A DNA stretch of 64,000 nucleotides from NCBI GenBank assembly GCA_964596675.1, contig CAZQUZ010000003.1, positions 30,198-94,197 of the forward strand, given 5' to 3'. The notes under the pieces were generated by a model, which searched no databases, had not been told where the DNA came from, and was given only the letters and a program-made list of their open reading frames with translations. The translations under genes were made by a program, and so were the position numbers. Below, one piece after another: positions 1-64,000 of the stretch. This DNA comes from an uncultured Candidatus Peribacteria bacterium. GTDB lineage: Bacteria; Patescibacteriota; Gracilibacteria; BD1-5; UBA2023. How positions within the stretch are numbered: the stretch's first letter is position 1; every line of letters starts with the position of its first letter.

Positions 1-1
1 G

Positions 2-334
2 GGTATATCTCAGAAAGAAAAAGAGCGTCTTGCACGAAGTGCACTCGATAAAGTCGGCCTCAGAGATAAGTATGCAAGTAAGCCGACTGAACTCTCTGGA
101 TGACAACAGCAGCGTGTTTCGATAGCACGCGCGATCGTCGGATCTCCATCAGTCATACTCGCCGATGAACCTACTGGTGCACTCGACTCCAAAACTGGTA
201 GTGAAGTGCTCGATATATTTCGAGCACTTCATGCTGAGGGTCGTACCATCATCCTCATTACCCATGATGCTCATATCGGAGCCTCTGCCAAAAGGATGAT
301 AAAAATCTTCGATGGAACTATAACTCACCCCTAA
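2..334 (+). CDS. ABC transporter ATP-binding protein, MacB/LolD-like (5' end outside window)
   Basis: Code-25 translation reads ...[59 protein letters not shown]..., giving the ABC signature, Walker B and H-loop. The second Gly of LSGGQ is TGA 101-103. TAA stop at 332-334. Confidence 0.9.
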
Positions 335-335
335 G

Positions 336-1556
336 ATGCAACTCTCTCGTACTATCACTCTTGCCGCCCGAAATATGCTCGCCAATAAGATGCGTGCAGG
401 TCTTTCGAGTCTTGGCATCATCATATGAGTATTTTCTGTCGTCGTACTCCTCGCTGTTGGTCAGTGAGCGACTGCAAAAATCGTAGACCAAGTATCAGCC
501 CTCGGGACAAATCTCCTCACGATACGTCCCGGAAGTCAGAATTCTGGAGATGTCCGTCGTGCATGAGGAAGTAATCAAAAAATATTTACCCTCGAGAATA
601 TCGCAAGCGTATGAGATATCGAGCATGTAAGTTCTCTCTCACCGCTCATGTCGAGTCAAAAGCAAGTCATCTACGGAAGTAAAAATACCAATGTGAGTAT
701 CTATGGAGTTCTCCCTACATATGGCACGGTGAATAATACCACTGTCACGCTCGGAACATTTATCACAGAAAATAATAATACAAATAGAGATAAAGTTGCT
801 GTCATATGACCTACAGTAGTGGAGAATCTCTTTGCTAGTGAAGACCCTCTTGGTAAAACCATACGCATTGATAGAGTGCTTTTTACCGTCATAGGAGTAA
901 CAAAATCAAAGTGATCAAGTGGATTCAATAATCCTGATAATCTCATATATGTGCCTCTCTCGACCGCGCAAATATCACTCTTTGGCTCTCCGTATCTCTC
1001 GACCATCTCAGTACAAATAGATACTGCAGAAAATATGGATAGCACCAAAGAGGCTATCACTACTCATCTTCTAGAAGTACTCAAGATAACAAATCCTGAT
1101 AAGGCAACATTCACTGTATCGAGTCAGGCTGATACTCTTGATACACTCTCGACTATCACGAATACACTCAAAATCTTTCTCTGAGGTATCGCAGCAATAT
1201 CGCTCTTCGTTGGTGGTATCGGCGTGATGAATATCCTCCTTGTGACTGTATCTGAACGCACCAAAGAAATCGGCATACGCAAGGCTATCGGTGCAAAAAG
1301 TCGCGATATTATCGAGCAATTTCTCGTCGAATCCGTCATGCTCACCGTCTTCGGTGGATTCATTGGGATAGGTCTCTCATATGGTATCGTCGCGCTCATC
1401 AATACTTTTTTTTCAGCAAGCATCACTGCAGTTATCACATCCAGCCAGATACTCCTCGCACTATCATTCTCAGTCGGTACAGGACTATTTTTCGGCATAT
1501 TCCCCGCATACAAAGCCGCGAAGATGAAGCCGATAGATGCGCTGAGAAGTGAATAG
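336..1556 (+). CDS. ABC transporter permease, MacB/FtsX family
   Basis: ATG lies 2 nt after the upstream stop. One frame joins track ORFs 951-1184 and 1224-1556 through in-frame TGA. It has an N-terminal TM helix, a large extracytoplasmic loop and a C-terminal FtsX-type helices with VMNILLVTVSERTKEIGIRKAIGA. Confidence 0.85.
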
Positions 1557-1768
1557 GTATTGCAAAGGTAACGGTAATAAAGGAATTATACTACGCTATC
1601 CTATTTAAGACGGATCATTTTTTCCCTCTTACTCATCCCTTACTCTCATGTGATATACTTTCCTCATACCCTTTCACATCTCGGACGGAATGAGGCACAT
1701 AATCCCTCAAATATTCCCGAGTACGATGTGTCGGTATATACGTTTTTATATATCTAATTTTTACTTTT

Positions 1769-2299
1769 ATGAAAAAATCCATTATTATTTCGACGGCCGT
1801 CATCGCCGCGCTCGGTATCGCTAGTGTTGCTACTTTTGCAGCAACAGGTACAGCGACAGGGACAAGAAGCCAGGAAATCCATGGACAACATGGAGGACCT
1901 AGCATGAGTAGCCACATGGGACCGGGTGCAGAACTCACTGATACTGAGAAGACCGCTCTCGAGTCTATGACAGACACTGAGAAACAAGCATTTTTCGATA
2001 AGAAGCGTACAGAGTCGGAGACAAAACGTGATGCTCGTGAAGCCGTCATAGATAAGCTCCTGGCTGGTACTGCACTCACTACTGATGAAGAGACTCTCCG
2101 AAAAGAGATCATCACAGAACGTGCCGAACGTAAGGCAAAGCAAGTAGAAATGAAGACCAATATGGAAAAAATACAGGCTATCATGGATAAGAAAAAGGCG
2201 GGTACCACTCTCACGACAGAAGAGCAGACTCTTCTCGATAGTATGCCAAAAATGGGTAATATGGGGAAAATGATGGGTCGCGGAGGACGTGGACGATAA
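1769..2299 (+). CDS. secreted low-complexity protein with LTxxQ-like repeats (possible Spy/CpxP/ZraP-type periplasmic protein)
   Basis: Intact 176-aa ORF. It has a signal peptide (MKKSIIISTAVIAALGIASVATFA), repeated LTDTEKTAL / MTDTEKQAF / LTTDEETL / LTTEEQTLL helices, and a Gly/Met/Arg-rich tail. It has its own terminator. Confidence 0.6.
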   Translation: MKKSIIISTAVIAALGIASVATFAATGTATGTRSQEIHGQHGGPSMSSHMGPGAELTDTEKTALESMTDTEKQAFFDKKRTESETKRDAREAVIDKLLAGTALTTDEETLRKEIITERAERKAKQVEMKTNMEKIQAIMDKKKAGTTLTTEEQTLLDSMPKMGNMGKMMGRGGRGR

Positions 2300-2328
2300 T
2301 CCATATCCGAGAAAGAAAAAAGAAAACA

Positions 2329-2354
2329 ATCCTCACTCCAAAGTGGGGATTTTT
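2329..2354 (+). terminator. rho-independent terminator
   Basis: Stem ATCCTCAC / GTGGGGAT with a 6-nt loop, followed by TTTTT. Confidence 0.6.
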
Positions 2355-2465
2355 CTTACCTGAGATTTACTCTAGAAATGTATACTACAGAAATGCTATT
2401 CATTTCTCTCTTTCTGATATATCCAGATTTGGAGATACTGGGTCCTTATATATAATTTTATACAC

Positions 2466-3131
2466 ATGCATACACTCCTCATAGAAGATAACATCGCACT
2501 CGCTCAGACAGTCACGCGCTACCTCGCGAACTCAGATATCACCTGCACACTCCGTACGACGGGGACTGAGGGATATATGGAGGCGGTAAATAATAACTAT
2601 GATGTCATCATCCTCGATATCGAACTCCCTGGTATGGACGGTATCGAAATATGTCGGCGACTTCGAGCCGAGGGGAAAAATACTCCTATCATCATGCTCA
2701 CATCTCGTGGCACGCAGGATGATATCGTCAGAGGACTCGACTACTGAGCGGATGACTACCTCTCGAAGCCCTGTGACTATAGAGAACTCGTCGCACGCAT
2801 ACGCGCACTCGGACGTAGAGAGAGTACCCATAAGTGAACAGAAGATATCACTATCGGGCACCTGTCGATGCATCTCGATACACACTCGGTGACATATGAT
2901 GACAAGGTGATAGATTTCTCGAAGCGAGAGTTCTCACTCCTCCTCTACTTCGCGCAAAATCATACACGCATCATCCCAAAGTCAGAACTCGCAGAAAAAG
3001 TCTGGGGCATCTACGATGTCTGGGAAAATCACAAAATCGTCGAGGTCTATATCGGCTATCTCCGTAAAAAAATACCAAACATTATCGAAACTCGAAAGGG
3101 CTACTGATACATACTCAATACACTTCTATAA
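2466..3131 (+). CDS. response regulator, OmpR family
   Basis: Receiver domain (DVIILDIELPGMDG, IIMLTSRG) plus a winged-helix output domain (REFSLLLYFAQN, VEVYIGYLRKK). Track ORFs 2466-2747 and 2868-3107 are joined through in-frame TGA. TAA stop at 3129-3131. Confidence 0.9.
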
Positions 3132-3133
3132 TT

Positions 3134-4342
3134 ATGCTATCCCACTCACTCCATGCCACGGAAAAACATCTCATCACACTCTTTGTGGGATGAGCATTTC
3201 TCTTTCTTCTGATTTTCGAATGAGTGTTTTTGGGTGGGCGTATCATACTCGAAGCTAGATTTTTACAGGATGAGTTCGAGAAATGAGCTGATCGTATCGT
3301 CGAACGGATGACCCTTCGTGATATATGAGGTCATCGAGATGGATCTAATCGCCTGAGTCCTCCTATGGGTCTCGATATTGGATTTCTCATCGTCGATAAA
3401 AGTGGTACTATCGTGGAGAATCGGCTCTGAGGCAGAGATGATACTGATAGCATGGAGGAGATATCCGCTCTTATGCCTCTAGAATATGGAAAAACTTCAT
3501 ATAATGGAGAATTGTATCAGAAAAAAATCCCCCACCCGAAAAATCCAAATCTTGATATCATCGTCATAAAAACTGGAGGATATGATTTAGACGATATTAT
3601 GCGTGATATTCTGAGATTTCTCATCCTCGATATCGCCATACTCATACCATTTTGGCTCATGGGTCGATACTTCGTCCGGGAGACGCTCCGTCCTGTAGCA
3701 GAAAATATAGATACCATGTCACACTTCGTCCATGATGCTGGACACGAGATCAAAACTCCGCTCGCCATCGTCAGTGGCAACCTCCAGATACTGCGTGATA
3801 TCCCGAAAAAAGATGATACCCTCATCGCAGAAAGTATAGATACCATAGCGAATCTCGCGACATCCCTCGATGGACTCATCGAGCTCGCGAATCTCCGAAA
3901 GCCAGAGACCATAACCAATACACCCCTCCTCGAGACGATCGAACATATCATGAAGATGCATACTCACGCACTCGAGAGTCGTCATATCACTCATACCATA
4001 CAGATACCAAAAAACGCGACCCTCCCCATGGAGACAGCACATTTCTCACTCCTCTGCTCGAATCTCATAAAAAATGCCATTACGTATAATAAAGACTCTG
4101 GTCACATAAACATCAGCTATAAAAAATGAGTCTTTAGCATCACAGATACTGGCATCGGGATGAGTAGAGAAGATATACCCAAGATTTTCGAGCGGTTCTA
4201 TCGAGCAGATAGGAGTGGGAAGTATCCTGGTACTGGGATAGGACTCGCGCTCGTAGATCGTATCGCACGACTCTATGATATGACGCTCCGTGTCGAGAGT
4301 GAACTCGGTACGGGTACGAATTTTTCTCTTCTAAGAAAATAG
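3134..4342 (+). CDS. sensor histidine kinase (HisKA + HATPase_c)
   Basis: ATG lies 2 nt after the regulator stop. Two hydrophobic helices flank a sensor domain. It has the H-box HDAGHEIKTPLAIV and ATPase boxes LIKNAITYN, ITDTGIGM and GTGIGLALV. Track ORFs 3452-4129 and 4160-4342 are in frame. The 5' 320 nt are open only under code 25. Confidence 0.85.
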
Positions 4343-4394
4343 TTTACTTTCGATAAAAAATACATATCCTCCTAATATACTAACTCCTCTTATC

Positions 4395-4820
4395 ATGCGC
4401 ATCTCTACACTCACACTCATCCTCTCTCTCACCCTCCTCGCGAGCTGTACCTGGGGCAAATCCGAACCCGCGAAAAGCCCATATCCGAGCACACCTCTCG
4501 GAGAAAATACGACTCTAGCCACGACTCCCACTGGCTCATCATACACGGCTCGTGGCACAGAGCCATTCTGGGCGATGGATGTCGTACCAGGTAAGGCGAC
4601 TATATCACGTCCGACAGAGAGCGGGTCTCTGGATATCGCATTCGATACGGAGGAAGATGATAAGGGTGGTATCGTCACGATCCGCAGTGTGAAGTGAGAT
4701 ATGTTCCTAAATATGACTCGCGGCAGCTGTAGTGATGGTGCGAGCGATACGAAGTATCTCTATAATGCGACGGTCCTCATCGGAGCAGAGACGCTCACGG
4801 GATGTGCACTGAAGAAGTAA
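4395..4820 (+). CDS. putative lipoprotein
   Basis: Signal peptide with lipobox (MRISTLTLILSLTLLAS|C). Reads through TGA 4695-4697. TAA stop at 4818-4820. Confidence 0.65.
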
Positions 4821-4825
4821 TTATA

Positions 4826-4866
4826 AAAATCCCCTGCTACAATGATGTATCGGGGGATTTTTTTGT
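4826..4866. terminator. bidirectional terminator between convergent genes
   Basis: Stem AAATCCCC / GGGGATTT, preceded by an A-run and followed by a T-run. Confidence 0.6.
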
Positions 4867-4874
4867 CTATTTTT

Positions 4875-6302
4875 CTATACTTTCTCCATCCTCACGACCG
4901 TCTCGATATGATGCGTATGTGGGAACATATCGACTGGAGTGATATCACTGATACGGTAGAGTGGGAGTGATGTGGTCTTCTCATCACGATTTTTACCGAT
5001 GAAGGACTCGAGGTCGCGTGCGAGAGTCGCAGGATTACATGAGACGTAGATAATCTCAGTCGCACCAAATGCGAGGATATGTGGTATCGCACTCGGATGG
5101 AGTCCATCGCGCGGTGGATCCAGGACGATGGTATCTGCCTTTCATCCACGAGTACGGAAGTCTCGAGCAAAGTCTTCGACCTTCGCATTCACGAACTCGA
5201 TATTATGGACATCATTCGCGAGAGCATTTTTCTCACCATCTCGACTCGCATCTGCGACGAGCTCGACTGAGTATACATGAGCAAAGTGCTTCGCGAGGAG
5301 TATACCGATGGTACCAGTACCAGCATAGAGGTCGAGGAGAGTGCCTCATTTTTTCCCGATAGAGTCGATCGCGAGTGTATAAAGTTTCTCAGCTCCGAGA
5401 CTATTTACCTGGAAAAATGACTTCGGCTGTATCTCGAATGTGAGACCGAGGAGCTCATCTCTGATACTCTCACGACCATGTAAGAGATGCGGAGTACCTG
5501 TCACGATATCGGCTCGTCCTGTGTTTTCGAGGAAGTAGATCGATGCTATCTGTGGATATGCCCGGCTGAGTTCTCTGACGATAGAGTCGAATAATGCACT
5601 CACTCACTCATCTTTCGGTGTACCATTCACAGAAAATACGAGCATGATTTCTCCTGTTTTGTGTCACTTTCGGATGACGAGATGCCGCCAGAAGCCATGA
5701 CCTCACTTCGGATCATAGGTCGGGAATCCAGAAGCACGTGAGAGAGTATCTACCGTCTGGAAGATAGTATTTATCTCCGTATCTGCGAGCGCACAGTAGG
5801 TGCAGTTCTCGATACGGTCGAACTGTCCCTGCGCATGGAATCCGAATCGGAACTCATCATGCACTCACTCACGTGCGGAGATATACTTGCCCCATGAGAA
5901 CTCAACTTTATTGCGATATCCATAAATCTCCGGTGACGCGATGATAGGGTGAAATACTGGAACCACCTCGACATCCTGGAGGATATGGTGAAATGCCTCT
6001 TTTACCTGTTTTTCCTTTATCTGGAGCTGATCCTCATAGCCGATAGTGAGCCACTTCGCACCACCATACATCTGGAATCCCTCTGGAAGTGGGACTTCGA
6101 TAGGAGATGACTTCACGACACGCATCTGCTGTCACTCATAGTGAGATTTTTTCGCCTTTAGGATGCGGACATCGATGATACTCCCTGGGATGACTCATCC
6201 AGAGATGATGACCTTTCGACCATCTGGAGCGACGCCGAGTCACTTTCACCCGAAGATGAGCTTATCGACGGTGATGTTTTCGAGGGTATCGAGTTTTGTC
6301 AT
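4875..6302 (-). CDS. 23S rRNA (uracil-C5)-methyltransferase, RumA/RlmD family
   Basis: 475 aa after reading through multiple TGA codons. It has an N-terminal TRAM-like domain, the SAM motif LDLYAGTGTIG, VLDPPRDG, and the catalytic-Cys motif YVSCNPATLARD. I translated the C-terminal 470 nt codon by codon down to TAG at 4875-4877. Confidence 0.85.
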
Positions 6303-6546
6303 AAATATGCATTAGGAAATCATGGAAAAATTCTGGAAATGTGTAAAAACAAGAAGTTCGAGGCAGACGCCCTTTGATTCACGCAGTGAATCTTAGTAGT
6401 ACTCTTGGGGTAAAAATTTTTTCGATAGGAGTTTACTGATTATGTAAATGACTGAGAAATAAATTTTTATAACGATGAAATTCGAAGTTTTTTCGCGTTT
6501 CCTTAGGATAGCGCGGATTGTATAGATTTTTCTCACGGTCGCAAAC

Positions 6547-7173
<627 letters not shown>

Positions 7174-7179
7174 GAATTT

Positions 7180-8400
7180 CTAGAGTGAAAATGAGATAAT
7201 CTCGACCACATCGGATGTGCGATGTTTGAGTTCGTATCCTCATTTTTCGAGGGTTTTATCGGATAGGATGATACGATGTGGTATACCGAAGAGATCAGCA
7301 TCTCCAGCCTTTTGCCCGAATCCACTCGATCTATCATCGATGAGCACCTCTGCACCCGTCGCTTCGAGCTGTTTCGCGAGCTCTGTCGCCTCTCTCATAT
7401 GATCTCCGATGACGATGATGACATGACTATATGGTGCGATGGCGCTCGGCCAGACGAGTCACTGAGCATCTGCGAACTTCTCTGCGATGACACCCATCAC
7501 ACGAGAAATCCCGATACCATAGCACCCCATGATGATGGACTTCGTGGCACCATCGGCATCCTGATACTTGAGTCCGAATGCATCTGAAAATCTCGAACCG
7601 AGCTTAAAAATATTTCCTACTTCAGAGACGATTTTTTTGTCATACTCTGCATGACCACACTCCGCACAGACGAAATGCTCTGGATCGATAATCTCGAGAT
7701 TATGCGCTTGTCCACATTTTTTACAGATATATATCTCATCTTCTCCGATACCGAGCTCCGTCTGGAACTCATACGAGTACTTCGAGAAGTCTCCCCCACT
7801 CGCGAACGTATAGTACGTCGACTCACCGATACCGAGTCGAGCGAAGATACGATCATATGCGGAGTGCATCACCTCGAAGTATGTATCGAGCTCATCCTGA
7901 GTCCGGTGGAAAGAGTAGGCATCTTTCATGAGAAATTCTCGACCGCGGAGAAGTCCTGATTTCGCACGTTTCTCATTCCGGAACTTCCACTGTATCTGAT
8001 AGACGCTCATAGCATCGAGGTCTTTATACGACTGGATAAATTCTCCGACCAGTGGTGTGACGACTTCTTCGTGAGTCGGATTTAGGGCATACTCTCGACC
8101 CTCTGCAGCTGGTAGCTTAAAGAGGACATCGACCGAGTCCCAGCGCTCAGTTTTTTCCCAGCTTTCTTTCGCACCGAGGGCGGTCATGAGGACCTCACTA
8201 CATCCGATCGCGTCCATCTCTTCACGGACGATAGCCTCTATCTTTCGGAGTGTACGGAGTCCGAGTGTCGTGAATGTATAGGCTCCGGCGAGGATCATGC
8301 GGATCATACCAGCCTGGAGGAGGAGTCATGTTCCACGATTATCCGAACCTGATGGGATAGACTTTTGTGTCTTGAATGGGATATGGGAAAGGAGTTGCAT
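7180..8400 (-). CDS. proS: proline--tRNA ligase (short form without INS editing domain)
   Basis: Class II aaRS core (KFRNEKRAKSGLLRGREF, GCYGIGISRV) and a C-terminal anticodon-binding domain. It is only 406 aa. A CKKCGQ...CAECGH knuckle sits where the INS domain normally lies. Confidence 0.85.
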
Positions 8401-8436
8401 AGAGAAAAAGTTATAGACTCGAGTATAGAGAAAAAG

Positions 8437-8676
8437 TTATTTTTCGGAAATAAAAAACTTCGCTGCGAACGACTGCGTCAAGTGTCATCATTGTTTTTTC
8501 TTATGAGGTATCACCCATATCCTTTCACCATGTGGAGTCGTCTCTGGATATACTCCATTTCAGATAAGTGAGAGGATCATCTCGACTTGTTTTTTGGTGA
8601 GAGATTTTGGGTCAGATATCTGCTCATTATTCGCACAGATATCATTATAGAGAAGGAGTCCAGTAGTATCGAGCAT
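8437..8676 (-). CDS. small hypothetical protein (79 aa)
   Basis: Open only under code 25 (three TGA codons). No recognisable motif and no clear RBS. Weak call. Confidence 0.3.
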
Positions 8677-8705
8677 AAGGCATAAAGTAAAGATAGGCTC
8701 TGAAA

Positions 8706-8820
8706 TAAAAAATCCTCCACAAAAAACTTTCGTGGAGGATAATAGAGTACTAACAACTACCTCACGAAAGTCATGGAGTATCCGGGGACAAGGTATGTGA
8801 GGCGAGCCTGGTGAGTCATA
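8706..8820 (-). ncRNA. candidate ~115-nt small RNA (unknown class)
   Basis: Lies between a promoter-like element (8826-8852) and a strong terminator (stem ATCCTCCAC / GTGGAGGAT at 8712-8740, then a U-run on the minus strand). It contains the helix CCUCAC...GUGAGG. All frames are closed. Confidence 0.35.
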
Positions 8821-8825
8821 TATGT

Positions 8826-8852
8826 ATTATATCGAGGAGAGAGAAAAGTCAA
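8826..8852 (-). promoter_or_regulatory. sigma70-like promoter (TTGACT-N15-TATAAT)
   Basis: On the minus strand, TTGACT is at 8852-8847 and TATAAT at 8831-8826. The element abuts the CYTH stop codon. Confidence 0.35.
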
Positions 8853-9404
8853 TTACTTTCTTTTTTTGAGTCCGTTATACCATGATTTTTCGCTCTCACT
8901 CCAGTAGATGTATGGATGGAGGGTAAATGACGCATTCGTGATTTTTTTCTCTTTTGTCACTTCTTTCCCGAGCCATGGTGGGAGGTCAAATGTCTCACTA
9001 TCTTCTTTGAGCTCGATATCTGCGAGTACGATACCCTCATTTGGACCCTGATACTCATCGAATTCCCAGACTTTTCCATCGGTGTGTTTATAGAGATAGC
9101 GCTTTTTATGGACTTCGCCATGCCCTATCATCACGAAGAGCGCGACACGATATGGCACATCCCACTCATATTCATCACGGATATTTGCAGCCGATTTTTT
9201 GGTCGATTTCTTTACCTTAAATGTGAAGCATGCAGACTTTTTACCCGTACGATTATCGGTGATGAGTCGTACACGGAGCTTATTCCCTTCACCACGATGT
9301 ATAGTAGACTGGACGATGAGCTGTGATGGGAGCGTATCACGGATTTGCATCCACTCTGGATGTTCTGTATTGACGACGAATTGTCGTTCGATCTCGATAG
9401 CCAT
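8853..9404 (-). CDS. CYTH-domain protein (triphosphatase/adenylate cyclase class IV fold)
   Basis: Intact 183-aa ORF without TGA. N-terminal MAIEIERQFVV matches the CYTH ExExK-type strand. Confidence 0.8.
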   Translation of the reverse strand: MAIEIERQFVVNTEHPEWMQIRDTLPSQLIVQSTIHRGEGNKLRVRLITDNRTGKKSACFTFKVKKSTKKSAANIRDEYEWDVPYRVALFVMIGHGEVHKKRYLYKHTDGKVWEFDEYQGPNEGIVLADIELKEDSETFDLPPWLGKEVTKEKKITNASFTLHPYIYWSESEKSWYNGLKKRK

Positions 9405-9545
9405 AATGGAAATATTACGATATAAACGAGGATAGCATATTTCTCTCTATTTGCCAAATGGAAATGCTCATTTTTGTCGAAAAAGACTTGAATTCTCCAA
9501 AAAGTCTCTATAGTACATTTGCTTTATCTTTTATTATACATATCT

Positions 9546-10223
9546 ATGACATTCCCTACTCATGCAGCACTAAAATCAGCTCTCGAATCTGTAGTATCTG
9601 AAAAAAATGGAGGATTCGGACTCCATATGTGGGCAACTATCGTGGATCGCGATGGTGTCGTCATAGCCGTCGCTCACTCTGGTGAGGATCGCGGAGCACA
9701 GTGGCCTGGTAGCCGTGTCATCTCAGCACAAAAGGCAAATACAGCGAATGCCTTTTCTCTCCCTGGACTCGCACTCTCTACGGCGAATCTCTTCACAGCG
9801 ACTCAGCCAGGAAATAGCCTCTACGGACTCCAACACAGTAATCCTATAAACACAGAAGTCGCGTATCGTGGAGACTCTGCGGCTATCGGTACAGAGGCAG
9901 ACCCTATGGTCGGTGGTAAGATCGGTGGTGTAAATGTATTCGGTGGTGGGCTCGGACTCTATAACGCTCTAGGTACTCTCGTCGGTGGACTCGGTGTCAG
10001 TGGAGACAGCTCGACTGCAGACCATAACATCGCATGGAAGCTCCGAAAGGCACTCGGCCTCGACTACGTACCTGCAGGAGTGAATGCTGATGGAACTGAT
10101 AATATCGTGAATGATATCGTCGGTGGTGTCAGTGCGAGCGGATGGGGTCATCCAGAGACGACTGCAGAGGCAAAAGCTATCGCAGCAGCATTCGGGACGA
10201 CACATCCAGTATCGAAGAAGTAA
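9546..10223 (+). CDS. GlcG/HbpS-like (DUF336) heme-binding protein
   Basis: Motifs GGFGLHMWATIVDRDGVVIAV and RVISAQKANTANAF. I prefer ATG 9546 to the upstream TTG used by the track. Confidence 0.75.
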   Translation: MTFPTHAALKSALESVVSEKNGGFGLHMWATIVDRDGVVIAVAHSGEDRGAQWPGSRVISAQKANTANAFSLPGLALSTANLFTATQPGNSLYGLQHSNPINTEVAYRGDSAAIGTEADPMVGGKIGGVNVFGGGLGLYNALGTLVGGLGVSGDSSTADHNIAWKLRKALGLDYVPAGVNADGTDNIVNDIVGGVSASGWGHPETTAEAKAIAAAFGTTHPVSKK

Positions 10224-10361
10224 TTTGCTATAATTGTGGAAATTAGGTTGACATTTAACTCTATCTTCTTAGTATTATTACACACTCTATATAAACATAT
10301 TTATATAGGAACTATCATCTTAATATAAGCTCCGTAAATAAGGGAGTGAAAGGAAGGAAAA

Positions 10362-10607
10362 GTGAAGTTATCTATTTATAGAAAGCCTCGTGTAGTATCT
10401 CCATTTGAAGAGGATATTGCCAAAACAGTATACGGTCCTGCTGCTGGATTCTTTGATCGTATTCTTGGTAGATTTTCGCCAAATATCCCAGAAGAGGATA
10501 TGCGAAAGATTCCAAAATGGGCGCTTAGTTCTGGTCTATTTTGGGATGAAATAAAAGGACGGTGGCAATCAACAAGAGGTATTTCTATGGATATAACTGA
10601 TAGTTAA
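10362..10607 (+). CDS. small hypothetical protein (81 aa, GTG start)
   Basis: A purine-rich RBS (GGGAGTGAAAGGAAGGAAAA) precedes the GTG. The ORF is followed by a terminator and sits in an AT-rich spacer. Confidence 0.4.
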   Translation: MKLSIYRKPRVVSPFEEDIAKTVYGPAAGFFDRILGRFSPNIPEEDMRKIPKWALSSGLFWDEIKGRWQSTRGISMDITDS

Positions 10608-10645
10608 CTTCTATTATTTTTATTCTCTTGCTTGATAAAATAGAT

Positions 10646-10673
10646 AAAGACTCACTTCCGTGAGTCTTTTTTC
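10646..10673 (+). terminator. rho-independent terminator
   Basis: Stem AAAGACTCAC / GTGAGTCTTT with loop TTCC, then a T-run. Confidence 0.6.
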
Positions 10674-10742
10674 TGTCTCAAAACTTATATAAGTGTGACT
10701 CAGGCTTTAATCTACTGTCTTACAATTTGCTGGCAATAAACA

Positions 10743-10775
10743 AAAACTTCCTCTGAATCAGAGGAAGTTTTTTAT
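10743..10775. terminator. bidirectional terminator (ends the tRNA-Leu transcript on the minus strand)
   Basis: Stem AAACTTCCTCTG / CAGAGGAAGTTT, with an A-run before and a T-run after. Confidence 0.6.
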
Positions 10776-10781
10776 TTTTCA

Positions 10782-10866
10782 TGGTGCCCAAGATGGGATT
10801 TGAACCCACACGTCCGAAGGACATACGCATCTGAAACGTACATGTCTACCATTCCATCACCTGGGC
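10782..10866 (-). tRNA. tRNA-Leu(CAG)
   Basis: 85-nt cloverleaf. Acceptor GCCCAGG/CTTGGGC, anticodon stem TACGT/GCGTA, loop TTCAGAT (anticodon CAG), long variable arm, T-loop TTCAAAT, and an encoded CCA. Confidence 0.9.
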
Positions 10867-11118
10867 ATATTTTTCGGACCTATTTATTTTGGTACATGTA
10901 CCCCTCTCGAATGTACCCCTCTCATGTGTCGCACCAACTTCGTTGGATGCTGGCATTCGGGAGTATGGCTCGCATCAAAGATGCTCACACATCGTACCGC
11001 TTCGCGGATACTCGCTCTCTGGGGTATGGCTCCGACATCATCACTTACGTTCTGTGTCTTCGCACATCTACCATTTCCCCCTCCGGGGATTTACGCACCA
11101 CCCGAGCAGGACTCGCCT
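10867..11118 (-). ncRNA. candidate ~250-nt structured RNA co-oriented with and immediately 5' of tRNA-Leu (class unknown)
   Basis: A GC-richer block. The minus strand is closed in all frames, while the plus strand is stop-free in all three frames (track ORFs 10800-11120, 10889-11296, 10924-11127). It has many short GC hairpins (CCGCGAAGCGG, CCAACGAAGUUGG, UCCCCGGAGGGGGA, GCAUCUUUGAUGC) and internal repeats GAGCCAUAC (x2) and GAGAGGGGUACAU (x2). A possible TTGCAA-N15-TATACT promoter lies at 11145-11119. Confidence 0.4.
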
Positions 11119-11173
11119 AGTATATAGGAAAATCTCAGATTGCAAATGGAGAAAAAAGAAATATTATCACTCC

Positions 11174-12154
11174 ATGAAAACTTCACTTTTTACCTACATC
11201 GAATACGCATTTCGGACGCTCTTTTCGAGGCGATTTTTTACGATAGTCGGCTCATCACTCATCGTGTCATTTCTCTCCGTGATAACGACTCTCTGAGGTG
11301 GATATATGATGCTCAGATATCTCCGTGAGACGCTCATGAAGACCCAAAACATCGAAGAGGATGCTATCCTGATGCTTATCGGGGGATTTCTCGTATTTCT
11401 CCTTATCCTCATGATAGTAGTATTTCTCATGCGAGGATGGTATGCTATCATCATCCCAATACGCTCCATCGACCGCGCAGAGACGCTCGACATCGCATCA
11501 GACTCTCGACTCTATCGCAGGCATATCGGTACATATTTCGGCTATATCATGTGGTATAGTCTCACATGGACACTCTTCATCACCATCTACATCATCGGAC
11601 TTATCCTCATGAGTGCTCTCGCTCCTATCCTCGGTGGGATATGGTCCCTGGTCGGTCTATGAGCGCTCATCTATCTCGGGACTCGTATGAGCGTATCGTG
11701 GTATCATATGCTCTCAGAAGGCTCTACGAGCTATCCCTCATGGCGACTCGCACTCCGTATGACACGCGGTCGGGTGTGGAGGATGTTTTATCAGATATGC
11801 GGATATGCTATCATCATCTGGATCACGAGCGGACTCATCGAGTCGATGATGATGCAGATACTCTCCGTCTTCGGGGTCGGGAATATCGCGGATGATATCG
11901 CTCGCCTCATGGTGCTCTATAGAGATGATATCACACTCATACTCCAGTCGCTCGAGGCATATGTATGAGAAAATAGTGTGAGGATCATCCCCATGATAGG
12001 ATGGTTCGCGCTCTGGTACAGTATGAGTTCTGTACTCTCTCGGGCGATGTTCTCTATTTTTTATGTCAGGTACTATCTCGATATCCGCGAAGACTACCAT
12101 GATGAGCACTCATTTATAAAAAAATCTCTCCTTATACAGTCATCGCACCGATAA
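11174..12154 (+). CDS. integral membrane protein (hypothetical)
   Basis: Four track ORFs in one frame are joined by TGA (11294, 11660, 11966). It has several hydrophobic helices. The 3' end overlaps the pyrG 3' end by 23 nt. Confidence 0.6.
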
Positions 12155-13718
12155 ATCCCATAAAGAGTGGATGCGGTCGAAATGGTCGAGATATGAGCTC
12201 TGGATGCGCCTGAGTCGCTATCATATAGGGATGATCTCGAAGTTCCACGACCTCAGCGAGGCTCCCATCTGGTGAAGTTGCCGATACGATGAATCCCTCT
12301 TTTTCCATCTGAGTACGATATGCAGGGTCGAACTCGAACCTATGTCGATGTCGCTCTATCACTTCTGTGGATGAGTAAATTTTCGCTGCAATAGAACCCT
12401 CGCGGATGATACACGGATATGAGCCGAGACGCATGTTGCCTCACTTGGTCGTCAGCTCTTTCTGATGATCCATGATATGGATGATATTATGTGCGCCCTC
12501 TGGGGTGAACTCTTCACTCGATGCATCAGTGATTCCGAGCACATTTCTCGCAAACTCTATCGCCATGATCTGAGACCCGAGACACACTCCGAGATAGGGT
12601 ATCTGCTTTTCTCGTGCATAACGGGCTGCCATGATCATCCCCTCTGTCCCACGCGTCCCGAATCCCCCAGGGATACAGATACCATCGAGTCATTCGAGAA
12701 GCTTTTCTCCCTCTTTTTCGATATCTTCCGCTTCGACGAATCGGATTTTTATGCGTTTTTTATGAGCGAATCCTGCACACTTTAGTCATTCATTCAGAGA
12801 ATAGTATGCATCTTCGAGTCAGACATATTTCCCGACCATACCGATACGCAGTACTTCGAGCGAGCTATCGATATTCGAGAGGAAGTCTTCCCACGGCTTC
12901 ATATCGAGCCGTGTAAATGGGATATGCAGATTCGAGAGAAGCTTTTCTCAGAGATGGTCTCGATGGAATGCGAGTGGTACACGATAGATCGTATCGAGTG
13001 TCGGCGCTGAGATGACGGCATCCCGCTGGATACCCGATGCCGATGCGATCTTCGCGAGCATGTCTTCTGGGATATCAGTATCAGCACGCACGATGAGAAA
13101 GTCTGGAGAAATCCCATAACTCATAAGCGTACGGATAGAGTGCTGTATGGGCTTCGTTTTGAGTTCTTTCGATGCCATGAGGTATGGCAGGAGCGCCACA
13201 TGGATGAACTGTACATGCTCCTCTCCGAGCTCATGTCTGAGCTGACGAGCCGACTCGAGGATATACTCATTCTCCATATCACCGACCGTACCGCCGATTT
13301 CTATGATGGAGATATCAGCTCCAGCAGATTCGGCTCAGGTGCGGATTTTTTCCTTTACGAGGTCCGTGAGGTGTGGGACGATCTGGACCGTACCCCCGAG
13401 ATAGTCACCGCGACGCTCTCTCGCTATGATCTCTTCATAGAGCTTTCACGAGGTAAATGAAGAAAACCGATTCATATCTGTATCGAGAAATCGTTCATAG
13501 TGACCGATATCAAGATCCGTCTCAGCTCCATCAGCCGTCACGAATACCTCTCCATGCTGATATGGACTCATCGTACCAGGATCCACATTGAGGTATCAGT
13601 CGAATTTCTGGCAGTATATCTTCTTGCCTGCGGACTTCAGCAGTGCGCCGATAGATGCAGCAGATATGCCCTTTCCGATGCCCGAGAGGACACCTCATGT
13701 GATGAAAATGATTTTCAT
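12132..13718 (-). CDS. pyrG: CTP synthase
   Basis: 528 aa. Motifs: [17 protein letters not shown] (the first Gly of GG is TGA, complement 13695-13697), GTVGDMEN, and the glutaminase domain [18 protein letters not shown] and HRHRFEF. Confidence 0.95.
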
Positions 13719-13815
13719 AAAGTGAATAATTTGTGAGCTAATAGTACGTGATTTTTCTTTTTGCTTCTTTCCTTGGCGAATTTCATTTCTAAAAATAGAT
13801 AAAATCGCTGGGGTT

Positions 13816-13914
13816 CGGGGTGGCAATCGCGTGAAAATCACGAATCGAGCAGTACTCCTATATACTACGTTGCCACCCCGAGACTTTTGGTTCCTTTTGG
13901 TCACAAAAGGAACC
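13816..13914. promoter_or_regulatory. structured intergenic element upstream of pyrG (leader or small RNA)
   Basis: A perfect 11-bp long-range helix CGGGGTGGCAA (13816-13826) / TTGCCACCCCG (13870-13880) encloses the hairpin CGTGAAAATCACG. It is followed by a 10-bp hairpin GGTTCCTTTT/AAAAGGAACC (13889-13914). Confidence 0.35.
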
Positions 13915-13941
13915 TATCCTAAACTAGAAAGTACTGAAAAA

Positions 13942-13971
13942 GAAAAAAGAGGTCTCGAAAGACCCCTTTTT
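13942..13971. terminator. bidirectional terminator after the sufD-like gene
   Basis: Stem GAGGTC / GACCCC with loop TCGAAA, with an A-run before and a T-run after. Confidence 0.5.
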
Positions 13972-14048
13972 ATCGTATGAAGACGCATGTGTTTGGCACC
14001 GTTATCATGGGATGATTATAGAGAAAAATCTGAAAAAGCAAAAAAGAA

Positions 14049-14663
14049 TTACATAAGTTTCGAGAGTATCTCCTCTTTTATACCCTCCGCCTCACCCTCC
14101 ATCACCGCGACATGCCGCCCTATCTCCGCCTCGATGAGCATCCCCTCTGCAGTCGATGCATCGATCCCATGTGATGCGAGATAGAAGAGTGACTCTTCAG
14201 ATATCCGATGTATCCGACATGAGTGTCATCACTCGATAGAGTCTGTCGCGACCTCGAGAGTCGGACGACCGAGTACGCGCGCACCCGTCCCGAGGAGGAT
14301 ATAGGTCTGGTCGACTCGGAGCTTCACACGCTCACATCCGAGTGCGACTCCTCCCGTCCCAGCGATATCGAGAGTACTCCCATCTTTCGCGAGCGCGAGG
14401 AGATCGAGTGATGCCTCAGTATCTGATCCCTCTATAAAAACGGACATTTTTAGAACCATATTTGCTCAAATGATAACTGCAGCTCATCGGAATATCGCCC
14501 CCTCCTCGAGGATGAACTTTCTCGTATAGACCCCATCTTTCTCTGGGATGAGGAGATACTTTTGACATGACGATCTCCCGATGCGTATCTCACGAAATGC
14601 CTCTTCTCATCGGTCGAGAATCGGAGTGTGATTGGTCTGTATTTTCGGATTTTGGCAAGTCAT
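14049..14663 (-). CDS. short SufD-like Fe-S assembly protein (204 aa)
   Basis: It carries the C-terminal SufB/SufD signature RPTLEVATDSIEGGHSCRIHRISEESLFYLASHGID. It is extended upstream of track ORF 14229-14459 to ATG 14663 and downstream through TGA to TAA at 14049-14051. Confidence 0.6.
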
Positions 14664-14707
14664 AACGAGAGTATAGAGAGAGAAAGCAAAATGACAAATA
14701 GAATTTT

Positions 14708-14736
14708 TTGGAATTTAGAGAATATTCGTGTATGAT
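14708..14736 (+). promoter_or_regulatory. sigma70-like promoter TTGGAA-N17-TATGAT
   Basis: The -10 box ends 8 nt before ATG 14745. No SD-like sequence is present. Confidence 0.45.
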
Positions 14737-14744
14737 AGATGTAT

Positions 14745-17174
14745 ATGTCCCACTCTCATCATACTATCACATACGAGGTCGCCGTGGATCGCGCGAATGA
14801 AAAATGAGTCTTCGTCGCTCGGGAGATGCTCTCGACCCTCCATCATGCGGTCGAGCACCTCCATCCATGGTGGCAATTTTGGCATCATAGCGTCCACCCA
14901 GTATTTCGCCTCGAGATGGTCGCGAATGAGGGGAGGATACGATTTTTCCTCTCGACCGATAGAGAGTTCGCCTCATTTATGACGAGTCAGATATATGCTC
15001 ACTATAGCGATGTAGAGCTCTTCGAGTGTGAGTCACCACTCCCGAAAAAGGCATCCTATCGAGTCCGCGACATCACCCTCGCTCATCACTCCCTCGATAC
15101 ACTGAAACTCTATGTCAATCTAAAGGATCGCACTGAAAAAGAAAGCATCGACCCACTCTCATCACTGACAAGCGCTCTATCGAAGGTGCCAAAATGAGAA
15201 AAATGAGCCTTCATCATCGACTTTGCTCCGCTCGAAGACCATATCTGGAGAGAACATGGGAGTATCAGTATCTGGGAGTCACACTTCATACCGGACTTTC
15301 TCCGCATGCAGGCGCTCCACTTCGCGAGTCATATCGGATGGCTCTTTCTCCCGCTCTCATGGACGGCGAAAGTGCTCTCATTTCTCATACCAAAAGGTGA
15401 AGACGAGCATGATACATGACATGCCCACGAGGACAAAAAAGAAAAAACTGAGACCAAGCTCGAGAGCTATGGCTATCAGGTACAGATACGCATCGTGAAA
15501 GATGTACACGATAGAGTAAATGATGAGATGATACTCCGTGAGCTCGCTGGGAGCCTGAATATATTCGCCAATCCCAATGGCAACCACCTAAAAAGCAAAA
15601 AAACGCGCATCATAGAGAATCTCCCATGACTCCATAAGCTCGCGAAGTCGTCGATGATACTCTCCGTCACCGAACTCGCAGGACTCATCCATCTCCCCAC
15701 GCTCTACGTGAAAACTCCTGGTATCCACTGGGTGACGACCCGTAAATTCGAACCCCCACACAATCTCCCATCTACAGACAATCCAAACACTCCTATCGGC
15801 ATGGCGAACTACCGCGGCGGACTCCAGGGATTCGGGCTCGAGCCTATCGACAGAGCGAGACATACCTATATCATCGGGAAGACCGGTATGGGTAAGTCGA
15901 CGCTCCTCGAGAATATGATATATACCGATATTCTAAATGGTCGTGGTGTCGCTGTCATTGATCCACATGGAGACCTCGTCGAGACGATACTCGCGAATAT
16001 CCCGAAGTCACGCACGAATGATATCGTCCTATTTGATCCAGCGGATCAGGAGTATCCGATAGGATTTAACATGCTCGATAATCCCCACCCAGAGCTCCGT
16101 CCTATCGTAGCTGGTGGGCTCGTATCGATTTTTAAGAAGATGTTTGCCGAGAGCTGGGGGCCCCGTCTCGAGTACATCCTCCGCAACACTATCCTCACAC
16201 TCCTACTCATCCCAGAAACGACACTCATCTCTATCCCACTCATGCTCACCCATGAAGCCTATAGACGTAAGGTTGTCTCGAAGATAGATGATCCTATCCT
16301 CGTCCAGTTCTGGAACGAAGAGTTCGCGAAGATGAGTCCATCGATGCAGAGCGAAGCGGTGAATCCCATACTCAATAAAGTCGGGCAATTTCTCTCATCA
16401 CCAATACTTCGAAACATCCTCGGTCAGCCGAAAAATCCATTTTCTCTGCGGTGGATCATGGATAATAAAAAAATATTTCTCGTAAACCTCTCAAAATGAC
16501 GTATCGGTGAGGATGCGAGTGCCCTCCTCGGTGCGATGATGGTGACAAAGTTCCAGATAGAAGCCATGACACGTGCTGATATACCCGAAGCAGAACGTGT
16601 AGATTTCTGACTCTATGTCGATGAGTTCCAGAACTTCGCGACCGACTCATTCGCGACGATACTCTCAGAGGCTCGTAAGTATAAGCTCTCACTTACTATG
16701 GCGAATCAGTATATCGCACAGATGGCGGAGACAGTACAAGGTGCAGTATTTGGGAATGTAGGATCTCTCGTCGCATTCCAGGTAGGATACCATGATGCGC
16801 TCACACTCGCGGAAGTCATGGGCGGTGAAGATATGATCACTCCCAATGACCTCATGAACCTGAAAAAATACGATATCTACACAAAGCTCCTCATCCATGG
16901 GATGCCATCACCAGTATTTTCTGCGACGACCTATGCACCACTCAGAGAGCGTATCGATGTGCCACCGCAGCAGTCTCGTGACGTCCTCCTGAAAGTCTCT
17001 CGTGAAAAATACACGAAGAAAAAAGACTTCGTCGAGAAAAAAATCTTCGAAAATGTAAATAAGATCCGTGATGAAGAGAAAAAACACCAAGAACAAAAAG
17101 AAGCCTATAAAGAAAAAATTAAAGAAGATCAGCGCATAAAACGCGAAAAAGAAAAAACCGAAAAATGAGCATAA
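14745..17174 (+). CDS. VirD4/TraG/TraD-like type IV coupling ATPase, paralog 1 (809 aa)
   Basis: One frame joins track ORFs 14826-15197, 15654-16499 and 16698-17168 through TGA. Motifs: Walker A IIGKTGMGKSTL, LYVDEFQNF, SEARKYKLSLTMANQY. It has a Lys/Glu-rich C-terminal tail and an N-terminal ~330-aa domain of unknown function. Confidence 0.8.
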
Positions 17175-17227
17175 CTTGCGAATGATACAAAAATCTTTAT
17201 AGTCATACCATATTATCTTTCCTCGAT

Positions 17228-18175
17228 ATGAAATATCTCCTTCTTTTTTTCCTTGCATCTTTCACATTCTCAGATGCATTTGCTGTGAATGATAGTCTCA
17301 ATATTCGCGATACAACGAATGTGATGATATGAGGAAATAGTGAGCATGATAACTTAAGTACTTTTATCTATCCGGTACTTGATTTCTTCTATATACCAAC
17401 TGGAAATAACGATGCTATCCAAAATACATTTATCGCTATAGCAGGAGGAATTAAAAATTTTTTCATTCTTATTGCGGTTATTTTTCTCATCGTCGGTGTG
17501 ATGAAATTATTTTTCTGATGAGGGGACGAAGAGGCACAAAAAAAATGGAAAAGCAATATTATCTGGGTATCTGTGGGAGTATTCTTTATGCAAATCGCCT
17601 ATTCTATATGGCGTACACTCTACTTCGATGAGAACTTTGCTCGTATCGATGGACGACTCGGATGGATGACATGGATAAATGTATTTGAGCCGATAGTAAA
17701 TATCCTCCTCCTTCTGGCATCATTTGGCTTTATCGCGATGGCGATATATGCATTTTATACGATTATCACCGGAGCTGGTGACGAAGAAAAGCTGAAAAAA
17801 TGAAAAAATATCGTCATATATGCACTCATTGGGTACCTCCTTATACGAGTCCCAAAATTTCTCGTCACTGCCCTCTATGGTGAGCCATCGTGAGAGTGTA
17901 AAAATAACGTCTGGAGTTTTTGAACATGTGAAATCGAAAACCAAAATCTTGGAGCAAGTATTAATGTATTCTGAAAAATACTCACCTATCTCAGTAGTTT
18001 TCTCGCACTTTTTGCTGTCATCATGGTTATATATGCTGGATGGCTCATCTTCATATCCGGGGGTGATGAAGAGAAGTTAAAGAAGGCAAAACGTACTATT
18101 ATCTATCTTGCTATCGGACTTATACTTCTCGTAGCCAGTCAGGCAATATTTCGATTTTTCTTTCTGAAAGGCTAA
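17228..18175 (+). CDS. triple VirB2/TrbC-like pilin fusion protein (315 aa)
   Basis: Signal peptide MKYLLLFFLASFTFSDAFA. There are three tandem units, each consisting of a TM helix, then G(G/A)GDEE and a K-rich turn, then a second TM helix: FFGGGDEEAQKKWKSN, ITGAGDEEKLKKGKN and ISGGDEEKLKKAKRT. I translated it codon by codon under code 25. Confidence 0.7.
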
Positions 18176-18190
18176 AAAAACGGGGAATTT

Positions 18191-18219
18191 TTGCATTTTT
18201 ATGAGCTTTTTAGTATAAT
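18191..18219 (+). promoter_or_regulatory. near-consensus promoter TTGCAT-N17-TATAAT
   Basis: The -10 box ends 6 nt before ATG 18226, which implies a leaderless or nearly leaderless mRNA. Confidence 0.6.
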
Positions 18220-18225
18220 GACTTC

Positions 18226-20649
18226 ATGCAGATAGCGGAAGTCATTTTTCTTATTTTAGGAGTACTCTTCGTGGTATGAGTTTTTTATATTCTCACGAAA
18301 AAGAAGATCGCACTAAAACGCTCACTCGATATGAGATTTCTCCGTATTATCATCGGACGGAAAGATAGTGAAAAAGATGAGCGATGAGACACTGTCAAAG
18401 ACTTTCGTGAGCAGATATCTATCATGGAGCAACTCCTCGCAAGTATGAAGTCTCTCTATGTAGGAAATGCGATGGGATGGCTCTTTGGTCAGGAGTATAT
18501 CTCTCTCGAATATATCGCCCATAAACAGGAAATATACTTTTATATCGTCGTACCAAAAAAATCGAAAATCCTTGTCGAAAAACAGATTCTCGGTTTTTAT
18601 CCAGATGCGAGTATCGAGGAGACGGATGAAGTCAATATTTTCGAAGGGCGGAGTGTGGTGCGAGGCGAGATCTTGAAGCTCAAGAAACATGATGAATTCC
18701 CAATACGTACCTATCAAAAACTCGAGACTGACCCGATGAATAGCCTCCTTTCTGCACTCGGAAAACTCAACGAGGAAGAGTCGAGCTCCATCCAGATTCT
18801 CATGAGACCAGTAGATGATGACTGGCAAGACCGAATCCGTAAACATATAAAAAAATCTGAGAAAAAATGATGACACCATATGTCATGGAATCCTCTCGAT
18901 TGGATACTTTGATTTATCGATGCATTTACACGCTGAAACTCTGAAAAATCATCTTCAGATGAACATGATGAGAGTGAGCCGATCGATGAAGAAGGGCTTA
19001 TGAAAGAAAAAATAAAAAAGACAGGCTATCAGGTAACAATACGTGTTATTACGACTGGTAATGACGAGAATGATGTCTATGCGGAGCTCCAAAATATTCT
19101 TTCTGCATTTTCTCAGTTCGCTTCACCGATGTATAACCGATTTAAAGCCGTAAAGAAAAAATCTATCTCACTCCTCATCAATAACTATATTTTTCGTCAA
19201 TTTAGTGCTTGGCAAGGTGGATATATACTCAATAGTGAGGAGCTCGCGACACTTTTTCACTTTCCGCATAGTAAATATAATAAGCAACCTGAGATTCGTT
19301 GGCAGCGGTTTAAGCTGATAAAGGCACCAACCAATATCGCAAAAGAGTGACTGTATATCGGAGATAATGTATTTCGTGGAGAGAAAAAACCGATTTTTAT
19401 CAAAAATGAGGACCGATTTCGACATTTTTATGTCATCGGACAGACTGGTACAGGTAAATCATCTATCCTATCGACGATGGCGCGCCAAGATGTGCGCGAG
19501 TGACGTGGACTTGCCATACTCGACCCACACGGTGACCTCGCGAAAGAACTCGTATGATATATCCCTAGAGAACGTGCTGATGATTTGGTATATTTTGACC
19601 CTGGGGATCTCGCACGTCCTATGGGGCTGAATATGCTCGAAGCCGCGAATGATGACGAAAAACAAATGGTCGTAGCCGATGCTACGAATATCATGATAAA
19701 ACTCTTTGGAAGTGAGATATTCGGACCTCGTATCCAGGACTACTTTCGCAATGGATGTCTCACCCTCATGGACTATCCACAAGGCTGAGCCATCACTGAT
19801 ATTATCAGACTCTTTACAGATGATAACTTCCAGCGGGAGCGCCGAGCTACCCTAAAAAATGCAGTCGTAAAAGCCTGGTGGGATTATACGTATGCCAAGA
19901 TGGGTGAGCGAGAAAAAGGAGAAATTATCCCATATTTCGCAGCGAAATTCGGACAATTTATCACCAATACCATGATGCGTAATATCGTGTGACAGACGAA
20001 GAGCGCATTCGATATCGGAGAGATCATGAACAATGAAAAACTCCTCCTCATCTCACTCTCGAAAGGTATCATCGGTGATCTGAACTCGACGCTGCTCGGT
20101 CTCATCCTCGTCTCGAAGATACAGATCGCAGCCCTACGCAGACAAAATATGGCGAAAGAGGATCGTAAAGATTTCTTTCTCTATATCGACGAGTTCCAGA
20201 ACTATGTGACCGACTCTATCGAGTCTATCCTCTCAGAAGCTCGTAAGTATCGCCTCGGACTCGTCATCGCGCATCAGTACCTCGGACAACTCGAGAAGTC
20301 AGATGCTCTCACGAAATCGAATCTGAATCTCAAGTGAGCCATATTTGGTAACGTAGGAACTGTCATGAGTTATAAGCTCGGTGCGGAGGATGCTGAGTTC
20401 ATGGCGAAGCAATTTGCTCCAGCATACTCTGAGCAAGACTTCGTCAATATGGATAAGTTTAAGGCTGCACTCAAACTCTCGGTCGATAATCAACCAACAC
20501 CAGGATTCTCCCTCTCACCACCGAATCCATTTGCTGAGATGCCAGATGCAAAAATCGGAGCCGCCCTGAAAGAGCTTTCGCGATTAAAGTATGGTCGCGA
20601 GAGAGAGTTCGTCGAGAAAGAAATTATTTATCGCATAGGTGCTGTCTAA
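18226..20649 (+). CDS. VirD4/TraG/TraD-like type IV coupling ATPase, paralog 2 (807 aa)
   Basis: N-terminal TM anchor (IFLILGVLFVVGVFYIL). Motifs: Walker A VIGQTGTGKSSI, LYIDEFQNY, SEARKYRLGLVIAHQY. It joins six track ORFs (18424, 19000, 19585, 20026, 20365...) in one frame. The N-domain is paralogous to gene 14745-17174. Confidence 0.8.
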
Positions 20650-20651
20650 TT

Positions 20652-21611
20652 ATGAAATTTTTTTATACTTTCATCTCGCTTGTGACTGTCTCATCCAGTA
20701 TCATACCGATAGTGGCAGCTGAGGATATGGTCGGCTGTGATACGAAGACGTATGCATGCTATACGCAAAAAGTATCTCAGAGTTGCACGAAAACAGGACT
20801 TCCCTGGACCAAAAATCCGAATCTTTGAAAGACAAGTTCCTGCGACTATCCTGATTTTACAGAGGAAGGACTAAAAAGTGTAGTGAATTGTATGGAAAAT
20901 GCGGATACAAAAAGCGGTGGAGGATTTCTCGAGAATCTCACTCTTTCGAATCTCGGTAATATCCCTGGATTTCGTACTACAGAAATCGCACGAAAAATAT
21001 ATCGAAAAAATATGAATGCCGTATTTGGCTGTGCTGTGCTAGCAAGTCGCCAGGACAAGCTCACTCGACTGGAGGAATCCATACGCTGAAATTCTCAGGC
21101 GAGCGACATCCAAAAAAGTCTAGAAAAAGAACGGAAAAAATATGAGTCTCTTATGTCACGCATGAATTGTAATCAAAATCGTACAGAAAGTCCCGAAGAT
21201 AAAGTCATCGACCGGCTTTCTGCGAGCGCGATGCAAGAATATTGTAGTTATACGTATTATCTCGATTATCTCGAGGCAAATCTACAAAATGATTTTTCTG
21301 AAGCAGAAAAGACAGAGTTATCACTCCGCGATGTCACGCTCCAAAATCGTGCTACTACCACAGAACAAGCCGGGAAAATATGGAGAACATACCAAGCTAC
21401 GATTGACTCAGAGCGCTCCAGAGCACATGAAACTGTACCCAAGGCCATCCTCGCTTACCAAGAAATGGATCGTACTTATATCACACATATCCTTCTCGTC
21501 ATCATTTTCGATGACTATCTGAAACTCAGGGGCAACCTCGATACCTACCTCGCTCTCATTTCCCAAACATTCGAAAAAGCATATAATGCGCAGGATGCAC
21601 GGCAAAGATAA
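20652..21611 (+). CDS. secreted Cys-rich protein (hypothetical, 319 aa)
   Basis: ATG lies 2 nt after the upstream stop. It has a signal peptide (MKFFYTFISLVTVSSSIIPIVAA) and several Cys in the N-terminal third. It joins track ORFs 20883-21089 and 21153-21611. Confidence 0.6.
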
Positions 21612-21641
21612 AAAATCCCCATCATATGATGGGGATTTTTC
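21611..21641. terminator. bidirectional terminator
   Basis: Stem AAAATCCCCA / TGGGGATTTT between convergent genes. Confidence 0.7.
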
Positions 21642-21860
21642 CTATTTTCCGAGCTCTTCTGTCTTCTTCTGACGAGCATAGAACTTGTCCATAGTACTGG
21701 TTTTGAGGAGGGTCTTCTTTCCTGTGTAGAATGGGTGACATTTAGAACAGGTTTCGACACGTATCTCATCACCTTTTATCGTACTTCCAGTTTCGAAAGT
21801 ATTTCCACATGAACAGATGACATTTACCATCTTCCATGCTGGGTGGATATTGCTTTTCAT
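21642..21860 (-). CDS. rpmE: 50S ribosomal protein L31
   Basis: MKSNIHPAW..., with CSCGNTF...[11 protein letters not shown]. Contains no TGA. Confidence 0.9.
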
Positions 21861-22017
21861 AAAAATGAATGGTTAAGAGTAATCGCGAATCGCTCAGTCC
21901 TCGTCTCGAGGAAAGATACGAGTGCCTCTTGTTATTTTTTATGGCGAAATAACAAACCATGAGATTCAATACTCAAAACTAAGAACATAATCCCTACTTT
22001 CGAATACTGAACCGAAG

Positions 22018-22102
22018 TGGTGCCCAGGAAGAGACTTGAACTCTTACACCGTACGGCAACGGCTTCTAAGACCGTCGTGTCTACCAATTCCACCACCTGG
22101 GC
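22018..22102 (-). tRNA. tRNA-Leu(TAG)
   Basis: 85 nt. Acceptor GCCCAGG/CCTGGGC, anticodon loop CTTAGAA, long variable arm, T-loop TTCAAGT, and an encoded CCA. Confidence 0.9.
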
Positions 22103-22114
22103 AGAAAAAACTAA

Positions 22115-22199
22115 TGGTGGGCCGGGTAGGATTCGAACCTACGAAGTCGTAGACAAAGGATTTACAGTCCTCCCCATTTGACCGCTCTGGAACCGACCC
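22115..22199 (-). tRNA. tRNA-Tyr(GTA)
   Basis: 85 nt. Acceptor GGGTCGG/CCGGCCC, anticodon loop CTGTAAA, long variable arm, T-loop TTCGAAT, and an encoded CCA. Confidence 0.9.
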
Positions 22200-22288
22200 A
22201 GAAAAAAAGTTTTAACCCTCAGAATTTTAGATTTTCGATATTGTTTTTTACCAAAATCCAATATTCCAAACATTAAAACTCCAGAGAA

Positions 22289-22364
22289 TGGAGCCACCAA
22301 TCAGACTTGAACTGATGACCGCCGGTTTACAAAACCGATGCTCTACCAACTGAGCTATGGTGGC
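22289..22364 (-). tRNA. tRNA-Thr(TGT)
   Basis: 76 nt. Acceptor GCCACCA/TGGTGGC, D-arm GCTCAGTTGGTAGAGC, anticodon loop TTTGTAA, T-loop TTCAAGT, and an encoded CCA. Confidence 0.9.
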
Positions 22365-22502
22365 GCTCGGGCAGATAATATAAAAAATCGAGGTGATGTC
22401 AAAATTTTTTTGCTGATTTTTTACTCTTCTCTATAATAGATTCTCTCTATAATACTGTTTTTCAGTATCAAAAGGCTCTTCTAGACTCATTTACCCTATT
22501 TT

Positions 22503-22958
22503 ATGATTACGATTCTCGCTGTTTCTGACGGGTACAAACATTTCTCCGAAGCCATACGCGAATACGAAAAACGTATACAAAAGTTCGCCAATATCACCCT
22601 CCTAAAGCCGATATCGCATACGAATCCAGAGTATATAAAGGTAAAGGAAACTCTCCTCATCCAAGAGAAGCTCGCGAAGCTACGAGGACGTGTCATCCTC
22701 CTTGATGAACGCGGTAAACCCCAGGATACTATGGATTTCAGAGACATGCTCGAGACGAGTCGTGATGCTGCAGAGGATATTATATTTATCATCGGTGGGA
22801 GCTATGGGGTAGATCTCGAGCTCTTCCAGAAGACACCACATACGACACTGCGTATATCTGACTTCGTCATGCCACACTCACTCGCCCTCCTCATCCTCAT
22901 CGAGCAGATCTATCGTGCCCATGAGATCATGAAAGGGAGTGGGTATCATCATGGGTAA
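22503..22958 (+). CDS. rlmH: 23S rRNA (pseudouridine1915-N3)-methyltransferase
   Basis: 151-aa SPOUT fold with IFIIGGSYG and LRISDFVMPHSLALLILIEQIYRA. Confidence 0.85.
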   Translation: MITILAVSDGYKHFSEAIREYEKRIQKFANITLLKPISHTNPEYIKVKETLLIQEKLAKLRGRVILLDERGKPQDTMDFRDMLETSRDAAEDIIFIIGGSYGVDLELFQKTPHTTLRISDFVMPHSLALLILIEQIYRAHEIMKGSGYHHG

Positions 22959-23071
22959 ATAGAGGAAAAATCTCTTTTGACATTCATACATTTTTCCATA
23001 TTATCACGCCGAAATTTGGAGATTTTGTATCTTTTACTCATCTCTAAAATCTACTTTCTAACTGCTACTCT

Positions 23072-25216
23072 ATGGCTATTTCTAAGGATCTAAAAGGAAT
23101 CCGAAACTTTGGTATCTGTGCGCATATCGATGCGGGTAAGACGACTACGTCTGAGCGTGTCCTTTTCTATAGCGGTATCACACATAAGATCGGTGAAGTA
23201 CACGATGGTGCGGCGACTATGGACTGGATGGCTCAGGAGCAAGAGCGTGGTATCACTATCACCTCTGCTGCGACGACTACGACATGGAACGGCGTACAGC
23301 TCAATCTCATCGATACTCCTGGACACGTAGACTTTACGATCGAGGTAGAGCGTTCTATGCGTGTACTCGACGGTGCTGTAGCAGTATTCGATGCATCACA
23401 GGGTGTAGAGCCACAGTCTGAGACAGTATGGAAGCAGGCAGATAAATACGGAGTTCCTCGTATCGCATTCGCGAATAAGATGGATAAGACGGGTGGTAAC
23501 TTTATGATGACATATGAGTCTATCATAAAGCGTCTCGCTGGAAACAAAGTCATCCCTATCCAGCTCCCTATCGGTCAGGAAAACGACTTCGAAGGTATCA
23601 TCTCTCTCGTAAATATGCGTGCATATAAGTTCGAGGGAAAGATGGGTGAGAAGGTCGTAGAGATGGATATCCCTGAGTCACATAAGGCTGAGGCTCAGAA
23701 ATGGCATGAAGCCCTCGTCGAGAAAGCTGCAGAGCAAGATGACGAGCTCATGAACAAGTTCTTCGAAAATGGAACTCTCACAGAAGCTGAGATAAAGCAA
23801 GGTATCCGAAAATGAGTAATCGCTGATGCACTCTACCCACTCATGTGTGGTAGTGCCCTCATGAATAAGTGAGTCCAGCTCGTCCTCGATGCGGTAGTAG
23901 ACTACCTCCCATCTCCACTCGATGTAAACGAGGGAACTATCACTGGTACTGATGTCGATGATATCGAGACAAAAATCACCCTCAAACAAGATCCAAATGA
24001 AACTCTTGGTGCTATCGCGTTTAAGATCATGACAGATCCATTCGTCGGACGTATCACATTCGTACGTGTCTATGCTGGTACTCTAAAATCTGGTACCTAC
24101 GTACTGAACTCTGTCTCTGGTGAGAGAGAGCGTATCGGACGCCTGCTCCAGATGCACGCGAACAACCGTACTGAGATCGATGAGATCCCAGCAGGTAATA
24201 TCGGTGCAGTTATCGGACTCAAGGATACAAAAACTGGTGACACGCTCTGTGATGAGAACAAGCCTCTCGTCCTCGAACGTATGATATTTCCAGAGCCAGT
24301 AATCTCTATCTCTGTAGAGCCAAAGACAAAGGCTGATCAGGAAAAAATGGGTATGGCGCTCAATAAACTCGCTGAAGAAGATCCATCATTCCGTGTATCA
24401 TCCAATGCTGAAACTGGTCAGACGATCATGGCGGGTATGGGAGAGCTTCACCTCGAAATCCTCGTAGATCGTATGAAGCGTGAGTTTAAGGTCGAGGCCA
24501 ATGTCGGTGCTCCTCAGGTAGCATACCGTGAAACCATCACTGCTACTGTAACTGACGAGCGTGGAGTCCATAAAAAACAATCAGGAGGTCGTGGACAGTT
24601 CGGTGATGTCGTCATGACATTCGAGCCGATCACTCCAGAGATGCGTGCTGCAGATCCGGAAGCTCTTGCTTCAGAAACAGTGTTTGTAAACAAAATCGTC
24701 GGATGAGTCGTCCCTCGTGAGTTCATCCCTGCGATCGAAAAGGGTCTCGTACAGGCATACGCTCGTGGTATTATCGCTGGATATCCTATCGTGGATGTCC
24801 GTGCGACACTCACATTCGGTAGCTACCATGATGTCGACTCAAATGAGCTCGCGTTCCGTATGGCTGCGATTAAGGCATTCCGCCAGGCTGCGAAAAAAGC
24901 TCGCCCAGCCCTCCTCGAGCCTATCATGCTCGTAGAGGTGAATACTCCAGAAGAGTACATGGGTGATGTCCTCGGAAACCTCAATAGTAAGCGTGGTCAG
25001 ATCATCGAGATGACAGAACGTGGTATGGCAAAAATCATCCGTGCTCATGTACCACTCTCAGAAATGTTCGGATACTCTACAGATCTCCGCTCATCGAGCC
25101 AGGGTCGTGCGACATACGCTATGGAGTTTGCTCACTATGCTCAGGTACCAAATAATATCACAGAAAAAATCCGTGCAGAACGTGGTGTGAAATTCGAGGA
25201 GGACGAAGAAGAATAG
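23072..25216 (+). CDS. fusA: elongation factor G
   Basis: 714 aa. Motifs [17 protein letters not shown] and NKMD. It has three in-frame TGA codons. Those at 23870-23872 and 24704-24706 fall on the conserved Gly of NKGVQ and IVGGVVP. Confidence 0.97.
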
Positions 25217-25255
25217 AAGATGGAAGTGTGGTAATCAATATAGTTCTAGAAAGCA

Positions 25256-25283
25256 AAACCTGCCTTGAATGGCAGGTTTTTTT
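25256..25283 (+). terminator. rho-independent terminator
   Basis: Stem AAAACCTGCC / GGCAGGTTTT, then a T-run. Confidence 0.7.
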
Positions 25284-25418
25284 GGCATTGAGGAAGCATA
25301 AACTACACAGGCATGCATCCGATAAAACTTGTGGGAAACAATTCTCGTTAGATTGGGGATTTTAATTTGCTTTTTTACATTTTATATTATAATTAATTTT
25401 AATAATAAATTTCATCTC

Positions 25419-26033
25419 ATGAATACCCACACTCTTGAATCTCTCTATGACTTTCCTCCTGAATATCCTAATTTCGATAGACTGAGGGAAGTCGCATTTA
25501 GATTGTTATCAAATAACTCTCTTATAACGCCGACCTTATGAGATAAAGTTACCAATATCAGACTATCAGAGCTCCGCCTTTCTATAAAAACAACTGAGGA
25601 TATATCCCAAGTCATTTATCCAGTACTTGAGTTATATAATCAAGAAATGATAAATGAATATGAAATTGCTTATTGATTAACGCAGTCCTTGAGTAAGGAT
25701 TCTCGAAAAGTATTTAACCAAGCAACTATAGAATATGCAGACCATGTATTCGGAACGAATTTGCTTGCATGGGGAATAAAAAATAATATTTTCACCCAAG
25801 ATGAATTAAGGCAAATTAGATTTGACCATGGCGAACATAAATGAGCATACTATGGGGAAGCCTATGTAAACCAGTATTTATGAGATGATTTCACTATCGA
25901 GGCTATTATGAGTAAGATAACGAATCAAAAATGGTTAGAGAATGCATTAAAGTTTGAAAGACAGCGAGAAGAAGAAATACAAGAACTCATGAGAACAGTG
26001 GAAGATCATGCCATAGATTGCTTGTGTTGTTAA
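25419..26033 (+). CDS. hypothetical protein (204 aa)
   Basis: Open through four TGA codons. It is AT-rich with no recognisable motif, and ends ...DCLCC. Confidence 0.5.
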
Positions 26034-26073
26034 AAATGATTGCAATAGGACGATTTTTCCCTACAATCCTCTC

Positions 26074-26364
26074 ATGTCATCTCCCCTCACTGTGAAAATC
26101 TGTACATGACGCTCCTGTAGTGAGCGATTTTCATCATTTATCGAGAAACGGCTCCTGTCAGATAAAGATTTTTATGCATATCCGGAAGATGTCGTCATCG
26201 AGACGTGTCTCTGTCAGGGAAGATGCAAAGAGTGACCTACTGTCATCTTCGATAGTGATGTGCAGCCCTATATGAACCCGATAAAAGCCTCTGAGACACT
26301 CCGCCGCAAAGTCGGTGAATGGAAGAATAAGTTAAAACAAACTCAAAATGGAGATAAAAAATAA
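26074..26364 (+). CDS. thioredoxin-like (2Fe-2S) ferredoxin-domain protein
   Basis: 96 aa. The Cys pattern VKICTGRSC ... ETCLCQGRCKEGPTVIF is typical of COG3411-type 2Fe-2S proteins. Confidence 0.55.
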
Positions 26365-26478
26365 ATATACCCCATATCAACTTCCTCTCTGGGAAAGCGA
26401 GGAAAAGATATACCAACTCTTGGTAACTATACAGAAAAAATTCCAGAAAATCGGTAAAAACCTATAAACCCCATACTC

Positions 26479-27471
26479 ATGCCCAAAGTCGGATATGTCG
26501 CCATCGTCGGACGTCCAAATGCTGGAAAATCTACACTCATAAATGCCCTCATCGGCGAAAAAGTCAGTGCCATATCTCCACGTCCTCAGACCACTCAGCG
26601 CTCTATAACAGGGATTTTTACCGATGAGAAAAAAGATTTACAGATAATATTTCTCGATACTCCTGGCATCCATCATCATGCCTGAGAACAATATGGTAGT
26701 CAGAAAGCCTATGATATAAATGAAAGGATAAATACCGAAGCATATAACTCTCTCCATAATGCTGATATAATCCTCAGACTCCTCGATCCAACACGTCCAT
26801 ATGGCGCCGAAGATGAGCGCATAGATACGCTCCTCTCCGGTATAAAAACACCGATTATCCGTATCGAAACCAAGCAAGATATCATAGCGAAACATGATGA
26901 AAAATTTTCTACTAAATCTAGTGTCGCGAAAGGAAAGTGGACGATAGAAGATGGGGATCTAAAAATCGCAGAAAGACCAGAAAGTGCTGATATATTTTAT
27001 CCTACCGATGCTGATATACACATAGATAGTATCACGGGGGTGGGCTTTTCTGAGCTTATCGAAAAAATCTCTACACATCTTCCAGAGGGTCCATTTCTCT
27101 ATGACAGCGACTACTATACCGATCAGCCGATGGATCTCCGTATCAGCGAAGTCATCCGAGAACAGCTCTTTCTCTCGCTCGGCGATGAGATACCATATGC
27201 ATGCTATATCGAAGTCTCCCAGATAGAAGAAAAGCTCGAGGGCAAAGGACCGATGCTCTCTATCCAAGCATATATAAATGTGGAGGCTGACAGTCAAAAA
27301 GTGATCGTCATCGGTAAATGAGGCCAAAAGATCCAAAAAATCGGAACAAATTCTCGAATCATTCTCGAAGAAATCTTCGATAAAAAAGTTTTTCTCGCCC
27401 TCCGTGTGAAAGTCCATAAGAACTGGAGAAAAGAACAAAAAGTCCTCGACAAGATATTTCCGAAGAGATAA
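26479..27471 (+). CDS. era: GTPase Era
   Basis: G1 [10 protein letters not shown]3 DTPG, and a C-terminal KH domain ([15 protein letters not shown], with Gly as TGA). It joins track ORFs 26479-26685 and 27040-27321. Confidence 0.9.
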
Positions 27472-28806
27472 TTATTTTTCTGAATCTTTCAGAAACCATT
27501 TTTTCCATAATTTTTGGAAAAAATTCGGCTTTCTAAATTCATTTTTGACAGATTCTTCAGATATAGGATCTGAGGGATTTGGATTGGGTACTCCACTCAG
27601 GGGTGAGTACTCTTCTTTTTTTTGAGTATCTAGCTTTTTAGATACTTCATCTTTATTGTTTATTATAGGTTTTTGTGCAGATTTCACTTCTGGAGATACT
27701 GTGGATATATGGGTTTGAGGTTCTAGAGATTTTTCTATAGGATGATTCTGTTTTTTATTTTTAATCTTCTTCACTCCTATACTCACCTTTTTTTCTACAC
27801 TACCATCCGTATGAGTCTGAAGTACATCCTGTGGTATGATAATGGTTTCTTCCCCATCTGTATAGGTAGAGACGATTCTCTGGGATGCGTCTGTCAATTC
27901 TCATATATAGAACTGGTTCTCTTTAAATACTCATATAAATCTATTTCCATTCCTGATATACAATCCCTTCCCATCTCGCATATCATTTTTCCACTCTCAT
28001 TTATAATAGTCTCCATTCTGAAAATTCATAATCCCGTACCCACTGCGTAGATCTGATTCATAGGTTCACCTATATTCTCATTCTGGATATTGTACTGGGA
28101 TGACATCTTCCTTTTTCTGGATAGGAATTTCAGTATCTTCATGGGAAACCTCCGCATCAGATTCGTTTTCCCCGTCTTTCGTACTAGTAGTACCATCTGC
28201 ATTATAGAATTTTCATGTCTCGAAATCATCATCTCGAAACGTTCAGTCATAGTACGACCCGTCAGAAAAAACCAACTGCCCACCACCATTTCGCATATCA
28301 TCTTTCCACTCTCACGAATAACCATTTTCGGAACTATCAATGAATAATCATATACCATGACGTTTACCCTCTACAAACTGTCATGTATATACTCCACTAC
28401 CTGGATATTCTTTTCTTTGGAAATCATCATCTACAGTTACCACCGTTGGCATCGGGGCAGCCTCTACTGGAGGCACTAGTCATTCTGAGATAGTGTTATC
28501 TGGTATGGAACTATCCGATGGTGCGATACTCTGAGGAGTAAGTGTCAAAATATCACCGAGAAGTGCTGTCTTTTTTGGTCTCGCTGAAAATGGTGCATTC
28601 TCTGCCACTTCTTCTGCGAGGGTTTTTAGCATTCTTTTATTCTCTCTATCGAGAGATAGAAAGATCTTTTCGAGTTCCTTTGTACTCTTATTTGCATTTT
28701 CACTATCACCTGCTCGTAATAGGGCATGGGTGATTCATTCTCATTTTCTTATTTTTACTTCTCATTTTTGGATGTTTTCACGTACTGATTCTATATCGAG
28801 TGGCAT
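27472..28806 (-). CDS. MORN-repeat protein (444 aa)
   Basis: I translated it codon by codon under code 25. MORN-like units: YTGQFVEGKRHGIG, YSGEWKDDMRNGGG, YDGTFRDD, YRGTYESDLRSGYG, YKGEWKNDMRDGKG. It has a Lys/Pro-rich C-terminal tail. Confidence 0.75.
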
Positions 28807-28892
28807 AAGTATATATATAATAGAGTTATAATAATAGCGCTTTTTTATAAATTTGTCAAAAACAATGCGTAATAGGAGGCTATTTTGGCATC

Positions 28893-29837
28893 CTAAAATA
28901 AATATGGGGCATATAGAGTAAAACTACTTCCTGATTTGGCAAATGTGGAATCGAGCAATATCTGGGAAGCTTGGCTTATTCAGAGTCATTCTCATACAAG
29001 TAATGTAATTTCTAATGTTGCTGGATTTCTCTGGATAGCATAGGTCGGACGTATCTGAAAACTCTGTCCATCTTTATCTATTCACTTTATGAATCCATCA
29101 CTTGCGATGGAAAGATAATTCTTTTTCATATCTCCGCTGAGTGAGATATTCATCTGAAGTCCATCTCATGTATCCTCTAGAAGTCGGAGATCTACACGTA
29201 TAGAATGATATGTTTTTTGAAAATGTACTCATCACACACCATCTGACTCTATCCATCCATCTAAAGGATCAAACATATACCCATTCGTAGCCTGAAAAAA
29301 TGGCTGTATCTCTATGGCTGTTTGTTTCTCATGAAATCATGGATGCTGTAGAAATTTTTGGCGAATCCTGAGTGACTCATCTTCCAGGTACACTACTTCA
29401 GGTGAGACTGTGGTGTTTTGAGTTGTATATTTGGATTTTTGGGATACATTCTCTGGTGTAGAGGTAAGTACTCCATCTTGGATAGATTGTATTTTATTTT
29501 TCAGTTTATTTGGTACATTCTCGACTACCTCAGGAGTGATAGATTCAGCTTTTTTAGCATCTTTTTTTATCCGTGATCTTCTAGCAGCATTACCAGCGGC
29601 AAGTAAAACTCATCATAATCATAAGAGTTCTACTCCATAGCTTCTAGTCTCTCATGAGACATCTATACCGATATTATGAGCATACTGTTGCATCTCTGGA
29701 GATGATGTTATTATTCGCTCGATATTTGCACGCACCTCCTCTTGGGTCATCTCATGTACTGGCTTTGCGGATAGAGTCGGCGTGGATAGCATGAGACTCC
29801 CTGCGGTAAAAAGAGATGTAAGGAGTTTTTTTGACAT
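28893..29837 (-). CDS. secreted/membrane hypothetical protein (314 aa), island gene 1
   Basis: Signal peptide MSKKLLTSLFTAGSLMLSTPTLSA and a Gly-rich TM segment VELLGLGGVLLAAG followed by RRSRIKK. It has about 13 in-frame TGA codons. TAG stop at 28893-28895. Confidence 0.55.
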
Positions 29838-29851
29838 AATAAAACCGATAC

Positions 29852-30631
29852 TTATCGTACTAAAAATGCTTGTTTTGTCTCCAAGAGATATAATTTTTCC
29901 CTATCCGTCATCTTGGGAATTTTTTTATTTGAGGCTATTTCTTTATTTCGATCTAAAAATATCTGAAAATCTCCAAGAGTATAGGATTGATTTTTATAAT
30001 CAGGGGTAAATCAATTCTCTCGCGTGAGGAACTCATGAACTTTTCATGGAAATCAGATTAATGGCTGATTTTGTATACTCTCTGGGGTATATACTGTTTT
30101 TTCTATTTTCTTATAGAGCAGATTATTTTTTTCATCGAGTGAAACTATAAACATCCCATCAGAATATGTTTTATCTGGATTTTCATGAAATCCATTCGAT
30201 ACAAGGAGTTCATGTGTTTTGTTCATAAATCCATTCGGCCTTACTTCCATATCCTCTGATAAAAATCATTTTCATATATCTTGTGATGGGGTAATATGTT
30301 TCGCATATTTCTCCATAAGAGTATCTATCTTCGCATCATCGAGTCGTATGATATCCCCCTCACGCACACTATGTACGGCTCTATACCCATATTTTTTGGT
30401 AGATATTCTATTTGGTGTGAGCGCATGCTCATCAGTACTAATCACTCGCGAAAGATCACGCAAGAGTTTACGGGTATTATTATCTAATTTTTCTTTTTTT
30501 AAATCTATACCCATAGCCACGGCAAGCTGCTGGGAGATACCATTTCCTCTTTCGATAGTGATACCCTTTTTTAAGGCCTCTGAGAGCTTATCGGATTGCT
30601 CTGATGTAAGGAGATTTTCTCGGGTTGACAT
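29852..30631 (-). CDS. hypothetical protein (259 aa), island gene 2
   Basis: Track ORFs 30272-30631 and 30053-30250 share a frame and join through TGA. TAA stop at 29852-29854. No motif recognised. Confidence 0.55.
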
Positions 30632-30767
30632 ATATACAAAATAATTATATATAATATATCACTATTTTTAGAGTATGTCAAATAATATTACTCTCCCTTT
30701 GGGTTATAAACTTTCTTTTTATATTCAGTTATGATACGATATATATAGTAATTTTACCTTTCTCTAT

Positions 30768-31967
30768 ATGGCTGAAATGAATAATACTCTGGAACAGGCT
30801 CCAGAGAAATCACTTACAAATAATACTGACTATATCCGTGCATCACTCGGGGATGCATATACATATTATCAAAATAATAAATCTCTCGATGGCTGGGAAA
30901 CAAAAGATAGCTATAGCCTCTCGAATGCGATGGGTGCTCATCAGATAGCGAGTAATACTCTCCATAAGCGTGAGAACATCACTCTACAAGATATCGATAC
31001 GGCATTGGATCACACATCATATAGTTCCACCCCTGAATACAGGGAAGCCTATCTCGCATATGCTCGTGGGAAGTGGGGCATCATACAAGCTGCGAAAACA
31101 GAAGAAAATCTACTCAAAAAGGAAGTGCTATGAAATCCTGAGTCTGCTCAAGTTACTAAAGAAGAATCCACTGTAAACTCGGAACAAAAACCTGAAACAA
31201 AGCCTGTACCCGAAAAGAATACTAAAAATAATCTTACTGAACAACAGGAAAATCTCTCAACACCTGGGACTAAGGGGGGTACAAGCAATCAATCATCTGA
31301 GAAAAGAGAAGGGATGAGTGATAAGTCCATCTTAGAATATAATAAGCAGTATATAGAGAGGAACTGACTATGAGAAGGTAGTTATTATACTAAACAATTC
31401 CCTGAATTAGAAGATCCAACTAAAAAGAATATTATCACCATACAACATAGGTTGAATACATGATTCGTAAATACAACACAAACCATAAAACTCACTCAAG
31501 ATGGAATATTATGAAAAAATACATTGGCAGCAATGCGGAAATTTATAGATACTAAAAAAGGGGAACAAAAAAAAGTAGACAATGGAAACAAGCCACTGTC
31601 GAATGTAGAAGAGAGAAACAAAGAAAAGATTATCTGAGAATGAAGCAAATTTATAGATAAAATCATAGCGAATAAAGAAATTTTTAATAAATTTATTGAC
31701 CTGAATGTTAAACAATATTATCTGGAAGATATTACTCCATTTAATAAGATAAAATATTTTGTGAATATTGAATGAGCTAAGCAAGGAGATCTACAGATGA
31801 GTACAAATATTGGCCACGCATATGAGAATGTGCTGAGTGGAACGAATCTAACTCAATGGAGGAGTCTCACGGAGAGAGGGAAAGAGGCTATTATACAGGA
31901 ATTAAATACTATATGGAAAAAGCGAGCAAATACAGAAATCCAGAAGATGAATACCACTAAAAAGTAA
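30768..31967 (+). CDS. hypothetical protein with putative peptidoglycan-binding-like repeat (399 aa), island gene 3
   Basis: Open through 8 TGA codons. The segment IQHRLNTGFVNTTQTIKLTQDGILGKNTLAAMRKFI resembles a PG_binding_1 helix pair. The central linker is low-complexity and rich in Lys, Glu and Thr. Confidence 0.6.
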
Positions 31968-31992
31968 CATTGTCTAATCCATTATTAGGAAT

Positions 31993-32024
31993 AAATCACC
32001 CCCATGTAGAATGGGGGTGATTTA
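31993..32024. terminator. bidirectional terminator
   Basis: 12-bp stem AAATCACCCCCA / TGGGGGTGATTT between convergent genes. Confidence 0.65.
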
Positions 32025-32043
32025 TTCAATATGTATAACTCTA

Positions 32044-34188
32044 TTATATTACAGTGGAGAATTGGCTAGTCATTTTCTCTGTCATTTCTTTTTGTGTATA
32101 TTTCTTATCTTTTATCACTACTGATTCAGTATTACCATAGATAGCGAGGAGTGTGGTAGCGATAGTTCCACCGAGTACGAGTCATCCGGCCACGTGACGC
32201 AGTGGTCACATATACCAGAGTATTGCTATAGAGGCTCCTGCACCTGCGATAAAAATAGCCCTTTGTGGTAGAGTGAGAGCTGCCCACACTTCAGCGATAA
32301 AACCACCGATTTGTGATAGTGATGACTCCGCGAGTCACTCGAAAATATGACGTATCATCTTATATGCTTCAGGACTGAGATATTGAGGCTTCTGCATTTC
32401 TGCGATGAGCTGCTTGTCAAAATGTTTTCATCGAAATGTTCCATCTTCTCATAAAATATTCCACATCTTCATATACATATATGCTTCTTGTCATGGATTC
32501 ATCTCGGCTTTCGTCATATTTTTCCCTCCGCAGAGAGCATACATACGAAATACATCTGCGAGACTCATAGATGCCTTGCTTGATAAAAAGTCTTGATAAA
32601 CATCTTTCTGACCAAATGAAAAATCACTACTGAGTGTCTGCTGAAATTCTCCCCAAAATTTAACTATATTTTTGAGTGTTGATTTATCTTTCTCAGAGAG
32701 AGAAGCCAGTTCATCGATTTTAGCAGGAGTATAATTTTTTATATCATCACCATGCTGAGCGATTATATGAGTGAGGAGGCTCGAGGATATGTCTAGATTC
32801 TTGAGGATAGATTTATATTCTACATTTTGCATCAGTGATGACGCCGAGAGACCTTTGAGAGGCATATCGATATGATCGCTGATCTCTCAAAGAAACTTGC
32901 CGAGATCTCCAGGACCGGTAATAGCTGTACTTGGCTCTATATTTTCGAATTTTCCTGCGAATCCGAGATTGTTATGTAAATCTGCAAATATTGTATATAA
33001 TTTTGTATTTGCTCATACATTTTGATTCGGTGAATGCTGATTCAAAAAGGCTCGTCATTTTCATGTCGTAATCGACTCTAAAACATGAAACAATAAATCA
33101 CCACTTATGGATTCATCTTGGATTCATATGTCTTTTTTGAGTCCGCTCTTATCAGAGGTTTTGCGATACTTATTATAAAGATCGATAGATTGTCCGAACG
33201 TGAGTTTCTGAAAAATCTCATTATGAAATATACCATCTATCTGTGGGTAGGGAAAGAGTTTATCCTTCAAGAGAGGCTGTATATACATCCTCACGAATCA
33301 TTTCGTCGCACCGATATAGAGCATCTGATGTTCTGAGTTTTCAGCTATAGACTCAGTCGAGGCAGTATTTGCCTCTTCTCATGAAGATACTGTAATTCAT
33401 GAATCTATTCAGGCCAGCTTCAGCTCTTCTGGTGTCAGAGATTTAGATACATCGATACCCATGAGTCTTGCTAAAAATCAGTAAAACATCACCTTAATAC
33501 TTCCCCACATACCATCGAATCATCCATTTTTCTTTTCGGAAAGAGCTTCTTTCATATCATTCGCGATACTCATCTCATCCCATCAGAGAAATTCTGCGAA
33601 TTTCTTCATAGGATTTTTTTTCATTTCTGTAAATTCTGTATCCACTCATTTTATAGCATCTCCAGCAATATCTGTCAATCATTTCTGAGTTTCTTTGAAT
33701 ATGGAGGTACCACTATTTTCTCCTACGAGAGCTGTCGATATCAATCCTCATCCTATTGCTGTCTGGAGGGTGGCAATAGGGCTTTCTGTGAGTGAGGATT
33801 TTTTAGAATTATTATTCTCGACTTCTTGCTGGAGTTTGGCTAGATTTTTTTCCATATCTACCAAGGCTCTATTAAACTCTTTTTGTTTATTAGATTCTGC
33901 ATTATGTTTACGCAGAGTTTGGATAGTACTCTCGAGTTGTTCCTTAAGGGGTATATTCATTCTGAGTGCGTCGTCTGTTTTTATGGTAGAGAGTAGATTG
34001 ATAGCCTTAGTATATTCGGCTTGTACAGTTTTGTACTCTTCACTCACTATCTTACCAATATCTGGCACTGCTCTATCAAATTTTTGCCAGCTCGCATCAA
34101 GTGTAGCACGAAAATTCCGAAGCAATGTATCTGATGGCATTGATTTCGGAGTGACGGGGGAGTTTTTTAGAATTTCTGGCGTTGTCAT
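32044..34188 (-). CDS. large orphan membrane-anchored protein (714 aa), island gene 4
   Basis: Codon-by-codon code-25 translation gives one frame from ATG 34188 to TAA 32044-32046, with 21 in-frame TGA codons and no TAA or TAG. It has an N-terminal coiled-coil-like region. The C-terminal glycine-zipper helices are GGFIAEVWAALTLPQRAIFIAGAGASIAILWYMG and GGLVLGGTIATTLLAIYG. Confidence 0.65.
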
Positions 34189-34197
34189 ATTAAAAGA

Positions 34198-37100
34198 TTA
34201 TTTAATCATATATTGTATAAGTGCGACAGTATCAGATCATGGATACTCTAGATCAAAATCTGTTATATACTCAGCAAGTAATTTACCCTTCCATCCACCG
34301 AATGCTGTAGCAACGGCTAGATTTTTTAACAGCTCTTCTCGGGTTATTTCTTTACCTCCTGCAGCATCCGCTGCTGTAAAAGCCACAGTTTGGATGATTC
34401 ACATTCTCATATTTTCTTTAGAAAATGCTGCTTTTCCAACCTCCATAATCTTCTTTGATGTTTCCTTAAAACCATTTTTTAAGATCATAGCATCGAGTAA
34501 GTCTCCGTAGAACCGCCGTCCTGTAATAGTTTCTAATTTTCCTCAAAGAATTTTTGATCATTTTCAAAGCTGTTCGGACAAAGATACTCCCTGTATCTTA
34601 TCCCATGATCGATTGATCCATTCTTTTGAGTTCATGGCAAGTGACTTTACTGTATTTTGATTGTTGGTACCTGATTCTGTATGGGATGAGGTTGTATTTT
34701 TTGTATTCCCTTTTGTTAGGCGCGCATTTCATGTCGAATCTACCATAAAGTCAGGTCTTTGTTCACTCGCATGTACTTCTCCAGATTTTCATCGAGTCAA
34801 TTTTATATTCCCGAGACGATTCATCCCTCTCATGGCTATTGCCATCATAAATCCTTGTATAATAGACTCATGAGACCACTCACCCCCATCAAGATAGACA
34901 TTCAACATTCCTCATCAGATACCGAGCATTGTTCCATCGATAGCAAGACGTTGCATAGCGGCGGGAATATTATAAGATTTCTGATCTAATTGAGGTGCTA
35001 TATTGAGTTTACCGTGCAACTGGGAGAGCAACTTACCCGCTCACATAAACGCGATAGAAGTCATCCATCCACTTGTATCAAATGTCTGATTTATAGCACC
35101 ATTTATCCCATTTTCATAACCACCGACTACAGCACTGTATCCTACATGAAATGCTGTACCAGATCCGATTGCTCCTATAGCTCCAGCACCGATACGCCCT
35201 AGGGTGCTGAGGTTTCGAAGCTTCTCCAATCGGGCCATAAGTGCTGCTCACCTCACACCATTTACAGCCCAATATCCAGCACTTCCTGTAAATGCACCTG
35301 CTGCCACTGCAACTACCTGAACCGCTAAAGTCTCAAGCGCAAGACTATACCAGTCAGCCCGAGTATCTTTAATAGTAAATAATCCAATTCATTCTATATC
35401 TTTAAAAAGCTCTATCTCTCCAATAGTTCATTTTGATGTTCATTGTTTTACTGCATCGTATGCAAGATTATATTGTAGTGCCATCATCATAGCATTTTCT
35501 TCATCGATTTTCATCATAGCATCCAGCATAACAGAATCATTCTTTGCTTCTTTGGCAAAGCGATTTTTCCTCTCTCCCTGCATAGCATAATATCGCGCTC
35601 TTTTTTCTATCATATCCTCTGTACGATCAGGAGAGAGTCAGAGCTCTCGAATCGCATTTTCTGTAAAATTTCCTGACTGTAATTTTTGTAATTGTGTCGT
35701 AAGTAGGGTTTTATCTACTAATTTTTCTGTAAGTATATCACTCACGATTGTGTATCCATCTAAACCATCTTTTATATACTCATAGAATTTTATCGTAGCA
35801 TCTGGATGATTACTTCGTAATAGCCCTTTCAGATTCTGAAGATGTTTTTCATTCAGATCCGGCAACCACTTTCATAGAATTTTATCGATAGTATCGAAGA
35901 ATTGTTCAGGAGATAATTTCCCAGATAATAGATTTTCTATTTCCTTATTTGCATTTATCTTATTTCCAAGGGCTTGGATAAGGAGCAGGTATTTTTCGAG
36001 TATTTTTTGTTGGTCCTTAAACTTCTCGAATCCATTTTTTGCTTCTGGTGAAAGAGTGCTATATTCGAATAATTTTTGGTTACCATCTTTGCCAATAATG
36101 TACATATTCCCTTCACGAAAAGCCATAACTGGCATCCAAATATTGGATTCTTTTGCTTCTGTTGTATTTGTAATTACTGGTTTCCCTGAAAGGTTATCAT
36201 TTTTTTTTATATCTTCCTCTCATATTGGAAGAGAATGTGAAATAATATATGCCTCCATCTGACTGAGCGTCATATTTTGAGCACGAGCAGCATCTGTCTT
36301 ACGGAGATTCTCGATGATTGGATTTTGTGAAATTCGAGCAAAATAATTGAGAATTGTTATACGAATTGACTCATTCTCTAATATTGTATCGATAGCTTTT
36401 TTTCATGCTGGATCGAGCGTATCGAATCCAATACTTGCTTTTATCTTTTCATTTGTGGCTCATTTTTCATCGTGGATATGGAGCCATTGATAAACACTTA
36501 AAGAACCGATAGGCGTAACGATATTATTAAAAACATCGATATTACTATCTTCTTCGAGTCATAGGGTGGCCCTTCTGAGACTCTGAGTATCTGTGATATG
36601 TATGGATGTATTTTCCTTCTCTTTATAAGGGATGTTCGACACTCAGGCTATTTCAGGTGTTATATCTTCTCATCTGGAATCTCCATTCTCTCATGTTGTA
36701 GAATTTATAGGTTTTATACCATTAAAAATTTCTCCCAATTTATCAAAATTCGAGATCGCACCTACACCGAGCATAGCACCGAGAGTCTTCCAGAATCAGA
36801 GTCATTTCGATGAAAACATAGACCATAATATGCCTCATATGATAGCGACACCTCCGAGAGGACCGGCCTCTTGTATCATCGTACCGAAAAAATCAGTTGT
36901 CCCACTTACAGCCACTCATACTCATTTACCTATACCACCCGCCACAGCACCGACTCATCGTCCCGTCTTTGCAGCTACAGAGTTATCAGCAGGATTATTT
37001 CCATTTTCTATAGGATTTATGGCTGCTTGCGTAGCTTCTCGTATGAGTGGTGAATTATTTATCTTTTCTGCGGCACTGAGAACGGGTCAGATAGATTGAT

Positions 37101-38076
37101 ATTGTTCTACTGTAAGGGGAAAATCTATATTATTGAGATAGCGTGCCGATGAGAGAAATGATTGTTCAGAGGCAGTAAGAGTGCCTCATTGTGATTTTTT
37201 ACGTAAAAATGATGTATAATCTTCTTTTGTCACTTTATCAGAATATATAAGTTCCCCATTTTCATTCTTTTTCGCCGTGTCACTTACGCTCTTACTATAA
37301 TTCGCAAATGATGGATTATTAGCATACAATAATCCTGATTGTAATGCTGAGACAAGTACATTAGATTTTGCGAGATTATGATTTATCTTTGTTTCCACTT
37401 CGACTCTATCATTTTTCTGAGAGTCTATGCGTATCTGATTCTGTGATGTAAATGTAAGTTGGTATCCGAGTCCCTGAAGATCACTGAGCAACATTCCGCC
37501 GAGCATACCACGTACGAGTGGTTCATATTTATGTATTTCTCGCATATCGAGATTTTTGGCTGCAGGGATATCCTGTATCCACTCCAGAGTAGCATATTGA
37601 TCTATCGTATTAATCGCTTTTTGGAGGTTGTCTAGACTCATTTCTGCTAAAAATACTCGGACTGATTCTGCTTTTTTTTCGACCTCATTTCTGATTTTTG
37701 TATCTACGGATTGTACATTTTCCTGACTCTCTATATTCACTACTTCTTCACTAGAAGTTAACGCCAAATTATTTCATTTTTTCTGGGGGAGCATGCGTTT
37801 TTGATTTCTAGAACTGTTGGTTTTTATAGTATTTTTTTGTTTCTCATAACTATTCATGAGAGTTTCATATTCGCGAATCTGGCTCTCCATAAGAGCATCC
37901 TCTCTTTGCGGTTGGAGGATATTTTGTGCTTGCTCTTGTGGTGTCATTTCTTTTCTATATTTTTCTATCTTTTCTCTCATCTCTTTTCTATCGAGCAACG
38001 TTTCTTTTTTTATATTCCCAGATTTGAGTATATCGATTTGTTTCTGGAGCTCTTGATGCAATTCTCTGTCAGACAT
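34198..38076 (-). CDS. giant orphan protein with glycine-zipper membrane segments (1292 aa), island gene 5
   Basis: Codon-by-codon code-25 translation gives one frame joining track ORFs 37774-38076, 37186-37767, 35872-36135, 35638-35865 and 35041-35238, with 32 in-frame TGA codons. An in-frame TAA lies 9 nt upstream of ATG 38076. TAA stop at 34198-34200, 9 nt before the next gene. Gly-rich hydrophobic blocks lie around nt 36780-36960 and 35040-35330. Confidence 0.65.
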
Positions 38077-38176
38077 AAACTTATATTAAAAATGTAATTA
38101 CCCTTTCACTCTACCATATTTGGCTATATTTCGCAAATATTGAGAGCAAATTATTGAGTTTTAGGGAGAATTATAT

Positions 38177-38217
38177 AAAAAAATACTATAAATGCAATTT
38201 ATTCATAGTATTTTTTA
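38177..38217 (-). terminator. terminator after island gene 6
   Basis: Stem ATACTAT / ATAGTAT flanked by A- and T-runs. Confidence 0.5.
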
Positions 38218-38238
38218 TGAGTCAAGATATTTTTAGAA

Positions 38239-39105
38239 TTACACATTCCTGCTGAGAATATCCATATATCCATCCAATCGAGTGATATATGTATCGAGAG
38301 ATTTTTCTTCTGATGGTGATATTTTTTCTTTTAGGAACATCGTATGTCGAAGCTGATTCTGAAGTGTACGGATATATCATATTTGAGTAGGAATCCCCTG
38401 GATAGCTTCTGCAATTTCATGAAAGGAAATATAATCCGATGATGTTAAGTCTACTCACTCTTTTGCTTTTGCAGATTGTATTTCTATAGAAGTCCATTGT
38501 ATTTTTTCCTCGATATTCGATAGTGTTGTTTGGATTTTTCAGATAATAGTATTAAATCGCTCTACATCTTTCGTCACAGGGATAGTAGCTGCACCTTTAA
38601 CTATTGCAGATTGCATATGTTTCTGCGCTGATCGAGTCAATCCGGAAGGTGCTACACTTTTAAAATATTCGATTATCTGTTTTTTTTCTTGGTGAACTCG
38701 TATATCTGCACGACCAGCATAGGACTGAATGATGTTTTGTATATATATCAGCTCATTACCAAATTCTTTTAGAGCTAATTCAAGACGTTTCCATTGATTG
38801 CTAGCGACGAGTTGGAGCTCTGTTTCTTTGCGAGCATATTCGGAAGTAGGCAACCATCTTTTAGTGGTATCTAGTATTTCCATTGCTCTGCCATGAAATT
38901 CCTCATTAACATGATTTACTGTAAGTCACAAAGAAATCACATTTATATATTGCAGAGGATTCGAAGATCAAAATATACTTGTTTTAAAAACAAATTCATC
39001 TGGTATAATATATCTTCATCACGAATTGTCAGTAACAGAGTTTGCTGTAGAAGGGGGATTCTCTTCTTGTTCGGGATTGTCCGATATATTATGTGGATTA
39101 TTCAT
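38239..39105 (-). CDS. hypothetical alpha-helical protein (288 aa), island gene 6
   Basis: Track ORF 38539-38883 is extended downstream through TGA to TAA at 38239-38241, and upstream in an open frame to ATG 39105. An alternative start is ATG 38883. A TTGACT-N17-TATAAT-like promoter lies about 30 nt upstream of 39105. Confidence 0.5.
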
Positions 39106-39344
39106 AAATATGAAGTGAAATAATAATATTATTATATAATATAATTTTCATAAAGTCAATATATCTATTTCAATTAATTGATTGACAAATGTATATAAAT
39201 GTATCGAAATACACATTTTTATTTGCTTTTTTTCTTTTCTCTTCTATACTCCGAGCGAATTTTATTTCTTATGTGGTGTACACTGTAGTATCCGGTATAG
39301 AGCCGGGAAGATTCACCCATTATTTTTTCACTCCCATTTCGATT

Positions 39345-41156
39345 ATGAAATACCGCAATATCGCCATCATCGCCCACGTAGACCACGGTAAGACGACTCT
39401 CGTCGATGCCCTCCTGAAACAGTCTGGTACATTTCGTGAGAACGAAGCCGTCGGTACTGCTATCATGGACTCGAACGACCAGGAAAAAGAGCGTGGTATC
39501 ACCATCTACGCGAAGAACACTGCCGTCATGTATAACGATGTCAAAATCAATATCGTCGATACTCCAGGGCATGCGGACTTCGGATCTGAGGTGGAGCGTG
39601 TACTGCGTATGGTAGACTCAGTCTGTCTCGTCGTGGATGCCTACGAGGGACCGATGCCACAGACCAAGTTCGTCCTGAAAAAAGCCCTCCAACTCGGACT
39701 GAAGCCTCTCGTCGTCATAAACAAGATCGACAAGCCTACAGCTCAGCCAGATGCAGTCGTGGATATGTTATTTGATCTCTTCGTCCAGCTCGGTGCGACC
39801 GATGAGCAGCTCGATATCACCGATGGTCGTATCGTCTACGCTATAGCTCGTGATGGTATCGCGATAAAGAATATGAACGACGCTCGTGAGAATATCAATC
39901 CACTCTTTGATACTATCCTCGAGAAAGTCGCAGAAGCTCAAAATGATACAGAAAAACCATTTAAGATGCAGGTCGCGAATCTCGCCTACGACAACTATGT
40001 CGGACGTATGGGTGTCGGTCGTGTCTACGAGGGCAAGGCGAAAGTCGGTCAAACCGTCACGATCGTCGCAAATGATGGAACTCGCCGTACCGGTAAGATA
40101 TCAAAGCTCTATACCACTCTCGGTCTCAAGAAAGTAGAAACAGATGAGGTGGAGGCAGGTGATATCATCACGATAGCTGGTATCCCAGATATCTATGTAG
40201 GTGAGACGGTCTCTACAGATGCGGGTGTCGAGGCTATGCCAGCCATCACCGTCGATGCTCCGACTCTGAAGATGGAGTTCATGGTAAATGACTCTCCATT
40301 CGCTGGAAAGGAGGGAAAATATGTCACCTCTCGCCAGATCCGTGAGCGCCTCGAGAAAGAAACTGAGATGAACGTAGGTCTCGCTATCGACTTCGAGAAC
40401 TCTGATGGAAATAGTTATATGGTCTCTGGTCGTGGTGAGCTCCACCTCTCTGTCCTCGTCGAGACGATGCGCCGTGAGGGATTCGAGCTCCAGGTCGGAT
40501 GTCCTCAGGTCATCTTCCATGAGGTAAATGGGAAAAAACACGAGCCTATAGAAAATGTCGTCATGTGGGTTCCAGAAGATCGCTCTGGTACGATATTCGA
40601 AATGCTCGGAAAACGTAAGGGTATCTGTAAAAATATGAATACCGTCAATGGTATCACGAATATGGAGTTCGAAGTGCCGACTCGTGGACTCCTCGGATTC
40701 CGTTCTAGATTTGTCATCGAGACAAAGGGTGAGGGTATCATCTACTCATCATTCGACCACTATGAGGAGTATAAGGGTGCTATCGAAAAGCGTGATGTCG
40801 GATCTATGATATCTGGATTTCCTGGTACTGCTATGGCATACTCACTCTGGAATCTCGAAGAGCGTGGACCTATCCTCATCGAGCCAGGTACTGAACTCTA
40901 CGAGGGTATGATCATCGGTGAGCACCTGAAAGGATCTGACCTCGTCGTGAATGCTACGAAGAACAAGCAACTCACAAATATGCGTGCCTCTGGTACAGAC
41001 GAAGCTATCCGTCTCACTCCTATCCGCAAGATGACACTCGAAGACTGTCTCGACTATATCGGAGAAGACGAGCTCGTCGAGGTGACTCCAGAGAACCTCC
41101 GCCTCCGTAAAAAATGGCTCACAGAAAATGAGCGCAAAAAGCATGGTGGGAAATAA
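39345..41156 (+). CDS. typA: translational GTPase TypA/BipA
   Basis: 603 aa starting [19 protein letters not shown], with DTPGHADF and NKIDK. It contains no in-frame TGA. The track ORF starts earlier (39189) in the same stop-free frame. Confidence 0.95.
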
Positions 41157-41165
41157 AAACCATTT

Positions 41166-41198
41166 AAAAAATCCTCTTAAAAGTAAGAGGATTTTTTG
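41166..41198 (+). terminator. rho-independent terminator
   Basis: Stem ATCCTCTTA / TAAGAGGAT, then a T-run. Confidence 0.7.
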
Positions 41199-41230
41199 AT
41201 TTTTATACAGTAATATGTTAGTCTTATAGT

Positions 41231-42235
41231 ATGTTACAGATAAACCCCGAGACAACTGAACATCAAGATAACCCTATATCCTCTTTAGAAACAGAAAGAC
41301 AGGTGAGGTATTTTTCTGAACGAAGTATGAATATCCTTGAAACCTGAGGCAATATACTCGTGCTAGGTGGTGGTATATTGGTATTGTGAACTAAGAATAC
41401 AGGACCTATATTAGAGCTTTTAGGAACCACTACTATGCTATACTGATGATATTTTTTACATAGACTTGATCGCATGATATCCGAATTCAGTTGAACAGAA
41501 CCGTACGTTACAAAATTCAAAAGACAACTACGCTCAAGCCATATACACCATAATCCCGCATATACACTAGAACCTTTACCCACAAACCTAAATAATATCA
41601 CCTGGTATGTAAATGTATCACCATATATTAGATGGAGGGTTCCTGTGATTCAAAATAAAATATCAGATTGATTAAAATTTTATCCTGTAGAGCTGTTAGA
41701 AAAACATCTTTCGACTATTATAATAGAGTCTTTTCCTGGTACAATCAATAAACTTTGATCAGCTTCTCGGGATCAAAAAACAATACGCATAGGACCCGTC
41801 GCTGATCCTTTATTAGAAATAATTTTGCATCATGAGATGGTACATATGATCTTTTTACACTGAGTGATAAAAAAATTTATCAGAGAATGGACGACTCAAT
41901 TTTGAGAATATAATGGAGAACACCATGATTATGCTCCACACCCATTGGAAAATAGGAAAACATATGGTGCAATATGAGGGGCTCCGGAAGATATGGCAAC
42001 TATTGGACAATATTTATTCTCGAAGTCGGGATGGGGAACCTTAGAAGAAACACTCTATCGCGATACAACGTGAAGCATACCCAGTATATTACAACAAAAA
42101 ATCGATACTCTTATACGATTTTTCGAGAAACAATCAAAATGAAAAATGAATAAAGAATATTTTAACCTCATAAGAATAGGGGAAATAACAAATGGTGAAG
42201 ATGCTCAAACATATTTTAGAACCGCGCGAAAGTAA
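41231..42235 (+). CDS. hypothetical protein with HExxH motif (putative Zn-metallopeptidase, 334 aa)
   Basis: Open only under code 25 (about 12 TGA codons). It contains LEIILHHEMVHMIF and a hydrophobic N-terminal segment (NILVLGGGILVLG). Confidence 0.55.
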
Positions 42236-42241
42236 AAAAAC

Positions 42242-42269
42242 TTGACTTCACACCCTTTTCCTATAGAAT
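42242..42269 (+). promoter_or_regulatory. promoter TTGACT-N16-TAGAAT
   Basis: Lies upstream of the S21-like gene. Confidence 0.5.
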
Positions 42270-42306
42270 CCGCTCGAAATTTCTCTATTTTTTATCCCAT
42301 CTTCCC

Positions 42307-42504
42307 ATGATCTGCTTCGCTGTCCGCAAAGAAAATGAGTCAAGTGAAAAGCTCCTTATGCGCTATAAGAAGTCATTCTTCCAGACTCGTACTGCGAATA
42401 AACTCAAAAATTCTCAGACTCACACACGCAGTCTTTCTGCTCGTAAGATTCGAGAAAAGGCTATAGTCCGAGAGTACTATCGCGCTGTCACAAAAAAAGT
42501 GTAG
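42307..42504 (+). CDS. rpsU: 30S ribosomal protein S21-like
   Basis: A 65-aa basic protein. VRKENESSEKLLMRYKK parallels the S21 motif VREGESLDSALRRFKR. Confidence 0.6.
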   Translation: MICFAVRKENESSEKLLMRYKKSFFQTRTANKLKNSQTHTRSLSARKIREKAIVREYYRAVTKKV

Positions 42505-42530
42505 TCATTTTTGTACACTCTATGTATACG

Positions 42531-42557
42531 AAATCCCTCCAAATGGAGGGATTTTTC
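42531..42557. terminator. bidirectional terminator
   Basis: Stem AAATCCCTCC / GGAGGGATTT with loop AAAT. Confidence 0.7.
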
Positions 42558-42561
42558 TGAG

Positions 42562-43326
42562 TTACACTATCGCTCGAGCGAGATTCGTGAAGTGGACGAT
42601 AGAGGCACGTCGTTTATTCGACTCCATTAAGTTAATCACATCATGTGTAGTGCCAGGAAGAGGCGATTTTGCTCATATGACGCGATGATAGAGATCACCA
42701 GGGAAGAGCTTCATCCGTCACTCCTGATAATCACTCCTGATAATCCGTCCATCAGGAGTATGCATACGAAGCCCCGGATCTGTCTCATACAACGCGAGAG
42801 TCAGAAACCCTCTATCTTCATGTGGTTTCGCAAGATACTCCATGTGGGATTTCGGACGATACTGGAGGATGCGAGTATTCGAGTTCGTCGTACGTGATGC
42901 TGGGTCTACATAGAGGTATGAGTGTATCTGTTCATCCTCACCTGCGAGGATATCGAAAATATCCCTCACTACGCTATCCATCTCTCGATATACCTCTCGG
43001 AGAGATGCGAGAAACCTGGTATACTCTACTGAATCTGGAAAGTGTCGCTGCGACTCGAGAAACGGGTGATAGTGGAAATAGTATTTCTCATCATGATTAT
43101 CCTTTACGCTCCTATCGACGAATCCGACATCGATATCCTGCGCTCTATCGAACATACCATATGTCTGAGTGAGGACTTCAGGTGTGATTCTCGCTATAGC
43201 CTCCCGAAATCGGGTGACACACTGGAACGCCTCAGATGCACGTATCGGCGAATCCATCTCGATATATCACTGTTCACGAAAGGCGATAAAAATATCGTCT
43301 CGTGATGGCAGAATTATAGATGGCAT
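42562..43326 (-). CDS. 2OG-Fe(II) oxygenase family protein
   Basis: 254 aa. It has the HxD motif (KPHEDRGFLTLAL) and the distal PGDLYHRV region. The track ORF 42718-43257 is extended at both ends under code 25. Confidence 0.65.
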
Positions 43327-43369
43327 AGGAGAGAAGAGTAATGTATTCAAACTATACAATATATAGAAT

Positions 43370-43394
43370 CAAAAAGAAGTCAATACGACTTCTT
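43370..43394 (-). terminator. rho-independent terminator
   Basis: Stem AGAAGTC / GACTTCT, with a U-run on the minus strand. Confidence 0.55.
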
Positions 43395-43398
43395 TCTT

Positions 43399-44715
43399 TT
43401 ATTTCTTATGTTTGGTTTCTGATTTCTCTATCTCTATCTTCTCTATCACGTTATCATCGACCTCCACGACACGCAGGACTATCGCTCCAGCGGCTCATAC
43501 GAATCTCACCTCTCGACCGACCGTCGGGAACTCCTCTTCCTCTGCCATGATGACATACGAGAGTGGCTCACCGATATAGCTCTCTGGGATACCATAGTCC
43601 TCTGCCTGGATGTCATACTCTTCGAGGATATCATCCATGAGGACGGTGCCGACGGCATCGATCTTACCACCTTTATGCTTACGGAGGTAGATTTCTTCTT
43701 TATCCTTTTCATCCTTTATATCACCGAATACCTCTTCGAGTACGTCCTCCATCGTCACGACTCAGGCGGTACCACCATGCTCATCGAGGACGAGCGCGAT
43801 ATGACGACGAGATTTTTGGAATTTTTCGAAGAGATCATCGAGGGGCTGTGTGAGTGGGACCTTCATGATTTTTTCGAGTTCGAGAGACTTCAGCTTCGCC
43901 TTACCATGGCCATCTCGCTGCAGCTTAAATGCCTCTCGAAATGTGATAACATGATCGATATCATCCGTCGTCTCACCATAGACCGGGACTCGTGAGTGGG
44001 AAGATGCCATCAGGAACTCACAGACCTCATCCACAGTCTGACGCAGTGATGCGAACTCGACATTCACACGAGGAGTCATGACGCTCTCCGCAGTCGTCTC
44101 ACCGAGAGAGAGGAGATTTTTTATCTGACGACGCTCAGAATTCTCCACTGCACCACCCTGATGAGACATATCGATAAATGCATCGAGCTCTTCTTCTGTG
44201 ACGACCGTATGTCCATGAAAATCAATCTTTCCACCAAGTATCCATCAAAGTCATCGCATGAAAAACTCGACCAACCAAGTGAGTGGAAGACATATCCAGA
44301 CGAGTATCTGATAGATAGGGGCGACTTTCAGCGCTACAGAGTCAGAAAACCTCACACCGATAATCTTCGCAGCAATCTCACCAAAGAGTAGTATCGTCAA
44401 AAAAGCAAATATATACACGATCGTAGTCGCAAGGTGTTCATTCAGATGAAATACTCGTATCACTTCTGGTGTGATATATTTCTCAGCGATGAGCGTAGGT
44501 GCACTCGTCACAAGAAGTGTACCTATAAGATTTGTCACAAGAAGACGTTCATTTTGTTTCTTGAGTCTGGCGAGAGTACGTGCTCAGAAACGCTTCTGAC
44601 GTATCCATCCATCGAGCTTATGCTGACTCACTGACATAAGAGGTATCTCTGTACCAGCGAAAAATGCAAGAGCAGCAACTAAGAGAAGAAAGACCAATAA
44701 GGGTAGAGGATCCAC
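43399..44715 (-). CDS. CNNM/CorC/HlyC-family transporter-associated protein (DUF21 + CBS pair + CorC_HlyC)
   Basis: 438 aa joining track ORFs 44251-44538, 43762-44169 and 43495-43758. The GTG start at 44715 is tentative. Confidence 0.8.
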
Positions 44716-44778
44716 AGGAAGTATATGAAAAATAAAATCGATACGAGTATATGAAAAATCAGTGAAAAAGCAATACAG

Positions 44779-45951
44779 CTATTTCTGCGCGCGTAGGAGG
44801 AATAATATGAGGAGTATGTGTGATATGACGAAGACATTCAGTGAGAGAAATCCGAGACCGAGAACGAGTCCAGATATCGCATAACTCGGGAGTCTCGGAT
44901 ATCGATAGATGATGAGAGATAGACATGCCACGAGACCAAATATGCCATAAAAAGCGAACACATCGATGAAAATATTATGTGAAGAGTCTATGATCATCCT
45001 ATCTGGAAAATATGATACTATCTCATCTGGACGAGAAGCACTAAAAAAGTGAATGATGGCATCTGGACCATATCAGAAGAGTAGTCCCGAAATACTCTCT
45101 CACATCATCATAAGTGTATGTTTCATGAGGATGAATCGGGATATCAGAGAGAGCCACTTCTCACTGCCAAAGAAGAGGAGTATCGCTCAGATAGCTCATA
45201 TGAGGATCACGCTCCCGAATATATACCATCGCTCTCTCGGGAAAACATGTGATACTGATAGGAAAAATAGATATAAAAGAGTGAAAGATATCCCTATAAG
45301 ACTGCCCGTGCTCAGTATCGCGAGGGTAAAGAATACAAAGAGGAAATATCTGAGCCGTACGGGGAGCGTCACGATGAGAGGCAAGAGAAAGAGGAGATAT
45401 CAGGCAGTATAGTTCGGATTCCCGAGTGTACTGGCACTCCGTATCGTCCCCCAGCTCCCGACTGAGAGGTATGGTCATCCGGTGAAGATATTATAACCCA
45501 GTCACTCGATAATCGCGATAATCGCCACAATACTCGATGATACGAGGACTATCTGGGTGAGTCGATGATATTCTGCTCTCGTACATACCGACAGAGCGAG
45601 TCATACGATGATACTCCCGATGATCATGAGATATCCATGCTGTTTTTCTCAGATACCGAGGAAAAAATCTCTCCAAATGTCATCTATATAATAGAAAGGA
45701 AGAAGTAAGAAGAATGATCCAAAAAATAGAGATTTCCCATATCAGATGGCATGTATCATTTTGCCTAACGCCTCTTTTTTATAGATACACGACTCACCGA
45801 GAGTCCATACCACACCGATCAGAAAGAGGTGCATCTTTACGGACTCGAAGTTGCCGATACCATTGTCTATGATAAAGTGCTCACCGAATCGTGCGAACGT
45901 ATGAGAAAATATGAGTGGGATGAGGGCAAAAATAGCATACAGACTGTACAT
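44779..45951 (-). CDS. O-antigen ligase/polymerase-like polytopic membrane protein
   Basis: 390 aa with more than 10 hydrophobic helices. SSHNIFIDVFAFYGIFGL matches the Wzy_C HN..L......G..G motif. I translated it codon by codon under code 25. Confidence 0.6.
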
Positions 45952-46070
45952 AAATGTCAGTATAGAGAAGACCGAGGAAAAATCAAAAAACCCACGACTA
46001 TGGGTATAGCGTGGGCTTAGAAGAGAATGCCTCGGTCACTCACTGTGAGAATATAAAAAAATGATTCTCG

Positions 46071-46243
46071 GGAGGACAACGTAGGTCAAGGGGGTGGGTA
46101 CTTAACCCGTAAGATGCGAGCATCTTAGCCTAACTGACTTTTCGGTGTAATGTTTAACGTGCACTACCGAGTCACGTTTTGCCCAGTGTGGGACTCGTAT
46201 CCTATCTCCTATACATAAGAAATACGATACGAGTCCTCCACCA
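46071..46243 (+). ncRNA. candidate ~173-nt RNA with tRNA-like acceptor end (class unknown)
   Basis: The 5' GGAGGAC can pair with the 3' GUCCUCC, which is followed by ACCA and then a U-run (46247-46252). Internal hairpins: GGGUACUUAACCC, AAGAUGCGAGCAUCUU, and GACU..UCGGU...ACCGAGUC. An 11-bp hairpin GGACUCGUAUC/GAUACGAGUCC competes with the acceptor pairing. It lies in an 800-nt gene-free region. Confidence 0.35.
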
Positions 46244-46754
46244 GTGTTTTTTGCTCTTTTTATATTGGTATACAAGAATTTGCTCTTTTTGTATAGTATA
46301 TGAGAGTTTGTATTGGTATTGGTAAGCAGGAAGATCCTCTAAGAAAGGGTTCCTATTATCAGTCAGTCAGGTCTTGTTAAGGGTCATTCTCTTTCGAGAA
46401 GACATAAGCAGTATATCAGATATTTGATTATCTGACGAGATTCTATCTCTTGCATCTCTATGTAAAATACGTCATATATATATTGCATACCGTATTTTCC
46501 CTTTACTGATGAGGATATCATTCATATATAATTTTCGGACACTTATTGAACCATTATTGTATAAAAAATGTATATTTGAGCAGTATCTGTATACATGATA
46601 TCCTAGTATAGATGAAGAAAACGGGACTATATATACAGATTTTTTTCGTATATTTTTTCTTACCCTCTTCTTACTGTCATGAGACCACTATATATAGTGT
46701 TTTATATGCTGATTTCTTTTATATAGAGGCTTACCGATAGATAGAGTCCCTTTT

Positions 46755-47447
46755 CTACCCATGGAGGAGAGCAAAACTCACTACTACCCCTGCTGTCTCG
46801 GTACGGAGAACTCTCTCACCAAAACGAGCAAATATAAAACCATTATCTTTCATTTTTTCACGCTCTTTCGGTGACCAACCACCCTCAGGCCCCACCCAGA
46901 GTGATATCGCTTCATTTTGGGGCATTTCCTGCATTTTTAGAGATATGCCTGTGGTATCGAGAGTGATATGACGCTCGTCAGACTGCGGTACGGGCATATT
47001 CCCGTCGAATACTATCTCTGGCATGATGAGTCCACCACACTGTTCGAGCGCTTCTCGTGCTATACTGATGAGTCGGGACTGTTTCGCATCGGAGATGACG
47101 AGCTTCTGTGAAAAGTCAGATCGGAAAAAGACGAATCTCTGTATCCCGACTTCGACTCCTTTCTGGAGGATATACTCGATTTTTTCGAGCTTATTCGGGA
47201 GCGCCTGATACAGGGTAATGGATTTCTTCGGCTCAGTCGCCGGAAACTGTCGTCCGATACCTCTCAGGGCGATGGATTTCTTCGTGATACTCTCGATGCT
47301 ATAGAGATACTCTGAACTATCCCCATCGAATAATACAATCTCATCTCATACCCCGACTCGCATGACACGAGTGAGCTGATGGACTATATCTGCATCCGTG
47401 AGGGTGAAGTCGATCGTCAGTGGTGATGTGATATAAAAACGCTGCAT
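46755..47447 (-). CDS. rsmE: 16S rRNA (uracil1498-N3)-methyltransferase
   Basis: 230 aa. It begins MQRFYI, has LYQALPNKLEKIEYILQKGVEVG, and ends with the C-terminal motif GPEGGWSPKE. Confidence 0.85.
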
Positions 47448-47448
47448 A

Positions 47449-47976
47449 TTATCTCTGGAGGAGGTGATAGATATCTCGTGGGAGGAGGAGTGTATCGAGG
47501 ACGATACGACCGGCGAGATAGATGAGAAAGAGTGATCCCTGAGCGACTCCGTAGGTGAATCCTGCCATATCTACGAATATATTATCTCCGAGCTTCTGGC
47601 GCTCGAAGTACTGTGTGAGTGGAGACTGAGCGAGAGGGATACCATCCATATCGATAACATACTCTGGCTCTGGATGTGGTTCTTCTGATTTTTTTTGCTC
47701 GCGATCGAGCATACCGATGACATCACTATAGCTCTCGATGGATATCTGCCCGGTGCTAAGAGCTTCTTTGATATCTGATTTTAGAGTGTTTAAGGACTGT
47801 CCCGTCTCGATACGACGACGCAGCTCGAAGATATCGAGCTTTTTCTTCGAGTAGAGTTTTTCTTTCGATTTTTCGAAATCTTCTTTTTTCTTCTCGATGA
47901 CGACAGTCTCAGACTCTTTCGATTCACGGATGCGTTTCCGAGCCTCATCATAGGCTCCTGGATTTTCTCATGGCAT
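47449..47976 (-). CDS. hypothetical protein (175 aa) with C-terminal hydrophobic helix
   Basis: Track ORF 47449-47712 is extended upstream in frame to ATG 47976. The N-terminal half is charged. Confidence 0.5.
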
Positions 47977-48073
47977 AGAGAAATTATAGAGAGATTTTTA
48001 CTTTTTTCAAACTTCAAAAGCCGATAAAAATCTCAAAAACAAGAATTTCGAGGATAACGAGGAAAAATCTTTT

Positions 48074-48103
48074 AAAAAAATATATCCCTAGATAGGGATT
48101 TTC
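48074..48103 (-). terminator. terminator after sufB
   Basis: Palindrome ATCCCTA-GA-TAGGGAT, with a U-run on the minus strand. Confidence 0.5.
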
Positions 48104-48183
48104 TCTCTTCTCTAGAATTCTTATTGAATTGAGAATTCTTTTATATTTTCACATAACAAAGAAAGTCGCAGTTTTTCAGATTT

Positions 48184-49599
48184 TTAAAGCCCCTCCATTT
48201 CCATACCGATGAGTATATTCATCTCTGCAGCATACTCGAGGGGGAGCTCTTTCATGAGTGGAGAGACGAATCCTCTGACGATAAGTGTCTTTGCCTCATC
48301 TTCTGGGATACCATGCGACTCCAGATAAAAGAGCACATCCTCATGAATCTTCCCGACACTCGCCTCATGCGCGACGAGCGCATCATCAGTCGCGACACGG
48401 ATATCCGGGATGGTATCTGAGCGAGAGATACTATCGAGGATGAGTCCATCACAGTCGATCTTCGCGACAGCACCGGTGGCAGATTTTTTGATATCGAGAA
48501 GTCCTCTATAAGTAGAGATACCTCAGGCTTTCGAGAGGCTCTTCGAGACGACTTCACTCGCGGTGTTTTTCCCGATATGGATGACTTTCGCACCGGTATC
48601 AGTATTTTGTCCTGCATTTGCGAATGCGATACCGAAATGGAGCGCTCTCGAATCATCTCACTTTAGAACTGAGCATGGATAGAGCATCGTGACTCATGAG
48701 CCGAGATTGCCACCGACCCATTCGATAGAGCCTCATGTCTCGACGATAGCTCGCTTGGTATTGAGATTATAGGTGTCGATAGACCAGTTTTCGACCGATG
48801 AATATCGCATCTTCGCATGAGCTCCGACATATATCTCCACACATCCTGCATGGAGGCTCGATGTCCCATACTTCGGTGCACTACAGCCCTCGATATAGTG
48901 AGCCTCGGCCTCATCCTCGATGATGATAAGTGTATGCTCGAACTGACCTCCTGCCTTTACATTCATACGGAAATATGCCTGCAGCGGGTCTGCTATCTTT
49001 ACTCAGCGTGGTATATAGAGAAATGTCCCACCACTCCAGACCGCACCGTGAAGTGCTGCGAACATATGATCTCACATCGGCACCGCTCGCATAAAGTGAC
49101 TTTTTACGAGAGCCTCATGGTCTCTGATAGCGACTGACATATCCTCGAAGATGACTCATTGCTCTTTGAGCTCTTCACGGAGATTATGATAGACGACTTC
49201 ACTGTCATACTGAGCTCAGACTCAGGCGAGCATAGCACGCTCTGCCTCTGGTATACCAAGTCGGTCGAAGGTATTTTTTATCGCTTCTGGGACATCATCC
49301 CATGACTTCGCATCACCTCATCCCTCTGCTTTCGCAAAATAGTATATACTTTCGAGGTCAAGTGCTTCGAGCGAAGGTCACCACGTCGGCTTCGAAAAAG
49401 TACGATATTTTTCGAGAGATTTCAGTCGATGTGTGAGCATCCACTCTGGTTCTTCATTCGATAGAGATATCTGGCGCACGACCGACTCATCGAGTCATGC
49501 CTTGGCCATCTGAGCATAGACGACACTATCACTCCCATCGAGTGTCTCGCGAGATATATCTCAGAAAGCATGGATGTCATCCTTATCCTGTGTAGTCAT
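48184..49599 (-). CDS. sufB: Fe-S cluster assembly protein SufB
   Basis: 471 aa with [11 protein letters not shown] and [20 protein letters not shown]. It has many in-frame TGA codons. Confidence 0.92.
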
Positions 49600-49632
49600 A
49601 ATTGAGAGTAGATTTTACAAGTCTCCATGTTT

Positions 49633-49998
49633 CTGTCATTCTGGGCTTGTCCCAGAATCTAGAAAAATAACATTTATAGTACTAATTCATCATATAAATC
49701 CTTCCAATCTGGGTTATTTTCTTCTATTGTATTGATTTTATATTCTCTTTTCCAGTTTTTAATTCTTTTTTCGGCACTTAATGCCTCATTTATATCTGAG
49801 AAGTTCTCATACCATACGAGCATTTTTACAGTATACTTCTTCGTAAATCCATCAACCAATCATTCTCTATGTTCATACATTCTACGCATTAGATTATTCG
49901 TAACTCAGACATAGAGAGTTCCATTTCTTTTTGATGCAAGTATGTAAACAGAATAGGTATTCATAGTGACTGGATTCTGGCATACGCCAGAATGACAG
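49633..49998 (-). mobile_element. GIY-YIG nuclease cassette bounded by hairpin-forming terminal inverted repeats
   Basis: Left end CTGTCATTCTGGGCTTGTCCCAGAATCTAG (49633-49662). Right end CTGGATTCTGGCATACGCCAGAATGACAG (49970-49998). The two are reverse complements of one another in their outer parts (CTGTCATTCTGG / CCAGAATGACAG), and each forms its own hairpin. The cassette sits in the sufC-sufB spacer. Confidence 0.5.
49674..49964 (-). CDS. GIY-YIG nuclease superfamily protein (UPF0213/COG2827-like, 96 aa)
   Basis: MNTYSVYILASKRNGTLYVGVTNNLMRRMYEHREG..., with two in-frame TGA codons. This is the track ORF 49674-49859 extended to ATG 49964. Confidence 0.85.
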
Positions 49999-50013
49999 AA
50001 AAAAATCCATATA

Positions 50014-50742
50014 CTAAAATCCATTTTGTCTGACGTCTTCTATCATCTCATGTCAGCCATGGCGATCTATTTGTCAAGACTTCATAATGATCACACTATC
50101 AACCTTTATGGAGTCGAGAAGATGAAAATTATGCGAAATAATAATGATTAACTTCGACATACTTCGCCACTTTTCGATGTGTCTGGCGAGCATCTCTATC
50201 GCACCGATATCGAGTCCTGCATCGATCTCATCGAGACATACGACGCTCGGATCGAGCAGTGCTATCTGGAGCATCTCGATGCGACGCTTCTCCCCTCCAG
50301 AAAATCCTACATACAGATCTCTATCGAGGAACTTCGCATCGATACCATATTCTGGGAGGAGCTTCTCCACCATACGGCGGAATACGAATGGTGTCGGCGG
50401 CTTCTCGGTCGGATGAGTGAGTATAAAATGATGGTTATAGATAGTGCGGAGATACTCTATGAGGCGTATCCCTGGTATCTCTGGTACACTCTGAAATGAG
50501 AGAAACATACCCTTTCTGGCTAGAGCATCTGGTGAGAGTCCAGTGAGAGACTCACCATCTAGGAGCATATCTCCAGTGAGCGTATATCTCGGATGATGAA
50601 AGAGCGCGAATGAGAGGGATGACTTCCCACTCCCATTCTCCCCGAGGAGTGCATAGGTCTGGCCTGGAGCGAATGTATAGGAGATATCATGGATAATCTC
50701 CTTTTCTCCTACCGTGACGGATATGTGGTCGAGTACTAACAT
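50014..50742 (-). CDS. sufC: Fe-S cluster assembly ATPase SufC
   Basis: 242 aa with Walker A GENGSGKSS, FSGGEKRR and LDEIDAGLD. The start is ATG 50742, which is internal to track ORF 50074-50922. It reads through TGA 50074-50076 to TAG at 50014-50016. Confidence 0.9.
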
Positions 50743-50792
50743 GCGCACATGATAAGGATAGGAAGCGGAAATGCAAAACTTTTTTACGCACC

Positions 50793-50817
50793 AAAAACCC
50801 CTCCAAAAAGGAGGGGT
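50793..50817 (-). terminator. terminator after the S-layer gene
   Basis: Stem CCCCTCC / GGAGGGG with loop AAAAA, and a U-run on the minus strand. Confidence 0.7.
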
Positions 50818-50857
50818 AAATGGGAATCTATCAGAAAGTAGTATCTCGTAAGAGAAA

Positions 50858-53755
50858 TTACTTAGTGAATGTTGCGCTAGCACCAACAGTACCAACGTAT
50901 GATTCAGTATCAGCAGCACCACCTACAGAGTAGTGAAGCTTCTTAAGAGCAACCTGAAGCTGTCCACCTGTAGGAAGGAGGTTAGCAGACTCGATGTATA
51001 CTTCGAATTCGACGTATCCACCGTTCTTATCAGCAGTCATATTAGTCGTAAGACCAGTGATAGCGATAGTCTTATCGAGACCAGCTACAGAGCCAGACGC
51101 AGTAGAGACACCTATACCACCGAATGTATTACTACTTCCGAGATTACGGAGGTATGCAGAAGCTGCATAAGTAGTATTACCAGGAAGAGCTGTCTTGAAG
51201 TCGAATGTAGCACCTGTAATAGTGATACCAGTGTTTGAGTCAGGGTTAGTGACACGAACCTTGAAGACATTCTCATTAACAGTAGTCACGAGAACTGTAG
51301 GAGCTACAGTACCAAGAATATAACTATTCGTAGTAGCAGAACCTGTAGGAGTGACAGCTGAAGAGTTTGAATCACGAACTACAGAGACTGCTGTATTTGG
51401 TATAGTACCAAGTGCAAGAGTGCGTCCGTAGTAAGTATCTATAGATGATACACCGAGGAGTACCTTATAGTTCTTAGTCACATCCTTAGCAATAGTATCA
51501 TTCATACTAGAGAATGTAATAGTGTTTCCAGAGATAGTGACGGTAGCAGAAACTTCGAGACCAGTAGCGACGTCTACGAGCTTAGCGCTAGAAGTAGAGT
51601 TTGCGATAGTCTGGATAGTAGCTACTGGAGCTCCTGAAAGAGTACCAGTAAGAGTAATAGCCTGTACGCGAGCCACCTCATTACGAGATGTGACAGCGAA
51701 GCGACCGATTTCTTGCTCAGCAGAAGAGTAGATACGAGTCGTAGACGGAGCTGCGACAGTAGCTGTCTTCACTTCTACCTCAGAAGTATTTACAGTAGTC
51801 TTATCACCTGTAAGGTTTGAACCAGCACCAAGACTAGAGATAGAGTTGTTGCTAGAATCACGTACCTCAGTAAGAGCTATAGTGAATTGGAATGCTGAAG
51901 GAGCAATAGCTGCATTATTCTTTGTAGAACCTTCGATAGTAAGGACTGCTGGGTTAGCAGCGTCTACTACGAATGATACTGTCTTCGCCTGAGCACCTAC
52001 GAGAGATGTAAGAGTAGCGATTTCAGAACCGTTAAGTTTTACAGTAAGCTGATCATTTACGAATGCTGTAATACCAGTACCAACAATGGCAGCTGGAGTA
52101 ATCGTAAGAGTACGTACAGACACAGGAGTAGATGAAGAGAGTTTACCAGCAAAAAGCTTAACATTGTTCTCACCTGGAGCGATAGTCACATTACCAGTAC
52201 TAGTCTTAGCAAATGTGAATTCTACAGAACCAAATGGAACTGTAATAGTAGAAGTACCGACAGATACCTGAGTAGAGTAACCAGTAGTTGTCTCTATAGC
52301 ATTGATATCAGTAGTAGCATCGATCTTGATACCCATACTTGAGCTATTCGCATCGATAAGGATATCAGCCTTAAGTTCATAAGTCTGAGTATTACCAGCA
52401 GCGAGTACATCAGAAAGACCAGTTACTGAGAGTTTCTCAGAAGTCAGAGTGACAGTACCGACAGCGACACCATTCTTATATACCTTAGCATTCTGGAGTC
52501 TCTTCGTGAAGTCAGTAGAACCGCTTCGTGTAAGAGTAAATCCAGTTACCTTAGTCTCACGTCCACCAGCAGATACATCGAGCTTACCAAAAAGCTGTTG
52601 AGTCTTACCAGCAGTCACAGTACCACCTGCAGTAGCGAGGCTCGCAGTAGTAGTAGCAGTAACGTAAGATGTAGTATTGAGAAGACCGAGAGTCACAGGA
52701 GAACCTGAAACAGTAGTATTACTAGCGTTTACAGAATCAAGAGTGAACTGGTGTTGGCTATTCTCAGCACCTGAAAGGTTTACGAGGATATCTACAGTCT
52801 GAGATGCACCAGCCTTGACGACGAGAGCAGGAGAGAAGTAGACAGTAGCCTTCTGAGAAGTAGAGTTGTAGTAGTCAGCAGTAGATGATACGACGACACC
52901 ATTCTGAGCGGCACGGATACCGTTAGAAGAAGTAATATCAGAAGCATTACCAAGACCAGAGCGAGAAACTACGAGAGACTGTACAGTCACATCAGTAGTA
53001 CCAGCAGTGAGCTTAACTGCACCAACCTTTACAGAAGACGCATTCTTAGGAACGTACTGTGCCATAGCCTGACCATCGAGAGCGACAGTAAGATTACCAG
53101 TGACAGTAGTAGTACCTGTAGAAGTAGTACCTGTAGAAGTAGGAGGAGTAGTAGGAGTAGTGTCTACATCGAGACCTGCACATACGACAGCAACCTTAAA
53201 TGCTTCACCACGAGATGATGATGCATTTGGGCGGAAGTATGAAGAGTCAGATACACATCCGATCTCATTAGCACGGTTAATGTATGATGCAAGATCACCA
53301 AGACCTGTAAGGTCCATGTAACCAGCGTCTACATCAGAACCAGTCTCACCGAGAGCACCGAGGATCATTTTGACCATCTCAGCACGAGTGATATTAGCAG
53401 TAGGACGGAAAGTAGCAGAAGCAGTAGAAACGACACCTGCATCAGCAAGAGCCTCTACGTATCCACAAAGATCTCCGAGACCAGCACCAACATCAGAGAA
53501 CACATCACCAGAACATGCCGTAGCCTCGATACCACCGAGGTTAGCGACTACCTTTGCGATTTCCGCGCGGGTAATATTGTTACCGAGACGGTATCCAGCT
53601 TCAGATGACTGAGCTGAGATAACGCTGTTATCAGCAAGTACTTCAGCGTAAGGAAGAAACTCAGAAGCAGCAGCCACAAGTGAAGCACTTGCAGAAACGG
53701 CTACGAGAGTAGCTACCCCAACAACAGAAGTAAGCTTCGTAAGGAAGTTACTCAT
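50858..53755 (-). CDS. S-layer / surface protein with N-terminal SLH domains (965 aa)
   Basis: Signal peptide MSNFLTKLTSVVGVATLVAVSASA. It has three SLH-like repeats (e.g. FSDVGAGLGDLCGYVEALADAGVV...ITRAEMVKMI), followed by a long Thr/Ser/Val/Ala-rich beta-type region. It contains no TGA. I prefer ATG 53755 to the track start at 53833. Confidence 0.8.
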   Translation of the reverse strand: MSNFLTKLTSVVGVATLVAVSASASLVAAASEFLPYAEVLADNSVISAQSSEAGYRLGNNITRAEIAKVVANLGGIEATACSGDVFSDVGAGLGDLCGYVEALADAGVVSTASATFRPTANITRAEMVKMILGALGETGSDVDAGYMDLTGLGDLASYINRANEIGCVSDSSYFRPNASSSRGEAFKVAVVCAGLDVDTTPTTPPTSTGTTSTGTTTVTGNLTVALDGQAMAQYVPKNASSVKVGAVKLTAGTTDVTVQSLVVSRSGLGNASDITSSNGIRAAQNGVVVSSTADYYNSTSQKATVYFSPALVVKAGASQTVDILVNLSGAENSQHQFTLDSVNASNTTVSGSPVTLGLLNTTSYVTATTTASLATAGGTVTAGKTQQLFGKLDVSAGGRETKVTGFTLTRSGSTDFTKRLQNAKVYKNGVAVGTVTLTSEKLSVTGLSDVLAAGNTQTYELKADILIDANSSSMGIKIDATTDINAIETTTGYSTQVSVGTSTITVPFGSVEFTFAKTSTGNVTIAPGENNVKLFAGKLSSSTPVSVRTLTITPAAIVGTGITAFVNDQLTVKLNGSEIATLTSLVGAQAKTVSFVVDAANPAVLTIEGSTKNNAAIAPSAFQFTIALTEVRDSSNNSISSLGAGSNLTGDKTTVNTSEVEVKTATVAAPSTTRIYSSAEQEIGRFAVTSRNEVARVQAITLTGTLSGAPVATIQTIANSTSSAKLVDVATGLEVSATVTISGNTITFSSMNDTIAKDVTKNYKVLLGVSSIDTYYGRTLALGTIPNTAVSVVRDSNSSAVTPTGSATTNSYILGTVAPTVLVTTVNENVFKVRVTNPDSNTGITITGATFDFKTALPGNTTYAASAYLRNLGSSNTFGGIGVSTASGSVAGLDKTIAITGLTTNMTADKNGGYVEFEVYIESANLLPTGGQLQVALKKLHYSVGGAADTESYVGTVGASATFTK

Positions 53756-53940
53756 AAATATATATGGGTAAAAGAATAAAAAATGCGGATATCTCCGCGG
53801 AGCGGGAACAGGATAATCATGGTCAGTGATCACCCGAGGGTGATAATTTCTGGTCAGGAAATTATCGCCTTTCTCCTTTTAACGGGAGAGAGGTTAAAGC
53901 TTTAACCTCAAGTTATTTGCATAACGAGAGGATTTGGTAT

Positions 53941-54013
53941 CCGTCATTCCTGCGAAGGCAGGAATCCAGGGTTTCTGGATTTTCTGGATTCTGGGATAAA
54001 CCCAGAATGACAG
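53941..54013. repeat. solo (cargo-less) pair of the GIY-YIG-cassette inverted repeats
   Basis: CCGTCATTCCTGCGAAGGCAGGAATCCAG (53941-53969) and CTGGATTCTGGGATAAACCCAGAATGACAG (53984-54013) are separated by only 14 nt. They have the same architecture as the ends at 49633 and 49998. Confidence 0.6.
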
Positions 54014-54450
54014 AAACGTAGCAACCAAATCCTCCCCTTATACAGTGATAGCCGAGGCGACCAAAGCAGGGAAAATGATGTTAAAGAACATCCACGAGAA
54101 CAGACAGTACTCGCAAAATACGCGCTCATAATATGAAAACAGGGGTATAAAGTCAAATCAAATGCTCTCTCTTCACATTATTTTCACCACCAAAAATCAT
54201 AGTACGATGAAGAAAAAAATATGCAAGTATTGTTTTTTCTCATCCAGAAAAGAAAAATACAGGAAAACCAGAAAATATATTTCATTTTCAAAAAAAAGCA
54301 CTACAATAGCTCTGTCATTCGGAAAAACATGTGAAACTAGTGTAAAAGCAAAGCGTAAAAGCCAACGAAAATCAAATATAACACCAAAAATACTTCCCAT
54401 CCAAGAGATACAAGCATCCGAATGATGTTTCTATCACTCATTCTTATTTT

Positions 54451-55965
54451 ATGTTTATCAATATTCTTCTCACTCTCATCGCTGGATGAGTTTTTGGTGG
54501 TGGTATCGTGTACCTGATGGCGGAGAAAAAAAATAAAGCCTCTGCCGGAGTCCTTATAAAAGAAGCTGAGGAAAAGGCAAAACACATCATCACTCGTGCT
54601 GAAGAAACTCGTGAGAATATTCGCCGCGAAGCTGAAGAGACAAAAAATGATATCAAAGAGCGTAAAGATCAACTCATTACATCAGAGGAGCGCCTCATCG
54701 AGAAAGAAAAACGCATCGATACGAAGTCTGAAGAAATCGACCAGAAAAAAGAAGATCTCGAAAATATCGAAAAAACTCTCGAGCAAAAACTCACTCAAGC
54801 AGATATGAAAGCTCGTGAACTCGAATGAAAGCTCGAAGCCATGGCGAAACTCTCTCAGGAAGAGGCAAAAGAGCAACTCATGAAGCTCACCGAAGAGCGC
54901 TATGAGAAAGACCTCGTGGGACTCCTCGAAAAAAAGAAAAAAGACCTCAAGTCTCGTGAAGCAGAAATCTCTAAAGAAATCCTCATAAAAAGCATACAGC
55001 AATATGCCTGAGAGGTGACTGGTGAGACGACACAGACACTCGTCACACTCGAAAGTGACGATATCAAATGAAAACTTATCGGAAAAGAGGGTCGAAATAT
55101 CATCGCATTCGAAAAGGCTACGGGGGTATCACTCATCATCGATGATGCTCCGGATACCGTATTTCTCTCGAGCTTCGATCTCTTTCGACGATATATCGCG
55201 AAAAAATCTCTCGAAGACCTCATCGAAGATAAGCGTATCCAGCCAGCTCGTATCGAGGAAATCGTTGAGAAAAATCAGCAAGAAGCGGACAAACTCATCA
55301 CCGACCTCGGTCGTAAAACCGTAGAAGAAATGGGTATCATCGGTATCCCAGATGAGATACTCCCACTCATCGGAAAGTTCCGATTCCGTACGAGCTACGG
55401 ACAAAATATCCTCATGCACTCGAAAGAAGTCGCCTATATCGCTGAGGCTATCGCGAAGCTCATCGGTGCAGATCCGGTCCTCGCCCTGAAGTGAGGGCTT
55501 CTCCATGACCTCGGAAAGGCTATGGACCATGATATCGAAGGGACACACCCTGAGATCGGTGGACGTATCGCCCGAAAGTACGGTCTCGATGAAAAAATCG
55601 TGAATATCATCGAATGACACCATGATGATGTCCCGATGATATGCCTCGAGACGAAGATCGTACAGATAGCTGATGCGATATCTGCAGTCCGTCCAGGGGC
55701 TCGCCGCATGAATGTAGAGGACTACATAAAGCGTATCCAAGAAATGGAAAACATCGCTATGGGGTTTTCTGGTGTGAGTAAAGCATATGCTCTGTCGGCT
55801 GGACGAGAGATACGAGTATTCGTCGATGCAGATAATGTAAACGATCTCAGTGCGGGTAAAATGGCACAAGAAATAGCTGCCCAGATAGAAGCAAACTGTA
55901 ATTATCCTGGTGAAATAAAAGTCATCGTCTTCCGTGAAAAACGTATCGTCGAATATGCAAAATAA
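54451..55965 (+). CDS. rny: ribonuclease Y
   Basis: 504 aa. It has an N-terminal TM helix, a Lys/Glu coiled coil, a KH domain ([11 protein letters not shown]), and an HD domain ([13 protein letters not shown]). Confidence 0.9.
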
Positions 55966-56044
55966 TATAAGTGAATCTTATGTAGTTTTTATATAGATAT
56001 TATTCATCCTATTCCCATTCACATTTATCTTTTAATAAAACAGA

Positions 56045-56842
56045 ATGTATCCTACTTTCGAAATCTTTGGTGTGACAATGTATACATTTTGAGTGATTAT
56101 GGCGTGTACTTGGATTTTATTTTTTATATTACTTCATCGTTTTTCCCTACGTAGAGGTATTATAAAACCTATTTTTAATGATATAGTTCCCTTTACTCTT
56201 GCTATATTTTTCTTCTCACGAACTTTCCATATAGCATCAGACTGGCTCAATGAGAAATTTATATTTATGGAGCTTCTGTCTGGTAATATTTTTTCATTTT
56301 TGCATCTGTTTTTTATACCACAGCGTTATACATTCTCACTTTTTGGAGCATTTTTTGGATTTATAGTTATATTTTTTATAAAAACACACGCTCAAAAAAA
56401 AGACCGATCGAGATATATCGATGCTATTATGTATGCCTTTCTTTTTTCGAGCCTCCTATGATATATCGCAGCCTTGTTCGGTGGGCAAATCTATGGAACA
56501 CCATTCTCATCTCCCATATCTATCACCTACACTCATGTAGATAGTATCGTAAAGGATCGAGCCTCCCTCTTTCCTCTAGCGATATTTTATCTCTTTGCTA
56601 CGATAGGTATTATTTTATCTCTTCTTCGATTTGAGCGGAAAAATATACTTCCCCATGGATTTATAGGCTATGTCGGGATGGGTGCGTATGGGATACTCCT
56701 CTTTTTTTGAGAATTTTTAAGCGGCGGAAGAAAAGATATTTTTTATGACTATTTTAGTCTAGGGATCAATCAAATTGGAGCCATCATCTGTATCCTTATA
56801 GCGATATCATGAATACTTCGTCTTATACAAAAAAGGGTATAA
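56045..56842 (+). CDS. lgt: prolipoprotein diacylglyceryl transferase-like membrane protein
   Basis: 265 aa and polytopic. The pattern GGQIYG ... P.A.FY ... GYVGMGAYGILLFFGEF parallels Lgt family motifs. It joins track ORFs 56093-56461 and 56474-56710. Confidence 0.55.
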
Positions 56843-56931
56843 AAACTGCTCGTATCGGATTTCTCCTCTTTTGAATCAGTTTTTGTATCGGGGATATCCT
56901 CTGAATACTCTGACTCTATAGTATAGCGTAT

Positions 56932-58332
56932 GTGATTATTCTTTTAGGATTAACTGGGAGTTTATGGTTAAGATATTATAGATATATCATCATTGTGTTT
57001 GTATGTGGTATTATCTGAGGATTCGCCCTCGGACACCATGAAGATATTACCCATAAAAATACACTCAATCATCTCATAGAACTCACCGAAAATTTCGAGA
57101 AAAAAGCCGAAATCACACTCACTATAGATAAGATACTTTACACAAAGGAAAGAACAAAAACATATAAAGCATATATCGACAACTTCGACACATTCGACAA
57201 CTTCGACAAATGAAATAAAACATGAGAAAGCTATTACTATAATGGTATAGAAAGACTTTCTGTATTTGTCGAAGTTCCAGAAAATTTGGCGATCTATAAT
57301 GGCGATATACTTCGATTTCGTACAAATATCGAACCCACTCTCCGATTTCCTCTCACAGATTTTGAAAGGTATGCATACTTTCATGGATGATATGGTCGTA
57401 TATTTCTGACGAATTTCGAAAAGATACATACATGAAGAAAGTGATACATATATTTCATGCAAGAAAGATGGAAATGATTATTTGAATCATATTTCCCGAG
57501 AGATGTAGCATGAACACTTCTCGGTATGACGATAGGTTCTATAGAGCTTATCGAGAGTGGGCTTAAAAAAGCATTTATCGAGAGTGGAACATCCCACATA
57601 TTAGTCGTCAGTGGTGCAAATATTGCGTTTCTTATTATCTTGGTATCATTCTTCATGAAGTATCTACCATTATCGAGAATATGACGTAATGGTATTATTA
57701 TTTCTATCGTACTTTTTTATGGGACACTCGTATGATGGGAAGTTTCTGTGGTACGAGCTACCATTATGTGAATACTGAGCTACAGTATAGTCGAGTATGG
57801 TGGAAGCGGATCGAGTAAGTCGATACTCATACTCGCATGAATCATACTCATACTTTATGAGCCTCTCTCTCCCATCTATGATGCTGGTTTTGGTTTATCA
57901 TTTGGTGCTACGCTTGGCATTCTTTTATTCGAAAAACCTCTTTCGAATTATTTTTCACAGATACATACCCCGAAAGTTATCATATCACTCATAACCGTCA
58001 GTCTCTGAGCACTCTTTGGGAGTCTTCCGATCCTCATATATCATTTCGGAGAGATAGCACTTGGGTCCCTCGTAGCAAATATTCTCATCGGATGGGTACT
58101 CGGCTGGATCCTCTCTGCGAGTGTACTTTTTGCCACATTAGCATCTCTATCACACATAGGAGGGATACTCTCTGGTTGGCTCATCTACGTACCCACTCGT
58201 TATATTATCATGATTACTGATTGGTTCCAGTATGGATACCAGATATCGATTCCTGATGCTCTCAGGCCACATATAAGTCTATTTCTGCTCTGATATATCG
58301 TATTTTTCTTTTTAGAGAGTGAATTTGACTAG
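56932..58332 (+). CDS. comEC: competence protein ComEC/Rec2 (short form, no metallo-beta-lactamase domain)
   Basis: It has the competence-domain motif ESGTSHILVVSGANIAFL and many TM helices. The frame is open from lgt onward, and the GTG 56932 start is tentative. TAG stop at 58330-58332. Confidence 0.7.
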
Positions 58333-59057
58333 ATACCAAATAAATCTGTCTCTTCTATAGTCATAGCCTTTTTTAGATCTATATCGGCATTTTGGAGAAA
58401 TTTTTTGATGGTATTCTGATATTCTGATAGGATGAAGTCAGAGTATGTATCAGCTTGTTTTTTTTCTATGATAATATTCCTTGATGCGAGAAAAAATGAG
58501 AAAAAATGAGAAACAGCCGTATGAGAAATGTGTGAAAGTGGCGTCTCAAAAAGATTCAGTGTTTTTTGCTGAAGAATCACAGAGCTCTCATCTTGGAGAA
58601 GAAATAACTGGGAACTACTCATCCAGAGAGTCACCCACTCTCGTAACGATGGATGAAGTGTATCATTCGAAAAGACTATCTGTTCTTTATAGTGATGGAG
58701 CGAGGCATAGATAGTTGTATCGATATTTTTCTCGACTTTATGAAAAATCATATATGCTGATTCTGGATATACGAGTGCCATCAACGTAAGAATAAAGCGG
58801 GATGGATATCCATTCTGGAGGAGGAGTACCACATCAGGGATGAGTGACTCATAGAGAGGATTCTGGATAAAGCGTGAGAGGAGTATAAAGAGATCATCAT
58901 TATCCTGTTTTGCTTTTTTCTCATCTTTCTGTGTTTTTTGGAGTTGGGCTTGGGCTTTTTTCGAGGATTCTTTCTGTTTTTCACTTTTTTCGCTCGGTGC
59001 CTCAGAGGCATTCGATGCGAGTTCTCCACTATCGAGAGTGAGTTCTTCGAGAGACAT
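58329..59057 (-). CDS. hypothetical protein (242 aa)
   Basis: Intact ORF 3 nt downstream of glyA. It has an acidic/Lys-rich N-terminus. No motif recognised. Confidence 0.55.
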   Translation of the reverse strand: MSLEELTLDSGELASNASEAPSEKSEKQKESSKKAQAQLQKTQKDEKKAKQDNDDLFILLSRFIQNPLYESLIPDVVLLLQNGYPSRFILTLMALVYPESAYMIFHKVEKNIDTTIYASLHHYKEQIVFSNDTLHPSLREWVTLWMSSSQLFLLQDESSVILQQKTLNLFETPLSHISHTAVSHFFSFFLASRNIIIEKKQADTYSDFILSEYQNTIKKFLQNADIDLKKAMTIEETDLFGI

Positions 59058-59060
59058 AGA

Positions 59061-60350
59061 CTAGAGTGTAGTATGGATAAATGTATCTGGGATAGGAAAC
59101 TTATGAGCAAGGGAACGGATTTCTTCACGGATTCGAGCCTTTATCATAGGATTATCTTTATTTTTTAGGGCTTCTATCATGAGCTCGGCTACAAGCGCAG
59201 AGTCATCCTCACGGAATCCTCGTGTCGTGATAGCAGGCGTACCGAATCGTATCCCTGATGGATCCAGGGGCTTACGAGTATCATCGGCGATAGAGTTCAT
59301 ATTTAGAGTGATGCCAACCTCATCGAGGACCGTCTGAGCCTCTTTACCTGTCACACCGAGTGATCCCCATACATCAGCGAGGAGGAGATGATTATCAGTA
59401 CCACCCGTGAGGAGACGGATATTATGCGCATGAAATACTTTTTCCATAGCTTTTGCATTTTTCAGTACCTGTAGGGAGTACTCCTGGAACTCTGGAGTGA
59501 GTGCCTCACCGAATGCGACGGCTTTCGCAGCGACTATATGCATATGTGGTCCTCACTGGAGTCCTGGGAATACAGATTTATCGACTTTTTTGGCGATTTC
59601 CTCACTCTCACGAACCAATATAAGTCCTCCACGAGGTCATCTGAGGGTCTTATGTGTAGTAGATGTGATGATATCAAATCCATAGTGAAATGGATTTTTC
59701 AGTGCTTTTCCAGCAATGAGTCAGGCGATATGCGCCATATCTGCCATCGTGATAGCACCAACTTCTTTCGCGATCTCGACGAACTTCGCATAATCGAGCT
59801 CTCTCGGATACGCAGAGAATCCCGCGAGGATGATCTTCGGCTTCGTCTCGTGTGCGACTCTACGGAGGTCTTCATAGTCGATCTCACCTGTTTCTGGGTC
59901 TTTCATCTTATATCGGACAAAGTTAAAAATCTTCGAAATATACGTCACAGGATGCCCGTGAGTGAGGTGTCCGCCATGCGAGAGATCCATCCCGAGGATG
60001 GTATCACCTGGCTCACAGAGAGCGAAATATGTAGCGATATTGGCTGGTGCACCAGAATGAGTTTGGACATTTGCATATTTCGCATCAAAGAGAGCACAGG
60101 CTCGCTCGATACAAAGTTCTTCTATCTTATCAGTAAACTCTTGGCCACCGTAGTAGCGACGATGTGGATATCACTCGGAGTATTTATTTGTAAAGACAGA
60201 GCCCATAGCCTCGTGACATGCACGAGAGACATAGTTTTCTGATGGGATGAGCTCGAGACCGTCAGATTCACGACCTTCTTCACCACGGATGAGTGTAGCA
60301 ATAGTCGGGTCCTGAGTCTCGAGAGATGGGAGATGTTGTGGGGTACTCAT
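59061..60350 (-). CDS. glyA: serine hydroxymethyltransferase
   Basis: 429 aa with SENYVS, KYSEGYP (Gly as TGA), [20 protein letters not shown] and LQGGPH. Confidence 0.95.
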
Positions 60351-60439
60351 AATAAGAAATGATAAGAAATATAAAAATGATTTCTTATTTCTAAATGAGT
60401 CCGAGATTTGGATTTAGGGTAAAAAACATAGGAAAAATG

Positions 60440-61699
60440 TTATTTTGTAAAGTCTTTTGATTTCATCTCTTCTATAAGGGTATCATGATTTATATTTGAT
60501 GATAAGAGTCTATCGATGATTTCTTTTGTATATTCGAGCTGTCTATCATATCGCGCTGTAAAATCTCTCTCAAAAATCGGGATCAATATATCAGGAGTGA
60601 TGCCATCATGATCGATATTTTTATCTTTTGGAGTATACCATTTCGCTATCGTTATCTTCATCATACTCCCATCAGACATAAGAAATGGCTCCTGTACAGA
60701 TCATTTTCCATACGTTTTCTCACCGACGATGATCGCTCTTTTATAGTCCTGAAACGCTCCTGCCATAATCTCTGTCGCAGATGCTGAGAGATTATTTACG
60801 AGCATAATAAGAGGGATTTCTGTATTAGTACTAGTTGTTTTATGTGTATAGAGTGGGAGATTTTTGGTTGGATCTGTTTCCTTCGTTGTTACAGCGAGAG
60901 TATTATCAGGGAGAAAATAGGAGAGGAGATTAACTGCTGTATCGAGGTATCCTCATCCATTATTTCGGAGGTCGAGGACGATTGCTTTGGCTCATGAGGC
61001 ATTTAGATTTTTGAGTGATGTTTCGAACTCTTCCGTCGTCCGCTCTCCGAAATATGCAACCTCTATATACCCTACATTCGAAAGACTACCAGTAAACATA
61101 CGTTCAGAAGTAGATGGTATCACTATAGTGTCTCGGATAACTGTAACATTTTGAGGATCTTTATTTTCTCATCTGATATACTCTATCACTACTTGTGATG
61201 CTTTTGGACCTCGAATCTTCTTCACTGCTTCTTCTGAAGTGAGTCATACGACAGACTCAGTATCAACCTTTGTGATAATATCTCCATCTTGAAGTCATGA
61301 TTTTTTCGCAGGTGAATCTGGAAAGACTTTTCGTATAATAATCCCTCGTATATGCTCATCTATTACAGCGCCTATACCCTCGAAATCACCACTTAAAACT
61401 TCTATAAATTCCTTTGCTTCTTTTGGTGGAAAATAAGAACTATGTTTATCTCCGAGTGATTCTACAAGAGCTGTTAACATCGCATTTTCTATATCAAGAG
61501 CTGGTTTTTCGGAAAATTTATAATACTTTTCCTGTATGAGTTTTTGAGCTTCTTGTATTTTTATTGATGTAAAAATATCATCTCCTATTTTTTGAGGAGT
61601 ATTTTTTATAAAAAAATTTGATACTGAAGCATATGATGAAAATATACTTCAAATAATGACGCCTAGAAAAATAAAAATATATGGTCGAAATACATTCAT
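60440..61699 (-). CDS. S41 family C-terminal processing peptidase
   Basis: 419 aa. It has an N-terminal TM helix, a PDZ domain (GIGAVID...[17 protein letters not shown]), DLRNNGGGYL, and [32 protein letters not shown]. Confidence 0.9.
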
Positions 61700-62028
61700 G
61701 GTATAAAAGTAACTGTAAAAAACTAATCCTCTATCTTAGATGGTTTTAGTGTAGGAAAAAATGGAATAAAAACAAATCAATATATTTCTATTTTTCACAA
61801 AAAATATAGTGTTAAAAATATATTATTTTTCTTACCTATATAGAATTACTTTGATTATAAATTATATACTATGTGTAAAAGTATTTCTCTATAATCTTTT
61901 TAGAAAATAAAAAATTCTTTTCTATCAAAATACTATTAATATTATTTGTTTTAAAAATTAAAAACCTTTTATAAAACCATGTATGGGAAAAATTTGTAAA
62001 AAACAAAAAAAAATATACAATTTCACCT

Positions 62029-62253
62029 ATGTTTGGTAGTGCATTTCTTACATCTAGAAACCATAAAGAAGTATTGTTAAAAGAAATAATACGAAAGCTT
62101 TCTATAACAGAATGAGAAAAAGACTTATATATACTTTCCCTTGAGGTTTTAGATGATACTGATTTTCATGAATTTTATCAAAAAATTACATCACAATTCC
62201 AAATTAAAACAGAAAACACCACTATAGAACCACTCAGCACTAATCTTATTTAG
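62029..62253 (+). CDS. small hypothetical protein (74 aa)
   Basis: Open under code 25 (one TGA). AT-rich. Confidence 0.35.
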
Positions 62254-62260
62254 ATATACT

Positions 62261-63622
62261 ATGCAATTTCAAGCGGTTTGTTCGAAATGAAATCAAAAAC
62301 TTACACTTTCTCTCTTTGCAAATAGTATAGATGAAGCGAGATGACTTTTGCATGGACAAGGATATTCTATCATGGAAATCCAGGAAGTATCAGCAAGTTC
62401 CCAAAAAACATCAGAAACAAATGCATGAAATTTCTTTTATTTTGATGCAATTATTAATGGTCTTACAAAATCAGGAAAAATACAATCTACTGACGTATTT
62501 AAGGCGTATAAAAAACTCGTCGATGATCTCTGATATAATATAGTATATATCTATACCACGGAAGGGATGAATGAGCAACAGAAGAAAGTTATTACAGCGA
62601 AAGTAAAAGATGGCTATACAATGTACCAGAGAAGTATGTGAATCGATCCAACAGAAAAGAAAATACAAACAGAAAAAGAGGTCGATATGGAAGAAATATC
62701 TCCACAAGTACTCAAAGAAATCGCTCATTATAACACTATTATTGATTCCACAGTAGAGAAAATACAAAACCTTTTCTTAAAATATCATAATACAATCACA
62801 CCAGAGAAGAAAATAGAGCTCGAAAATATAGAAAATGTCCTCGTCCAATGAAAATGAATGTCAAATCTCTGAAGAATGAAGATTCTCGTAGAAAATGCAC
62901 TTACTGTAGTATGAAAAGTAGAATCAGATCTTATAAAAGTAGGTACAAGTGGAGAGAAACAAAAAATTCTCGAAGAAACCAACTCACTTTTAAAACAAAT
63001 AGGATCATCGAATCGTATAGAGACGCATGATGATGCGACGAGTGATATTAAAAAAACGATGATGAGTTTTTTGAATTCATTCCAAAAAAAAGAAGTTTCA
63101 AAAGTAGAACAAAAAAAGAAGGTAGACACAAATTCATTCATTTTTTATAAAAATCTTCGAGAACTTAATATTTATAAATCAAACCTAAATAAAGTTGTAA
63201 TCGATATTATAAAATCTCTACTCAGTTTTGATTTTGCTTATACAAAAAGACTCCTCTTAAAAAAGAAACTTCTCGAACAGGATATACAGATTATTGATAA
63301 TCGTATTAATAATAGAAATATTTCATATTCAAAAATAGTAAAAGGAACTAAATATTATACAGATGGATTTCTTTCCATTTTTCAAAAAATAGGTGATATA
63401 TTTTTATATGGATTGTTTTTATATTCAGTTATTTTTTGTTTTGCCACATCCCTCAATACATTAGGATTTCTTTCTTTTAGTCTTGAAACACGATTCTTCC
63501 TTTTTATTACTATCTTCTCATTGATAGCGTTTCTTTTTTCATTTTTCAGAAGCATCCTTTCCTTTATCGTTCTTGGATGGATATTTCTCTTATCGTTTAT
63601 ATTCCTCTCTCTTAATTTTTAG
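62261..63622 (+). CDS. hypothetical protein with C-terminal multi-TM region (453 aa)
   Basis: One frame from ATG 62261 through about 9 TGA codons joins track ORF 63059-63622. The C-terminus is hydrophobic and Phe/Leu-rich. Confidence 0.5.
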
Positions 63623-63624
63623 TC

Positions 63625-64000
63625 ATGTATATCCTTATACTTGCTATACATGCTGTATTTATTTTTATTAGTCATATTCTTGAATATAGAATATTTGAGG
63701 GTATGTTTATAATCCTTTGTATATTTTTTTTATTTTACTTCTCACCTCTTTTTTTCTCAGATAGTTCTCTTAAAGAAGAATGAAAAATACAAGAAATATC
63801 ATTAAAGGAAAAATTATCACGATTTTCCCCTAAGGATTCACTCATTATTCCAGTTATTTTTCTCTATATCGCCCTCTATGGTTTTGTGTTTTCTATTTTT
63901 GGAAACATATATCCATTTATATCTCTTCATATAGGTATGGTGATATTTATATTTCTGATTTTTCTCGGCTATGGACTGTCTTTTTATTGGAAACATGATG
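63625..64000 (+). CDS. hypothetical membrane protein (3' end outside window)
   Basis: ATG lies 3 nt after the upstream stop. The translation is hydrophobic (MYILILAIHAVFIFISHIL...). Confidence 0.4.

What the first reader, a model, noticed from the sequence alone, without database searches (positions are those of the whole stretch)
14708..21641. Compact T4SS-like module with two paralogous VirD4-like ATPases bracketing a pilin gene and no other canonical T4SS parts
Four co-oriented, tightly packed genes are bounded by a promoter and a terminator. They are an 809-aa coupling-type ATPase, a pilin-like protein, an 807-aa paralogous ATPase with an N-terminal TM anchor, and a 319-aa secreted Cys-rich protein. 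Both ATPases share the VirD4/TraG P-loop core (GKTGMGKS / GQTGTGKS, VDEFQN, SEARKY.L). They also share an uncharacterised N-terminal domain of about 330 aa (FRLEMVANEGRIRFFLSTDREF..QIYAHYSDVEL versus ISLEYIAHKQEIYFYIVVPKKS..QILGFYPDASI). This window contains no VirB4, VirB6, VirB8-11, relaxase or oriT. A duplicated coupling protein around a pilin, without the channel ATPase, does not fit described conjugative or effector T4SS layouts. It could be a minimal DNA or protein transfer device of an episymbiotic CPR cell, and comEC is also present at 56.9 kb.
Basis: partly seen in the sequence, partly recalled or inferred. Interest (0 to 1): 0.7.

Follow-up and report, generated by a model that had tools for sequence, protein, structure and literature searches.

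The report
Paired coupling ATPases with fused pilin
A tiny symbiotic bacterium that reads UGA as glycine carries an operon joining two ancient copies of a conjugation-type "coupling" motor, a three-in-one pilin and an unknown secreted protein; it looks like a lineage-specific piece of the recently described secretion system of these bacteria, not a new stand-alone machine.

Summary
There are four co-oriented genes: A1 (811 aa), pilin P (315 aa), A2 (807 aa) and C (319 aa). They end at a strong terminator and sit between housekeeping genes. A1 and A2 are paralogues (31% identity over 758 aa). Both belong to a monoderm type IV coupling protein (T4CP) lineage with an N-terminal DUF8128 domain. 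On Bacillaceae plasmids their full-length relatives sit next to a relaxase, TcpC/TcpE and a separate VirB4. The duplication is ancient and found across Patescibacteria: A2-type proteins are membrane-anchored and A1-type proteins are not. P is a conserved fusion of three VirB2-like (PF18895) pilin hairpins. C is an orphan all-helical secreted protein. Only pilin-A2(-C) is a conserved operon, and only in code-25 lineages. A second, distant code-25 lineage links the A2-type ATPase to tri-domain pilins in a different gene order. A1 joined the cluster only in this window's close relatives. The window has no VirB4, VirB3, VirB6 or relaxase, but published surveys show that Patescibacteria, and Gracilibacteria in particular, scatter their T4SS genes and carry about two T4CPs per genome far from virB4. 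Most likely this is the pilin and coupling arm of that dispersed T4SS. A T4SS-independent DNA-translocase role is a serious rival, because homologues occur in SPO1-like phages. New variant of a known kind; moderate interest.

The parts
14049..14663 (-). Context: small SufBD-family gene transcribed divergently from A1. It is the ancestral upstream neighbour of A1 orthologues.
   Evidence: blastx of the 13905-14738 gap hits SUFBD_core genes that precede A1 orthologues in L003, L005 and L006 (contexts).
14708..14736 (+). Weak sigma-70-like promoter match upstream of A1 (TTGGAA-17-TATGAT, 9/12).
   Evidence: The number of such matches in the region is not above the shuffled expectation, so this is not evidence of function.
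14739..17174 (+). A1: 811-aa A1-type T4CP paralogue. It has a DUF8128 N-domain, a T4CP nucleotide-binding domain plus all-alpha domain, and a Lys/Glu-rich tail. It has no N-terminal TM helix.
   Evidence: Pfam hits above gathering score: TrwB_AAD_bind 28.8 bits, T4SS-DNA_transf 25.8, TraG-D_C 23.9, DUF87 26.6. Homologues carry PF26449 = DUF8128. Only 3 of 93 A1-type proteins have an N-terminal TM. A TAG stop lies directly upstream of the start codon.
17228..18175 (+). P: signal peptide followed by three tandem VirB2-like (PF18895) pilin hairpins in one polypeptide. The loops read FFGGGDEEAQKKWK, ITGAGDEEKLKKGK and ISGGDEEKLKKAK. Two Cys lie in the outside linker between units 2 and 3.
   Evidence: PF18895 T4SS_pilin at 75.3 bits (cut-off 26.6) in 3 stretches; NCBIfam Mbov_0395 pilin-like family at 50.9 bits (cut-off 40). 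Hydropathy and repeat alignment. The three-domain fusion is conserved in orthologues L005-L009. UGA codons encode the GG of the first loop motif.
18190..18219 (+). Promoter-like site in the 50-nt P-A2 spacer (TTTGCA-18-TATAAT, 10/12).
   Evidence: This is a consensus match only.
18226..20649 (+). A2: 807-aa A2-type T4CP paralogue. It has an N-terminal TM helix (residues about 3-25), a DUF8128 domain (about 60-370), and a T4CP nucleotide-binding domain plus all-alpha domain (about 375-720).
   Evidence: Pfam DUF87 31.8 bits and TrwB_AAD_bind 23.7 bits, both above cut-off. hhalign of the family profile against the T4CP-slot protein of a Niallia conjugative operon gives probability 100, E 5.9e-45, over 637 columns. 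AF2 model of the 87%-identical proxy P0122 has pLDDT 76. Foldseek results. 111 of 113 A2-type proteins have the N-terminal TM.
20652..21611 (+). C: 319-aa secreted, Cys-rich, all-alpha protein with a nearly invariant C-terminal helix. It is an orphan family and starts 2 nt after the A2 stop codon.
   Evidence: No Pfam, NCBIfam, PADLOC or PHROG hit. 30 close homologues and 280 representative clusters by profile search. AF2 model of proxy P0246 has pLDDT 76 and pTM 0.70 and is all-helical. No PDB fold match (best E 0.15). It lies downstream of A2 in L005-L010.
21611..21640 (+). Intrinsic terminator (13-bp stem, 4-nt loop, T-run) shared with the convergent rpmE gene.
   Evidence: sequence read.
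21642..21860 (-). Context: rpmE (ribosomal protein L31), convergent with the operon. tRNA-Leu, tRNA-Tyr and tRNA-Thr (22018-22364, minus strand), rlmH and fusA follow.
   Evidence: ORF translation; tRNAs; SPOUT_MTase.

Best explanation

Shown:
- A1 and A2 are two ancient paralogues of a monoderm T4CP family (DUF8128 plus a TrwB/VirD4-like ATPase). Both keep intact catalytic motifs.
- A2-type proteins are anchored by one N-terminal TM helix. A1-type proteins are not.
- P is a fusion of three VirB2-like pilin hairpins. Its topology is self-consistent: each hairpin starts and ends outside the cell, and its charged loop faces the cytoplasm.
- The pilin, A2 and the secreted protein C form a conserved operon. 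A1 was brought next to this operon by a recent rearrangement.

Inferred:
- A2 forms a membrane-anchored hexameric motor. A1 is either a soluble partner or an alternative hexamer.
- The motor recruits a macromolecular substrate and feeds it into a T4SS channel whose other parts (VirB4, PrgI/VirB3, TrsD and a divergent VirB6) are encoded elsewhere in the genome.
- As shown for classical T4CPs, the motor may also switch the machine between pilus production and substrate transfer. Co-transcription with the pilin would then balance pilus building against transfer.
- P supplies the extracellular filament or conduit towards the host cell, and C is a pilus-associated or secreted accessory factor.
- No relaxase is present, so the substrate is probably not a mobilised plasmid. 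It could be protein, or DNA moved in or out during the epibiotic or predatory interaction.
For: T4CP identity:
- Pfam TrwB_AAD_bind, T4SS-DNA_transf and TraG-D_C score above their gathering scores.
- The closest solved sequences are TrwB and DotL.
- Foldseek matches TrwB, DotL and Cag-beta over the C-terminal 360-410 residues with target-normalised TM-score 0.5-0.56.
- The family profile aligns over 637 columns (E 6e-45) with the protein in the T4CP slot of Bacillaceae conjugation operons. Those operons also carry a Replic_Relax relaxase, TcpC, TcpE, a separate AAA_10 VirB4 and a VirB6-like gene.

Ancient paralogy:
- Separate A1-type and A2-type clades appear with the Firmicutes T4CPs outside both.
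- Both types occur in Saccharibacteria and Berkelbacteria loci.
- The TM anchor is found in 111/113 A2-type and 3/93 A1-type proteins, and catalytic motifs are intact in both.

Link to the pilus:
- The order P-A2-C is conserved in L005-L009 in different neighbourhoods; L010 keeps A2-C but no pilin was detected upstream.
- A distant code-25 lineage, whose ATPase is only 37% identical to A2, has A2-type followed by two tri-domain pilins and a small pilin, with gaps of 27-61 nt in L095 and L096.
- P passes PF18895 three times.

Literature:
- Patescibacteria have an MPF-FATA-derived T4SS with VirB2-like pilins that is essential in S. epibionticum. T4CP homologues number about two per genome and lie far from virB4. 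In Gracilibacteria the VirB3 and TrsD genes are not near VirB4 (PMC12102498, PMC10633639, PMC12857230).
- T4CPs switch T4SSs from piliation to transfer (PMC13463995).
- PrgI and a TraC-like gene lie 6 kb from P-A2-C in L008.
Against: - No VirB4, VirB3 or VirB6 lies within 14 kb upstream or 42 kb downstream, and their presence elsewhere in this genome is unverified.
- In most Patescibacteria the A2-type gene has no pilin within 7 kb (81 of 88 loci), and its neighbours there are housekeeping or unknown genes.
- The family is unusually conserved for a T4SS part: 37-40% identity across classes.
- The T4CP homologue was not essential in S. epibionticum, while the T4SS genes were (PMC12102498).
- Full-length homologues exist in lytic SPO1-like phages that have no T4SS.
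- In known systems, T4CPs are not needed for pilus biogenesis.
- C has no recognisable relation to any T4SS component.
Confidence: 0.5

Rival explanations
1. A1 and A2 are housekeeping, T4SS-independent DNA translocases. They would be T4CP-derived pumps used for DNA uptake, export or processing, or for chromosome handling. In this reading their adjacency to the pilin in code-25 lineages reflects shared regulation or envelope localisation and not a shared machine.
For: - The two-copy pattern is near-universal, and most copies lie far from virB4 (PMC12102498).
- Cross-class conservation is strong.
- Neighbours outside Gracilibacteria are housekeeping or unknown genes, including a XerC/D-like recombinase in 10 loci.
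- The T4CP was non-essential where the T4SS was essential.
- Full-length relatives occur in lytic phages without any T4SS: phrog_5156, SPO1 gp27.4, CP-51, phage G, TP-84 and D6E.
- The authors of PMC12102498 themselves state that exaptation cannot be excluded.
Against: - A2-type and pilin genes are linked in two different gene orders in deeply diverged code-25 lineages.
- A 2-nt A2-C junction and 27-61-nt ATPase-pilin gaps in L095 and L096 point to co-transcription.
- The nearest functionally placed relatives are coupling proteins of conjugation operons.
- The Xer adjacency is confined to related Microgenomates-type loci and is on the opposite strand.
Confidence: 0.27
2. This is the first reader's idea in its strong form: the four genes are a self-sufficient minimal pilus or translocation device. 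A T4CP-derived, VirB4-shaped ATPase (A2, perhaps with A1) extracts and polymerises the tri-domain pilin and moves substrate without VirB4.
For: - Foldseek ranks full-length VirB4 (TrwK) first for the A2 proxy. About 830 columns align, including DUF8128, with E 4e-13 against 3e-9 for T4CPs.
- A2-type and pilin genes are repeatedly adjacent in code-25 lineages.
- VirB6 is undetectable in Gracilibacteria (PMC12102498).
- No other T4SS gene lies in the 64-kb window.
Against: - TM-scores for the VirB4 matches are low (0.24-0.28, rmsd about 21 A).
- hhalign of the family against a bona fide VirB4 is negative (probability 4.8).
- AAA_10 scores below its cut-off.
- The same family coexists with a separate VirB4 in Firmicutes operons.
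- A1 is unlinked in most relatives.
- The reporting of VirB3/VirB4 association for Gracilibacteria in PMC12102498 implies that VirB4 homologues occur in that class.
- PrgI and a TraC-like gene occur near P-A2-C in L008.
Confidence: 0.12
3. The module is a remnant of, or cargo on, an integrated conjugative or mobilisable element.
For: - The T4CP family derives from plasmid conjugation systems.
- tRNA genes lie at 10.8 kb and at 22.0-22.4 kb.
Against: - There is no integrase, relaxase or detectable repeat boundary in the window.
- GC content (0.41-0.49) matches the flanks.
- Neighbours are conserved housekeeping genes: sufBD-like, pyrG, rpmE, rlmH and fusA.
- Orthologues follow class-level groupings in the tree and occur in almost every Patescibacteria genome.
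Confidence: 0.03

Closest known systems
Patescibacteria-type T4SS (MPF-FATA-derived; Wang et al. 2023, PMC10633639; Quinonero-Coronel et al. 2025, PMC12102498)
   Same: It has VirB2-like PF18895 pilins in a monoderm. It has no relaxase. T4CP homologues are encoded away from virB4 at about two per genome. In Gracilibacteria the T4SS genes are scattered.
   Different: Here the T4CP-type ATPase is in an operon with the pilin, whereas in Saccharibacteria the pilin array sits in the virB4 cluster. The pilin is a three-domain fusion and not an array of single-domain genes. An orphan secreted protein, C, is part of the operon. The two T4CP paralogues are adjacent. I did not find the split into an anchored and an unanchored paralogue, or the DUF8128 domain, described in the papers I read.
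T4CPs of Bacillaceae conjugative plasmids (Niallia NZ_CP137637, Bacillus CP085709, B. thuringiensis pIS56-63): the DUF87/DUF8128 protein upstream of the replication-relaxation relaxase
   Same: They are homologous over the full length, covering DUF8128 and the ATPase (hhalign E 6e-45 over 637 columns), and share the same catalytic motifs.
   Different: The plasmid genes are single-copy and sit in a complete conjugation operon with a relaxase, TcpC, TcpE, an AAA_10 VirB4 and a VirB6-like gene, and no pilin. The window has two chromosomal paralogues with a pilin and none of those partners. Identity is only about 23%.
TrwB / VirD4 / DotL / Cag-beta (structurally characterised T4CPs)
   Same: They share the P-loop nucleotide-binding domain with an inserted all-alpha domain (Foldseek target-normalised TM-score 0.5-0.56; Pfam TrwB_AAD_bind and TraG-D_C) and, for A2, membrane anchoring.
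   Different: A1 and A2 have an extra domain of about 300 aa (DUF8128) between the anchor and the ATPase. A2 has one TM helix instead of two, and A1 has none. There is no associated relaxosome.
VirB4 / TrwK
   Same: It has a two-domain layout of about 800 aa with an N-terminal domain and a RecA-like C-terminal domain, and it is the top full-length Foldseek hit.
   Different: There is no sequence-profile relationship (AAA_10 below cut-off; hhalign probability 4.8). TM-scores are low. The family coexists with a true VirB4 in Firmicutes operons.
phrog_5156 (SPO1 gp27.4, CP-51, phage G gp156, Geobacillus TP-84, D6E)
   Same: It is a full-length profile match (E 1e-87 for A2 and 5e-74 for A1) that includes the DUF8128 region.
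   Different: The genes are encoded by lytic phages that have no T4SS or pilin. Their function is unknown. Identity is 21-24%.
VirB2 / TrbC conjugative pilins and Mycoplasma ICE Mbov_0395 pilin-like proteins
   Same: They share the hairpin of two hydrophobic helices joined by a short charged loop, a signal peptide, and membership of PF18895 / NF045849.
   Different: Three hairpins are fused in one 315-aa protein, whereas known pilins are single-domain proteins of about 70-130 aa.

Membership tests
Type IV coupling protein (VirD4/TraG/TrwB, T4CP) | P-loop nucleotide-binding domain with T4CP-type Walker A, Walker B (DEF), Arg and Gln motifs, recognised by T4CP profiles | tested here: met
   A1 scores above gathering for TrwB_AAD_bind (28.8 vs 20.5), T4SS-DNA_transf (25.8 vs 20.1) and TraG-D_C (23.9 vs 22). 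A2 scores above gathering for TrwB_AAD_bind (23.7 vs 20.5) but below it for TraG-D_C (17 vs 22). Columns GxTGxGKS, DEFQN, SEARKY and the Q columns are invariant in both paralogue families.
Type IV coupling protein (VirD4/TraG/TrwB, T4CP) | All-alpha domain inserted in the nucleotide-binding domain; TrwB-like fold | tested here: met
   The AF2 model of the A2 proxy shows a helical block at about 478-604. Foldseek matches TrwB, DotL and Cag-beta with E 3e-9 to 1e-8 and target-normalised TM-score 0.49-0.57 over 354-414 columns.
Type IV coupling protein (VirD4/TraG/TrwB, T4CP) | N-terminal transmembrane anchor | tested here: inconclusive
   A2-type proteins have one N-terminal TM helix (111/113). 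A1-type proteins have none (3/93). Classical T4CPs have two.
Type IV coupling protein (VirD4/TraG/TrwB, T4CP) | Homology to a protein in the coupling-protein position of a bona fide conjugation operon | tested here: met
   hhalign gives probability 100 and E 5.9e-45 against the Niallia plasmid protein that lies next to a Replic_Relax relaxase, TcpC, TcpE and an AAA_10 VirB4. The same context occurs in two more plasmids.
Type IV coupling protein (VirD4/TraG/TrwB, T4CP) | Functional coupling of a relaxase-bound or effector substrate to a T4SS channel | not testable with these tools
   No relaxase or channel genes are in the window. Biochemistry or genetics would be needed.
VirB4 | Recognition by VirB4 sequence profiles (AAA_10, CagE_TrbE_VirB, TIGR00929) | tested here: not met
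   AAA_10 gives E 0.017 and 14.6 bits against a cut-off of 27.5. TIGR00929 gives 12.9 bits against 643. hhalign against a true AAA_10 VirB4 gives probability 4.8.
VirB4 | Two-domain N-terminal plus C-terminal fold | tested here: inconclusive
   Full-length TrwK is the top Foldseek hit (E 4e-13, 829 columns), but TM-score is 0.28 and rmsd is 21 A. A domain-level search was not possible.
HerA / FtsK translocases | Recognition by HerA or FtsK profiles beyond the P-loop | tested here: not met
   DUF87 hits cover only the P-loop region of about 60-70 residues. HerA_C, FtsK_SpoIIIE and NF040819 score far below their cut-offs. Foldseek matches HerA at 8.5e-9, weaker than VirB4 and comparable to the T4CPs, with rmsd 17.5 A.
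T4SS pilin (PF18895 / VirB2-TrbC type) | Profile match above the curated cut-off | tested here: met
   PF18895 scores 75.3 bits against 26.6, in three stretches. NF045849 scores 50.9 bits against 40.
T4SS pilin (PF18895 / VirB2-TrbC type) | Signal peptide followed by a hairpin of two hydrophobic helices with a short charged loop | tested here: met
   There is one signal peptide and three such hairpins.
T4SS pilin (PF18895 / VirB2-TrbC type) | Small single-domain subunit | tested here: not met
   The protein is 315 aa with three domains. The fusion is conserved in orthologues and in a second code-25 lineage.
T4SS pilin (PF18895 / VirB2-TrbC type) | Polymerises into an extracellular pilus | not testable with these tools
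   Microscopy or cryo-EM would be needed.
VirB5-type pilus-tip protein (considered for C) | VirB5/TraC helical-bundle fold or profile match | tested here: not met
   No Pfam or NCBIfam hit. The best Foldseek PDB hit has E 0.15 and is to 14-3-3 proteins, with no VirB5/TraC hit.
Integrative conjugative element / conjugative T4SS locus | Relaxase, integrase and VirB4 in the neighbourhood | tested here: not met
   None is found in the 64 kb.
Patescibacteria-clade T4SS (PMC12102498) | Patescibacteria-clade VirB4, with TrsD and PrgI/VirB3, somewhere in the genome | not testable with these tools
   Only the window is available. A relative, L008, has PrgI and a TraC-like gene 6 kb from P-A2-C.

The most novel reading that the evidence does not exclude
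In code-25 Patescibacteria a T4CP-derived ATPase has taken over pilus biogenesis. Its DUF8128 domain gives it a VirB4-like two-domain shape. In this reading the TM-anchored A2 hexamer, assisted by the soluble A1, extracts pre-fused tri-pilin blocks from the membrane and polymerises them, with C as a tip or adaptor. Together they would form a VirB4-independent minimal pilus and translocation machine used to tap host cells.
Probability: 0.12. Interest if true: 0.8.

Novelty: new variant of a known kind. Interest (0 to 1): 0.45.

Why it matters
The T4SS of Patescibacteria is essential for epibiotic growth in the one species tested, yet its substrate and mechanism are unknown. The near-universal T4CP homologues have been left as "possibly exapted". 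This locus contributes five things:
- The roughly two T4CPs per genome are two ancient, structurally distinct paralogues, one membrane-anchored and one not.
- They descend from the DUF8128-bearing coupling proteins of Gram-positive conjugative plasmids, and they have relatives in SPO1-like phages.
- In code-25 lineages the anchored paralogue is repeatedly wired to the pilin genes. This is the first genomic argument I am aware of that ties these T4CPs to the pilus.
- The pilins of these lineages are fused trimers, which constrains models of how the filament is built.
- The secreted protein C becomes a new candidate accessory factor.

Together these give concrete genes to delete or localise in tractable relatives. 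They do not show a new kind of machine.

Tried and rejected
- Table-11 ORF calling was misleading. It was replaced by my own code-25 calling.
- My first automatic assignments of genetic code to fetched loci were wrong twice. They were replaced by a coding-density ratio plus manual overrides.
- C as a VirB5-like tip protein was rejected because there is no fold or profile match.
- A1 and A2 as VirB4 was rejected at sequence level. Only a weak global fold resemblance remains.
- HerA or FtsK membership was rejected because the hits cover only the P-loop.
- Defence-system membership was not supported. The PADLOC hits are mad8 on the ATPase core and weak HerA P-loop hits, and no defence context is present.
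- An ICE or island origin was rejected.
- A structured RNA in the pyrG-A1 gap was rejected. Rfam finds only tRNAs in the window, and the gap holds a SufBD-like gene.
- A search for PrgI or TraC-like genes in the window, using the L008 genes as queries, found nothing.
- A literature search for DUF8128 found no paper.
- The conserved neighbours of A2-type genes outside Gracilibacteria (families of about 176 aa and 204 aa) gave no informative Pfam hit.

Full report
**1. The observation**

Under the default bacterial code the region is a mosaic of short ORFs. Housekeeping genes such as fusA are also split. Reading UGA as a sense codon raises the total length of ORFs of at least 150 aa in the window from 7,029 to 33,850 aa. 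It also yields four intact, co-oriented genes:

| Gene | Coordinates | Length |
|---|---|---|
| A1 | 14739-17174 | 811 aa |
| P | 17228-18175 | 315 aa from the signal-peptide Met |
| A2 | 18226-20649 | 807 aa |
| C | 20652-21611 | 319 aa |

UGA stands for Gly, not Trp. In an alignment with 77 code-11 homologues, UGA positions fall on invariant Gly columns (A2 G375 70/77, G426 75/77, G589 77/77; A1 G587 77/77) and never on a conserved Trp. The organism therefore uses code 25, as Gracilibacteria and Absconditabacteria do. The closest database proteins are labelled Candidatus Gracilibacteria.

- A1 and A2 are paralogues over almost their whole length (31% identity over 758 aa, E 1e-117).
- Spacers are 53, 50 and 2 nt.
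- A 13-bp-stem terminator follows the C stop codon directly (21611-21640).
- The claimed promoter is only a 9/12 consensus match, and such matches are not enriched in the region.

**2. What surrounds it**

I annotated the whole window by Pfam, ARAGORN and Rfam.

- Upstream: pyrG and a small SufBD-like gene on the minus strand.
- Downstream: rpmE, three tRNAs, rlmH, fusA, era and others.
- No VirB4, VirB3, VirB6, VirB8-11, relaxase or integrase is present.
- comEC is at 56809-58332.
- GC content of the module (0.41-0.49) matches its flanks.

This is a chromosomal housekeeping neighbourhood, not an island.

**3. The ATPases are coupling-type**

Pfam places both proteins, weakly but above gathering score, in T4CP families. 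It also reports DUF87 hits restricted to the P-loop. HerA, FtsK and VirB4 models score far below their cut-offs. Homologues carry PF26449 (DUF8128) in the N-terminal 330 aa. I found no paper that mentions this domain. A profile of the family finds TrwB and DotL as the closest solved sequences.

The most informative evidence comes from annotated plasmids. tblastn with A2 finds near-full-length relatives, DUF8128 included, on Bacillaceae plasmids. In three independent plasmids that gene lies directly upstream of the following genes:
- a replication-relaxation relaxase;
- TcpC;
- TcpD/TcpE (annotated only as a "conjugal transfer protein" on the Bacillus sp. CMF21 plasmid);
- a separate VirB4-like ATPase (AAA_10 confirmed by Pfam for the Niallia plasmid);
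- a VirB6-like protein (seen in the Niallia operon).

That position is the coupling-protein slot. The family profile aligns with the Niallia protein over 637 columns (probability 100, E 5.9e-45). It does not align with the VirB4 of the same operon (probability 4.8).

**4. A structural twist**

The model has mean pLDDT 76. Foldseek gave two kinds of match:
- T4CPs (TrwB, DotL, Cag-beta) over the C-terminal 360-410 residues, with target-normalised TM-score 0.5-0.56.
- Full-length VirB4/TrwK as the best E-values (4e-13, about 830 aligned columns including DUF8128), but with low TM-score (0.28).

DUF8128 may therefore be a VirB4-N-terminal-like domain kept by this T4CP lineage. This remains a hint, because I could not run a domain-level search.

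**5. The paralogy is ancient and phylum-wide**

A scan of GTDB species representatives returned at least 599 confirmed loci. The best 80 are full-length, 37-75% identical, and span the following groups:
- Gracilibacteria and Peri-/Peregrinibacteria;
- Saccharibacteria;
- Woese-, Davies-, Curtiss- and Levyibacteria;
- Uhr-, Falkow- and Magasanikbacteria;
- Doudna- and Berkelbacteria.

All 80 are A2-type. In L039, L054, L055 and L071 an A1-type gene lies 0-4 genes downstream. A distance tree (no bootstrap) separates an A1-type clade and an A2-type clade, with the Firmicutes T4CPs outside both.

The two types differ in a consistent way. 111 of 113 A2-type proteins have an N-terminal TM helix before DUF8128, against 3 of 93 A1-type proteins. 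Both keep Walker A, Walker B and SExRKY motifs. This matches the published count of 5,713 T4CP homologues in 2,918 of 3,035 Patescibacteria genomes, of which only 148 lie near virB4 (PMC12102498). I did not find the paralogue structure described in the papers I read.

**6. What is conserved as an operon**

- A1 orthologues at 50-69% identity stand alone (L001-L004). They often keep the sufBD/pyrG neighbourhood.
- A2 orthologues at 66-87% identity are flanked by a tri-domain pilin upstream and a C homologue downstream, in different wider contexts (L005-L009). L010 has C but no detected pilin.
- Only the closest relatives (L005/L006) share the window's A1-P-A2-C order. There the public gene calls place two spurious minus-strand ORFs over the pilin.
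- The core operon is therefore P-A2-C. A1 was brought alongside it by a recent rearrangement.
- Outside this clade, 81 of 88 loci have no PF18895-like ORF within 7 kb of the ATPase.

An independent metagenome sample, seeded with P, found a second code-25 lineage whose A2-type ATPase is only 37% identical to A2. There the order is ATPase, tri-domain pilin, tri-domain pilin, small pilin, with 27-61-nt gaps in L095 and L096 (L093, L095, L096). Linkage of the anchored paralogue to pilins in two different gene orders argues for functional coupling in code-25 lineages. Code-11 contigs from the same search show the usual arrays of single-domain pilins with no adjacent ATPase (L098/L099).

**7. The pilin and C**

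P passes PF18895 three times (75.3 bits against a cut-off of 26.6). It consists of a signal peptide plus three hairpins, each a hydrophobic helix, a G-G-D-E-E-x-x-K-K loop and a second hydrophobic helix. This topology is self-consistent for a tandem fusion, because each hairpin starts and ends outside the cell. UGA codons encode the two Gly of the first loop motif, so this is one ORF.

C has a signal peptide, conserved cysteines and a nearly invariant C-terminal helix.
- It has only 30 close homologues and 280 representative clusters by profile search.
- It has no family hit in any library.
- Its predicted fold is all-helical (pTM 0.70).
- It has no PDB fold match (best E 0.15).

A VirB5-like role for C is therefore speculation.

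**8. Comparison with what is known**

- Wang et al. 2023 showed an essential T4SS with a pilin array in S. epibionticum. [quoted passage not shown]
- Quinonero-Coronel et al. 2025 showed that the system is MPF-FATA-derived and phylum-wide. T4CP homologues lie elsewhere and were non-essential. In Gracilibacteria, VirB3 and TrsD are not near VirB4 and VirB6 is undetectable.
- Khara et al. 2026 showed that T4CPs are needed for transfer and not for pilus assembly, and that they suppress piliation (PMC13463995).

The window's lack of nearby T4SS partners is therefore expected for this class. It is not evidence for a minimal machine.

**9. Rivals**

The family also matches phrog_5156 over its full length (E 1e-87 for A2, 5e-74 for A1). 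It occurs in lytic phages SPO1 (gp27.4), CP-51, G, TP-84 and D6E, which have no T4SS. Three further observations weigh the same way: the unusual conservation, the housekeeping neighbours and the non-essentiality in S. epibionticum. Together they keep a T4SS-independent DNA-translocase role alive (confidence 0.27). The stand-alone machine gets 0.12, mainly because of the VirB4-like global fold hit and the recurrent pilin linkage. An ICE remnant gets 0.03.

**10. Verdict**

The best reading (confidence 0.5) is that this is the pilin and coupling-protein arm of the dispersed Patescibacteria T4SS in a code-25 Gracilibacterium. An anchored and an unanchored T4CP paralogue form the motor, a fused tri-pilin forms the filament, and an orphan secreted protein accompanies them. 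It is a new variant of a known kind and of moderate interest.

The details that I did not find described are:
- the ancient split into an anchored and an unanchored paralogue;
- the DUF8128 link to Firmicutes plasmid T4CPs and SPO1-like phage proteins;
- the T4CP-pilin operons of code-25 lineages;
- the tri-domain pilins;
- the C family.

Noticed in passing
window 27472-39216: A low-GC block (0.35-0.39, against about 0.44 elsewhere) holds seven large genes with no Pfam family except MORN repeats: 444 aa with MORN, then 314, 259, 430, 714, 1292 and 325 aa. The 1292-aa and 714-aa proteins have Gly/Ala-rich hydrophobic segments. This may be a surface or host-interaction island.
   Followed up: no
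window 56809-58332: comEC is only 507 aa. It hits DUF4131 and Competence, but no metallo-beta-lactamase domain was reported.
   Followed up: no
window 50858-53833 (minus strand): A 991-aa Thr/Ser/Ala-rich protein carries an S-layer-homology domain. A 948-aa antisense ORF on the plus strand is probably an artefact of reading UGA as a sense codon.
   Followed up: no
window 14049-14663 (minus strand): The apparent 830-bp gap between pyrG and A1 encodes a small SufBD-family protein. It is homologous to the gene that precedes A1 orthologues in L003, L005 and L006. A full-size sufB lies at 48184-49599.
   Followed up: partly
L005/L006 12353-14004: Public gene calls place two minus-strand ORFs (158 and 354 aa) where the tri-domain pilin lies on the plus strand (13021-13983). 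This is a code-25 mis-annotation that hides the pilin in databases.
   Followed up: yes
L093 1942-7209; L095 1989-7124; L096 1891-7038: A second, distant code-25 lineage has the order A2-type ATPase (934-968 aa), two tri-domain pilins and a pilin of about 125 aa. C is absent. A conserved gene of about 610 aa on the minus strand follows.
   Followed up: partly
L054, L055, L071 (Berkelbacteria and Saccharibacteria): These loci share a conserved arrangement: A2-type ATPase, a gene of about 180 aa, a 346-aa Sigma70_r4 + HARE-HTH protein, then an A1-type ATPase of about 1,000 aa. In L039 the two paralogues are directly adjacent.
   Followed up: partly
10 Microgenomates-type loci (for example L046 9578-10441): A XerC/D-like tyrosine recombinase lies within three genes of the A2-type ATPase, on the opposite strand. 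This could be lineage synteny, or a hint of a DNA-processing link.
   Followed up: no
phage records: SPO1 FJ230960 93194-95122 (gp27.4), phage G gp156, CP-51, TP-84, D6E: Lytic Bacillus and Geobacillus phages encode full-length relatives of the DUF8128-T4CP family (phrog_5156, unknown function). One is annotated as VirD4-like.
   Followed up: partly
A1 371-714 and A2 399-730 (protein coordinates): The PADLOC model mad8 (MADS defence system) matches the ATPase core at E 6e-14 (A1) and 3e-16 (A2). Streptomyces plasmid 'ATP/GTP-binding proteins' also match this region.
   Followed up: no
L008 3077-4231: PrgI (VirB3-like, PF12666) and a TraC-like (PF26593) gene lie about 6 kb upstream of P-A2-C in a related Gracilibacterium. 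No counterparts exist in the window.
   Followed up: partly

Follow-up and report, generated by a model that had tools for sequence, protein, structure and literature searches.

A conserved Gracilibacteria gene encoding three diverged VirB2/TrbC-like pilin hairpins in one polypeptide chain

Pilins of the VirB2/TrbC/TraA type (PF04956) are single hairpins of 70-120 aa, in which a signal peptide is followed by two long hydrophobic helices joined through a short basic cytoplasmic turn, and their genes lie next to virB4. In Patescibacteria, the T4SS is essential for the epibiotic life of one genetically tested member, and its VirB2-like pilins mark it off from other monoderm T4SSs. A survey of these systems described arrays of 2-11 separate pilin genes, the members of which average 25% identity, and reported no VirB6 in Gracilibacteria (PMC12102498, Quinonero-Coronel et al. 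2025), and Ca. Southlakia epibionticum carries an essential six-gene pilin array (PMC10633639, Wang et al. 2023). A further pilin-like hairpin of a monoderm T4SS is the Mbov_0395 family of Mycoplasma ICEs (NF045849), which has one unit in about 80 aa, is encoded on a mobile element and has a VirB4 neighbour. Head-to-tail fusion of a normally oligomerising two-TM hairpin is known from the c/K subunits of V/A-type ATPase rotor rings, which are duplicated in many cases, triplicated in Methanocaldococcus jannaschii and present as 13 hairpins in Methanopyrus kandleri (PMC2359735, Mulkidjanian et al. 2008). No fused pilins appear in PMC12102498, a 2025 T4SS review and the Southlakia Tn-seq paper (PMC10633639) likewise describe separate pilin genes only, and a Gracilibacteria metaproteomics paper treats type IV systems in general terms only.

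The window, by which we mean the whole 64,000-nucleotide stretch of DNA that was analysed, contains a gene for which a reading of the sequence (the original prediction) had proposed a signal peptide followed by the same pilin-like unit three times in a 315-aa product, an arrangement not known to that reader as a described feature. Our literature searches found no description of a triple-hairpin fusion, and the papers that were located report separate pilin genes, so the proposed novelty stands. The gene lies in a four-gene unit with the following parts:

14739-17174, plus strand: upstream ATPase of 811 aa, coupling-protein (VirD4/TrwB)-like, of the VirB4/VirD4 superfamily (Pfam TrwB_AAD_bind, T4SS-DNA_transf and TraG-D_C; TrwB in the PDB at E 3.3e-8).
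17228-18175, plus strand: triple-hairpin pilin-like gene, paralogue A, 315 codons and a TAA stop, with seven in-frame TGA codons read as glycine.
18226-20649, plus strand: downstream ATPase of 807 aa, VirB4/DUF87-like, with an N-terminal TM anchor at aa 1-28 (Pfam DUF87 and TrwB_AAD_bind).
20652-21611, plus strand: orf319, with which the unit's genes end, encoding a secreted, Cys-rich protein of no assigned family with an N-terminal hydrophobic segment, kept after the ATPase in relatives.
21611-21640, plus strand: terminator-like hairpin with a 13-bp stem and a T-run, which ends the unit.

Under table 11 the frame at 17228-18175 is interrupted by seven in-frame stops, every one TGA (codons 35, 97, 98, 192, 222, 232 and 249), and it is open under code 25 (TGA=Gly) only, which gives the 315-aa product. 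That TGA encodes glycine in the genome of the window is established. EF-G (23072-25216), aligned to solved EF-G, has TGA at the universally conserved glycines of 'NKGV' and 'VGGVVP', CTP synthase has it at glycines in 'TGGV' and 'KGGNMRLG', and eight large ORFs together hold 106 in-frame TGA and zero in-frame TAA or TAG. Code 4 (TGA=Trp) was ruled out, since TGA falls at universally conserved glycines and Trp in the window is encoded separately by TGG. Named relatives of the protein come nearly all from Candidatus Gracilibacteria MAGs; the host is an ultra-small symbiotic bacterium.

An exact look-up of the code-25 and code-4 translations in the sequence collection returned no identical protein. 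The public translations of database orthologues (P0003-P0117) often carry W at an expected glycine, even inside the motif ('WWAWDEE', 'SWGDEE'), evidently where gene callers had taken TGA as Trp under code 4, and high-identity database fragments of 63-120 aa look like code-11 truncations. The family is therefore easily missed or mangled, being cut into fragments under code 11 and given W for G, signature motif included, under code 4.

Within the product, the following segments were delimited:

17228-17284, plus strand: signal peptide, aa 1-19, MKYLLLFFLASFTFSDAFA followed by VN (cleavage ...SDAFA/VN), from direct reading of the sequence; n-h-c pattern, AxA-type site kept in orthologues.
17285-17413, plus strand: external N-terminal segment, aa 20-62, with a conserved 'IN(V/I)RDT' patch (orthologue alignment; K+R 5%).
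17414-17620, plus strand: hairpin unit 1, helices aa 63-96 and 101-131 (AF2 secondary structure; Pfam 31.7 bits alone; hhalign 97.2% to TrbC-passing pilins).
17516-17551, plus strand: turn 1, GGGDEEAQKKWK, aa 97-108, predicted cytoplasmic, the first two G encoded by TGA (K+R 22%).
17621-17650, plus strand: external linker 1, aa 132-141, with a less conserved stretch running to about aa 152 (orthologue alignment, AF2, K+R content).
17651-17878, plus strand: hairpin unit 2, helices aa 142-181 and 186-217 (AF2; Pfam 29.8 bits alone; hhalign 97.7%).
17771-17806, plus strand: turn 2, GAGDEEKLKKGK, aa 182-193, predicted cytoplasmic, the last G encoded by TGA (K+R 30%).
17879-17947, plus strand: external linker 2, aa 218-240, with Cys224 (17897-17899) and Cys234 (17927-17929), both present in 93 of 95 orthologues; short strands predicted.
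17948-18163, plus strand: hairpin unit 3, helices aa 241-276 and 281-312, the most canonical of the three (Pfam 39.8 bits, TrbC 24.1 bits; hhalign 99.5%, E 3.7e-22).
18056-18091, plus strand: turn 3, SGGDEEKLKKAK, aa 277-288, predicted cytoplasmic (mean column identity 0.86; K+R 32%).

The threefold repetition that had been proposed was confirmed and greatly exceeds what chance would give. Pfam matched the protein in three separate stretches, unit-versus-unit hhalign gave probabilities of 96.9-98.9% (E 1.8e-10 to 1.5e-17), and the AF2 model built with 100 homologues (pLDDT 78.7, pTM 0.64; unit 3 by itself, pLDDT 84.8) folded six long helices into three hairpins with their turns at the motifs. 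The motifs lie where the original prediction had placed them; its G(G/A) start does not extend to the third, which begins with S instead of G. The units are mutually 20-28% identical, each with its own conserved signature, and they belong to a single ORF with a single signal peptide, with no stop codons and no hydrophobic leaders between them. Mean column identity is 0.63-0.86 in the hairpins and turns versus about 0.48 in the linkers, and turn 3 is the most conserved stretch of the protein.

The distribution of lysine and arginine (22-32% in the turns versus 5-7% in the N-terminal segment and the linkers), together with the Cys pair of linker 2 and the conserved signal peptide, leads to a predicted topology in which the N-terminus is outside, the three tight K/R-rich turns (xGDEExxKKxK) are cytoplasmic and the two linkers are external; for aa 20-62 it is the low K+R content of 5% that places the segment outside. 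In this topology each hairpin would be oriented like a mature single pilin. Besides its near-invariant Cys pair, linker 2 has conserved YGxP and GxC residues, and it is probably disulfide-bonded.

Comparison with profile families placed the units among T4SS pilins. Pfam T4SS_pilin (PF18895, gathering cutoff 26.6 bits) matched the whole protein at 75.3 bits (E 3.9e-21), each unit passed the cutoff alone (31.7, 29.8 and 39.8 bits for units 1, 2 and 3), and the same family matched 30 of 31 units from relatives. The protein has the form typical of PF18895, that of an exported protein with two-helix hairpins and short charged K/R-rich turns. NCBIfam NF045849, the pilin-like conjugal transfer family of Mycoplasma ICEs, was matched at 50.9 bits against a cutoff of 40, in two stretches. 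Scored directly against PF04956 (TrbC/VirB2), the whole protein reached 19.0 bits and unit 3 alone 24.1 bits, both below the cutoff of 27.9 bits, and units from relatives reached E<=0.01 in six of 31 cases and the cutoff in none. Single-hairpin proteins that do pass the PF04956 cutoff were found in 65 of 301 Patescibacteria genomes, several of them at the same places that the window protein had matched at E 1e-9 to 1e-13. Against a profile of 20 such Patescibacteria proteins, hhalign gave 97.2% (E 3.4e-11) for unit 1, 97.7% (E 1.4e-12) for unit 2 and 99.5% (E 3.7e-22) for unit 3, with reversed-template controls below 1%. These profile comparisons identify the units as homologues of TrbC/VirB2-type pilins, which upholds the VirB2/TrbC-like character originally assigned to them.

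The profile of the units reached no solved VirB2/TraA pilin among PDB sequences, where it matched only one designed coiled coil in which 'GDEE-KKAK' occurs by chance, and the link to pilins shown by experiment to form pili is therefore transitive. In Foldseek searches of the PDB the best E was 0.36 for the whole model and 3.2 for one hairpin, with no VirB2/TraA or VirB6 chain among the matches; a helical hairpin carries little fold information, and without a significant match the structure adds nothing past 'helical hairpins'. A Pfam scan of the protein showed no match to TrbL (PF04610, VirB6).

Compared with the described systems, the protein shares with VirB2/TrbC/TraA pilins the signal peptide, the helix pairs, the short basic turns and a gene next to virB4, here flanked by two ATPases of the VirB4/VirD4 superfamily, and it is tied to them through the TrbC-passing intermediates. 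It differs from them in that 315 aa and three hairpins form one chain where single hairpins of 70-120 aa are the rule, in scoring below the PF04956 cutoff, in reaching no solved pilin, and in having a monoderm host. With the Patescibacteria arrays it has in common the hairpin family (PF18895/PF04956), the phylum, a position near virB4 and the grouping of several diverged hairpins; whereas array members are separate, highly variable genes that each encode a signal peptide and head of their own (judged by the array genes of this genome), here three hairpins are fused in one ORF behind one signal peptide, fixed at three and conserved. The Mbov_0395 family resembles it through the above-cutoff match and the neighbouring VirB4, but the window gene is triple and chromosomal, with no relaxase nearby.

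An exhaustive search of 1.84 billion representatives returned 4,624 relatives at E<=1e-3; among the best 150 of these, 82 had three units and 22 had four to eight. The proteins with four to eight units are true fusions, because their linkers are too short for signal peptides; such chains include P0158 (820 aa, eight units), P0161 and P0210 (seven), P0159 and P0192 (six) and P0250 (348 aa, four), some of them virtually linker-free. Full-length matches at 40-80% identity came from more than 115 clusters of proteins about 315-325 aa long, in over 100 independent assemblies. The original prediction had called for a search for single- versus triple-unit versions in relatives. Exactly three units were present in all 38 proteins dissected, from 21 genomes, and relatives from standard-code lineages showed the same three-unit architecture with no in-frame TGA. 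In the rest of the phylum the hairpin nearly always occurred singly or in tandem genes, and two-unit fusions were few.

Across the 38 proteins, units resembled their positional counterparts in other proteins most closely (28, 31 and 45 bits on the diagonal versus 18-24 off it). A tree of the 114 units required 6 changes of position versus 54 with shuffled labels, and placed all third units in one clade (SH-aLRT 90). The units are thus orthologous by position, which points to one ancient triplication. In whole-protein trees, paralogue group A, to which the window gene belongs, and group B separated into distinct clades. As read from these trees, the triplication came first and the duplication into A and B second, both before the sampled lineages of the class spread. 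Paralogue B of this genome lies elsewhere, at C2:41315-42298; A and B were both found, unlinked, in four of four genomes of the window's own family, while in other families they are usually adjacent (most lineages examined). Each genome has one A and one B, and profile matches occurred in 148 of 151 genomes of the class.

The 1.16-Mb genome itself holds 16 T4SS_pilin hairpins in 11 genes, namely one four-gene array and one two-gene array, on contigs C13 (9813-11396) and C11 (25039-25886), four scattered singles, some with Cys-rich heads, and the two triple fusions; contigs C9, C12, C7 and C1 also carry pilin genes. Nine of the genes encode single-hairpin pilins with variable Cys-rich heads.

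Gene A adjoins an ATPase of the VirB4 family in 41 of 42 named Gracilibacteria loci, the 42nd (L068) having no upstream flank. The layouts found were T4CP-A-VirB4-orf319, VirB4-A-B and VirB4-A alone. In the closest relatives an orthologue of the upstream ATPase lies directly 5' of the pilin gene, and in close-relative loci with a downstream flank an orthologue of the downstream ATPase (66-85% identity) follows immediately 3'. The two ATPases are paralogous to each other (27-31% identity over parts of their length), and neither reached a curated NCBIfam cutoff. The upstream one has no N-terminal TM and the downstream one has its N-terminal TM anchor, the opposite of the usual VirD4/VirB4 arrangement. 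For orf319 there was no Pfam or NCBIfam match. In more distant orders the A/B pair stands among housekeeping genes (mutY, ftsK, queA) and not beside ATPases; the direct physical link to a T4SS therefore holds in the window's order only, and the setting among housekeeping genes shows that the pair belongs to the chromosome and not to a mobile element.

A fifth gene of the unit, 'orf233' (21735-22436), was considered and ruled out, as three tRNA genes occupy the minus strand there (22021-22102, 22118-22199 and 22292-22364; one more minus-strand tRNA gene lies at 10785-10866). The long code-25 'ORFs' at 21735-22436 and 10628-12154 are spurious, and the short, very highly conserved patches seen there in relatives are tRNAs. 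Other families of the class encode giant proteins (>650 to >1,500 aa) in which one T4SS_pilin hairpin close to the N-terminus precedes PKD/Ig-like repeats (L036:5039-7003, L037:5417-7504, L033:1-4618 and L034:1-3161, the last two on the minus strand). Often the A/B pair and a single pilin gene lie immediately before them, and they look like pilin-anchored surface adhesins.

We are thus highly confident that A is a real chromosomal gene of a code-25 Gracilibacteria genome, and that its product is a Sec-exported polytopic membrane protein of three diverged VirB2/TrbC-type (T4SS_pilin) hairpins in one chain, with the predicted topology and with a triplication followed by the duplication into A and B, two paralogues that are both kept class-wide.

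For the role of this protein, the account we favour is plausible, though tentative. A would be a constant core part, of fixed stoichiometry, of a Patescibacteria T4SS-like machine and not a variable surface pilin. The pre-linked trio of pilin-fold hairpins may form the membrane-embedded base or nucleus of a pilin assembly or conduit, on which the neighbouring VirB4/VirD4-type ATPases would act and to which the many single-hairpin pilins of the genome would add. The invariant cytoplasmic turns could then be where lipid head groups or the ATPases make contact, and the covalent link between three non-equivalent hairpins would set their order and ratio, as hairpin multiplication does in ATPase rotor rings. 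A core role is preferred over that of a variable fibre pilin because of the fixed copy number and the single A and single B per genome, because conservation is far above that of the published pilin arrays (40-80% among relatives of A versus 25% on average), because the external N-terminal segment is conserved, unlike the variable Cys-rich heads of the single-hairpin genes, and because each unit has its own conserved signature. Counting against it, the A/B pair of more distant orders lies away from ATPases, Foldseek found no significant match, the homology to proven pilins is transitive, and strong conservation would also fit a major fibre subunit not exposed to selection by the host.

Such a fibre subunit is the next reading to be weighed, and we regard it as unlikely but worth serious attention. 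The covalent trimer, alone or with B, would polymerise into a pilus or conduit in which one hairpin occupies one protomer position, so that the asymmetric unit would comprise three (or six) hairpins. All three units are TrbC/VirB2-type homologues in pilin orientation. In known conjugative pili both pilin termini lie on the outer face, and external linkers of about 10-35 aa from one C-terminus to the next N-terminus are geometrically plausible here; the fusions of four to eight hairpins with almost no linker suggest that side-by-side packing of linked hairpins is tolerated. However, divergence of the units to 20-28% identity, each with its own signature, is unusual for equivalent protomers, the single-hairpin pilins with variable heads look more like fibre subunits, and none of the Patescibacteria T4SSs has so far been seen to make a pilus.

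A bolder version of the conduit, which we consider improbable, involves both paralogues. The A and B pair, with six pilin-fold hairpins (12 helices) or multiples thereof, might form the conduit of a minimal monoderm T4SS, the invariant DEEKLKKAK turns docking on six-fold VirB4/VirD4-type ATPases, and the translocon would consist entirely of pilin folds that replace VirB3, VirB6 and VirB8 in Gracilibacteria.

It is very doubtful that the protein is a polyprotein, which would enter the membrane in one step by way of its only signal peptide and later be cleaved in the external linkers to release three different mature pilins at a fixed 1:1:1 ratio. TrbC/VirB2 pilins are trimmed at both ends, helices 2 and 4 run from inside to outside as signal peptides do and are followed by small-residue patterns (I-A-Y-S/I and V-T-A/L), and the linkers are the least conserved parts of the protein. 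Yet the near-invariant Cys pair, YGxP and GxC of linker 2 suggest a folded element that is retained, AF2 carries helices 2 and 4 through the putative sites, relatives with four to eight units have essentially no linker to cut, and Pfam and NCBIfam scans showed no dedicated peptidase gene in the four-gene unit.

Equally hard to credit is a substitute for VirB6, in which the six-helix protein would take the place of VirB6/TrbL, a polytopic channel component that is reported to be undetectable in Gracilibacteria. The six TM helices and the position beside the ATPases would suit such a role, as would the published survey without VirB6 homologues in Gracilibacteria; in our own searches, Pfam TrbL was not found in 14 genomes of the same order or in this genome. 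The TrbL/VirB6-like domains of the class sit inside proteins of 650-900 aa and are concentrated in family f13, where they occur in 12 of 13 genomes (e.g. G064:C13:16827-17132 and G094:C3:45599-45880). Family f13 has triple-hairpin proteins as well; this co-occurrence leaves no clean complementarity and weakens the idea, and neither sequence nor fold comparison showed any similarity of the protein to VirB6.

An artefact, either repeat mis-assembly or read-through of real stops between three small genes, was ruled out and has next to no probability: the standard-code frame is broken seven times, but the TGA codons do not lie between units and encode glycine in conserved proteins too, the signal peptide precedes the first unit only, the architecture is kept in relatives without any in-frame TGA and in more than 115 clusters, and the DNA shared among units amounts to one 31-nt stretch at 74% identity and nothing more, so that there is nothing to collapse or expand in assembly. 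The original prediction had named two findings that would overturn it, an assembly artefact of this kind and a lack of profile similarity to VirB2/TrbC, and neither was observed.

The triple-hairpin arrangement is genuine and conserved, and the literature searched does not describe it; its function we infer. The suggestion that the fusion would fix stoichiometry or register, made with the original prediction, is a reasonable hypothesis. The closest analogy is offered by the c/K hairpins of ATPase rotor rings. There, too, a two-TM hairpin that normally oligomerises is fused head-to-tail, which fixes ratio and order and lets the hairpins specialise, and the range of copies is comparable (3-8 in the pilin family); the families are unrelated and belong to other machines, and the analogy is one of principle only. 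The parallel with rotor-ring multiplication implies that the same route to a fixed stoichiometry may recur. A conserved fused trio of non-equivalent hairpins, accompanied by a second paralogue, is an attractive target for complex structure prediction, cryo-EM and topology mapping, and places a strong constraint on the structure that the pilins of these bacteria build, since it tells which hairpins are neighbours, in what order and at what ratio.

Follow-up and report, generated by a model that had tools for sequence, protein, structure and literature searches.

Between the conserved genes era and typA, the window (the whole 64,000-nt stretch analysed) encompasses a block of genes at 27472–39105 that, as written, requires TGA to be read as glycine. 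Under code 25, ORFs of at least 100 aa in the window total 44,458 aa, compared with 14,114 aa under table 11, with all six frames summed and overlapping shadow ORFs counted. The original prediction described six genes here as an AT-rich island with heavy use of TGA for glycine, and all six were found in their expected places as long ORFs under code 25. The GC content of the block is 0.365–0.367 (0.367 for 28893–39105) versus 0.417 for the window on average, a GC as low as that of 28893–39105 occurs in only 1.3% of segments of that size, and TGA accounts for 35% of glycine codons in the block versus 17% elsewhere, as the prediction would have it. However, the AT-rich stretch, thought to start past the neighboring MORN-repeat gene, actually begins at 27472 and includes that gene, so that it spans 11.7 kb and has the lowest GC of the window.

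The core of the block is a pair of large genes on the minus strand. The first, which we call BIG (34198–38076), encodes a 1292-aa orphan with no match in any family library. Its N-module (about aa 1–600, 36277–38076) consists of a coiled coil, a conserved alpha/beta domain and a glycine-rich hairpin (aa 372–447, 36736–36963; 26% Gly, six GxxxG) with the alignment-conserved motif SSKG-GFWKTLG, in which a hydropathy scan, using a simple scale and not a dedicated predictor, pairs aa 404–422 with aa 431–447. The remainder (about aa 600–1292), a C-module that we denote type 2, carries glycine-zipper hydrophobic helices at aa 905–1090. The second gene, the partner (714 aa, 32044–34188), lies 9 bp from BIG in the same orientation and combines an N-module conserved across the family (aa 1–273, 33370–34188) with a type-A C-module (32044–33369) ending in a two-helix hydrophobic hairpin (aa 645–684; helices at aa 645–663 and 666–684 on the same simple hydropathy scale). 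Neither protein has a signal peptide; with glycine-rich hydrophobic hairpins instead, both seem to be membrane-anchored from the cytoplasmic face, barring export by a non-Sec pathway. Such a cytoplasmic bulk, if correctly predicted, is unlike a classical surface protein, with the same reservation for non-Sec export. The proteins of the block had been described as secreted or membrane proteins; a signal-peptide-like start is present only in the 314-aa protein described below.

Between convergent genes, a perfect inverted repeat of 17 bp around a 5-nt loop (31989–32027) probably terminates transcription in both directions and thereby closes the BIG-partner transcription unit. Between BIG and the gene upstream of it, an AT-only hairpin with a stem of about 12 bp (38177–38215), read from the sequence and unreported by the terminator scan, is a candidate weak terminator. 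Both hairpins are internal to the block rather than bracketing it, as had been claimed.

On the typA side of BIG, the minus-strand gene for a 288-aa helical orphan (38239–39105), which the AT-rich hairpin follows, has its own promoter-like site at 39131–39159 (11/12 matches), and no homolog of its product was found anywhere in our searches. On the other side, past the terminator-like repeat, a 430-aa orphan is encoded on the plus strand (30675–31967), opposite to the other genes; with only 43 bp between it and the divergent gene, translation may in fact begin at Met32 or Met35 (nt 30768 or 30777). This protein contains a PG_binding_1-like motif (aa 253–291, nt 31431–31547), which does not reach significance in Pfam; BLAST aligns it weakly (E 0.04) with the PG_binding_1 region of a protein encoded at a related locus, L086. 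Related loci contain no homologs of the 430-aa and 288-aa genes, which are assigned to the present locus by position and composition only. Three further minus-strand genes follow. The 259-aa orphan (29852–30631) has a homolog located 58 bp downstream of the partner gene in a closely related strain, L092. The 314-aa orphan (28893–29837) starts with the signal-peptide-like segment, followed by a hydrophobic segment and an R/K-rich stretch, and over its first 110 aa it is collinear with the product of a 464-aa gene, the second one after the partner gene in L093 (pairwise E 0.004; a score as high arose in 0.05% of shuffles). Finally, the MORN-repeat protein (444 aa, 27472–28806; Pfam MORN E 8e-17), whose gene shares the low GC and high TGA use, is counted in the locus because its N-terminus is homologous to the product of the gene that immediately follows the partner in L093 (L093_12039, 196 aa; 42.5% identity over the first 120 aa, E 4e-25). 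We thus count the MORN and 314-aa proteins as probable accessory components of the locus.

The six proteins had been predicted to belong to an undescribed system, with no placeable motif except a possible PG-binding repeat, and they are indeed orphans: no significant match was obtained in Pfam, PHROGs, NCBIfam or PADLOC (0 PADLOC families; only chance-level matches in PHROGs), and the suggested repeat is the insignificant motif of the 430-aa protein. The AlphaFold models, which are partly confident, had no match in the PDB. For the BIG model, the search of BFVD yielded no match at E ≤ 0.001, only weak fold matches (E ≥ 0.009, TM-score < 0.1). No phage DNA or protein similarity was detected by tblastn or megablast against phages, and scans of viral contigs revealed no contig encoding a relative. 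A link of the block to phages or plasmids is accordingly not supported at the DNA, protein, profile or fold level.

These results bear on the origin of the block, for which horizontal acquisition from a phage, a plasmid or a lower-GC code-25 organism, with insertion between era and typA, has to be considered. The lowest GC of the window, the mosaic divergence described below and the lack of the block genes in two relatives (era and typA are only 4.5 kb apart in L007, and L003 lacks them near typA) would fit such an event. However, no gene in 27472–39105 matches an integrase, recombinase or transposase in Pfam, NCBIfam or PHROGs; no tRNA gene lies at the block borders, the nearest being at 22018–22364; and the border scans yielded no significant direct repeats, only short, chance-level matches, all in agreement with the original prediction. 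Sliding-window and codon-usage statistics show a deviation; this composition is shared by native genes: GC3 is equally low in 6 other window genes of at least 150 aa, including those for Lgt, an S41 peptidase and an S-layer protein, and also in that for a T4SS pilin, which, like Lgt and the S41 peptidase, is clearly native. TGA use simply follows GC; GC3 and the TGA share are inversely correlated across genes (Spearman -0.53) and across loci (-0.73). A foreign composition of the island is not supported, given that the core families are found throughout Gracilibacteria with a GC content like that of their neighbors and that in one relative, L002, the pair likewise adjoins typA. We consider acquisition from outside very unlikely.

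A phmmer search against 1.84 billion representatives, with P0001, a homolog, as query, returned 34 matches, many of them fragments. The BIG-partner pair, whole or split, was located on some dozen contigs of the Gracilibacteria type and there has a GC content like that of the neighboring genes. Nearly all the relatives found are encoded on contigs in which in-frame TGA codons are numerous. The pair is present as 1142 + 646 aa in L081 and as 1247 + 726 aa in L082, which encodes a full-length BIG homolog (33.5% identity, E 4e-180); it is present in L083, L084 and L085, is split as 770 + 942 + 604 aa in L002, lying immediately upstream of typA like the pair in the window, resides within larger clusters in L086, L087, L090 and L093, and is broken into four separate genes in L095, with the order kept. 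Homologs of the BIG N-module were found in L081, L083, L084, L085, L002, L087 and L095. The C-modules fall into distinct types. By hhalign, the 942-aa protein of L002 matched the type-1 C-module with 97.8% probability, compared with about 20% for type 1 against type 2, so that the type-2 module of BIG is apparently unrelated to type 1. For the partner, type-A relatives are found in L086 (P0038), P0037 and L087, and relatives of another module, type B, in L081, L083 and L084.

The neighborhood differs among genomes, with the locus lying next to typA, the S10 operon, mnmA or an ABC ATPase gene; given these different genomic places, it may be mobile or frequently rearranged. The pair adjoins typA in L002 and is absent there in L007 and L003. 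Wall hydrolases are neighbors in 2–3 of about 12 loci, with none in the window: a PG_binding_1 protein in L082, which on reading of its sequence also has a 3D-type domain, a glucosaminidase in L085, and a protein with a weak PG_binding_1 match in L086.

Strain-level comparisons reveal how the locus changes. The window and L092 are 95.7–97% identical at the DNA level up to nt 33362 (95.7% in the alignment that also spans the end of BIG), and there the likeness stops, at about aa 275 of the partner, just past the motif ITVSSGEEA. Beyond this point, L092 encodes an unrelated type-B C-module in place of type A, the 430-aa gene is absent, and the 259-aa gene is only 79% identical (67% at the amino acid level), with dS rising from 0.08–0.11 in the shared part to 1.07. 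Similarly, L086 and L093 have flanks that are about 92% identical, but the partner and 9 kb downstream of it are replaced. In both comparisons, a conserved N-terminal part, a variable C-module and a between-strain breakpoint were observed. The mosaic relation to a 96%-identical strain shows exchange of segments among TGA=Gly organisms. It had been proposed that the block could evolve in, or be exchanged among, only code-25 organisms or their phages; the need for TGA=Gly, the TGA-rich relatives and the segment exchange accord with the first part, but no link to phages emerged. Throughout the locus, dN/dS between the window and L092 is 0.25–0.30 (0.30 for BIG; 0.28, with dS 0.08, for the partner N-module), demonstrating that the locus genes are under purifying selection.

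Such selection would also be expected of a housekeeping envelope scaffold, that is, resident cytoplasmic-membrane proteins involved, for example, in division, shape or S-layer/wall anchoring, in which fast evolution would reflect low constraint in a reduced genome and the swaps would be by-products of recombination. The lack of signal peptides, the large, hairpin-anchored helical domains predicted to be cytoplasmic and the presence of the pair in many Gracilibacteria lineages, often beside core operons such as S10, are compatible with this interpretation. However, unrelated C-modules replace each other between 96%-identical strains, the downstream gene sets are wholly different in L086 and L093, and the genes are repeatedly split or fused, all of which is untypical of a core scaffold; we therefore regard this explanation as unlikely.

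Many genomes share the pairing, the two proteins are modular, and modules and downstream genes are replaced between close strains. On balance, the block is probably not horizontally acquired foreign DNA. We favor, with about even confidence, the view that 27472–39105 represents, in this genome, a native, lineage-restricted, recombination-prone Gracilibacteria locus encoding a variable envelope or host-contact complex. Each protein of the core pair consists of a conserved N-module and one of several unrelated C-modules ending in glycine-rich membrane hairpins, and the N-modules could join BIG and the partner, whose interaction is suggested by adjacency alone, into one membrane-anchored complex. 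The exchangeable C-modules and the variable accessory genes, putatively those for the MORN and signal-peptide proteins here and for wall-binding or wall-degrading proteins elsewhere, would be the part under diversifying pressure and, most likely, the interface with the cell envelope of hosts, prey or competitors; tail swapping between near-identical strains suggests involvement in cell-cell contact. Homologous recombination that shuffles alleles among Gracilibacteria might be anchored by the conserved N-modules and flanks. The low GC and high TGA-Gly use could result from AT pressure on weakly expressed, fast-evolving genes, and the allele in this block, the lowest in GC in the window, could conceivably come from a lower-GC Gracilibacterium.

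Variability and modularity are also features of defense loci, and membrane-disrupting effectors of an anti-phage system could be envisaged, especially with AAA_14/DUF4143 ATPase genes interleaved with the locus in L087 and an AAA_5 gene downstream in L093. However, ATPase genes occur in these two loci only and look like insertions, PADLOC gave no match, and no nuclease, ATPase or sensor domain was detected by Pfam in the block genes of the window, making a defense function highly improbable.

The contact complex that we favor shares several features with polymorphic toxin systems of the CDI, Rhs and LXG/T7SS types (reportedly described by Zhang et al. 2012), namely, a conserved N-terminal part, unrelated C-modules swapped at a sharp breakpoint in close strains, and co-varying downstream genes. 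In a toxin-like competition system, the N-modules would deliver, the C-modules, with their glycine-zipper hydrophobic hairpins, would damage membranes, and the downstream genes would include protection factors. Two distant family members approach the Pre-toxin TG domain (PT-TG, PF14449), P0019 with 22.5 bits against a cut-off of 23.5 and P0024 with E 0.07, and a Transglut_core protein is encoded downstream in L093. Nevertheless, PT-TG is absent from BIG of the window and from the family consensus, and Pfam, NCBIfam and PADLOC detected no toxin, immunity, LXG, RHS or other trafficking domain in the window proteins. No dedicated secretion genes adjoin the locus, which has two consecutive modular proteins rather than one; the helical, membrane-anchored C-modules (about 400–700 aa) and the downstream genes (orphans of 259–444 aa) are large, unlike typical toxin/immunity pairs. 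A toxin system of this kind is, in our judgment, improbable.

Chlamydial Inc proteins and membrane-inserting T4SS effectors are translocated membrane effectors with bilobed hydrophobic hairpins. BIG and the partner resemble them in combining the lack of a signal peptide with paired hydrophobic hairpins of moderate hydrophobicity (on the simple scale), in having long coiled-coil or helical soluble domains, and in being lineage-restricted and fast-evolving. In contrast to Inc-like effectors, no T3SS is present here, and in other genomes the pair is not linked to a T4SS-like module: within the flanks of about 10 kb retrieved for the L081–L095 loci, no T4SS genes were found near the pair. With its great length, helical make-up, glycine-rich hydrophobic segments and weak BFVD fold matches, BIG is also reminiscent of phage tail tape-measure proteins, but it has no PHROG match, no phage genes nearby and no relative on a viral contig.

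The window does contain a T4SS-like module at 14739–21611, about 11–13 kb away, with tRNA genes, EF-G and era in between. Its TrwB/VirD4-like ATPases and T4SS_pilin array resemble the Patescibacterial T4SS of the monoderm-conjugation type (PMC12102498), as do the peptidoglycan hydrolase genes flanking the pair in some genomes. Gracilibacteria are reported to have no detectable VirB6 homologs and hence to lack membrane components of the T4SS (PMC12102498). An improbable extension of the contact-complex reading is that BIG and the partner constitute the missing, divergent membrane part of the contact apparatus, acting with these ATPases and pilins either as a translocon (a VirB6 analog) or as substrates inserted into the membrane of the host or prey; their C-modules would then set the host range. 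Unlike components of the described apparatus, however, BIG and the partner have no VirB6/TrbL, VirB8 or VirB3 signal and do not lie beside VirB4-like genes in any locus examined; T4SS component families (VirB6, VirB8, VirB1-like) had no Pfam or NCBIfam match among the six proteins or 40 family members. Within the same phylum, another strain-variable locus of unassigned function is the hypervariable PTD-repeat surface gene of a Gracilibacterium, a nucleotide-level repeat array in one secreted protein (Sieber et al. 2019, PMC6851277), whereas here, with no tandem repeats, whole modules and whole genes are replaced.

All translations used table 25, in which TGA encodes Gly. ORFs of at least 100 aa sum to 44,458 aa with this code vs 14,114 aa with table 11 (six frames summed, overlapping shadow ORFs counted), and the typA product is 77–89% identical to its counterparts in Gracilibacteria MAGs; on this evidence, the source of the window is a code-25 Gracilibacterium. 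Between era and typA, the original prediction had placed an island of six orphan genes at 28893–39105, and the coordinates of all six were confirmed: a 314-aa gene (28893–29837, minus strand), a 259-aa gene (29852–30631, minus), a 430-aa gene (30675–31967, plus), a 714-aa gene that we call the partner (32044–34188, minus), a 1292-aa gene that we call BIG (34198–38076, minus) and a 288-aa gene (38239–39105, minus). Together with the adjoining MORN gene (27472–28806, minus), they form a block with a coding density of 97% under code 25 (27472–39105), and an ORF of 259 codons or more would arise by chance with a probability of about 5e-6 per start. The six proteins proved to be orphans as supposed, giving no significant match in Pfam, PHROGs, NCBIfam or PADLOC; the PG_binding_1-like motif of the 430-aa protein is weakly supported. 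An anti-phage defence locus, which the PADLOC comparison bears upon, appears extremely unlikely.

Neither a tRNA nor a meaningful flanking repeat marks the borders, no integrase or transposase is present, and a search of the window against Rfam returned tRNAs only. The two hairpins thought to bracket the island do exist, one a perfect 17-bp inverted repeat between convergent genes (31989–32027) and the other composed of A-T pairs only and missed by the terminator scan (~38177–38215), but both lie inside the block and divide transcription units rather than bracketing it.

The AT-richness and the abundance of TGA-Gly that had been noticed by eye are both real: GC is 0.367 for 28893–39105 vs a window mean of 0.417, and the fraction of Gly codons written as TGA is 35% within the block vs 17% elsewhere. 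The MORN gene has the same composition as the adjoining six genes, and 27472–39216 is the 11.7-kb stretch of lowest GC within the window. The window genes fall into two GC3 classes, with GC3 of at most 0.335 in 13 of the 44 genes of at least 150 aa; seven of these 13 belong to the block, the remainder include the clearly native Lgt, S41 peptidase and SLH S-layer-like protein, and the T4SS pilin gene has the next lowest GC3. ComEC (Competence, DUF4131; 56809–58332), Lgt (56045–56842) and the PDZ-S41 peptidase (60440–61699) are native genes of the same low-GC class as the block. The TGA share of Gly codons correlates negatively with GC3 across window genes (Spearman -0.53). In a set of 30 Gracilibacteria loci it likewise declines with locus GC (Spearman -0.73), ranging from 86% at GC 0.22 to 4–5% at GC 0.52–0.58. 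TGA is scarce in genes presumed to be highly expressed, namely typA (0/55 Gly codons), EF-G (3/59) and the S-layer protein (0/89), which suggests that TGA-Gly is avoided in such genes independently of AT bias; the last of these, a 965-aa SLH-domain protein (50858–53755, minus), lacks TGA despite a GC3 of only 0.29. Given these correlations and this avoidance, high TGA use is the look of AT-rich, probably weakly expressed genes, and the composition of the block is probably not foreign. A true horizontally acquired island would fit the low GC of the block, but the same composition occurs in native genes and the borders carry no mobility marker, and we judge this reading very unlikely. For future scans of code-25 genomes, low GC together with high TGA-Gly should be taken as marking gene class and expression level, not foreign origin.

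BIG and partner form a lineage-restricted, co-oriented two-gene core, located on the minus strand 9 bp apart. Among 1.84 billion representatives, phmmer with the BIG homolog P0001 matched only 34, many of them code-11 fragments, a profile search with the partner gave 15 proteins, and a word-indexed search had at least one BIG relative among the candidates listed. JGI metagenome scans returned nothing, by profile or by an exact 56-mer common to the window and Logan contig L092, and an exact look-up of the window typA found no contig, hence none of the same strain. Both families are known so far only from Gracilibacteria-type contigs. Among the contigs fetched, the adjacent pair also occurs in L081, L082, L083, L084 and L085, with a full-length BIG identity of 33.5% in L082 (E 4e-180). 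L002, whose typA is the most similar to that of the window (89%), has the cluster immediately upstream of typA and in the same relative orientation, as the window does. Two genes stand for BIG in this genome, one for the N-part (770 aa) and one for the C-part (942 aa), and a partner relative of 604 aa comes next. L095 carries a cassette (6588–12921) in which BIG-N, BIG-C, a partner-N-like gene and partner-C are four separate genes in conserved order, the third with only weak similarity to part of the L002 partner-like protein (E 0.001). This contig has a GC of 0.52 and its cassette genes contain no in-frame TGA, so that the BIG and partner families may reach beyond heavy TGA users. An N_methyl prepilin gene follows the cassette.

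Clusters in L086, L087, L090 and L093 are larger, with three or four large orphan genes preceding the partner and more genes following it. The large genes of L086, L087 and L090 (~750–890 aa) were considered as BIG relatives and rejected, having no profile similarity to either BIG half. In all these other genomes the GC of the pair equals that of its neighbours. Cluster location varies by genome, beside typA, the S10 operon, mnmA or an ABC ATPase gene, and in L007 and L003 the era–typA gap is only 4.5–7 kb and holds no cluster genes. Identification as FtsE of the ABC ATPase found beside several clusters was a first impression only; in the window, the gene to which BLAST of the L002 BIG N-part gave a mere chance-level match (E 0.14) has a SufB-like neighbour. 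We read the adjacency in the other loci as synteny, not function.

BIG and partner each consist of a conserved N-module and exchangeable C-modules. The BIG N-part (~600 aa) is common to all members. The C-part is of type 1 in L081, L083, L084, L085, L095 and the 942-aa gene of L002 (hhalign 97.8%); the window and L082 carry type 2, which beyond ~120 residues has no relation to type 1. L092 is 95.7–97% identical in DNA to window positions 34926–33362, a stretch that runs from the last part of BIG into the partner, to about codon 275, and the similarity ends right after the partner motif ITVSSGEEA. From there on (~390 residues in L092) the two partners are unrelated, L092 having a C-module of type B, as in L081, L083 and L084, and the window one of type A, as in L086 (P0038), P0037 and L087. 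A homolog of the 259-aa gene follows 58 bp after the L092 partner, so that nothing in L092 corresponds to window ~30632–33362, which holds the type-A module, the hairpin and the 430-aa gene. dS between the window and L092 is 0.08–0.11 in the common part and rises to 1.07 for the 259-aa gene, and dN/dS is 0.25–0.30 in all three segments compared; these genes are functional and under purifying selection, and recombination has made the locus a mosaic. At BIG residues ~1110–1138 (window 34664–34750), a 29-aa indel relative to L092 falls in a Ser/Thr/Asn-rich linker.

The same pattern separates L086 from L093, whose flanks are ~92% identical. Two segments differ, the first cluster gene and the partner together with the following 9 kb, and their substitutes are unrelated or 31% identical. 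Allele replacement thus occurs between very close strains and includes downstream genes. The replaced segments belong to one cluster and lie at L093 3289–6322 and 10095–19028; downstream genes of the second encode Transglut_core and AAA_5 proteins in L093 vs a PG_binding_1-like protein and a 1012-aa orphan in L086.

The accessory genes partly recur. Directly after the partner, L093 has a 196-aa gene with homology to the N-terminal 120 residues of the window MORN protein (42.5% identity, E 4e-25). The gene after it aligns collinearly with the N-terminal 110 residues of the 314-aa protein (pairwise E 0.004; 0.05% of shuffles reach the score), with a signal-like N-terminus, an MTQE motif, a hydrophobic segment and a basic stretch in the same order. 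With these homologs, the variable tail of the locus runs to 27472. Neither the 288-aa nor the 430-aa protein has a relative among all fetched loci. An N-terminal domain common to the MORN and 259-aa proteins (motif KG-x-x-I-x-[KR]-G-x-GI) was discarded (E 1.9; the HMM misses the 259-aa protein). Wall-related neighbours of the pair include a PG_binding_1 protein with, by sequence reading, a 3D-type domain (L082), a glucosaminidase (L085) and a weak PG_binding_1 match (L086). Purifying selection would suit a fast-evolving housekeeping scaffold, which we consider unlikely in view of the replacement of whole modules between close strains.

AlphaFold2 models with family alignments represent homologs, P0001 for BIG and P0038 for the partner, rather than the window proteins, and the P0001 sequence carries Trp in place of Gly (code 4 translation). 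The partner model is mostly helical (mean pLDDT 62), and the BIG model (mean pLDDT 70) has confident N-terminal (10–320) and middle (470–600, 690–780) domains. At E ≤0.001, Foldseek found no match for either model in PDB and none for the BIG model in BFVD, and PDB sequence profile searches were empty; no link of the core to any known family, fold, phage or plasmid emerged. A hydropathy scan placed a C-terminal two-helix hairpin at 645–684 of the partner, and a glycine-rich hairpin (404–447) and a strongly hydrophobic helix (912–934) in BIG, residues 905–1090 of which hold many small-xxx-small motifs. Neither protein has a signal peptide, and we infer that the bulk of both lies on the cytoplasmic side unless they are exported by a non-Sec route. 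A polymorphic-toxin-like system, to which exchangeable C-modules might also belong, has a single domain-level hint, a sub-threshold PT-TG match in one distant member, and we regard it as improbable. The match (Pre-toxin TG, PF14449; 22.5 bits, cut-off 23.5) covers residues 855–923 of P0019 (L085 10001–12874), the C-terminal hairpin of a type-1 BIG module; the family consensus has a sub-threshold DUF4112 match instead (20 bits, cut-off 23.3).

We propose that the N-modules would build a membrane-anchored complex of BIG and partner, with the C-modules and accessory proteins serving as its variable interface. By analogy, this interface would most likely face another cell's envelope, because module swapping of this kind is usually found in host-recognition, antagonism or immune-evasion genes, and whole-module replacement in near-identical strains is typical of recognition and antagonism genes. 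The presumed host dependence of the lineage (PMC11452946, PMC8080830) points in the same direction.

More speculatively, BIG and partner could be part of a T4SS-like apparatus. There is room for this reading, since VirB6 is undetectable in Gracilibacteria according to a survey of patescibacterial T4SSs (PMC12102498) and the window has a T4SS-like module (14739–21611) comprising two TrwB/VirD4/HerA-type ATPases (14739–17174 and 18226–20649), a protein with three T4SS_pilin (PF18895) repeats (17165–18175) and a secreted orphan (20652–21611). In the other genomes, the pair shows no linkage to T4SS genes. Homologs of the pilin and of an rlmH-like gene adjoin typA in L010 and L012, with an ATPase homolog there in L010. 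Directly downstream of typA in the window, a low-GC orphan (41231–42235, plus), whose N-terminal segment is a glycine zipper and which contains an HExxH motif (HHEMVHM), may encode a membrane metalloprotease; a weak homolog adjoins typA in L011.

Gracilibacteria are known mostly from metagenomes and are presumed to live on other cells, and to our knowledge almost nothing is known of the molecules they use there. Orphan membrane genes are frequent in their genomes; conserved pairing and documented module swapping make this one a specific, testable lead. With families seen so far only in Gracilibacteria-type contigs, confident domains that lack structural relatives, and modules and downstream genes that are exchanged between near-identical strains, the locus is a concrete, traceable candidate. 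If it is tied to host contact, C-module types could mark host range and give handles for co-culture work.

Taken together, these findings describe a modular, strain-variable locus made of undescribed protein families, with a putative envelope or effector function. Sequence- and fold-based comparisons placed it in none of the known systems, and the one published hypervariable Gracilibacteria gene, which encodes a PTD repeat protein, is something different (PMC6851277). In its behaviour the locus is similar to polymorphic effector loci, and in general build its two proteins are similar to translocated hairpin membrane effectors.

Follow-up and report, generated by a model that had tools for sequence, protein, structure and literature searches.

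Within a stretch of 64,000 nt from an uncultured Candidatus Peribacteria bacterium (hereafter the window), the region 32044-38076 raises the question of whether its long open frames are genes, and what their products might do. Under translation table 11 the region falls into fragments, the longest ORF having 271 aa. With TGA read as sense, two stop-free minus-strand frames appear, 34198-38085 and 32044-34197. From their first ATG codons, they give the pair that the earlier note had described from the letters alone as a two-gene operon with 9 nt between the genes and continuity only under code 25:

34198-38076, minus strand: gene A, first of the pair, 1292 aa, with 32 in-frame TGA (glycine) codons
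34189-34197, minus strand: A-B spacer of 9 nt, TAA-TCTTTTAAT-ATG, from the stop of A to the ATG of B
32044-34188, minus strand: gene B, second of the pair, 714 aa, with 21 in-frame TGA (glycine) codons

The recoding is window-wide, since the summed length of ORFs of at least 100 aa rises from 62 kb under code 11 to 169 kb when TGA is not a stop. In EF-G (23072-25216), two of the three TGAs align to the invariant glycines of NKGVQ and KGGVIP in the E. coli protein, and in the B family alignment the residue facing a TGA is glycine 45 times and tryptophan four times. Because these two EF-G TGAs fall on invariant glycines, these alignments identify TGA as glycine, not tryptophan, and code 25 applies to the window. 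The database homologs used below were translated with code 4, which places tryptophan at TGA and makes for poorer alignments and models.

Frames that exist only under a non-standard code, and whose products, like the window's other proteins, were not found in the protein database, might be artefacts of assembly or annotation rather than genes. We consider this hardly credible: code 25 holds for the window, and independent assemblies back the integrity of both ORFs. A has a full-length ortholog of 1247 aa (P0024, locus L012; 34% identity across 1200 aa), and B has at least 15 homologs of 644-730 aa. In addition, a strain that is about 96% identical (L018) keeps the frame intact over the end of A, the spacer and the start of B. 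Because homologs in independent assemblies support the ORFs, comparison shows A and B to be genuine genes. The earlier note had also given A a coiled-coil head and Gly/Ala-rich blocks, and B a terminal helix pair; all were located, with motifs close to where it had placed them:

37777-38076, minus strand: A aa 1-100, helical head rich in K/E/Q/R (47 of 100 residues), of low conservation, helical in a homolog model
37027-37725, minus strand: A aa 118-350, conserved N-domain, common to all A-like and gene1 proteins
36736-36981, minus strand: A aa 366-447, glycine-zipper hydrophobic block 1, 24% Gly
35365-36735, minus strand: A aa 448-904, helical middle, A-type-specific and common only to A and P0024
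34801-35364, minus strand: A aa 905-1092, Gly/Ala-rich hydrophobic block 2, four or five marginally hydrophobic segments, kept in P0024
34201-34800, minus strand: A aa 1093-1292, C-terminal region including a low-complexity stretch
33409-34188, minus strand: B aa 1-260, conserved N-module, a helical head with columns invariant in the family
33409-33435, minus strand: B aa 252-260, (near-)invariant TPEELKLAG junction motif at the boundary of N- and C-module
32302-33408, minus strand: B aa 261-629, variable C-module, reshuffled among strains
32131-32271, minus strand: B aa 640-686, C-terminal hydrophobic helix pair, followed by a 28-aa tail

The N-domain of A carries motifs including YEPxxxG, GYxxxF, LQSGxLY and EKxFLxS, and links the N-terminus of A both with A2-type proteins and with the gene1 family (gene1 profile against the N-domain, hmmsearch E = 4.9e-12). 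Its homolog in the A-relative P0001 is modelled by AF2 with pLDDT >90 across aa 10-320. The BLASTP alignment of A with P0024 spans the full length, and the middle region is without similarity to the A2-type, gene2 and gene3 families. The low-complexity stretch (about 34665-34749) differs from L018 by a 28-codon indel. In B, the N-module is marked by SDTLLxNFRATLxxxW and KKNPxKKxAEF...GGFDG...FYGFLA, and it contains a weak Gly/Ala hydrophobic segment at aa 138-156. Within the junction motif, E254, E255 and A259 are invariant, while P253, L258 and G260 are kept in at least 90% of the sequences.

Whether these blocks are glycine-zipper membrane segments, as had been proposed, found a divided answer. 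The motifs are present: the 82 aa of block 1 hold six GxxxG and 16 small-xxx-small motifs in three segments kept across the family (IGKVGGxIGK..., AIIGGxxWS, GFWKTLG). By a Hessa-type sum, the hydrophobic blocks of both proteins lie far outside the remainder of each. The A blocks score 4.3-8.8 kcal/mol per 19 aa (block 1, 4.5-7.4) against a median window of 20.6, whereas control membrane proteins of the same DNA score -3.7 to 0. Because the A blocks are merely marginally hydrophobic, their role as membrane segments is plausible only, although the L012 ortholog has a clear TM segment (-0.4) at the position of block 1. The last two helices of B (dG 2.8 and 1.5 kcal/mol), whose position is kept in the family, likely form a membrane hairpin. 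Glycine-zipper pore formers (GxxxGxxxG; VacA, Pfam Gly-zipper) resemble A in their tandem small-xxx-small motifs and marginally hydrophobic helices, but A and B match none of the Pfam Gly-zipper families, and pore formation is putative.

The further suggestion of kinship with tape-measure, VirB6/TrbL or glycine-zipper toxin families came down to architectural likeness. Searches of Pfam, NCBIfam, PHROGs and PADLOC with A and B, and sequence and profile searches of the PDB, where the A N-domain was also searched, returned no match, so that no known homologs are detected. Foldseek against the PDB likewise gave none, a result weakened for B by the low global confidence of the homolog AF2 models (pTM 0.36-0.37). 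Against viral structures, the best Foldseek matches were tape-measure proteins. They were not significant (E >= 0.012, probability <= 0.28, TM about 0.07), but they bring up the idea that the locus is what remains of a prophage tail module, A being its tape-measure protein. Like such proteins, A is long and alpha-helical with internal Gly-rich hydrophobic segments; tape-measure genes are frequently associated with wall hydrolases, which lie near the relatives' loci too, and the surrounding island is lower in GC than its flanks. However, capsid, terminase, portal, tail and integrase genes are absent from the window, A, B and five of six other scanned island proteins have no PHROG family, and IMG/VR viral contigs hold no relatives. 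The sixth, g26, matches one PHROG of unknown function through its MORN repeats. Moreover, the cluster recurs at chromosomal sites beside ribosomal and translation genes; in L003 and L005 it adjoins an operon of ribosomal proteins. A prophage remnant is largely refuted and very improbable.

Comparison across genomes establishes that the genes belong together. In the window and in five or six further loci (L001, L012, L014, L015 and L016 among them), the gene directly after an A-like gene is a B-like one; six loci besides the window have spacers that measure 11-82 nt, and the standard-code locus L013 has the pair in split form. The two are always found together. In other Gracilibacteria, the A N-domain heads a cluster of gene1, gene2, gene3 and B, and by this gene order the pair is part of a larger conserved Gracilibacteria gene cluster. 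All related loci, including every genome match of B, are Candidatus Gracilibacteria MAGs. An exhaustive phmmer search with P0001 against 1.84 billion representatives found only 34 matches, the full-length ones all with the same architecture.

A linkage to peptidoglycan hydrolases is likewise established by gene order. At three loci, a hydrolase lies immediately upstream, a 3D plus PG_binding_1 protein in L012 and L008 and a Glucosaminidase (PF01832) in L014. With two unrelated families at the same place, this is non-orthologous replacement. No recognisable peptidoglycan hydrolase was found next to A in the window.

B itself proved to be a mosaic, a new finding. Three pairs of family members have N-/C-module identities of 99/24, 96/26 and 95/27%, and three others show the reverse pattern (35/90, 49/83 and 42/75%); B and P0002 are 95% identical in the N-module and 27% in the remaining protein. 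The discordance splits at the TPEE.KLAG motif, and the alignments show N- and C-modules to recombine at this invariant junction. All C-modules are divergent forms of a single homologous module and always end in the same hairpin. At the DNA level, the blastn similarity between L018 and the window breaks off abruptly at nt 33362, which is 47 nt downstream of the junction motif. In place of the following segment, L018 has 1274 nt of unrelated sequence:

30568-33361, no strand assigned: strain-variable cassette of the B C-module and g29
30675-31967, plus strand: g29, 430 aa, convergent, within the cassette

Such mosaicism recalls polymorphic toxins (LXG/PT-TG, CdiA-CT, Rhs-style), where a constant N-module is likewise joined to a swappable C-module at an invariant motif and cassettes are replaced between near-identical strains. 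In a contact-dependent effector of this kind, the N-modules would be trafficking domains and the C-modules delivered pore formers, whose glycine-zipper helices would oligomerise in the membrane of a host or competitor. The linked hydrolase would breach the target wall, and g29 would be the cognate partner or protector of the C-module. Marginal hydrophobicity is typical of proteins inserting after secretion, and two of 26 A-family members match Pre-toxin TG (PF14449) at their ends, near threshold (P0034, E = 1.1e-4, 22.5 bits, below the cut-off of 23.5); one more weak match is to LXG (E = 0.03). The window's A, however, has no PT-TG-like module in block 2 or at its end, and no known toxin domain was found in 16 B-family and 26 A-family members. 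The variable modules are mutually homologous and share a terminal membrane hairpin, unlike the unrelated toxins of such systems. A small immunity-like gene is not consistently found downstream in the examined loci, and g29, at 430 aa and convergent, is atypical for one; its PG_binding_1-like motif is weak (E = 0.005 against some 300 proteins of a local database; BLASTP E = 0.75). No T5SS, T6SS or T7SS genes were seen. We regard an effector as an unlikely reading.

The claim that the neighbourhood lacks phage or T4SS context held for phage genes and failed for T4SS genes, which lie in the same window 11-17 kb from the pair:

14739-17174 and 18226-20649: two VirB4/VirD4-like ATPases
17165-18175: triple T4SS_pilin protein

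A and B might accordingly be highly diverged parts of a Patescibacteria T4SS-like apparatus encoded away from virB4, like other T4SS genes of Gracilibacteria, and taking the functional place of VirB6/ConG/PrgH and perhaps that of VirB8. The same ATPase, with pyrG, is found about 9 kb from the homologous cluster in L008. VirB6-like genes adjoin a wall hydrolase in Gram-positive systems, as in conG-cwlT of ICEBs1, which parallels the order of hydrolase and A-like gene, and VirB6/TrbL proteins (ConG, PrgH and TcpH included) are also large, with Gly-rich membrane segments. On the other hand, A, B and 42 family members gave no T4SS Pfam match even at E = 0.5, TrbL/VirB6 (PF04610) included, and A and B show no PrgH-type similarity. 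They show no polytopic core of at least five clear TM helices, and in place of an N-terminal polytopic core there is a long soluble head. They are hypervariable and usually far from virB4, no T4SS gene lying within 10 kb in L001, L002, L003, L005, L010, L012, L014, L015 and L016, and module swapping at strain level is unusual in core machine parts. VirB6 homologs have been reported absent in Gracilibacteria, where VirB3 and TrsD are seldom beside virB4 (10.1101/2025.01.22.634366). Nevertheless, we regard this origin as quite improbable.

The reading we prefer, tentatively and at a little less than even confidence, is that A and B form an envelope or host-interface complex that is restricted to the lineage and subject to diversifying selection. 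The two unrelated all-alpha proteins would be co-transcribed and work jointly in a complex of the cell envelope, at the surface of the symbiont or its interface with the host. Their conserved helical heads, which lack a signal peptide in both proteins, would probably be cytoplasmic. A would be anchored by blocks 1 and 2, and B by its weak segment (aa 138-156) and C-terminal hairpin. Variable stretches that lie between these anchors or behind them may be exposed and evolve by module exchange, which would fit selection by hosts, phages or competitors, and the neighbouring hydrolase could open the wall of the cell itself or of the host, allowing the complex to assemble or to reach its target. Against this reading speak the marginal hydrophobicity of the A blocks, the lack of a signal peptide in both proteins and the window's lack of a recognisable hydrolase beside A. 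Topology, surface exposure, A-B interaction and a role in host contact are what we infer here. In code-25 CPR predators, host recognition and attachment have been ascribed to large membrane proteins (PMC8080830). With their co-occurrence, hydrolase neighbours, part-swapping among strains and lack of detectable relatives, A and B are good candidates for host-contact machinery.

One further lead comes from the layout alone. The envelope-spanning EsaA/YueB-type proteins of Gram-positive T7SSb consist of one or more membrane segments, a long helical region of about 450-600 aa and a cluster of membrane segments, and A resembles them overall. Unlike them, A has a 365-aa head before its first membrane block, EssC-type ATPases were not encountered, and no sequence match was found in Pfam and PDB searches, an indirect test.

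The housekeeping genes of the window (BipA, EF-G, Era, PyrG), together with its code, indicate that the locus is chromosomal in a Gracilibacteria-type code 25 bacterium. Around A and B, composition delimits one more feature:

27472-39216, no strand assigned: low-GC3, TGA-rich island of lineage-specific genes

GC3 within it is 0.24-0.33, compared with about 0.45-0.55 outside, and its TGA/Gly ratio is 0.36 against 0.17. Beside A and B, the island contains g26 (MORN repeats), g27, g28, g29 and g32, and some of this content is found again beside B-like genes elsewhere: in L010, the gene that comes after the B-like one (L010_12039) is matched by the N-terminus of g26, and in L018 a g28 homolog comes after B.

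Only short ORFs are found in 32044-38076 when the standard bacterial code is applied, and two long frames appear if TGA is taken as sense:

34198-38076, minus strand: gene A, 1292 aa, 32 in-frame TGA codons
32044-34188, minus strand: gene B, 714 aa, 21 in-frame TGA codons

When the frames were re-derived under both codes, the pair proved to be as the earlier note had described it, 9 nt apart (TAA TCTTTTAAT ATG) and continuous only with TGA as sense. Recoding extends through the whole window and is not confined to A and B: the summed length of ORFs of at least 100 aa increased 2.7-fold, from 62 kb to 169 kb, once TGA was no longer a stop. In EF-G (23072-25216), when aligned with E. coli EF-G, two of the three TGAs lie opposite invariant glycines, in the motifs NKGVQ and KGGVIP, and in the B-family alignment the residue opposite TGA is Gly 45 times and Trp 4 times. 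On these alignments TGA is glycine in the window, the assignment of code 25 (Gracilibacteria / SR1). The four tRNA genes found (Leu-CAG, Leu-TAG, Tyr-GTA, Thr-TGT; 10782-10866 and 22018-22364, minus strand) do not include the tRNA-Gly(UCA) expected under code 25, none being present within the 64-kb window. TGA makes up 36% of glycines in the island around A and B (window genes g26-g32 and g34; GC3 0.24-0.33) and 17% of Gly codons outside it. By gene, its share is 28-53% across the low-GC3, lineage-specific genes of the island and about 0-5% in EF-G, BipA and an SLH (S-layer type) protein. This usage tracks gene class, which suggests TGA avoidance in highly expressed genes. A promoter scan around the pair gave matches at chance level only, and a terminator scan found none after B.

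In a word-indexed search of 5.8 billion proteins, A had one relative (P0001, 37% identity over aa 118-439) and B had 15, all of 644-730 aa. With P0001, a code-4 translation with W at TGA, as phmmer query, an exhaustive comparison with 1.84 billion representatives gave only 34 matches. One of these, P0024 (1247 aa), is 34% identical to A across 1200 residues, and is thus a full-length ortholog. The confirmation in independent assemblies that the earlier note had asked for is supplied by P0024 and by the B relatives, and that the long frames are an artefact is extremely improbable. When one genome per GTDB species was scanned, B relatives were found only in MAGs labelled Candidatus Gracilibacteria bacterium, and the CTP synthase of one such MAG is 75% identical to that of the window. 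A search with a 10-sequence N-domain profile returned a single protein, low-complexity words having probably saturated the prefilter. Metagenome scans gave no match with the A N-domain and one contig of 2 kb with the B family, and literature searches gave no description of either family. Judged by these comparisons, A and B are real, conserved and rare genes.

An A-like gene immediately followed by a B-like gene occurs in the window and in six loci from other assemblies, which answers the earlier proposal to look for co-occurrence.

A-like/B-like gene pairs in other assemblies
L001: spacer 11 nt
L012: spacer 20 nt
L015: spacer 28 nt
L014: spacer 18 nt; 22% GC, code 25
L016: spacer 82 nt
L013 (Logan SRR22387871), 6588-12921: split form; 52% GC, standard code; A-like protein as two ORFs

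In L013, the N-domain and glycine zipper (537 aa) are followed by the C-part of the A2-type (715 aa), A2-type being A relatives with a different C-terminal part, then by a 281-aa B-like fragment resembling the C-module of B, and then by a pilin-like gene of the N_methyl type; upstream there is a partial duplicate in inverted orientation. Here the same system is present in pieces under the standard code, and the families therefore reach beyond code-25 lineages. In a further set of Gracilibacteria loci (L002/L010, L003, L005, L008 and L009), the A N-domain heads a shorter protein, gene1 (580-720 aa), whose profile matches A at aa 41-350 with E = 4.9e-12. In these clusters gene1 is followed by the large ORFan families gene2 and gene3, and then by the B-like gene. 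The gene1, gene2, gene3 and B families could not be joined as paralogs (hhalign probabilities at most 1%), nor do the C-terminal 840 aa of A show any similarity that would make them a fusion of gene2 or gene3 proteins.

In three loci the gene directly before the A-like or gene1 gene encodes a peptidoglycan hydrolase: a membrane-anchored protein with a 3D domain and PG_binding_1 in L012 and L008, and a Glucosaminidase in L014. The strongest functional clue is that the linked wall hydrolases come from two unrelated families. The g29 gene of the window (30675-31967) encodes a weak PG_binding_1-like motif only. A small N-terminal module also seems to travel with the cluster: about 110 N-terminal aa of g26 (27472-28806, minus strand), a protein with MORN repeats, are 42% identical to the product of the L010 gene (12039-12629) that immediately follows the B-like one, a GITIERGNGIS-type motif is common to g26 and g28 (29852-30631, minus strand), and g28 directly follows B in the related strain L018 (2707-3066 of that contig). 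In L003, two paralogous AAA_14/DUF4143 ATPase genes (8733-9863 and 12338-13501; 32% identical) flank the B-like gene; genes of this kind are frequent in mobile or defence settings.

Members of the B family share an invariant junction motif, TPEE.KLAG (B aa 252-260), and percent identities of the N-module and C-module on its two sides disagree in six pairs.

Identity across the TPEE.KLAG junction
P0005 / P0008: N-module 99%, C-module 24%
P0003 / P0011: N-module 96%, C-module 26%
window B / P0002: N-module 95%, C-module 27%
P0005 / P0014: N-module 35%, C-module 90%
P0008 / P0012: N-module 49%, C-module 83%
P0010 / P0015: N-module 42%, C-module 75%

The same break is visible in DNA. The L018 contig, which carries P0002, matches the window at 96-97% identity between 34926 and 33362, over the last part of A, the spacer and the B N-module. 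Similarity ends abruptly at nt 33362, at about codon 276 of B, and returns at 79% in the g28 homolog, so that 2794 window nt (B C-module and g29) stand against 1274 unrelated nt in L018. Within A, the two strains differ by an in-frame indel of about 28 codons (34665-34749, minus strand; aa ~1110-1137), in a low-complexity stretch rich in Asn, Thr and Ser. At the family level, the A N-domain and glycine zipper are followed by three or more different C-terminal regions: that of the A-type, that of the A2-type, which has a PT-TG-like end, and that of the short gene1 type. The mosaic structure of B, as read from these alignments, is a new observation.

The Gly/Ala-rich blocks quoted in the earlier note are present near the nucleotide ranges it gave, at A aa 366-447 (block 1; 24% Gly, six GxxxG), A aa 905-1092 (block 2) and B aa 640-686. 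On a Hessa-type scale, a simple hydrophobicity measure and not a trained predictor, the A blocks scored 4.3-8.8 kcal/mol per 19 residues, where the median is 20.6; the two final B helices scored 2.8 and 1.5, and known membrane proteins of the window, as controls, scored -3.7 to 0. The description as membrane segments is thus well supported for the B C-terminus, and only plausible for A, where the values are marginal. No Pfam glycine-zipper family matched at E <= 1; the GxxxG pattern itself is present. Neither A nor B had a match in Pfam (also as pieces, E <= 1), NCBIfam, PHROGs, the PADLOC anti-phage defence profiles or, singly or as profiles, PDB sequences. The likeness to tape-measure, VirB6/TrbL and glycine-zipper proteins put forward from the sequence is therefore architectural, and family membership is not supported.

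For structure prediction, database homologs were modelled as code-4 translations with W at TGA. AlphaFold2 gave an all-alpha model for the B family (first sequence P0003; pLDDT 59.8), which had no Foldseek match. For the A family (P0001, 26 sequences) it predicted confident domains, with aa 10-320 mostly above 90 and 333 residues in all above 90, and Foldseek found nothing in the PDB better than E = 0.5. Against BFVD viral structures, tape-measure proteins head the list for the model of P0001, which is not A itself, with E of at least 0.012 and TM of about 0.07; as a comparison of models, this is non-significant, generic long-helix similarity. A has neither PHROG nor Pfam membership, no tail-module setting surrounds the pair, and neither family was found in IMG/VR viral contigs. 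The annotated genes scanned nearby are housekeeping genes or lineage-specific ORFans, in agreement with the earlier view that phage context is lacking, and a prophage tape measure is very hard to credit.

The same view had denied any T4SS context, and had overlooked a T4SS-like cluster in the window:

14739-21611, plus strand: T4SS-like cluster, adjoining pyrG (12132-13718), as in L008
14739-17174 and 18226-20649, plus strand: VirB4/VirD4-like ATPases (TrwB_AAD_bind, DUF87, TraG-D_C)
17165-18175, plus strand: T4SS pilin protein, 336 aa, three T4SS_pilin (PF18895) domains
20652-21611, plus strand: secreted Cys-rich ORF, 319 aa

The two ATPases are paralogs (31% identical), and 11-17 kb separate A and B from the VirB4-like genes. 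The homologous big-ORFan cluster of L008 has the orthologous ATPase and pyrG at a distance of about 9 kb; in nine other loci no T4SS genes were found within 10 kb of the cluster. VirB6 homologs are reported to be absent and T4SS genes scattered in Gracilibacteria (preprint 10.1101/2025.01.22.634366), and together with the proximity in L008 this absence allows for a T4SS link. As divergent T4SS membrane parts, A and B would fill the place of the missing VirB6, and the hydrolase linkage would fit, but they show no similarity to T4SS families and their variability is atypical. TrbL/VirB6 (PF04610) and PrgH-type profiles were absent from A, B and 42 family members at E <= 0.5; whereas VirB6/TrbL proteins have a polytopic core of at least five clear TM helices, no A window fell below 4 kcal/mol and only two in B did. 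We therefore regard such parts as unlikely.

A polymorphic pore-forming effector system, improbable in our estimate but less so, would account for the mosaicism, since B resembles polymorphic toxin systems in its conserved N-terminal region and variable C-terminal modules joined by recombination. It would also fit the trace of the Pre-toxin TG domain (PT-TG, PF14449), the only recurring family, in two A-like relatives (P0034 and P0039), where the best match (E = 1.1e-4) lies just below the curated cut-off. However, no member has a recognisable toxin domain as C-terminal module, and individual scans of 26 A-family and 16 B-family members found no toxin family above noise. Window A differs further in being without the PT-TG-like end, as judged with a family-specific HMM of the A2-type C-terminal module. 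At the immunity position the downstream genes vary and are large; nothing marks g29, swapped with the C-module in one strain pair, as an immunity gene. This reading thus also lacks a consistent immunity gene and a secretion system. The alternatives rank in the order pore-forming effector, T4SS membrane parts, prophage tape measure and artefact. As no defining feature of a known family was found beyond generic architecture, the families and their cluster fit none of the known kinds open to testing here. CPR genomes commonly contain lineage-specific ORFans; the novelty, on sequence grounds, is that the families and cluster are without detectable relatives, and the claim covers the families, not a mechanism.

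Other bacteria serve Gracilibacteria and their code-25 relatives as hosts or prey, and we know of no molecules identified as making and exploiting this cell-cell contact. The best-supported reading, held tentatively and at slightly less than even confidence, is that A and B form a lineage-restricted envelope complex, with putative topology, localisation and interaction. The two proteins would act together, held by their Gly-rich helices, in many genomes with the help of a wall hydrolase. Diversifying selection may act on their exposed parts, as it would on molecules that meet a host, a phage or a competitor. A function in host recognition has been proposed for large membrane proteins of code-25 CPR predators (PMC8080830), which fits the envelope-complex reading. 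A more specific and rather doubtful proposal has A and B as the part of the Gracilibacteria host-interaction machinery that attacks membranes. The marginally hydrophobic glycine-zipper proteins would be exported, possibly by the T4SS-like apparatus 11-17 kb away, and would insert into the host cell membrane after the partner hydrolase had cut the wall; the symbiont or predator would take up host contents through this conduit, and the range of hosts would depend on the exchangeable modules of A and B. As an envelope complex, A and B are a concrete candidate for the contact molecules: a conserved pair and a larger cluster with no detectable characterised relative, linked to wall-cutting enzymes and exchanging modules as expected for proteins that face another organism. 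The invariant junction motif, the defined variable cassette and the partner genes offer testable handles for metaproteomics, cryo-ET of cultivated relatives and recoded expression.

Some minor features of the window were also recorded. The low-GC3 gene g34 (41231-42235, plus strand; 334 aa, 12 TGA) had no Pfam match; with its N-terminal Gly-rich hydrophobic hairpin (GGNILVLGGGILVLG) and HEMVH (HExxH) motif it may encode a membrane metallopeptidase, and it is not similar to the M48 peptidase encoded after the L015 B-like gene. The SLH-domain (S-layer type) gene (50858-53755, minus strand; 965 aa) has zero TGA codons, and the opposite strand is stop-free for 976 codons (50852-53779, plus strand), probably as a by-product of Thr/Ala/Ser/Val-rich composition. 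A GIY-YIG nuclease ORF (49674-50024, minus strand; 116 aa) lies between SufB (48184-49599) and a SufC-like ABC ATPase gene (50014-50742), and overlaps the latter by 11 nt.

Follow-up and report, generated by a model that had tools for sequence, protein, structure and literature searches.

A hairpin-flanked GIY-YIG nuclease gene in the sufC-sufB spacer of a TGA-recoded bacterium: a probable Ssn-type cassette with insertion polymorphism among relatives

The sufC-sufB locus

The source genome (G000) is an assembly of 1.16 Mb in 56 contigs with 42% GC, and the stretch of 64,000 nucleotides analysed here is referred to as the window. TGA is a sense codon in this genome: translation with table 11 gives short ORFs, and translation with table 25 gives full-length genes, for instance a SufB of 471 aa with 13 TGA codons. 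The host code is code 25, of the Gracilibacteria/SR1 type. On the minus strand of the window two genes of the SUF system are separated by a spacer that holds a small GIY-YIG gene between two hairpins. The features to which we refer below are:

47447..47449, minus strand: junction between a 175-aa ORF (orf175) and rsmE, with a 1-nt spacer here; the empty counterpart of the site of the cassette in the congener G001
48184..49599, minus strand: sufB, SUFBD core (Pfam SUFBD_core, E=2e-74), with 13 in-frame TGA; start codon ATG at 49597-49599
49630..50001, no strand assigned: the whole cassette, bounded by a perfect 15-nt terminal inverted repeat (arms 49630-49644 and 49987-50001)
49633..49662, plus strand: downstream hairpin, CTGTCATTCTGGGCTTGTCCCAGAATCTAG on the plus strand, opposite to the gene; orientation forward
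49674..49964, minus strand: ssn-like gene for a single-domain GIY-YIG protein of 96 aa (Pfam PF01541, E=3.9e-17)
49970..49998, minus strand: upstream hairpin, sense strand CTGTCATTCTGGCGTATGCCAGAATCCAG; forward-oriented REP of the NTS/SRM type with a CGTC(TGTC) tag
50014..50772, minus strand: sufC, SUF-system ABC ATPase (Pfam ABC_tran, E=1.9e-16); stop codon TAG at 50014-50016
53941..54013, no strand assigned: gene-less hairpin dimer CCGTCATTCCTGCGAAGGCAGGAATCCAG ...14 nt... CTGGATTCTGGGATAAACCCAGAATGACAG (G000:C3:84140-84208), with its tags pointing outward as in the cassette

Read along the minus strand, sufC is followed by a 15-nt gap, the upstream hairpin, a 5-nt gap, the 96-aa ORF, an 11-nt gap, the downstream hairpin, a 33-nt gap and sufB. 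The earlier note on this DNA, made from the sequence alone, had located a 96-aa GIY-YIG ORF in the sufC-sufB spacer, and the Pfam matches of the ORF and of both its neighbours bear this out; it had also placed the cassette correctly, with the exception that its gaps of 16 nt to sufC and 34 nt to sufB are each 1 nt too long. From hairpin to hairpin the cassette measures ~366 bp, and its GC content is ~30% vs ~47-50% in the flanks. SufC orthologs in genomes of the same genus are 71-79% identical, and an alignment of the junction reveals that the C-terminus of SufC is intact here in comparison with the congeners. The rsmE gene was identified by a match to Pfam Methyltrans_RNA (E=2.1e-34). Both in the source genome and in G001 the cassette is co-oriented with the host operon.

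The nuclease gene and its family

The PF01541 match spans residues 4-76 of the 96-aa protein, and no other domain has been found in it. The full length requires TGA to be read as sense, and table 11 breaks the gene down to a 61-aa ORF. One of the two in-frame TGA codons (49905-49907) occupies the position of the invariant glycine of the YxG motif and the other (49860-49862) a position that is mostly glycine, which supports the reading of TGA as Gly and shows the gene to be intact in its host. Residues Y7, Y18, G20, R27, H32, E65 and N84 are invariant in an alignment of 17 sequences, and among them Y7, Y18 and E65 match, by position only and with an offset of one residue, the published catalytic residues Y6, Y17 and E64 of SsnA.

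SsnA of N. meningitidis is a single-domain GIY-YIG nuclease of 94 aa (CDD cd10448), which binds a hairpin repeat termed NTS, CGTCATTCCCGCGMAVGCGGGAATCYRG, as ssDNA only and cuts it a few nt upstream, leaving the reverse strand, dsDNA and RNA uncut (Chenal et al. 2025, PMC11893778). According to the same study it does not bind RNA, its activity is abolished by an altered stem sequence, and it lowers the integration of NTS-flanked transforming DNA; SRM hairpins have been found near 71% of ssn homolog genes and on both sides in 42%. The arrangement NTS-ssnA-NTS was likened there to an insertion sequence and to REP/RAYT, with domestication put forward as a hypothesis only and no mobility shown (PMC11893778).

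Homologs of the protein studied here, of ~95 aa, number at least 7,893 at E<=1e-10, and those from Alphaproteobacteria, Polynucleobacter, Parcubacteria and Elusimicrobia are 60-72% identical to it, i.e. as close as the copy in a congener, which fits horizontal spread. The ssn-type gene is single-copy in the source genome, where GIY-YIG occurs otherwise only as the N-terminal domain of UvrC, and no YhbQ-type gene was detected in the 96%-complete assembly.

The GIY-YIG matches among ~40 relatives split into two groups by E-value. All homologs at E<=1e-20 (L013-L026, n=14; 41-77% identity) have GTCAT.../...ATGAC hairpins on both sides, and one of them, L015 (50% identical, E = 1e-29), has the literal NTS consensus on both sides. 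The matches at E ~1e-5 to 1e-8 (30-38% identity) lack hairpins and contain GxGAKYT, the motif of YhbQ/UPF0213. A search against the sequences of solved structures returned only weak matches to UPF0213, Slx1 and UvrC proteins and no Ssn structure, the best being the UPF0213 proteins 1ywl (EF2693) and 1zg2 (BH0048), with E = 0.006-0.02. Since the protein has no GAKYT motif, scores only weakly against UPF0213 and has hairpin-flanked close homologs, the label "UPF0213-like" that had been given to it is wrong. What it shares with UPF0213/YhbQ is the single GIY-YIG domain and the size of ~90-100 aa; the low identity and the motif peculiar to UPF0213/YhbQ set the two apart, and in the relatives examined the latter are never hairpin-flanked. 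The genomes of N. lactamica and N. mucosa contain no Ssn-like gene, and the only GIY-YIG proteins found in them are of the YhbQ type, in addition to UvrC.

Judging from its size, domain, catalytic residues and flanking motif, and from its linkage to L015, the predicted protein belongs with the hairpin-flanked Ssn-type clade, an assignment made through these features and not by a direct E-value against SsnA. Features looked for in a member of the Ssn system are a length below 150 aa, a single GIY-YIG domain and a gene placed between hairpins in inverted orientation, and all of them are found here. Two other kinds of elements were considered and rejected. REP/RAYT and IS200/IS605 elements encode an HUH tyrosine transposase, and the sole domain found in this protein is GIY-YIG. 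Free-standing homing enzymes of the GIY-YIG superfamily (T4 Seg, I-TevI-like) resemble it as a GIY-YIG domain in a small selfish gene between host genes, but they possess a DNA-binding domain at the C-terminus, cleave dsDNA and are not flanked by hairpins, whereas this protein has no extra domain and scores 20.6 bits against the group I intron endonuclease model TIGR01453, for which the cut-off is 56.

The flanking hairpins

Each terminus of the cassette folds into a hairpin of its own, and the termini are inverted repeats of each other, as had been claimed from the sequence; the repeat is perfect over the 15 nt given above. The upstream hairpin, (CTG)GATTCTGGCATACGCCAGAATGACAG as listed at 49970-49998, has a perfect 8-bp stem (49974-49981/49986-49993) and a 4-nt loop, and ends 5 nt before the ATG. 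The downstream one, CTGTCATTCTGGGCTTGTCCCAGAATC(TAG) at 49633-49662, reads CTAGATTCTGGGACAAGCCCAGAATGACAG on the sense (minus) strand and has likewise a perfect 8-bp stem (49638-49645/49651-49658), with a 5-nt loop and a distance of 11 nt from the end of the ORF. Folded as ssDNA, the downstream hairpin reaches -8.6 kcal/mol (z = -4.7) and the upstream one -9.2 (z = -5.7), and 0/200 shuffles were as good. Both share the non-palindromic flanks of NTS, GTCATTC...GAATC-YRG, exactly, and differ only in the stem interior. A hairpin identical to the downstream one is present at G000:C7:27630-27654 and another 3' of the G001 cassette.

A search for further copies of the 12-nt termini, advised in the earlier note, found 5 exact copies of CTGTCATTCTGG in the 1.16-Mb genome vs 1 for the reversed control. 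Genome-wide there are ~16 hairpins of the form (C/T)GTCAT-stem-loop-stem-ATC(C/T)AG, all with 8-bp stems starting with AT, 4-5-nt loops and the tag (C/T)GTC. When 20 distinct hairpins from the source genome and its relatives were aligned, the 8-bp stem was paired in 20/20 with no unpaired cell, two-sided changes were present at five stem positions, and 0/500 shuffles attained the observed covariation score; 92% of cells were paired vs 13-48% in slid controls, and GTCAT and ATC were invariant. As pairing is kept in spite of two-sided changes, the hairpin structure is under selection.

The hairpins correspond in turn to the CGTC-tagged REPs, which have been classified into families CGTC-1 to -4 and include dRS3/NTS of Neisseria and RPE-4/RPE-6 of Rickettsia (Di Nocera, De Gregorio & Rocco 2013, PMC3733652). 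REPs of this kind have 8-9-bp stems starting with A-T, 4-5-nt loops and, at one end, an unpaired CGTC tag that is often TGTC; they occur mostly as dimers of opposite orientation, often heterodimers, and in-frame intragenic dimers encode 20-30 residues (PMC3733652). It was stated in the same work that "CGTC REPs lack a dedicated transposase", and no associated enzyme gene was found. The copies in the source genome exhibit the same traits of stem, A-T start, loop, tag and predominantly opposite-orientation dimers (here often heterodimers, with spacers of 8-33 nt), including dimers in frame within genes; they differ in that a GIY-YIG gene lies between the two hairpins of one dimer, as in Chenal 2025, and in that the intragenic copies use a TGA-containing frame, which is closed in standard-code hosts.

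With the Ssn/NTS system the locus shares a single-domain GIY-YIG protein of ~95 aa with Tyr/Tyr/Glu at equivalent positions, inverted flanking hairpins with GTCATTC...GAATC-YRG, and more hairpin copies dispersed in the genome. The differences are that TGA means Gly in this host and encodes the invariant glycine of the motif in the gene, that the stem interiors are TCTGGC and TCTGGG instead of TCCCGCG as in Neisseria, that one of the two hairpins escapes the SRM pattern, and that there are ~16 hairpins instead of hundreds; nuclease activity is here predicted. Every anatomical feature of the cassette is thus already in print (Chenal 2025, Di Nocera 2013), and the kind of element is not new. The earlier note was unaware of this work, in which the association of gene and hairpins and the IS-like layout (PMC11893778) as well as the hairpins, their dimers and the intragenic copies (PMC3733652) had been described; its remark that mobility of this GIY-YIG subfamily is undemonstrated still holds within the literature searched, while its family label does not.

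Of the two cassette hairpins only the upstream one fits the published SRM search pattern, which catches 1/~16 hairpins in the genome and gives 11 matches genome-wide vs 3.8 +/- 2.0 expected in shuffles; with so few of the hairpins caught, it is not useful as a census tool. No relevant Rfam match was obtained for positions 48,000-55,000 at E up to 10. A terminator scan gave 0 terminator-like sites, and no T-run follows either cassette hairpin, which disposes of the ordinary terminators that the earlier note had named as an alternative. A putative outward promoter at both ends (ATGACA + 16/17 nt + TAAAAT) was rejected as a mere consensus match that is not conserved in the G001 copy.

Occupied and empty sites in related genomes

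The sufC-sufB spacer, the polymorphism of which had been suggested as a check, is 414 nt long here vs 6-18 nt in six genomes of the same genus (G001, G002, G003, G004, G008 and G009). It is 7-12 nt long in G013 and G023, which represent two other genera of the same family, and 36 nt in G005; in G006 and G007 it measures 136-145 nt and holds remnants without a gene, whose hairpins are of another type, CTGGATTGC...GCAATGACAG (ATTGC...GCAAT). The empty junctions in most congeners support the earlier proposal of a small mobile or selfish cassette between co-transcribed genes.

A related cassette is present in G001 with 75% nucleotide identity over 373 nt, 77% protein identity and the same two hairpins, in unrelated flanks: it lies between the 175-aa ORF and rsmE, ~2.5 kb from sufC-sufB in the same syntenic block. 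The two sites are reciprocally empty, as the source genome has a 1-nt spacer at orf175-rsmE and G001 a 9-nt spacer at sufC-sufB, and the homology between the two cassettes runs only from CTGTCATTC to GAATGAC(A/G)G. G012 contains two copies bounded by CTGTCATTTCG...CGAAATGACAG, which are 93.6% identical over 419 nt, differ mostly by one 10-nt indel and have unrelated flanks. Within another genus, one cassette lineage (80-86% identical) occurs in three contexts, in G032, G038 and G028, bounded by GTCAT...ATGAC. Homology between copies ends 0-2 nt outside the GTCAT...ATGAC tags. The unit of hairpin, gene and hairpin thus inserts as a block, and different sites are occupied in related genomes.

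The number of Ssn-type copies per relative ranges from 0 to several, with up to 6-7 in G001 and G012, and 8/41 relatives have no GIY-YIG match of any type at E<=0.001. One ssn gene and ~16 hairpins in the source genome do not amount to a burst of copies. A check for target-site duplication, also advised earlier, found none that is consistent: ATGGA flanks the cassette here, and since nothing comparable exists at five other junction pairs, we claim no such duplication. A 9-nt copy of the last codons of sufC also adjoins the cassette, with nothing similar at the other junctions. No transposition intermediate was seen in these comparisons. The spacings of 15 nt to sufC and 33 nt to sufB have no counterpart at the empty sites, and the explanation for them is only partial.

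Hairpin dimers without a gene

The genome contains seven gene-less dimers vs one gene-bearing unit, and both tags of a dimer point outward, as at the ends of the cassette. Their spacers are 8-33 nt long, with one longer, degenerate copy in addition. The dimer at 53941-54013 is intergenic and lies upstream of a large surface-protein gene. The two hairpins of one dimer usually differ in the stem (TCCTGC, TCCGTG, TCTGGG, TCTGGA), and most gene-less dimers use stems (TCCTGC, TCCGTG) unlike those of the resident cassette (TCTGGC, TCTGGG). Given that a change in the stem abolishes the activity of SsnA (Chenal 2025), the resident enzyme may not act on most dimers, and most of them may therefore be relics of other Ssn lineages. 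Cassettes of the TCCTGC type are present in G005, G031 and G040.

Three dimers lie in frame inside real genes, which encode CysRS, a MutY-like glycosylase and a flavoprotein. The residues that they specify are absent from orthologs (seven congeners for CysRS, four for the MutY-like protein and four for the flavoprotein), and the insert of the flavoprotein is also found in G007. The CysRS insert, VIPAHAGIQRIGNMDPETSSGGQ, directly precedes GRPGWHIECSA. Gene-less dimers with the same ends as the cassette are thus insertions too, including those in frame within genes. All three intragenic dimers read GTC ATT CC..., translated as VIP..., and end with GGA/GAA TGA CAG. The TGA of the conserved terminus GAATGAC thereby falls into the reading frame, which stays open only through the use of TGA for Gly in this host. 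The frame shared by the three cases is an anecdote, to be expected by chance with a probability of ~1 in 9 once the first frame is given. In-frame insertions of REP and RPE elements are already known; the dimers in CysRS, MutY and the flavoprotein carry this Rickettsia-type phenomenon to a recoded lineage and illustrate how the reassignment of a codon can make a selfish repeat readable in a frame otherwise closed.

Origin and maintenance of the cassette

We consider it probable (roughly 0.8) that the locus is an Ssn-type cassette, i.e. a 96-aa GIY-YIG gene between inverted SRM/NTS hairpins (CGTC/TGTC-tagged REPs), which has been inserted into a short sufC-sufB spacer. Such a reading accounts for an odd insert in an essential Fe-S cluster operon and corrects the family label. 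What is new is the documented insertion polymorphism, i.e. comparative evidence of mobility, which in Chenal 2025 was only a hypothesis with no demonstration; a set of natural donor and empty sites makes the question of mobility testable.

A unit of ~366 bp would have entered the sufC-sufB spacer of this code-25 genome whole. Its co-orientation with the operon and the lack of a terminator make expression by read-through probable, presumably with sufB undisrupted. By analogy with SsnA of N. meningitidis, the nuclease would bind each hairpin only as ssDNA and would cut a few nt 5' of the GTCAT tag. With both tags pointing outward, cleavage is predicted at either outer border of the cassette, on a different strand at each, and these positions would be those at which homology among independent copies breaks off. 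GIY-YIG enzymes are hydrolytic and cannot rejoin DNA, which means that a move could be completed only by the repair or replication machinery of the host.

REPtrons (REP/REPIN-RAYT) and IS200/IS605 elements offer a parallel in that they also combine a small nuclease gene between inverted hairpins with many gene-less doublets, have enzymes that recognize hairpins in ssDNA (a property ascribed to the present enzyme by analogy) and leave no target-site duplication. The enzyme here is, however, a hydrolytic GIY-YIG nuclease and not an HUH tyrosine transposase, hence neither a covalent intermediate nor rejoining of the DNA is to be expected; in contrast to IS200/IS605, the two hairpins are predicted to be cleavable on opposite strands and not on one strand. 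It is possible, though in our opinion rather doubtful, that the cassette is an autonomous transposable element of ~360 bp, in which the ssDNA nuclease nicks both outer borders, host replication or repair moves the unit, and gene-less dimers are mobilised in trans. Were this the case, few known self-contained mobile elements would be as small, the CGTC REPs, RPE-4/6 and dRS3 would have found in it their "missing transposase", and in TGA-recoded hosts the readable TGA of the terminus would open more coding sites to the dimers.

A domesticated host function is compatible with assignment to the Ssn family and differs only in what maintains the cassette. The nuclease would then act on scattered hairpins to modulate uptake or recombination of ssDNA, as has been proposed for SsnA/NTS of Neisseria, and the insertion polymorphisms would be old history. 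The lowered integration of NTS-flanked DNA, with the accompanying proposal of domestication (Chenal 2025, PMC11893778), speaks for it, as do the presence of a single copy in the source genome and an intact gene that retains every invariant catalytic residue and, with its two TGA-Gly codons, is adapted to the code of its host. We nevertheless regard it as unlikely, since close relatives have anywhere from 0 to 7 copies, at positions that are not conserved, unlike those of a fixed host gene, 8/41 relatives do without any GIY-YIG match (E<=0.001), and ~16 hairpins are far below the hundreds for which a genome-wide role has been proposed.

According to a two-step scenario, the dimers have spread by other means and served as targets for the GIY-YIG gene, a homing-type passenger which inserted between the hairpins of a pre-existing dimer. 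Gene-less dimers are indeed far commoner than gene-bearing ones, at seven vs one here and also in other phyla, and G006 and G007 have gene-less remnants at the very sufC-sufB spacer; those remnants, however, are of the different ATTGC...GCAAT type, and the DNA-binding domain that known GIY-YIG homing enzymes possess is missing from the protein. Moreover, the cassettes of the source genome and G001 share both the gene and the two hairpins while each site is free of hairpins in the other genome, and the G012 duplicate and the G032/G038/G028 set likewise share hairpins and gene with sharp outer borders, which makes a separate arrival of the gene quite improbable.

That the hairpins are ordinary RNA structures of the suf operon (terminators, attenuators or mRNA stabilisers) and only incidentally linked to the nuclease is already largely refuted and hardly credible: REP-type hairpins can stabilise or process mRNA, many have been argued to be RNA elements (Di Nocera 2013, PMC3733652) and both hairpins would be transcribed with the operon, but they show no terminator signature and no Rfam match, copies of the same hairpins are found within ORFs and in either orientation, the sufC-sufB junction of most congeners lacks them, conservation of their non-palindromic tags extends across phyla and goes along with the nuclease gene, and SsnA does not bind RNA (PMC11893778).

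A scan of the genome collection with the NTS consensus detected the motif in many phyla, also in the form of gene-less dimers with outward tags.

Hairpin dimers without a nuclease gene

Outside the window, the genome that carries the cassette (G000) contains three hairpin dimers, i.e. pairs of hairpins with their tags facing outward as at the cassette ends, located in frame within protein-coding genes, and a further gene-less dimer is found inside the window.

C1:30384-30452, 69-nt dimer in the cysteinyl-tRNA synthetase ORF (C1:29697-31334)
C1:174742-174823, in-frame dimer in a MutY-like glycosylase gene
C7:62743-62808, in-frame dimer in a flavoprotein gene
window 53941-54013, gene-less heterodimer (TCCTGC stem and TCTGGG stem, 14-nt spacer)

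The dimer in cysteinyl-tRNA synthetase is an in-frame insertion that adds 23 residues directly N-terminal of the GRPGWHIECSA motif; it is missing from the enzymes of seven congeners, and the same loop holds different inserts in three relatives (G001, G013 and G014). The MutY-like glycosylase and flavoprotein dimers are each missing in four congeners, and the flavoprotein insert is common to G000 and G007. The reading frame is shared by all three intragenic dimers: within their conserved GAATGAC terminus, TGA falls in frame as a codon (Gly in the G000 code). The heterodimer of the window is intergenic, located upstream of the gene for a 991-aa surface protein, and lies within an inverted repeat that is larger and imperfect (GAGGATTTGGT ... 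ACCAAATCCTC).

The sufC-sufB spacer and the cassette ends

Two congeners, G006 (L047) and G007 (L057), carry gene-less remnants of 136-145 nt in the sufC-sufB spacer, at the same junction as the G000 cassette, with a different type of hairpin (CTGGATTGC...CTCGCAATGAC). Accordingly, the spacer has either been struck more than once or harbored an older cassette that decayed there.

Compared with G005, the cassette in G000 is flanked by 15 nt and 8 nt of additional sequence. A 9-nt direct repeat, ATGGATTTT, adjoins the cassette and copies the last codons of sufC (window 50002-50024), and ATGGA is found again on the other side (window about 49619-49623); these repeats could be a footprint of insertion or could have arisen by chance.

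Promoter-like matches face outward at both ends:

window 49612-49639, minus strand, directed at sufB
window 49992-50020, plus strand, antisense into sufC

In both, the hairpin terminus supplies ATGACA and the flank supplies TAAAAT, with 16-17 nt between them. As consensus matches only, they are putative, and the match is not conserved at the related G001 copy.

GIY-YIG domains and NTS copies elsewhere

Besides the cassette gene, the only GIY-YIG domain in G000 is that of UvrC (C1:162355-162582). A YhbQ/UPF0213-type gene is present in most relatives, and none was detected in the whole, 96%-complete G000 assembly.

Outward-tag dimers of the literal Neisseria-type NTS consensus, 16-84 nt apart, were found on genome-collection contigs of Gamma-, Beta- and Alphaproteobacteria (L074, L080, L091, L111, L124, L139), and lone copies on those of Planctomycetes, Dehalococcoidia, Verrucomicrobia, Nitrospirae and Peribacteria. 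At another match, L081, two NTS copies are separated by 416 nt, which is the size of a cassette.
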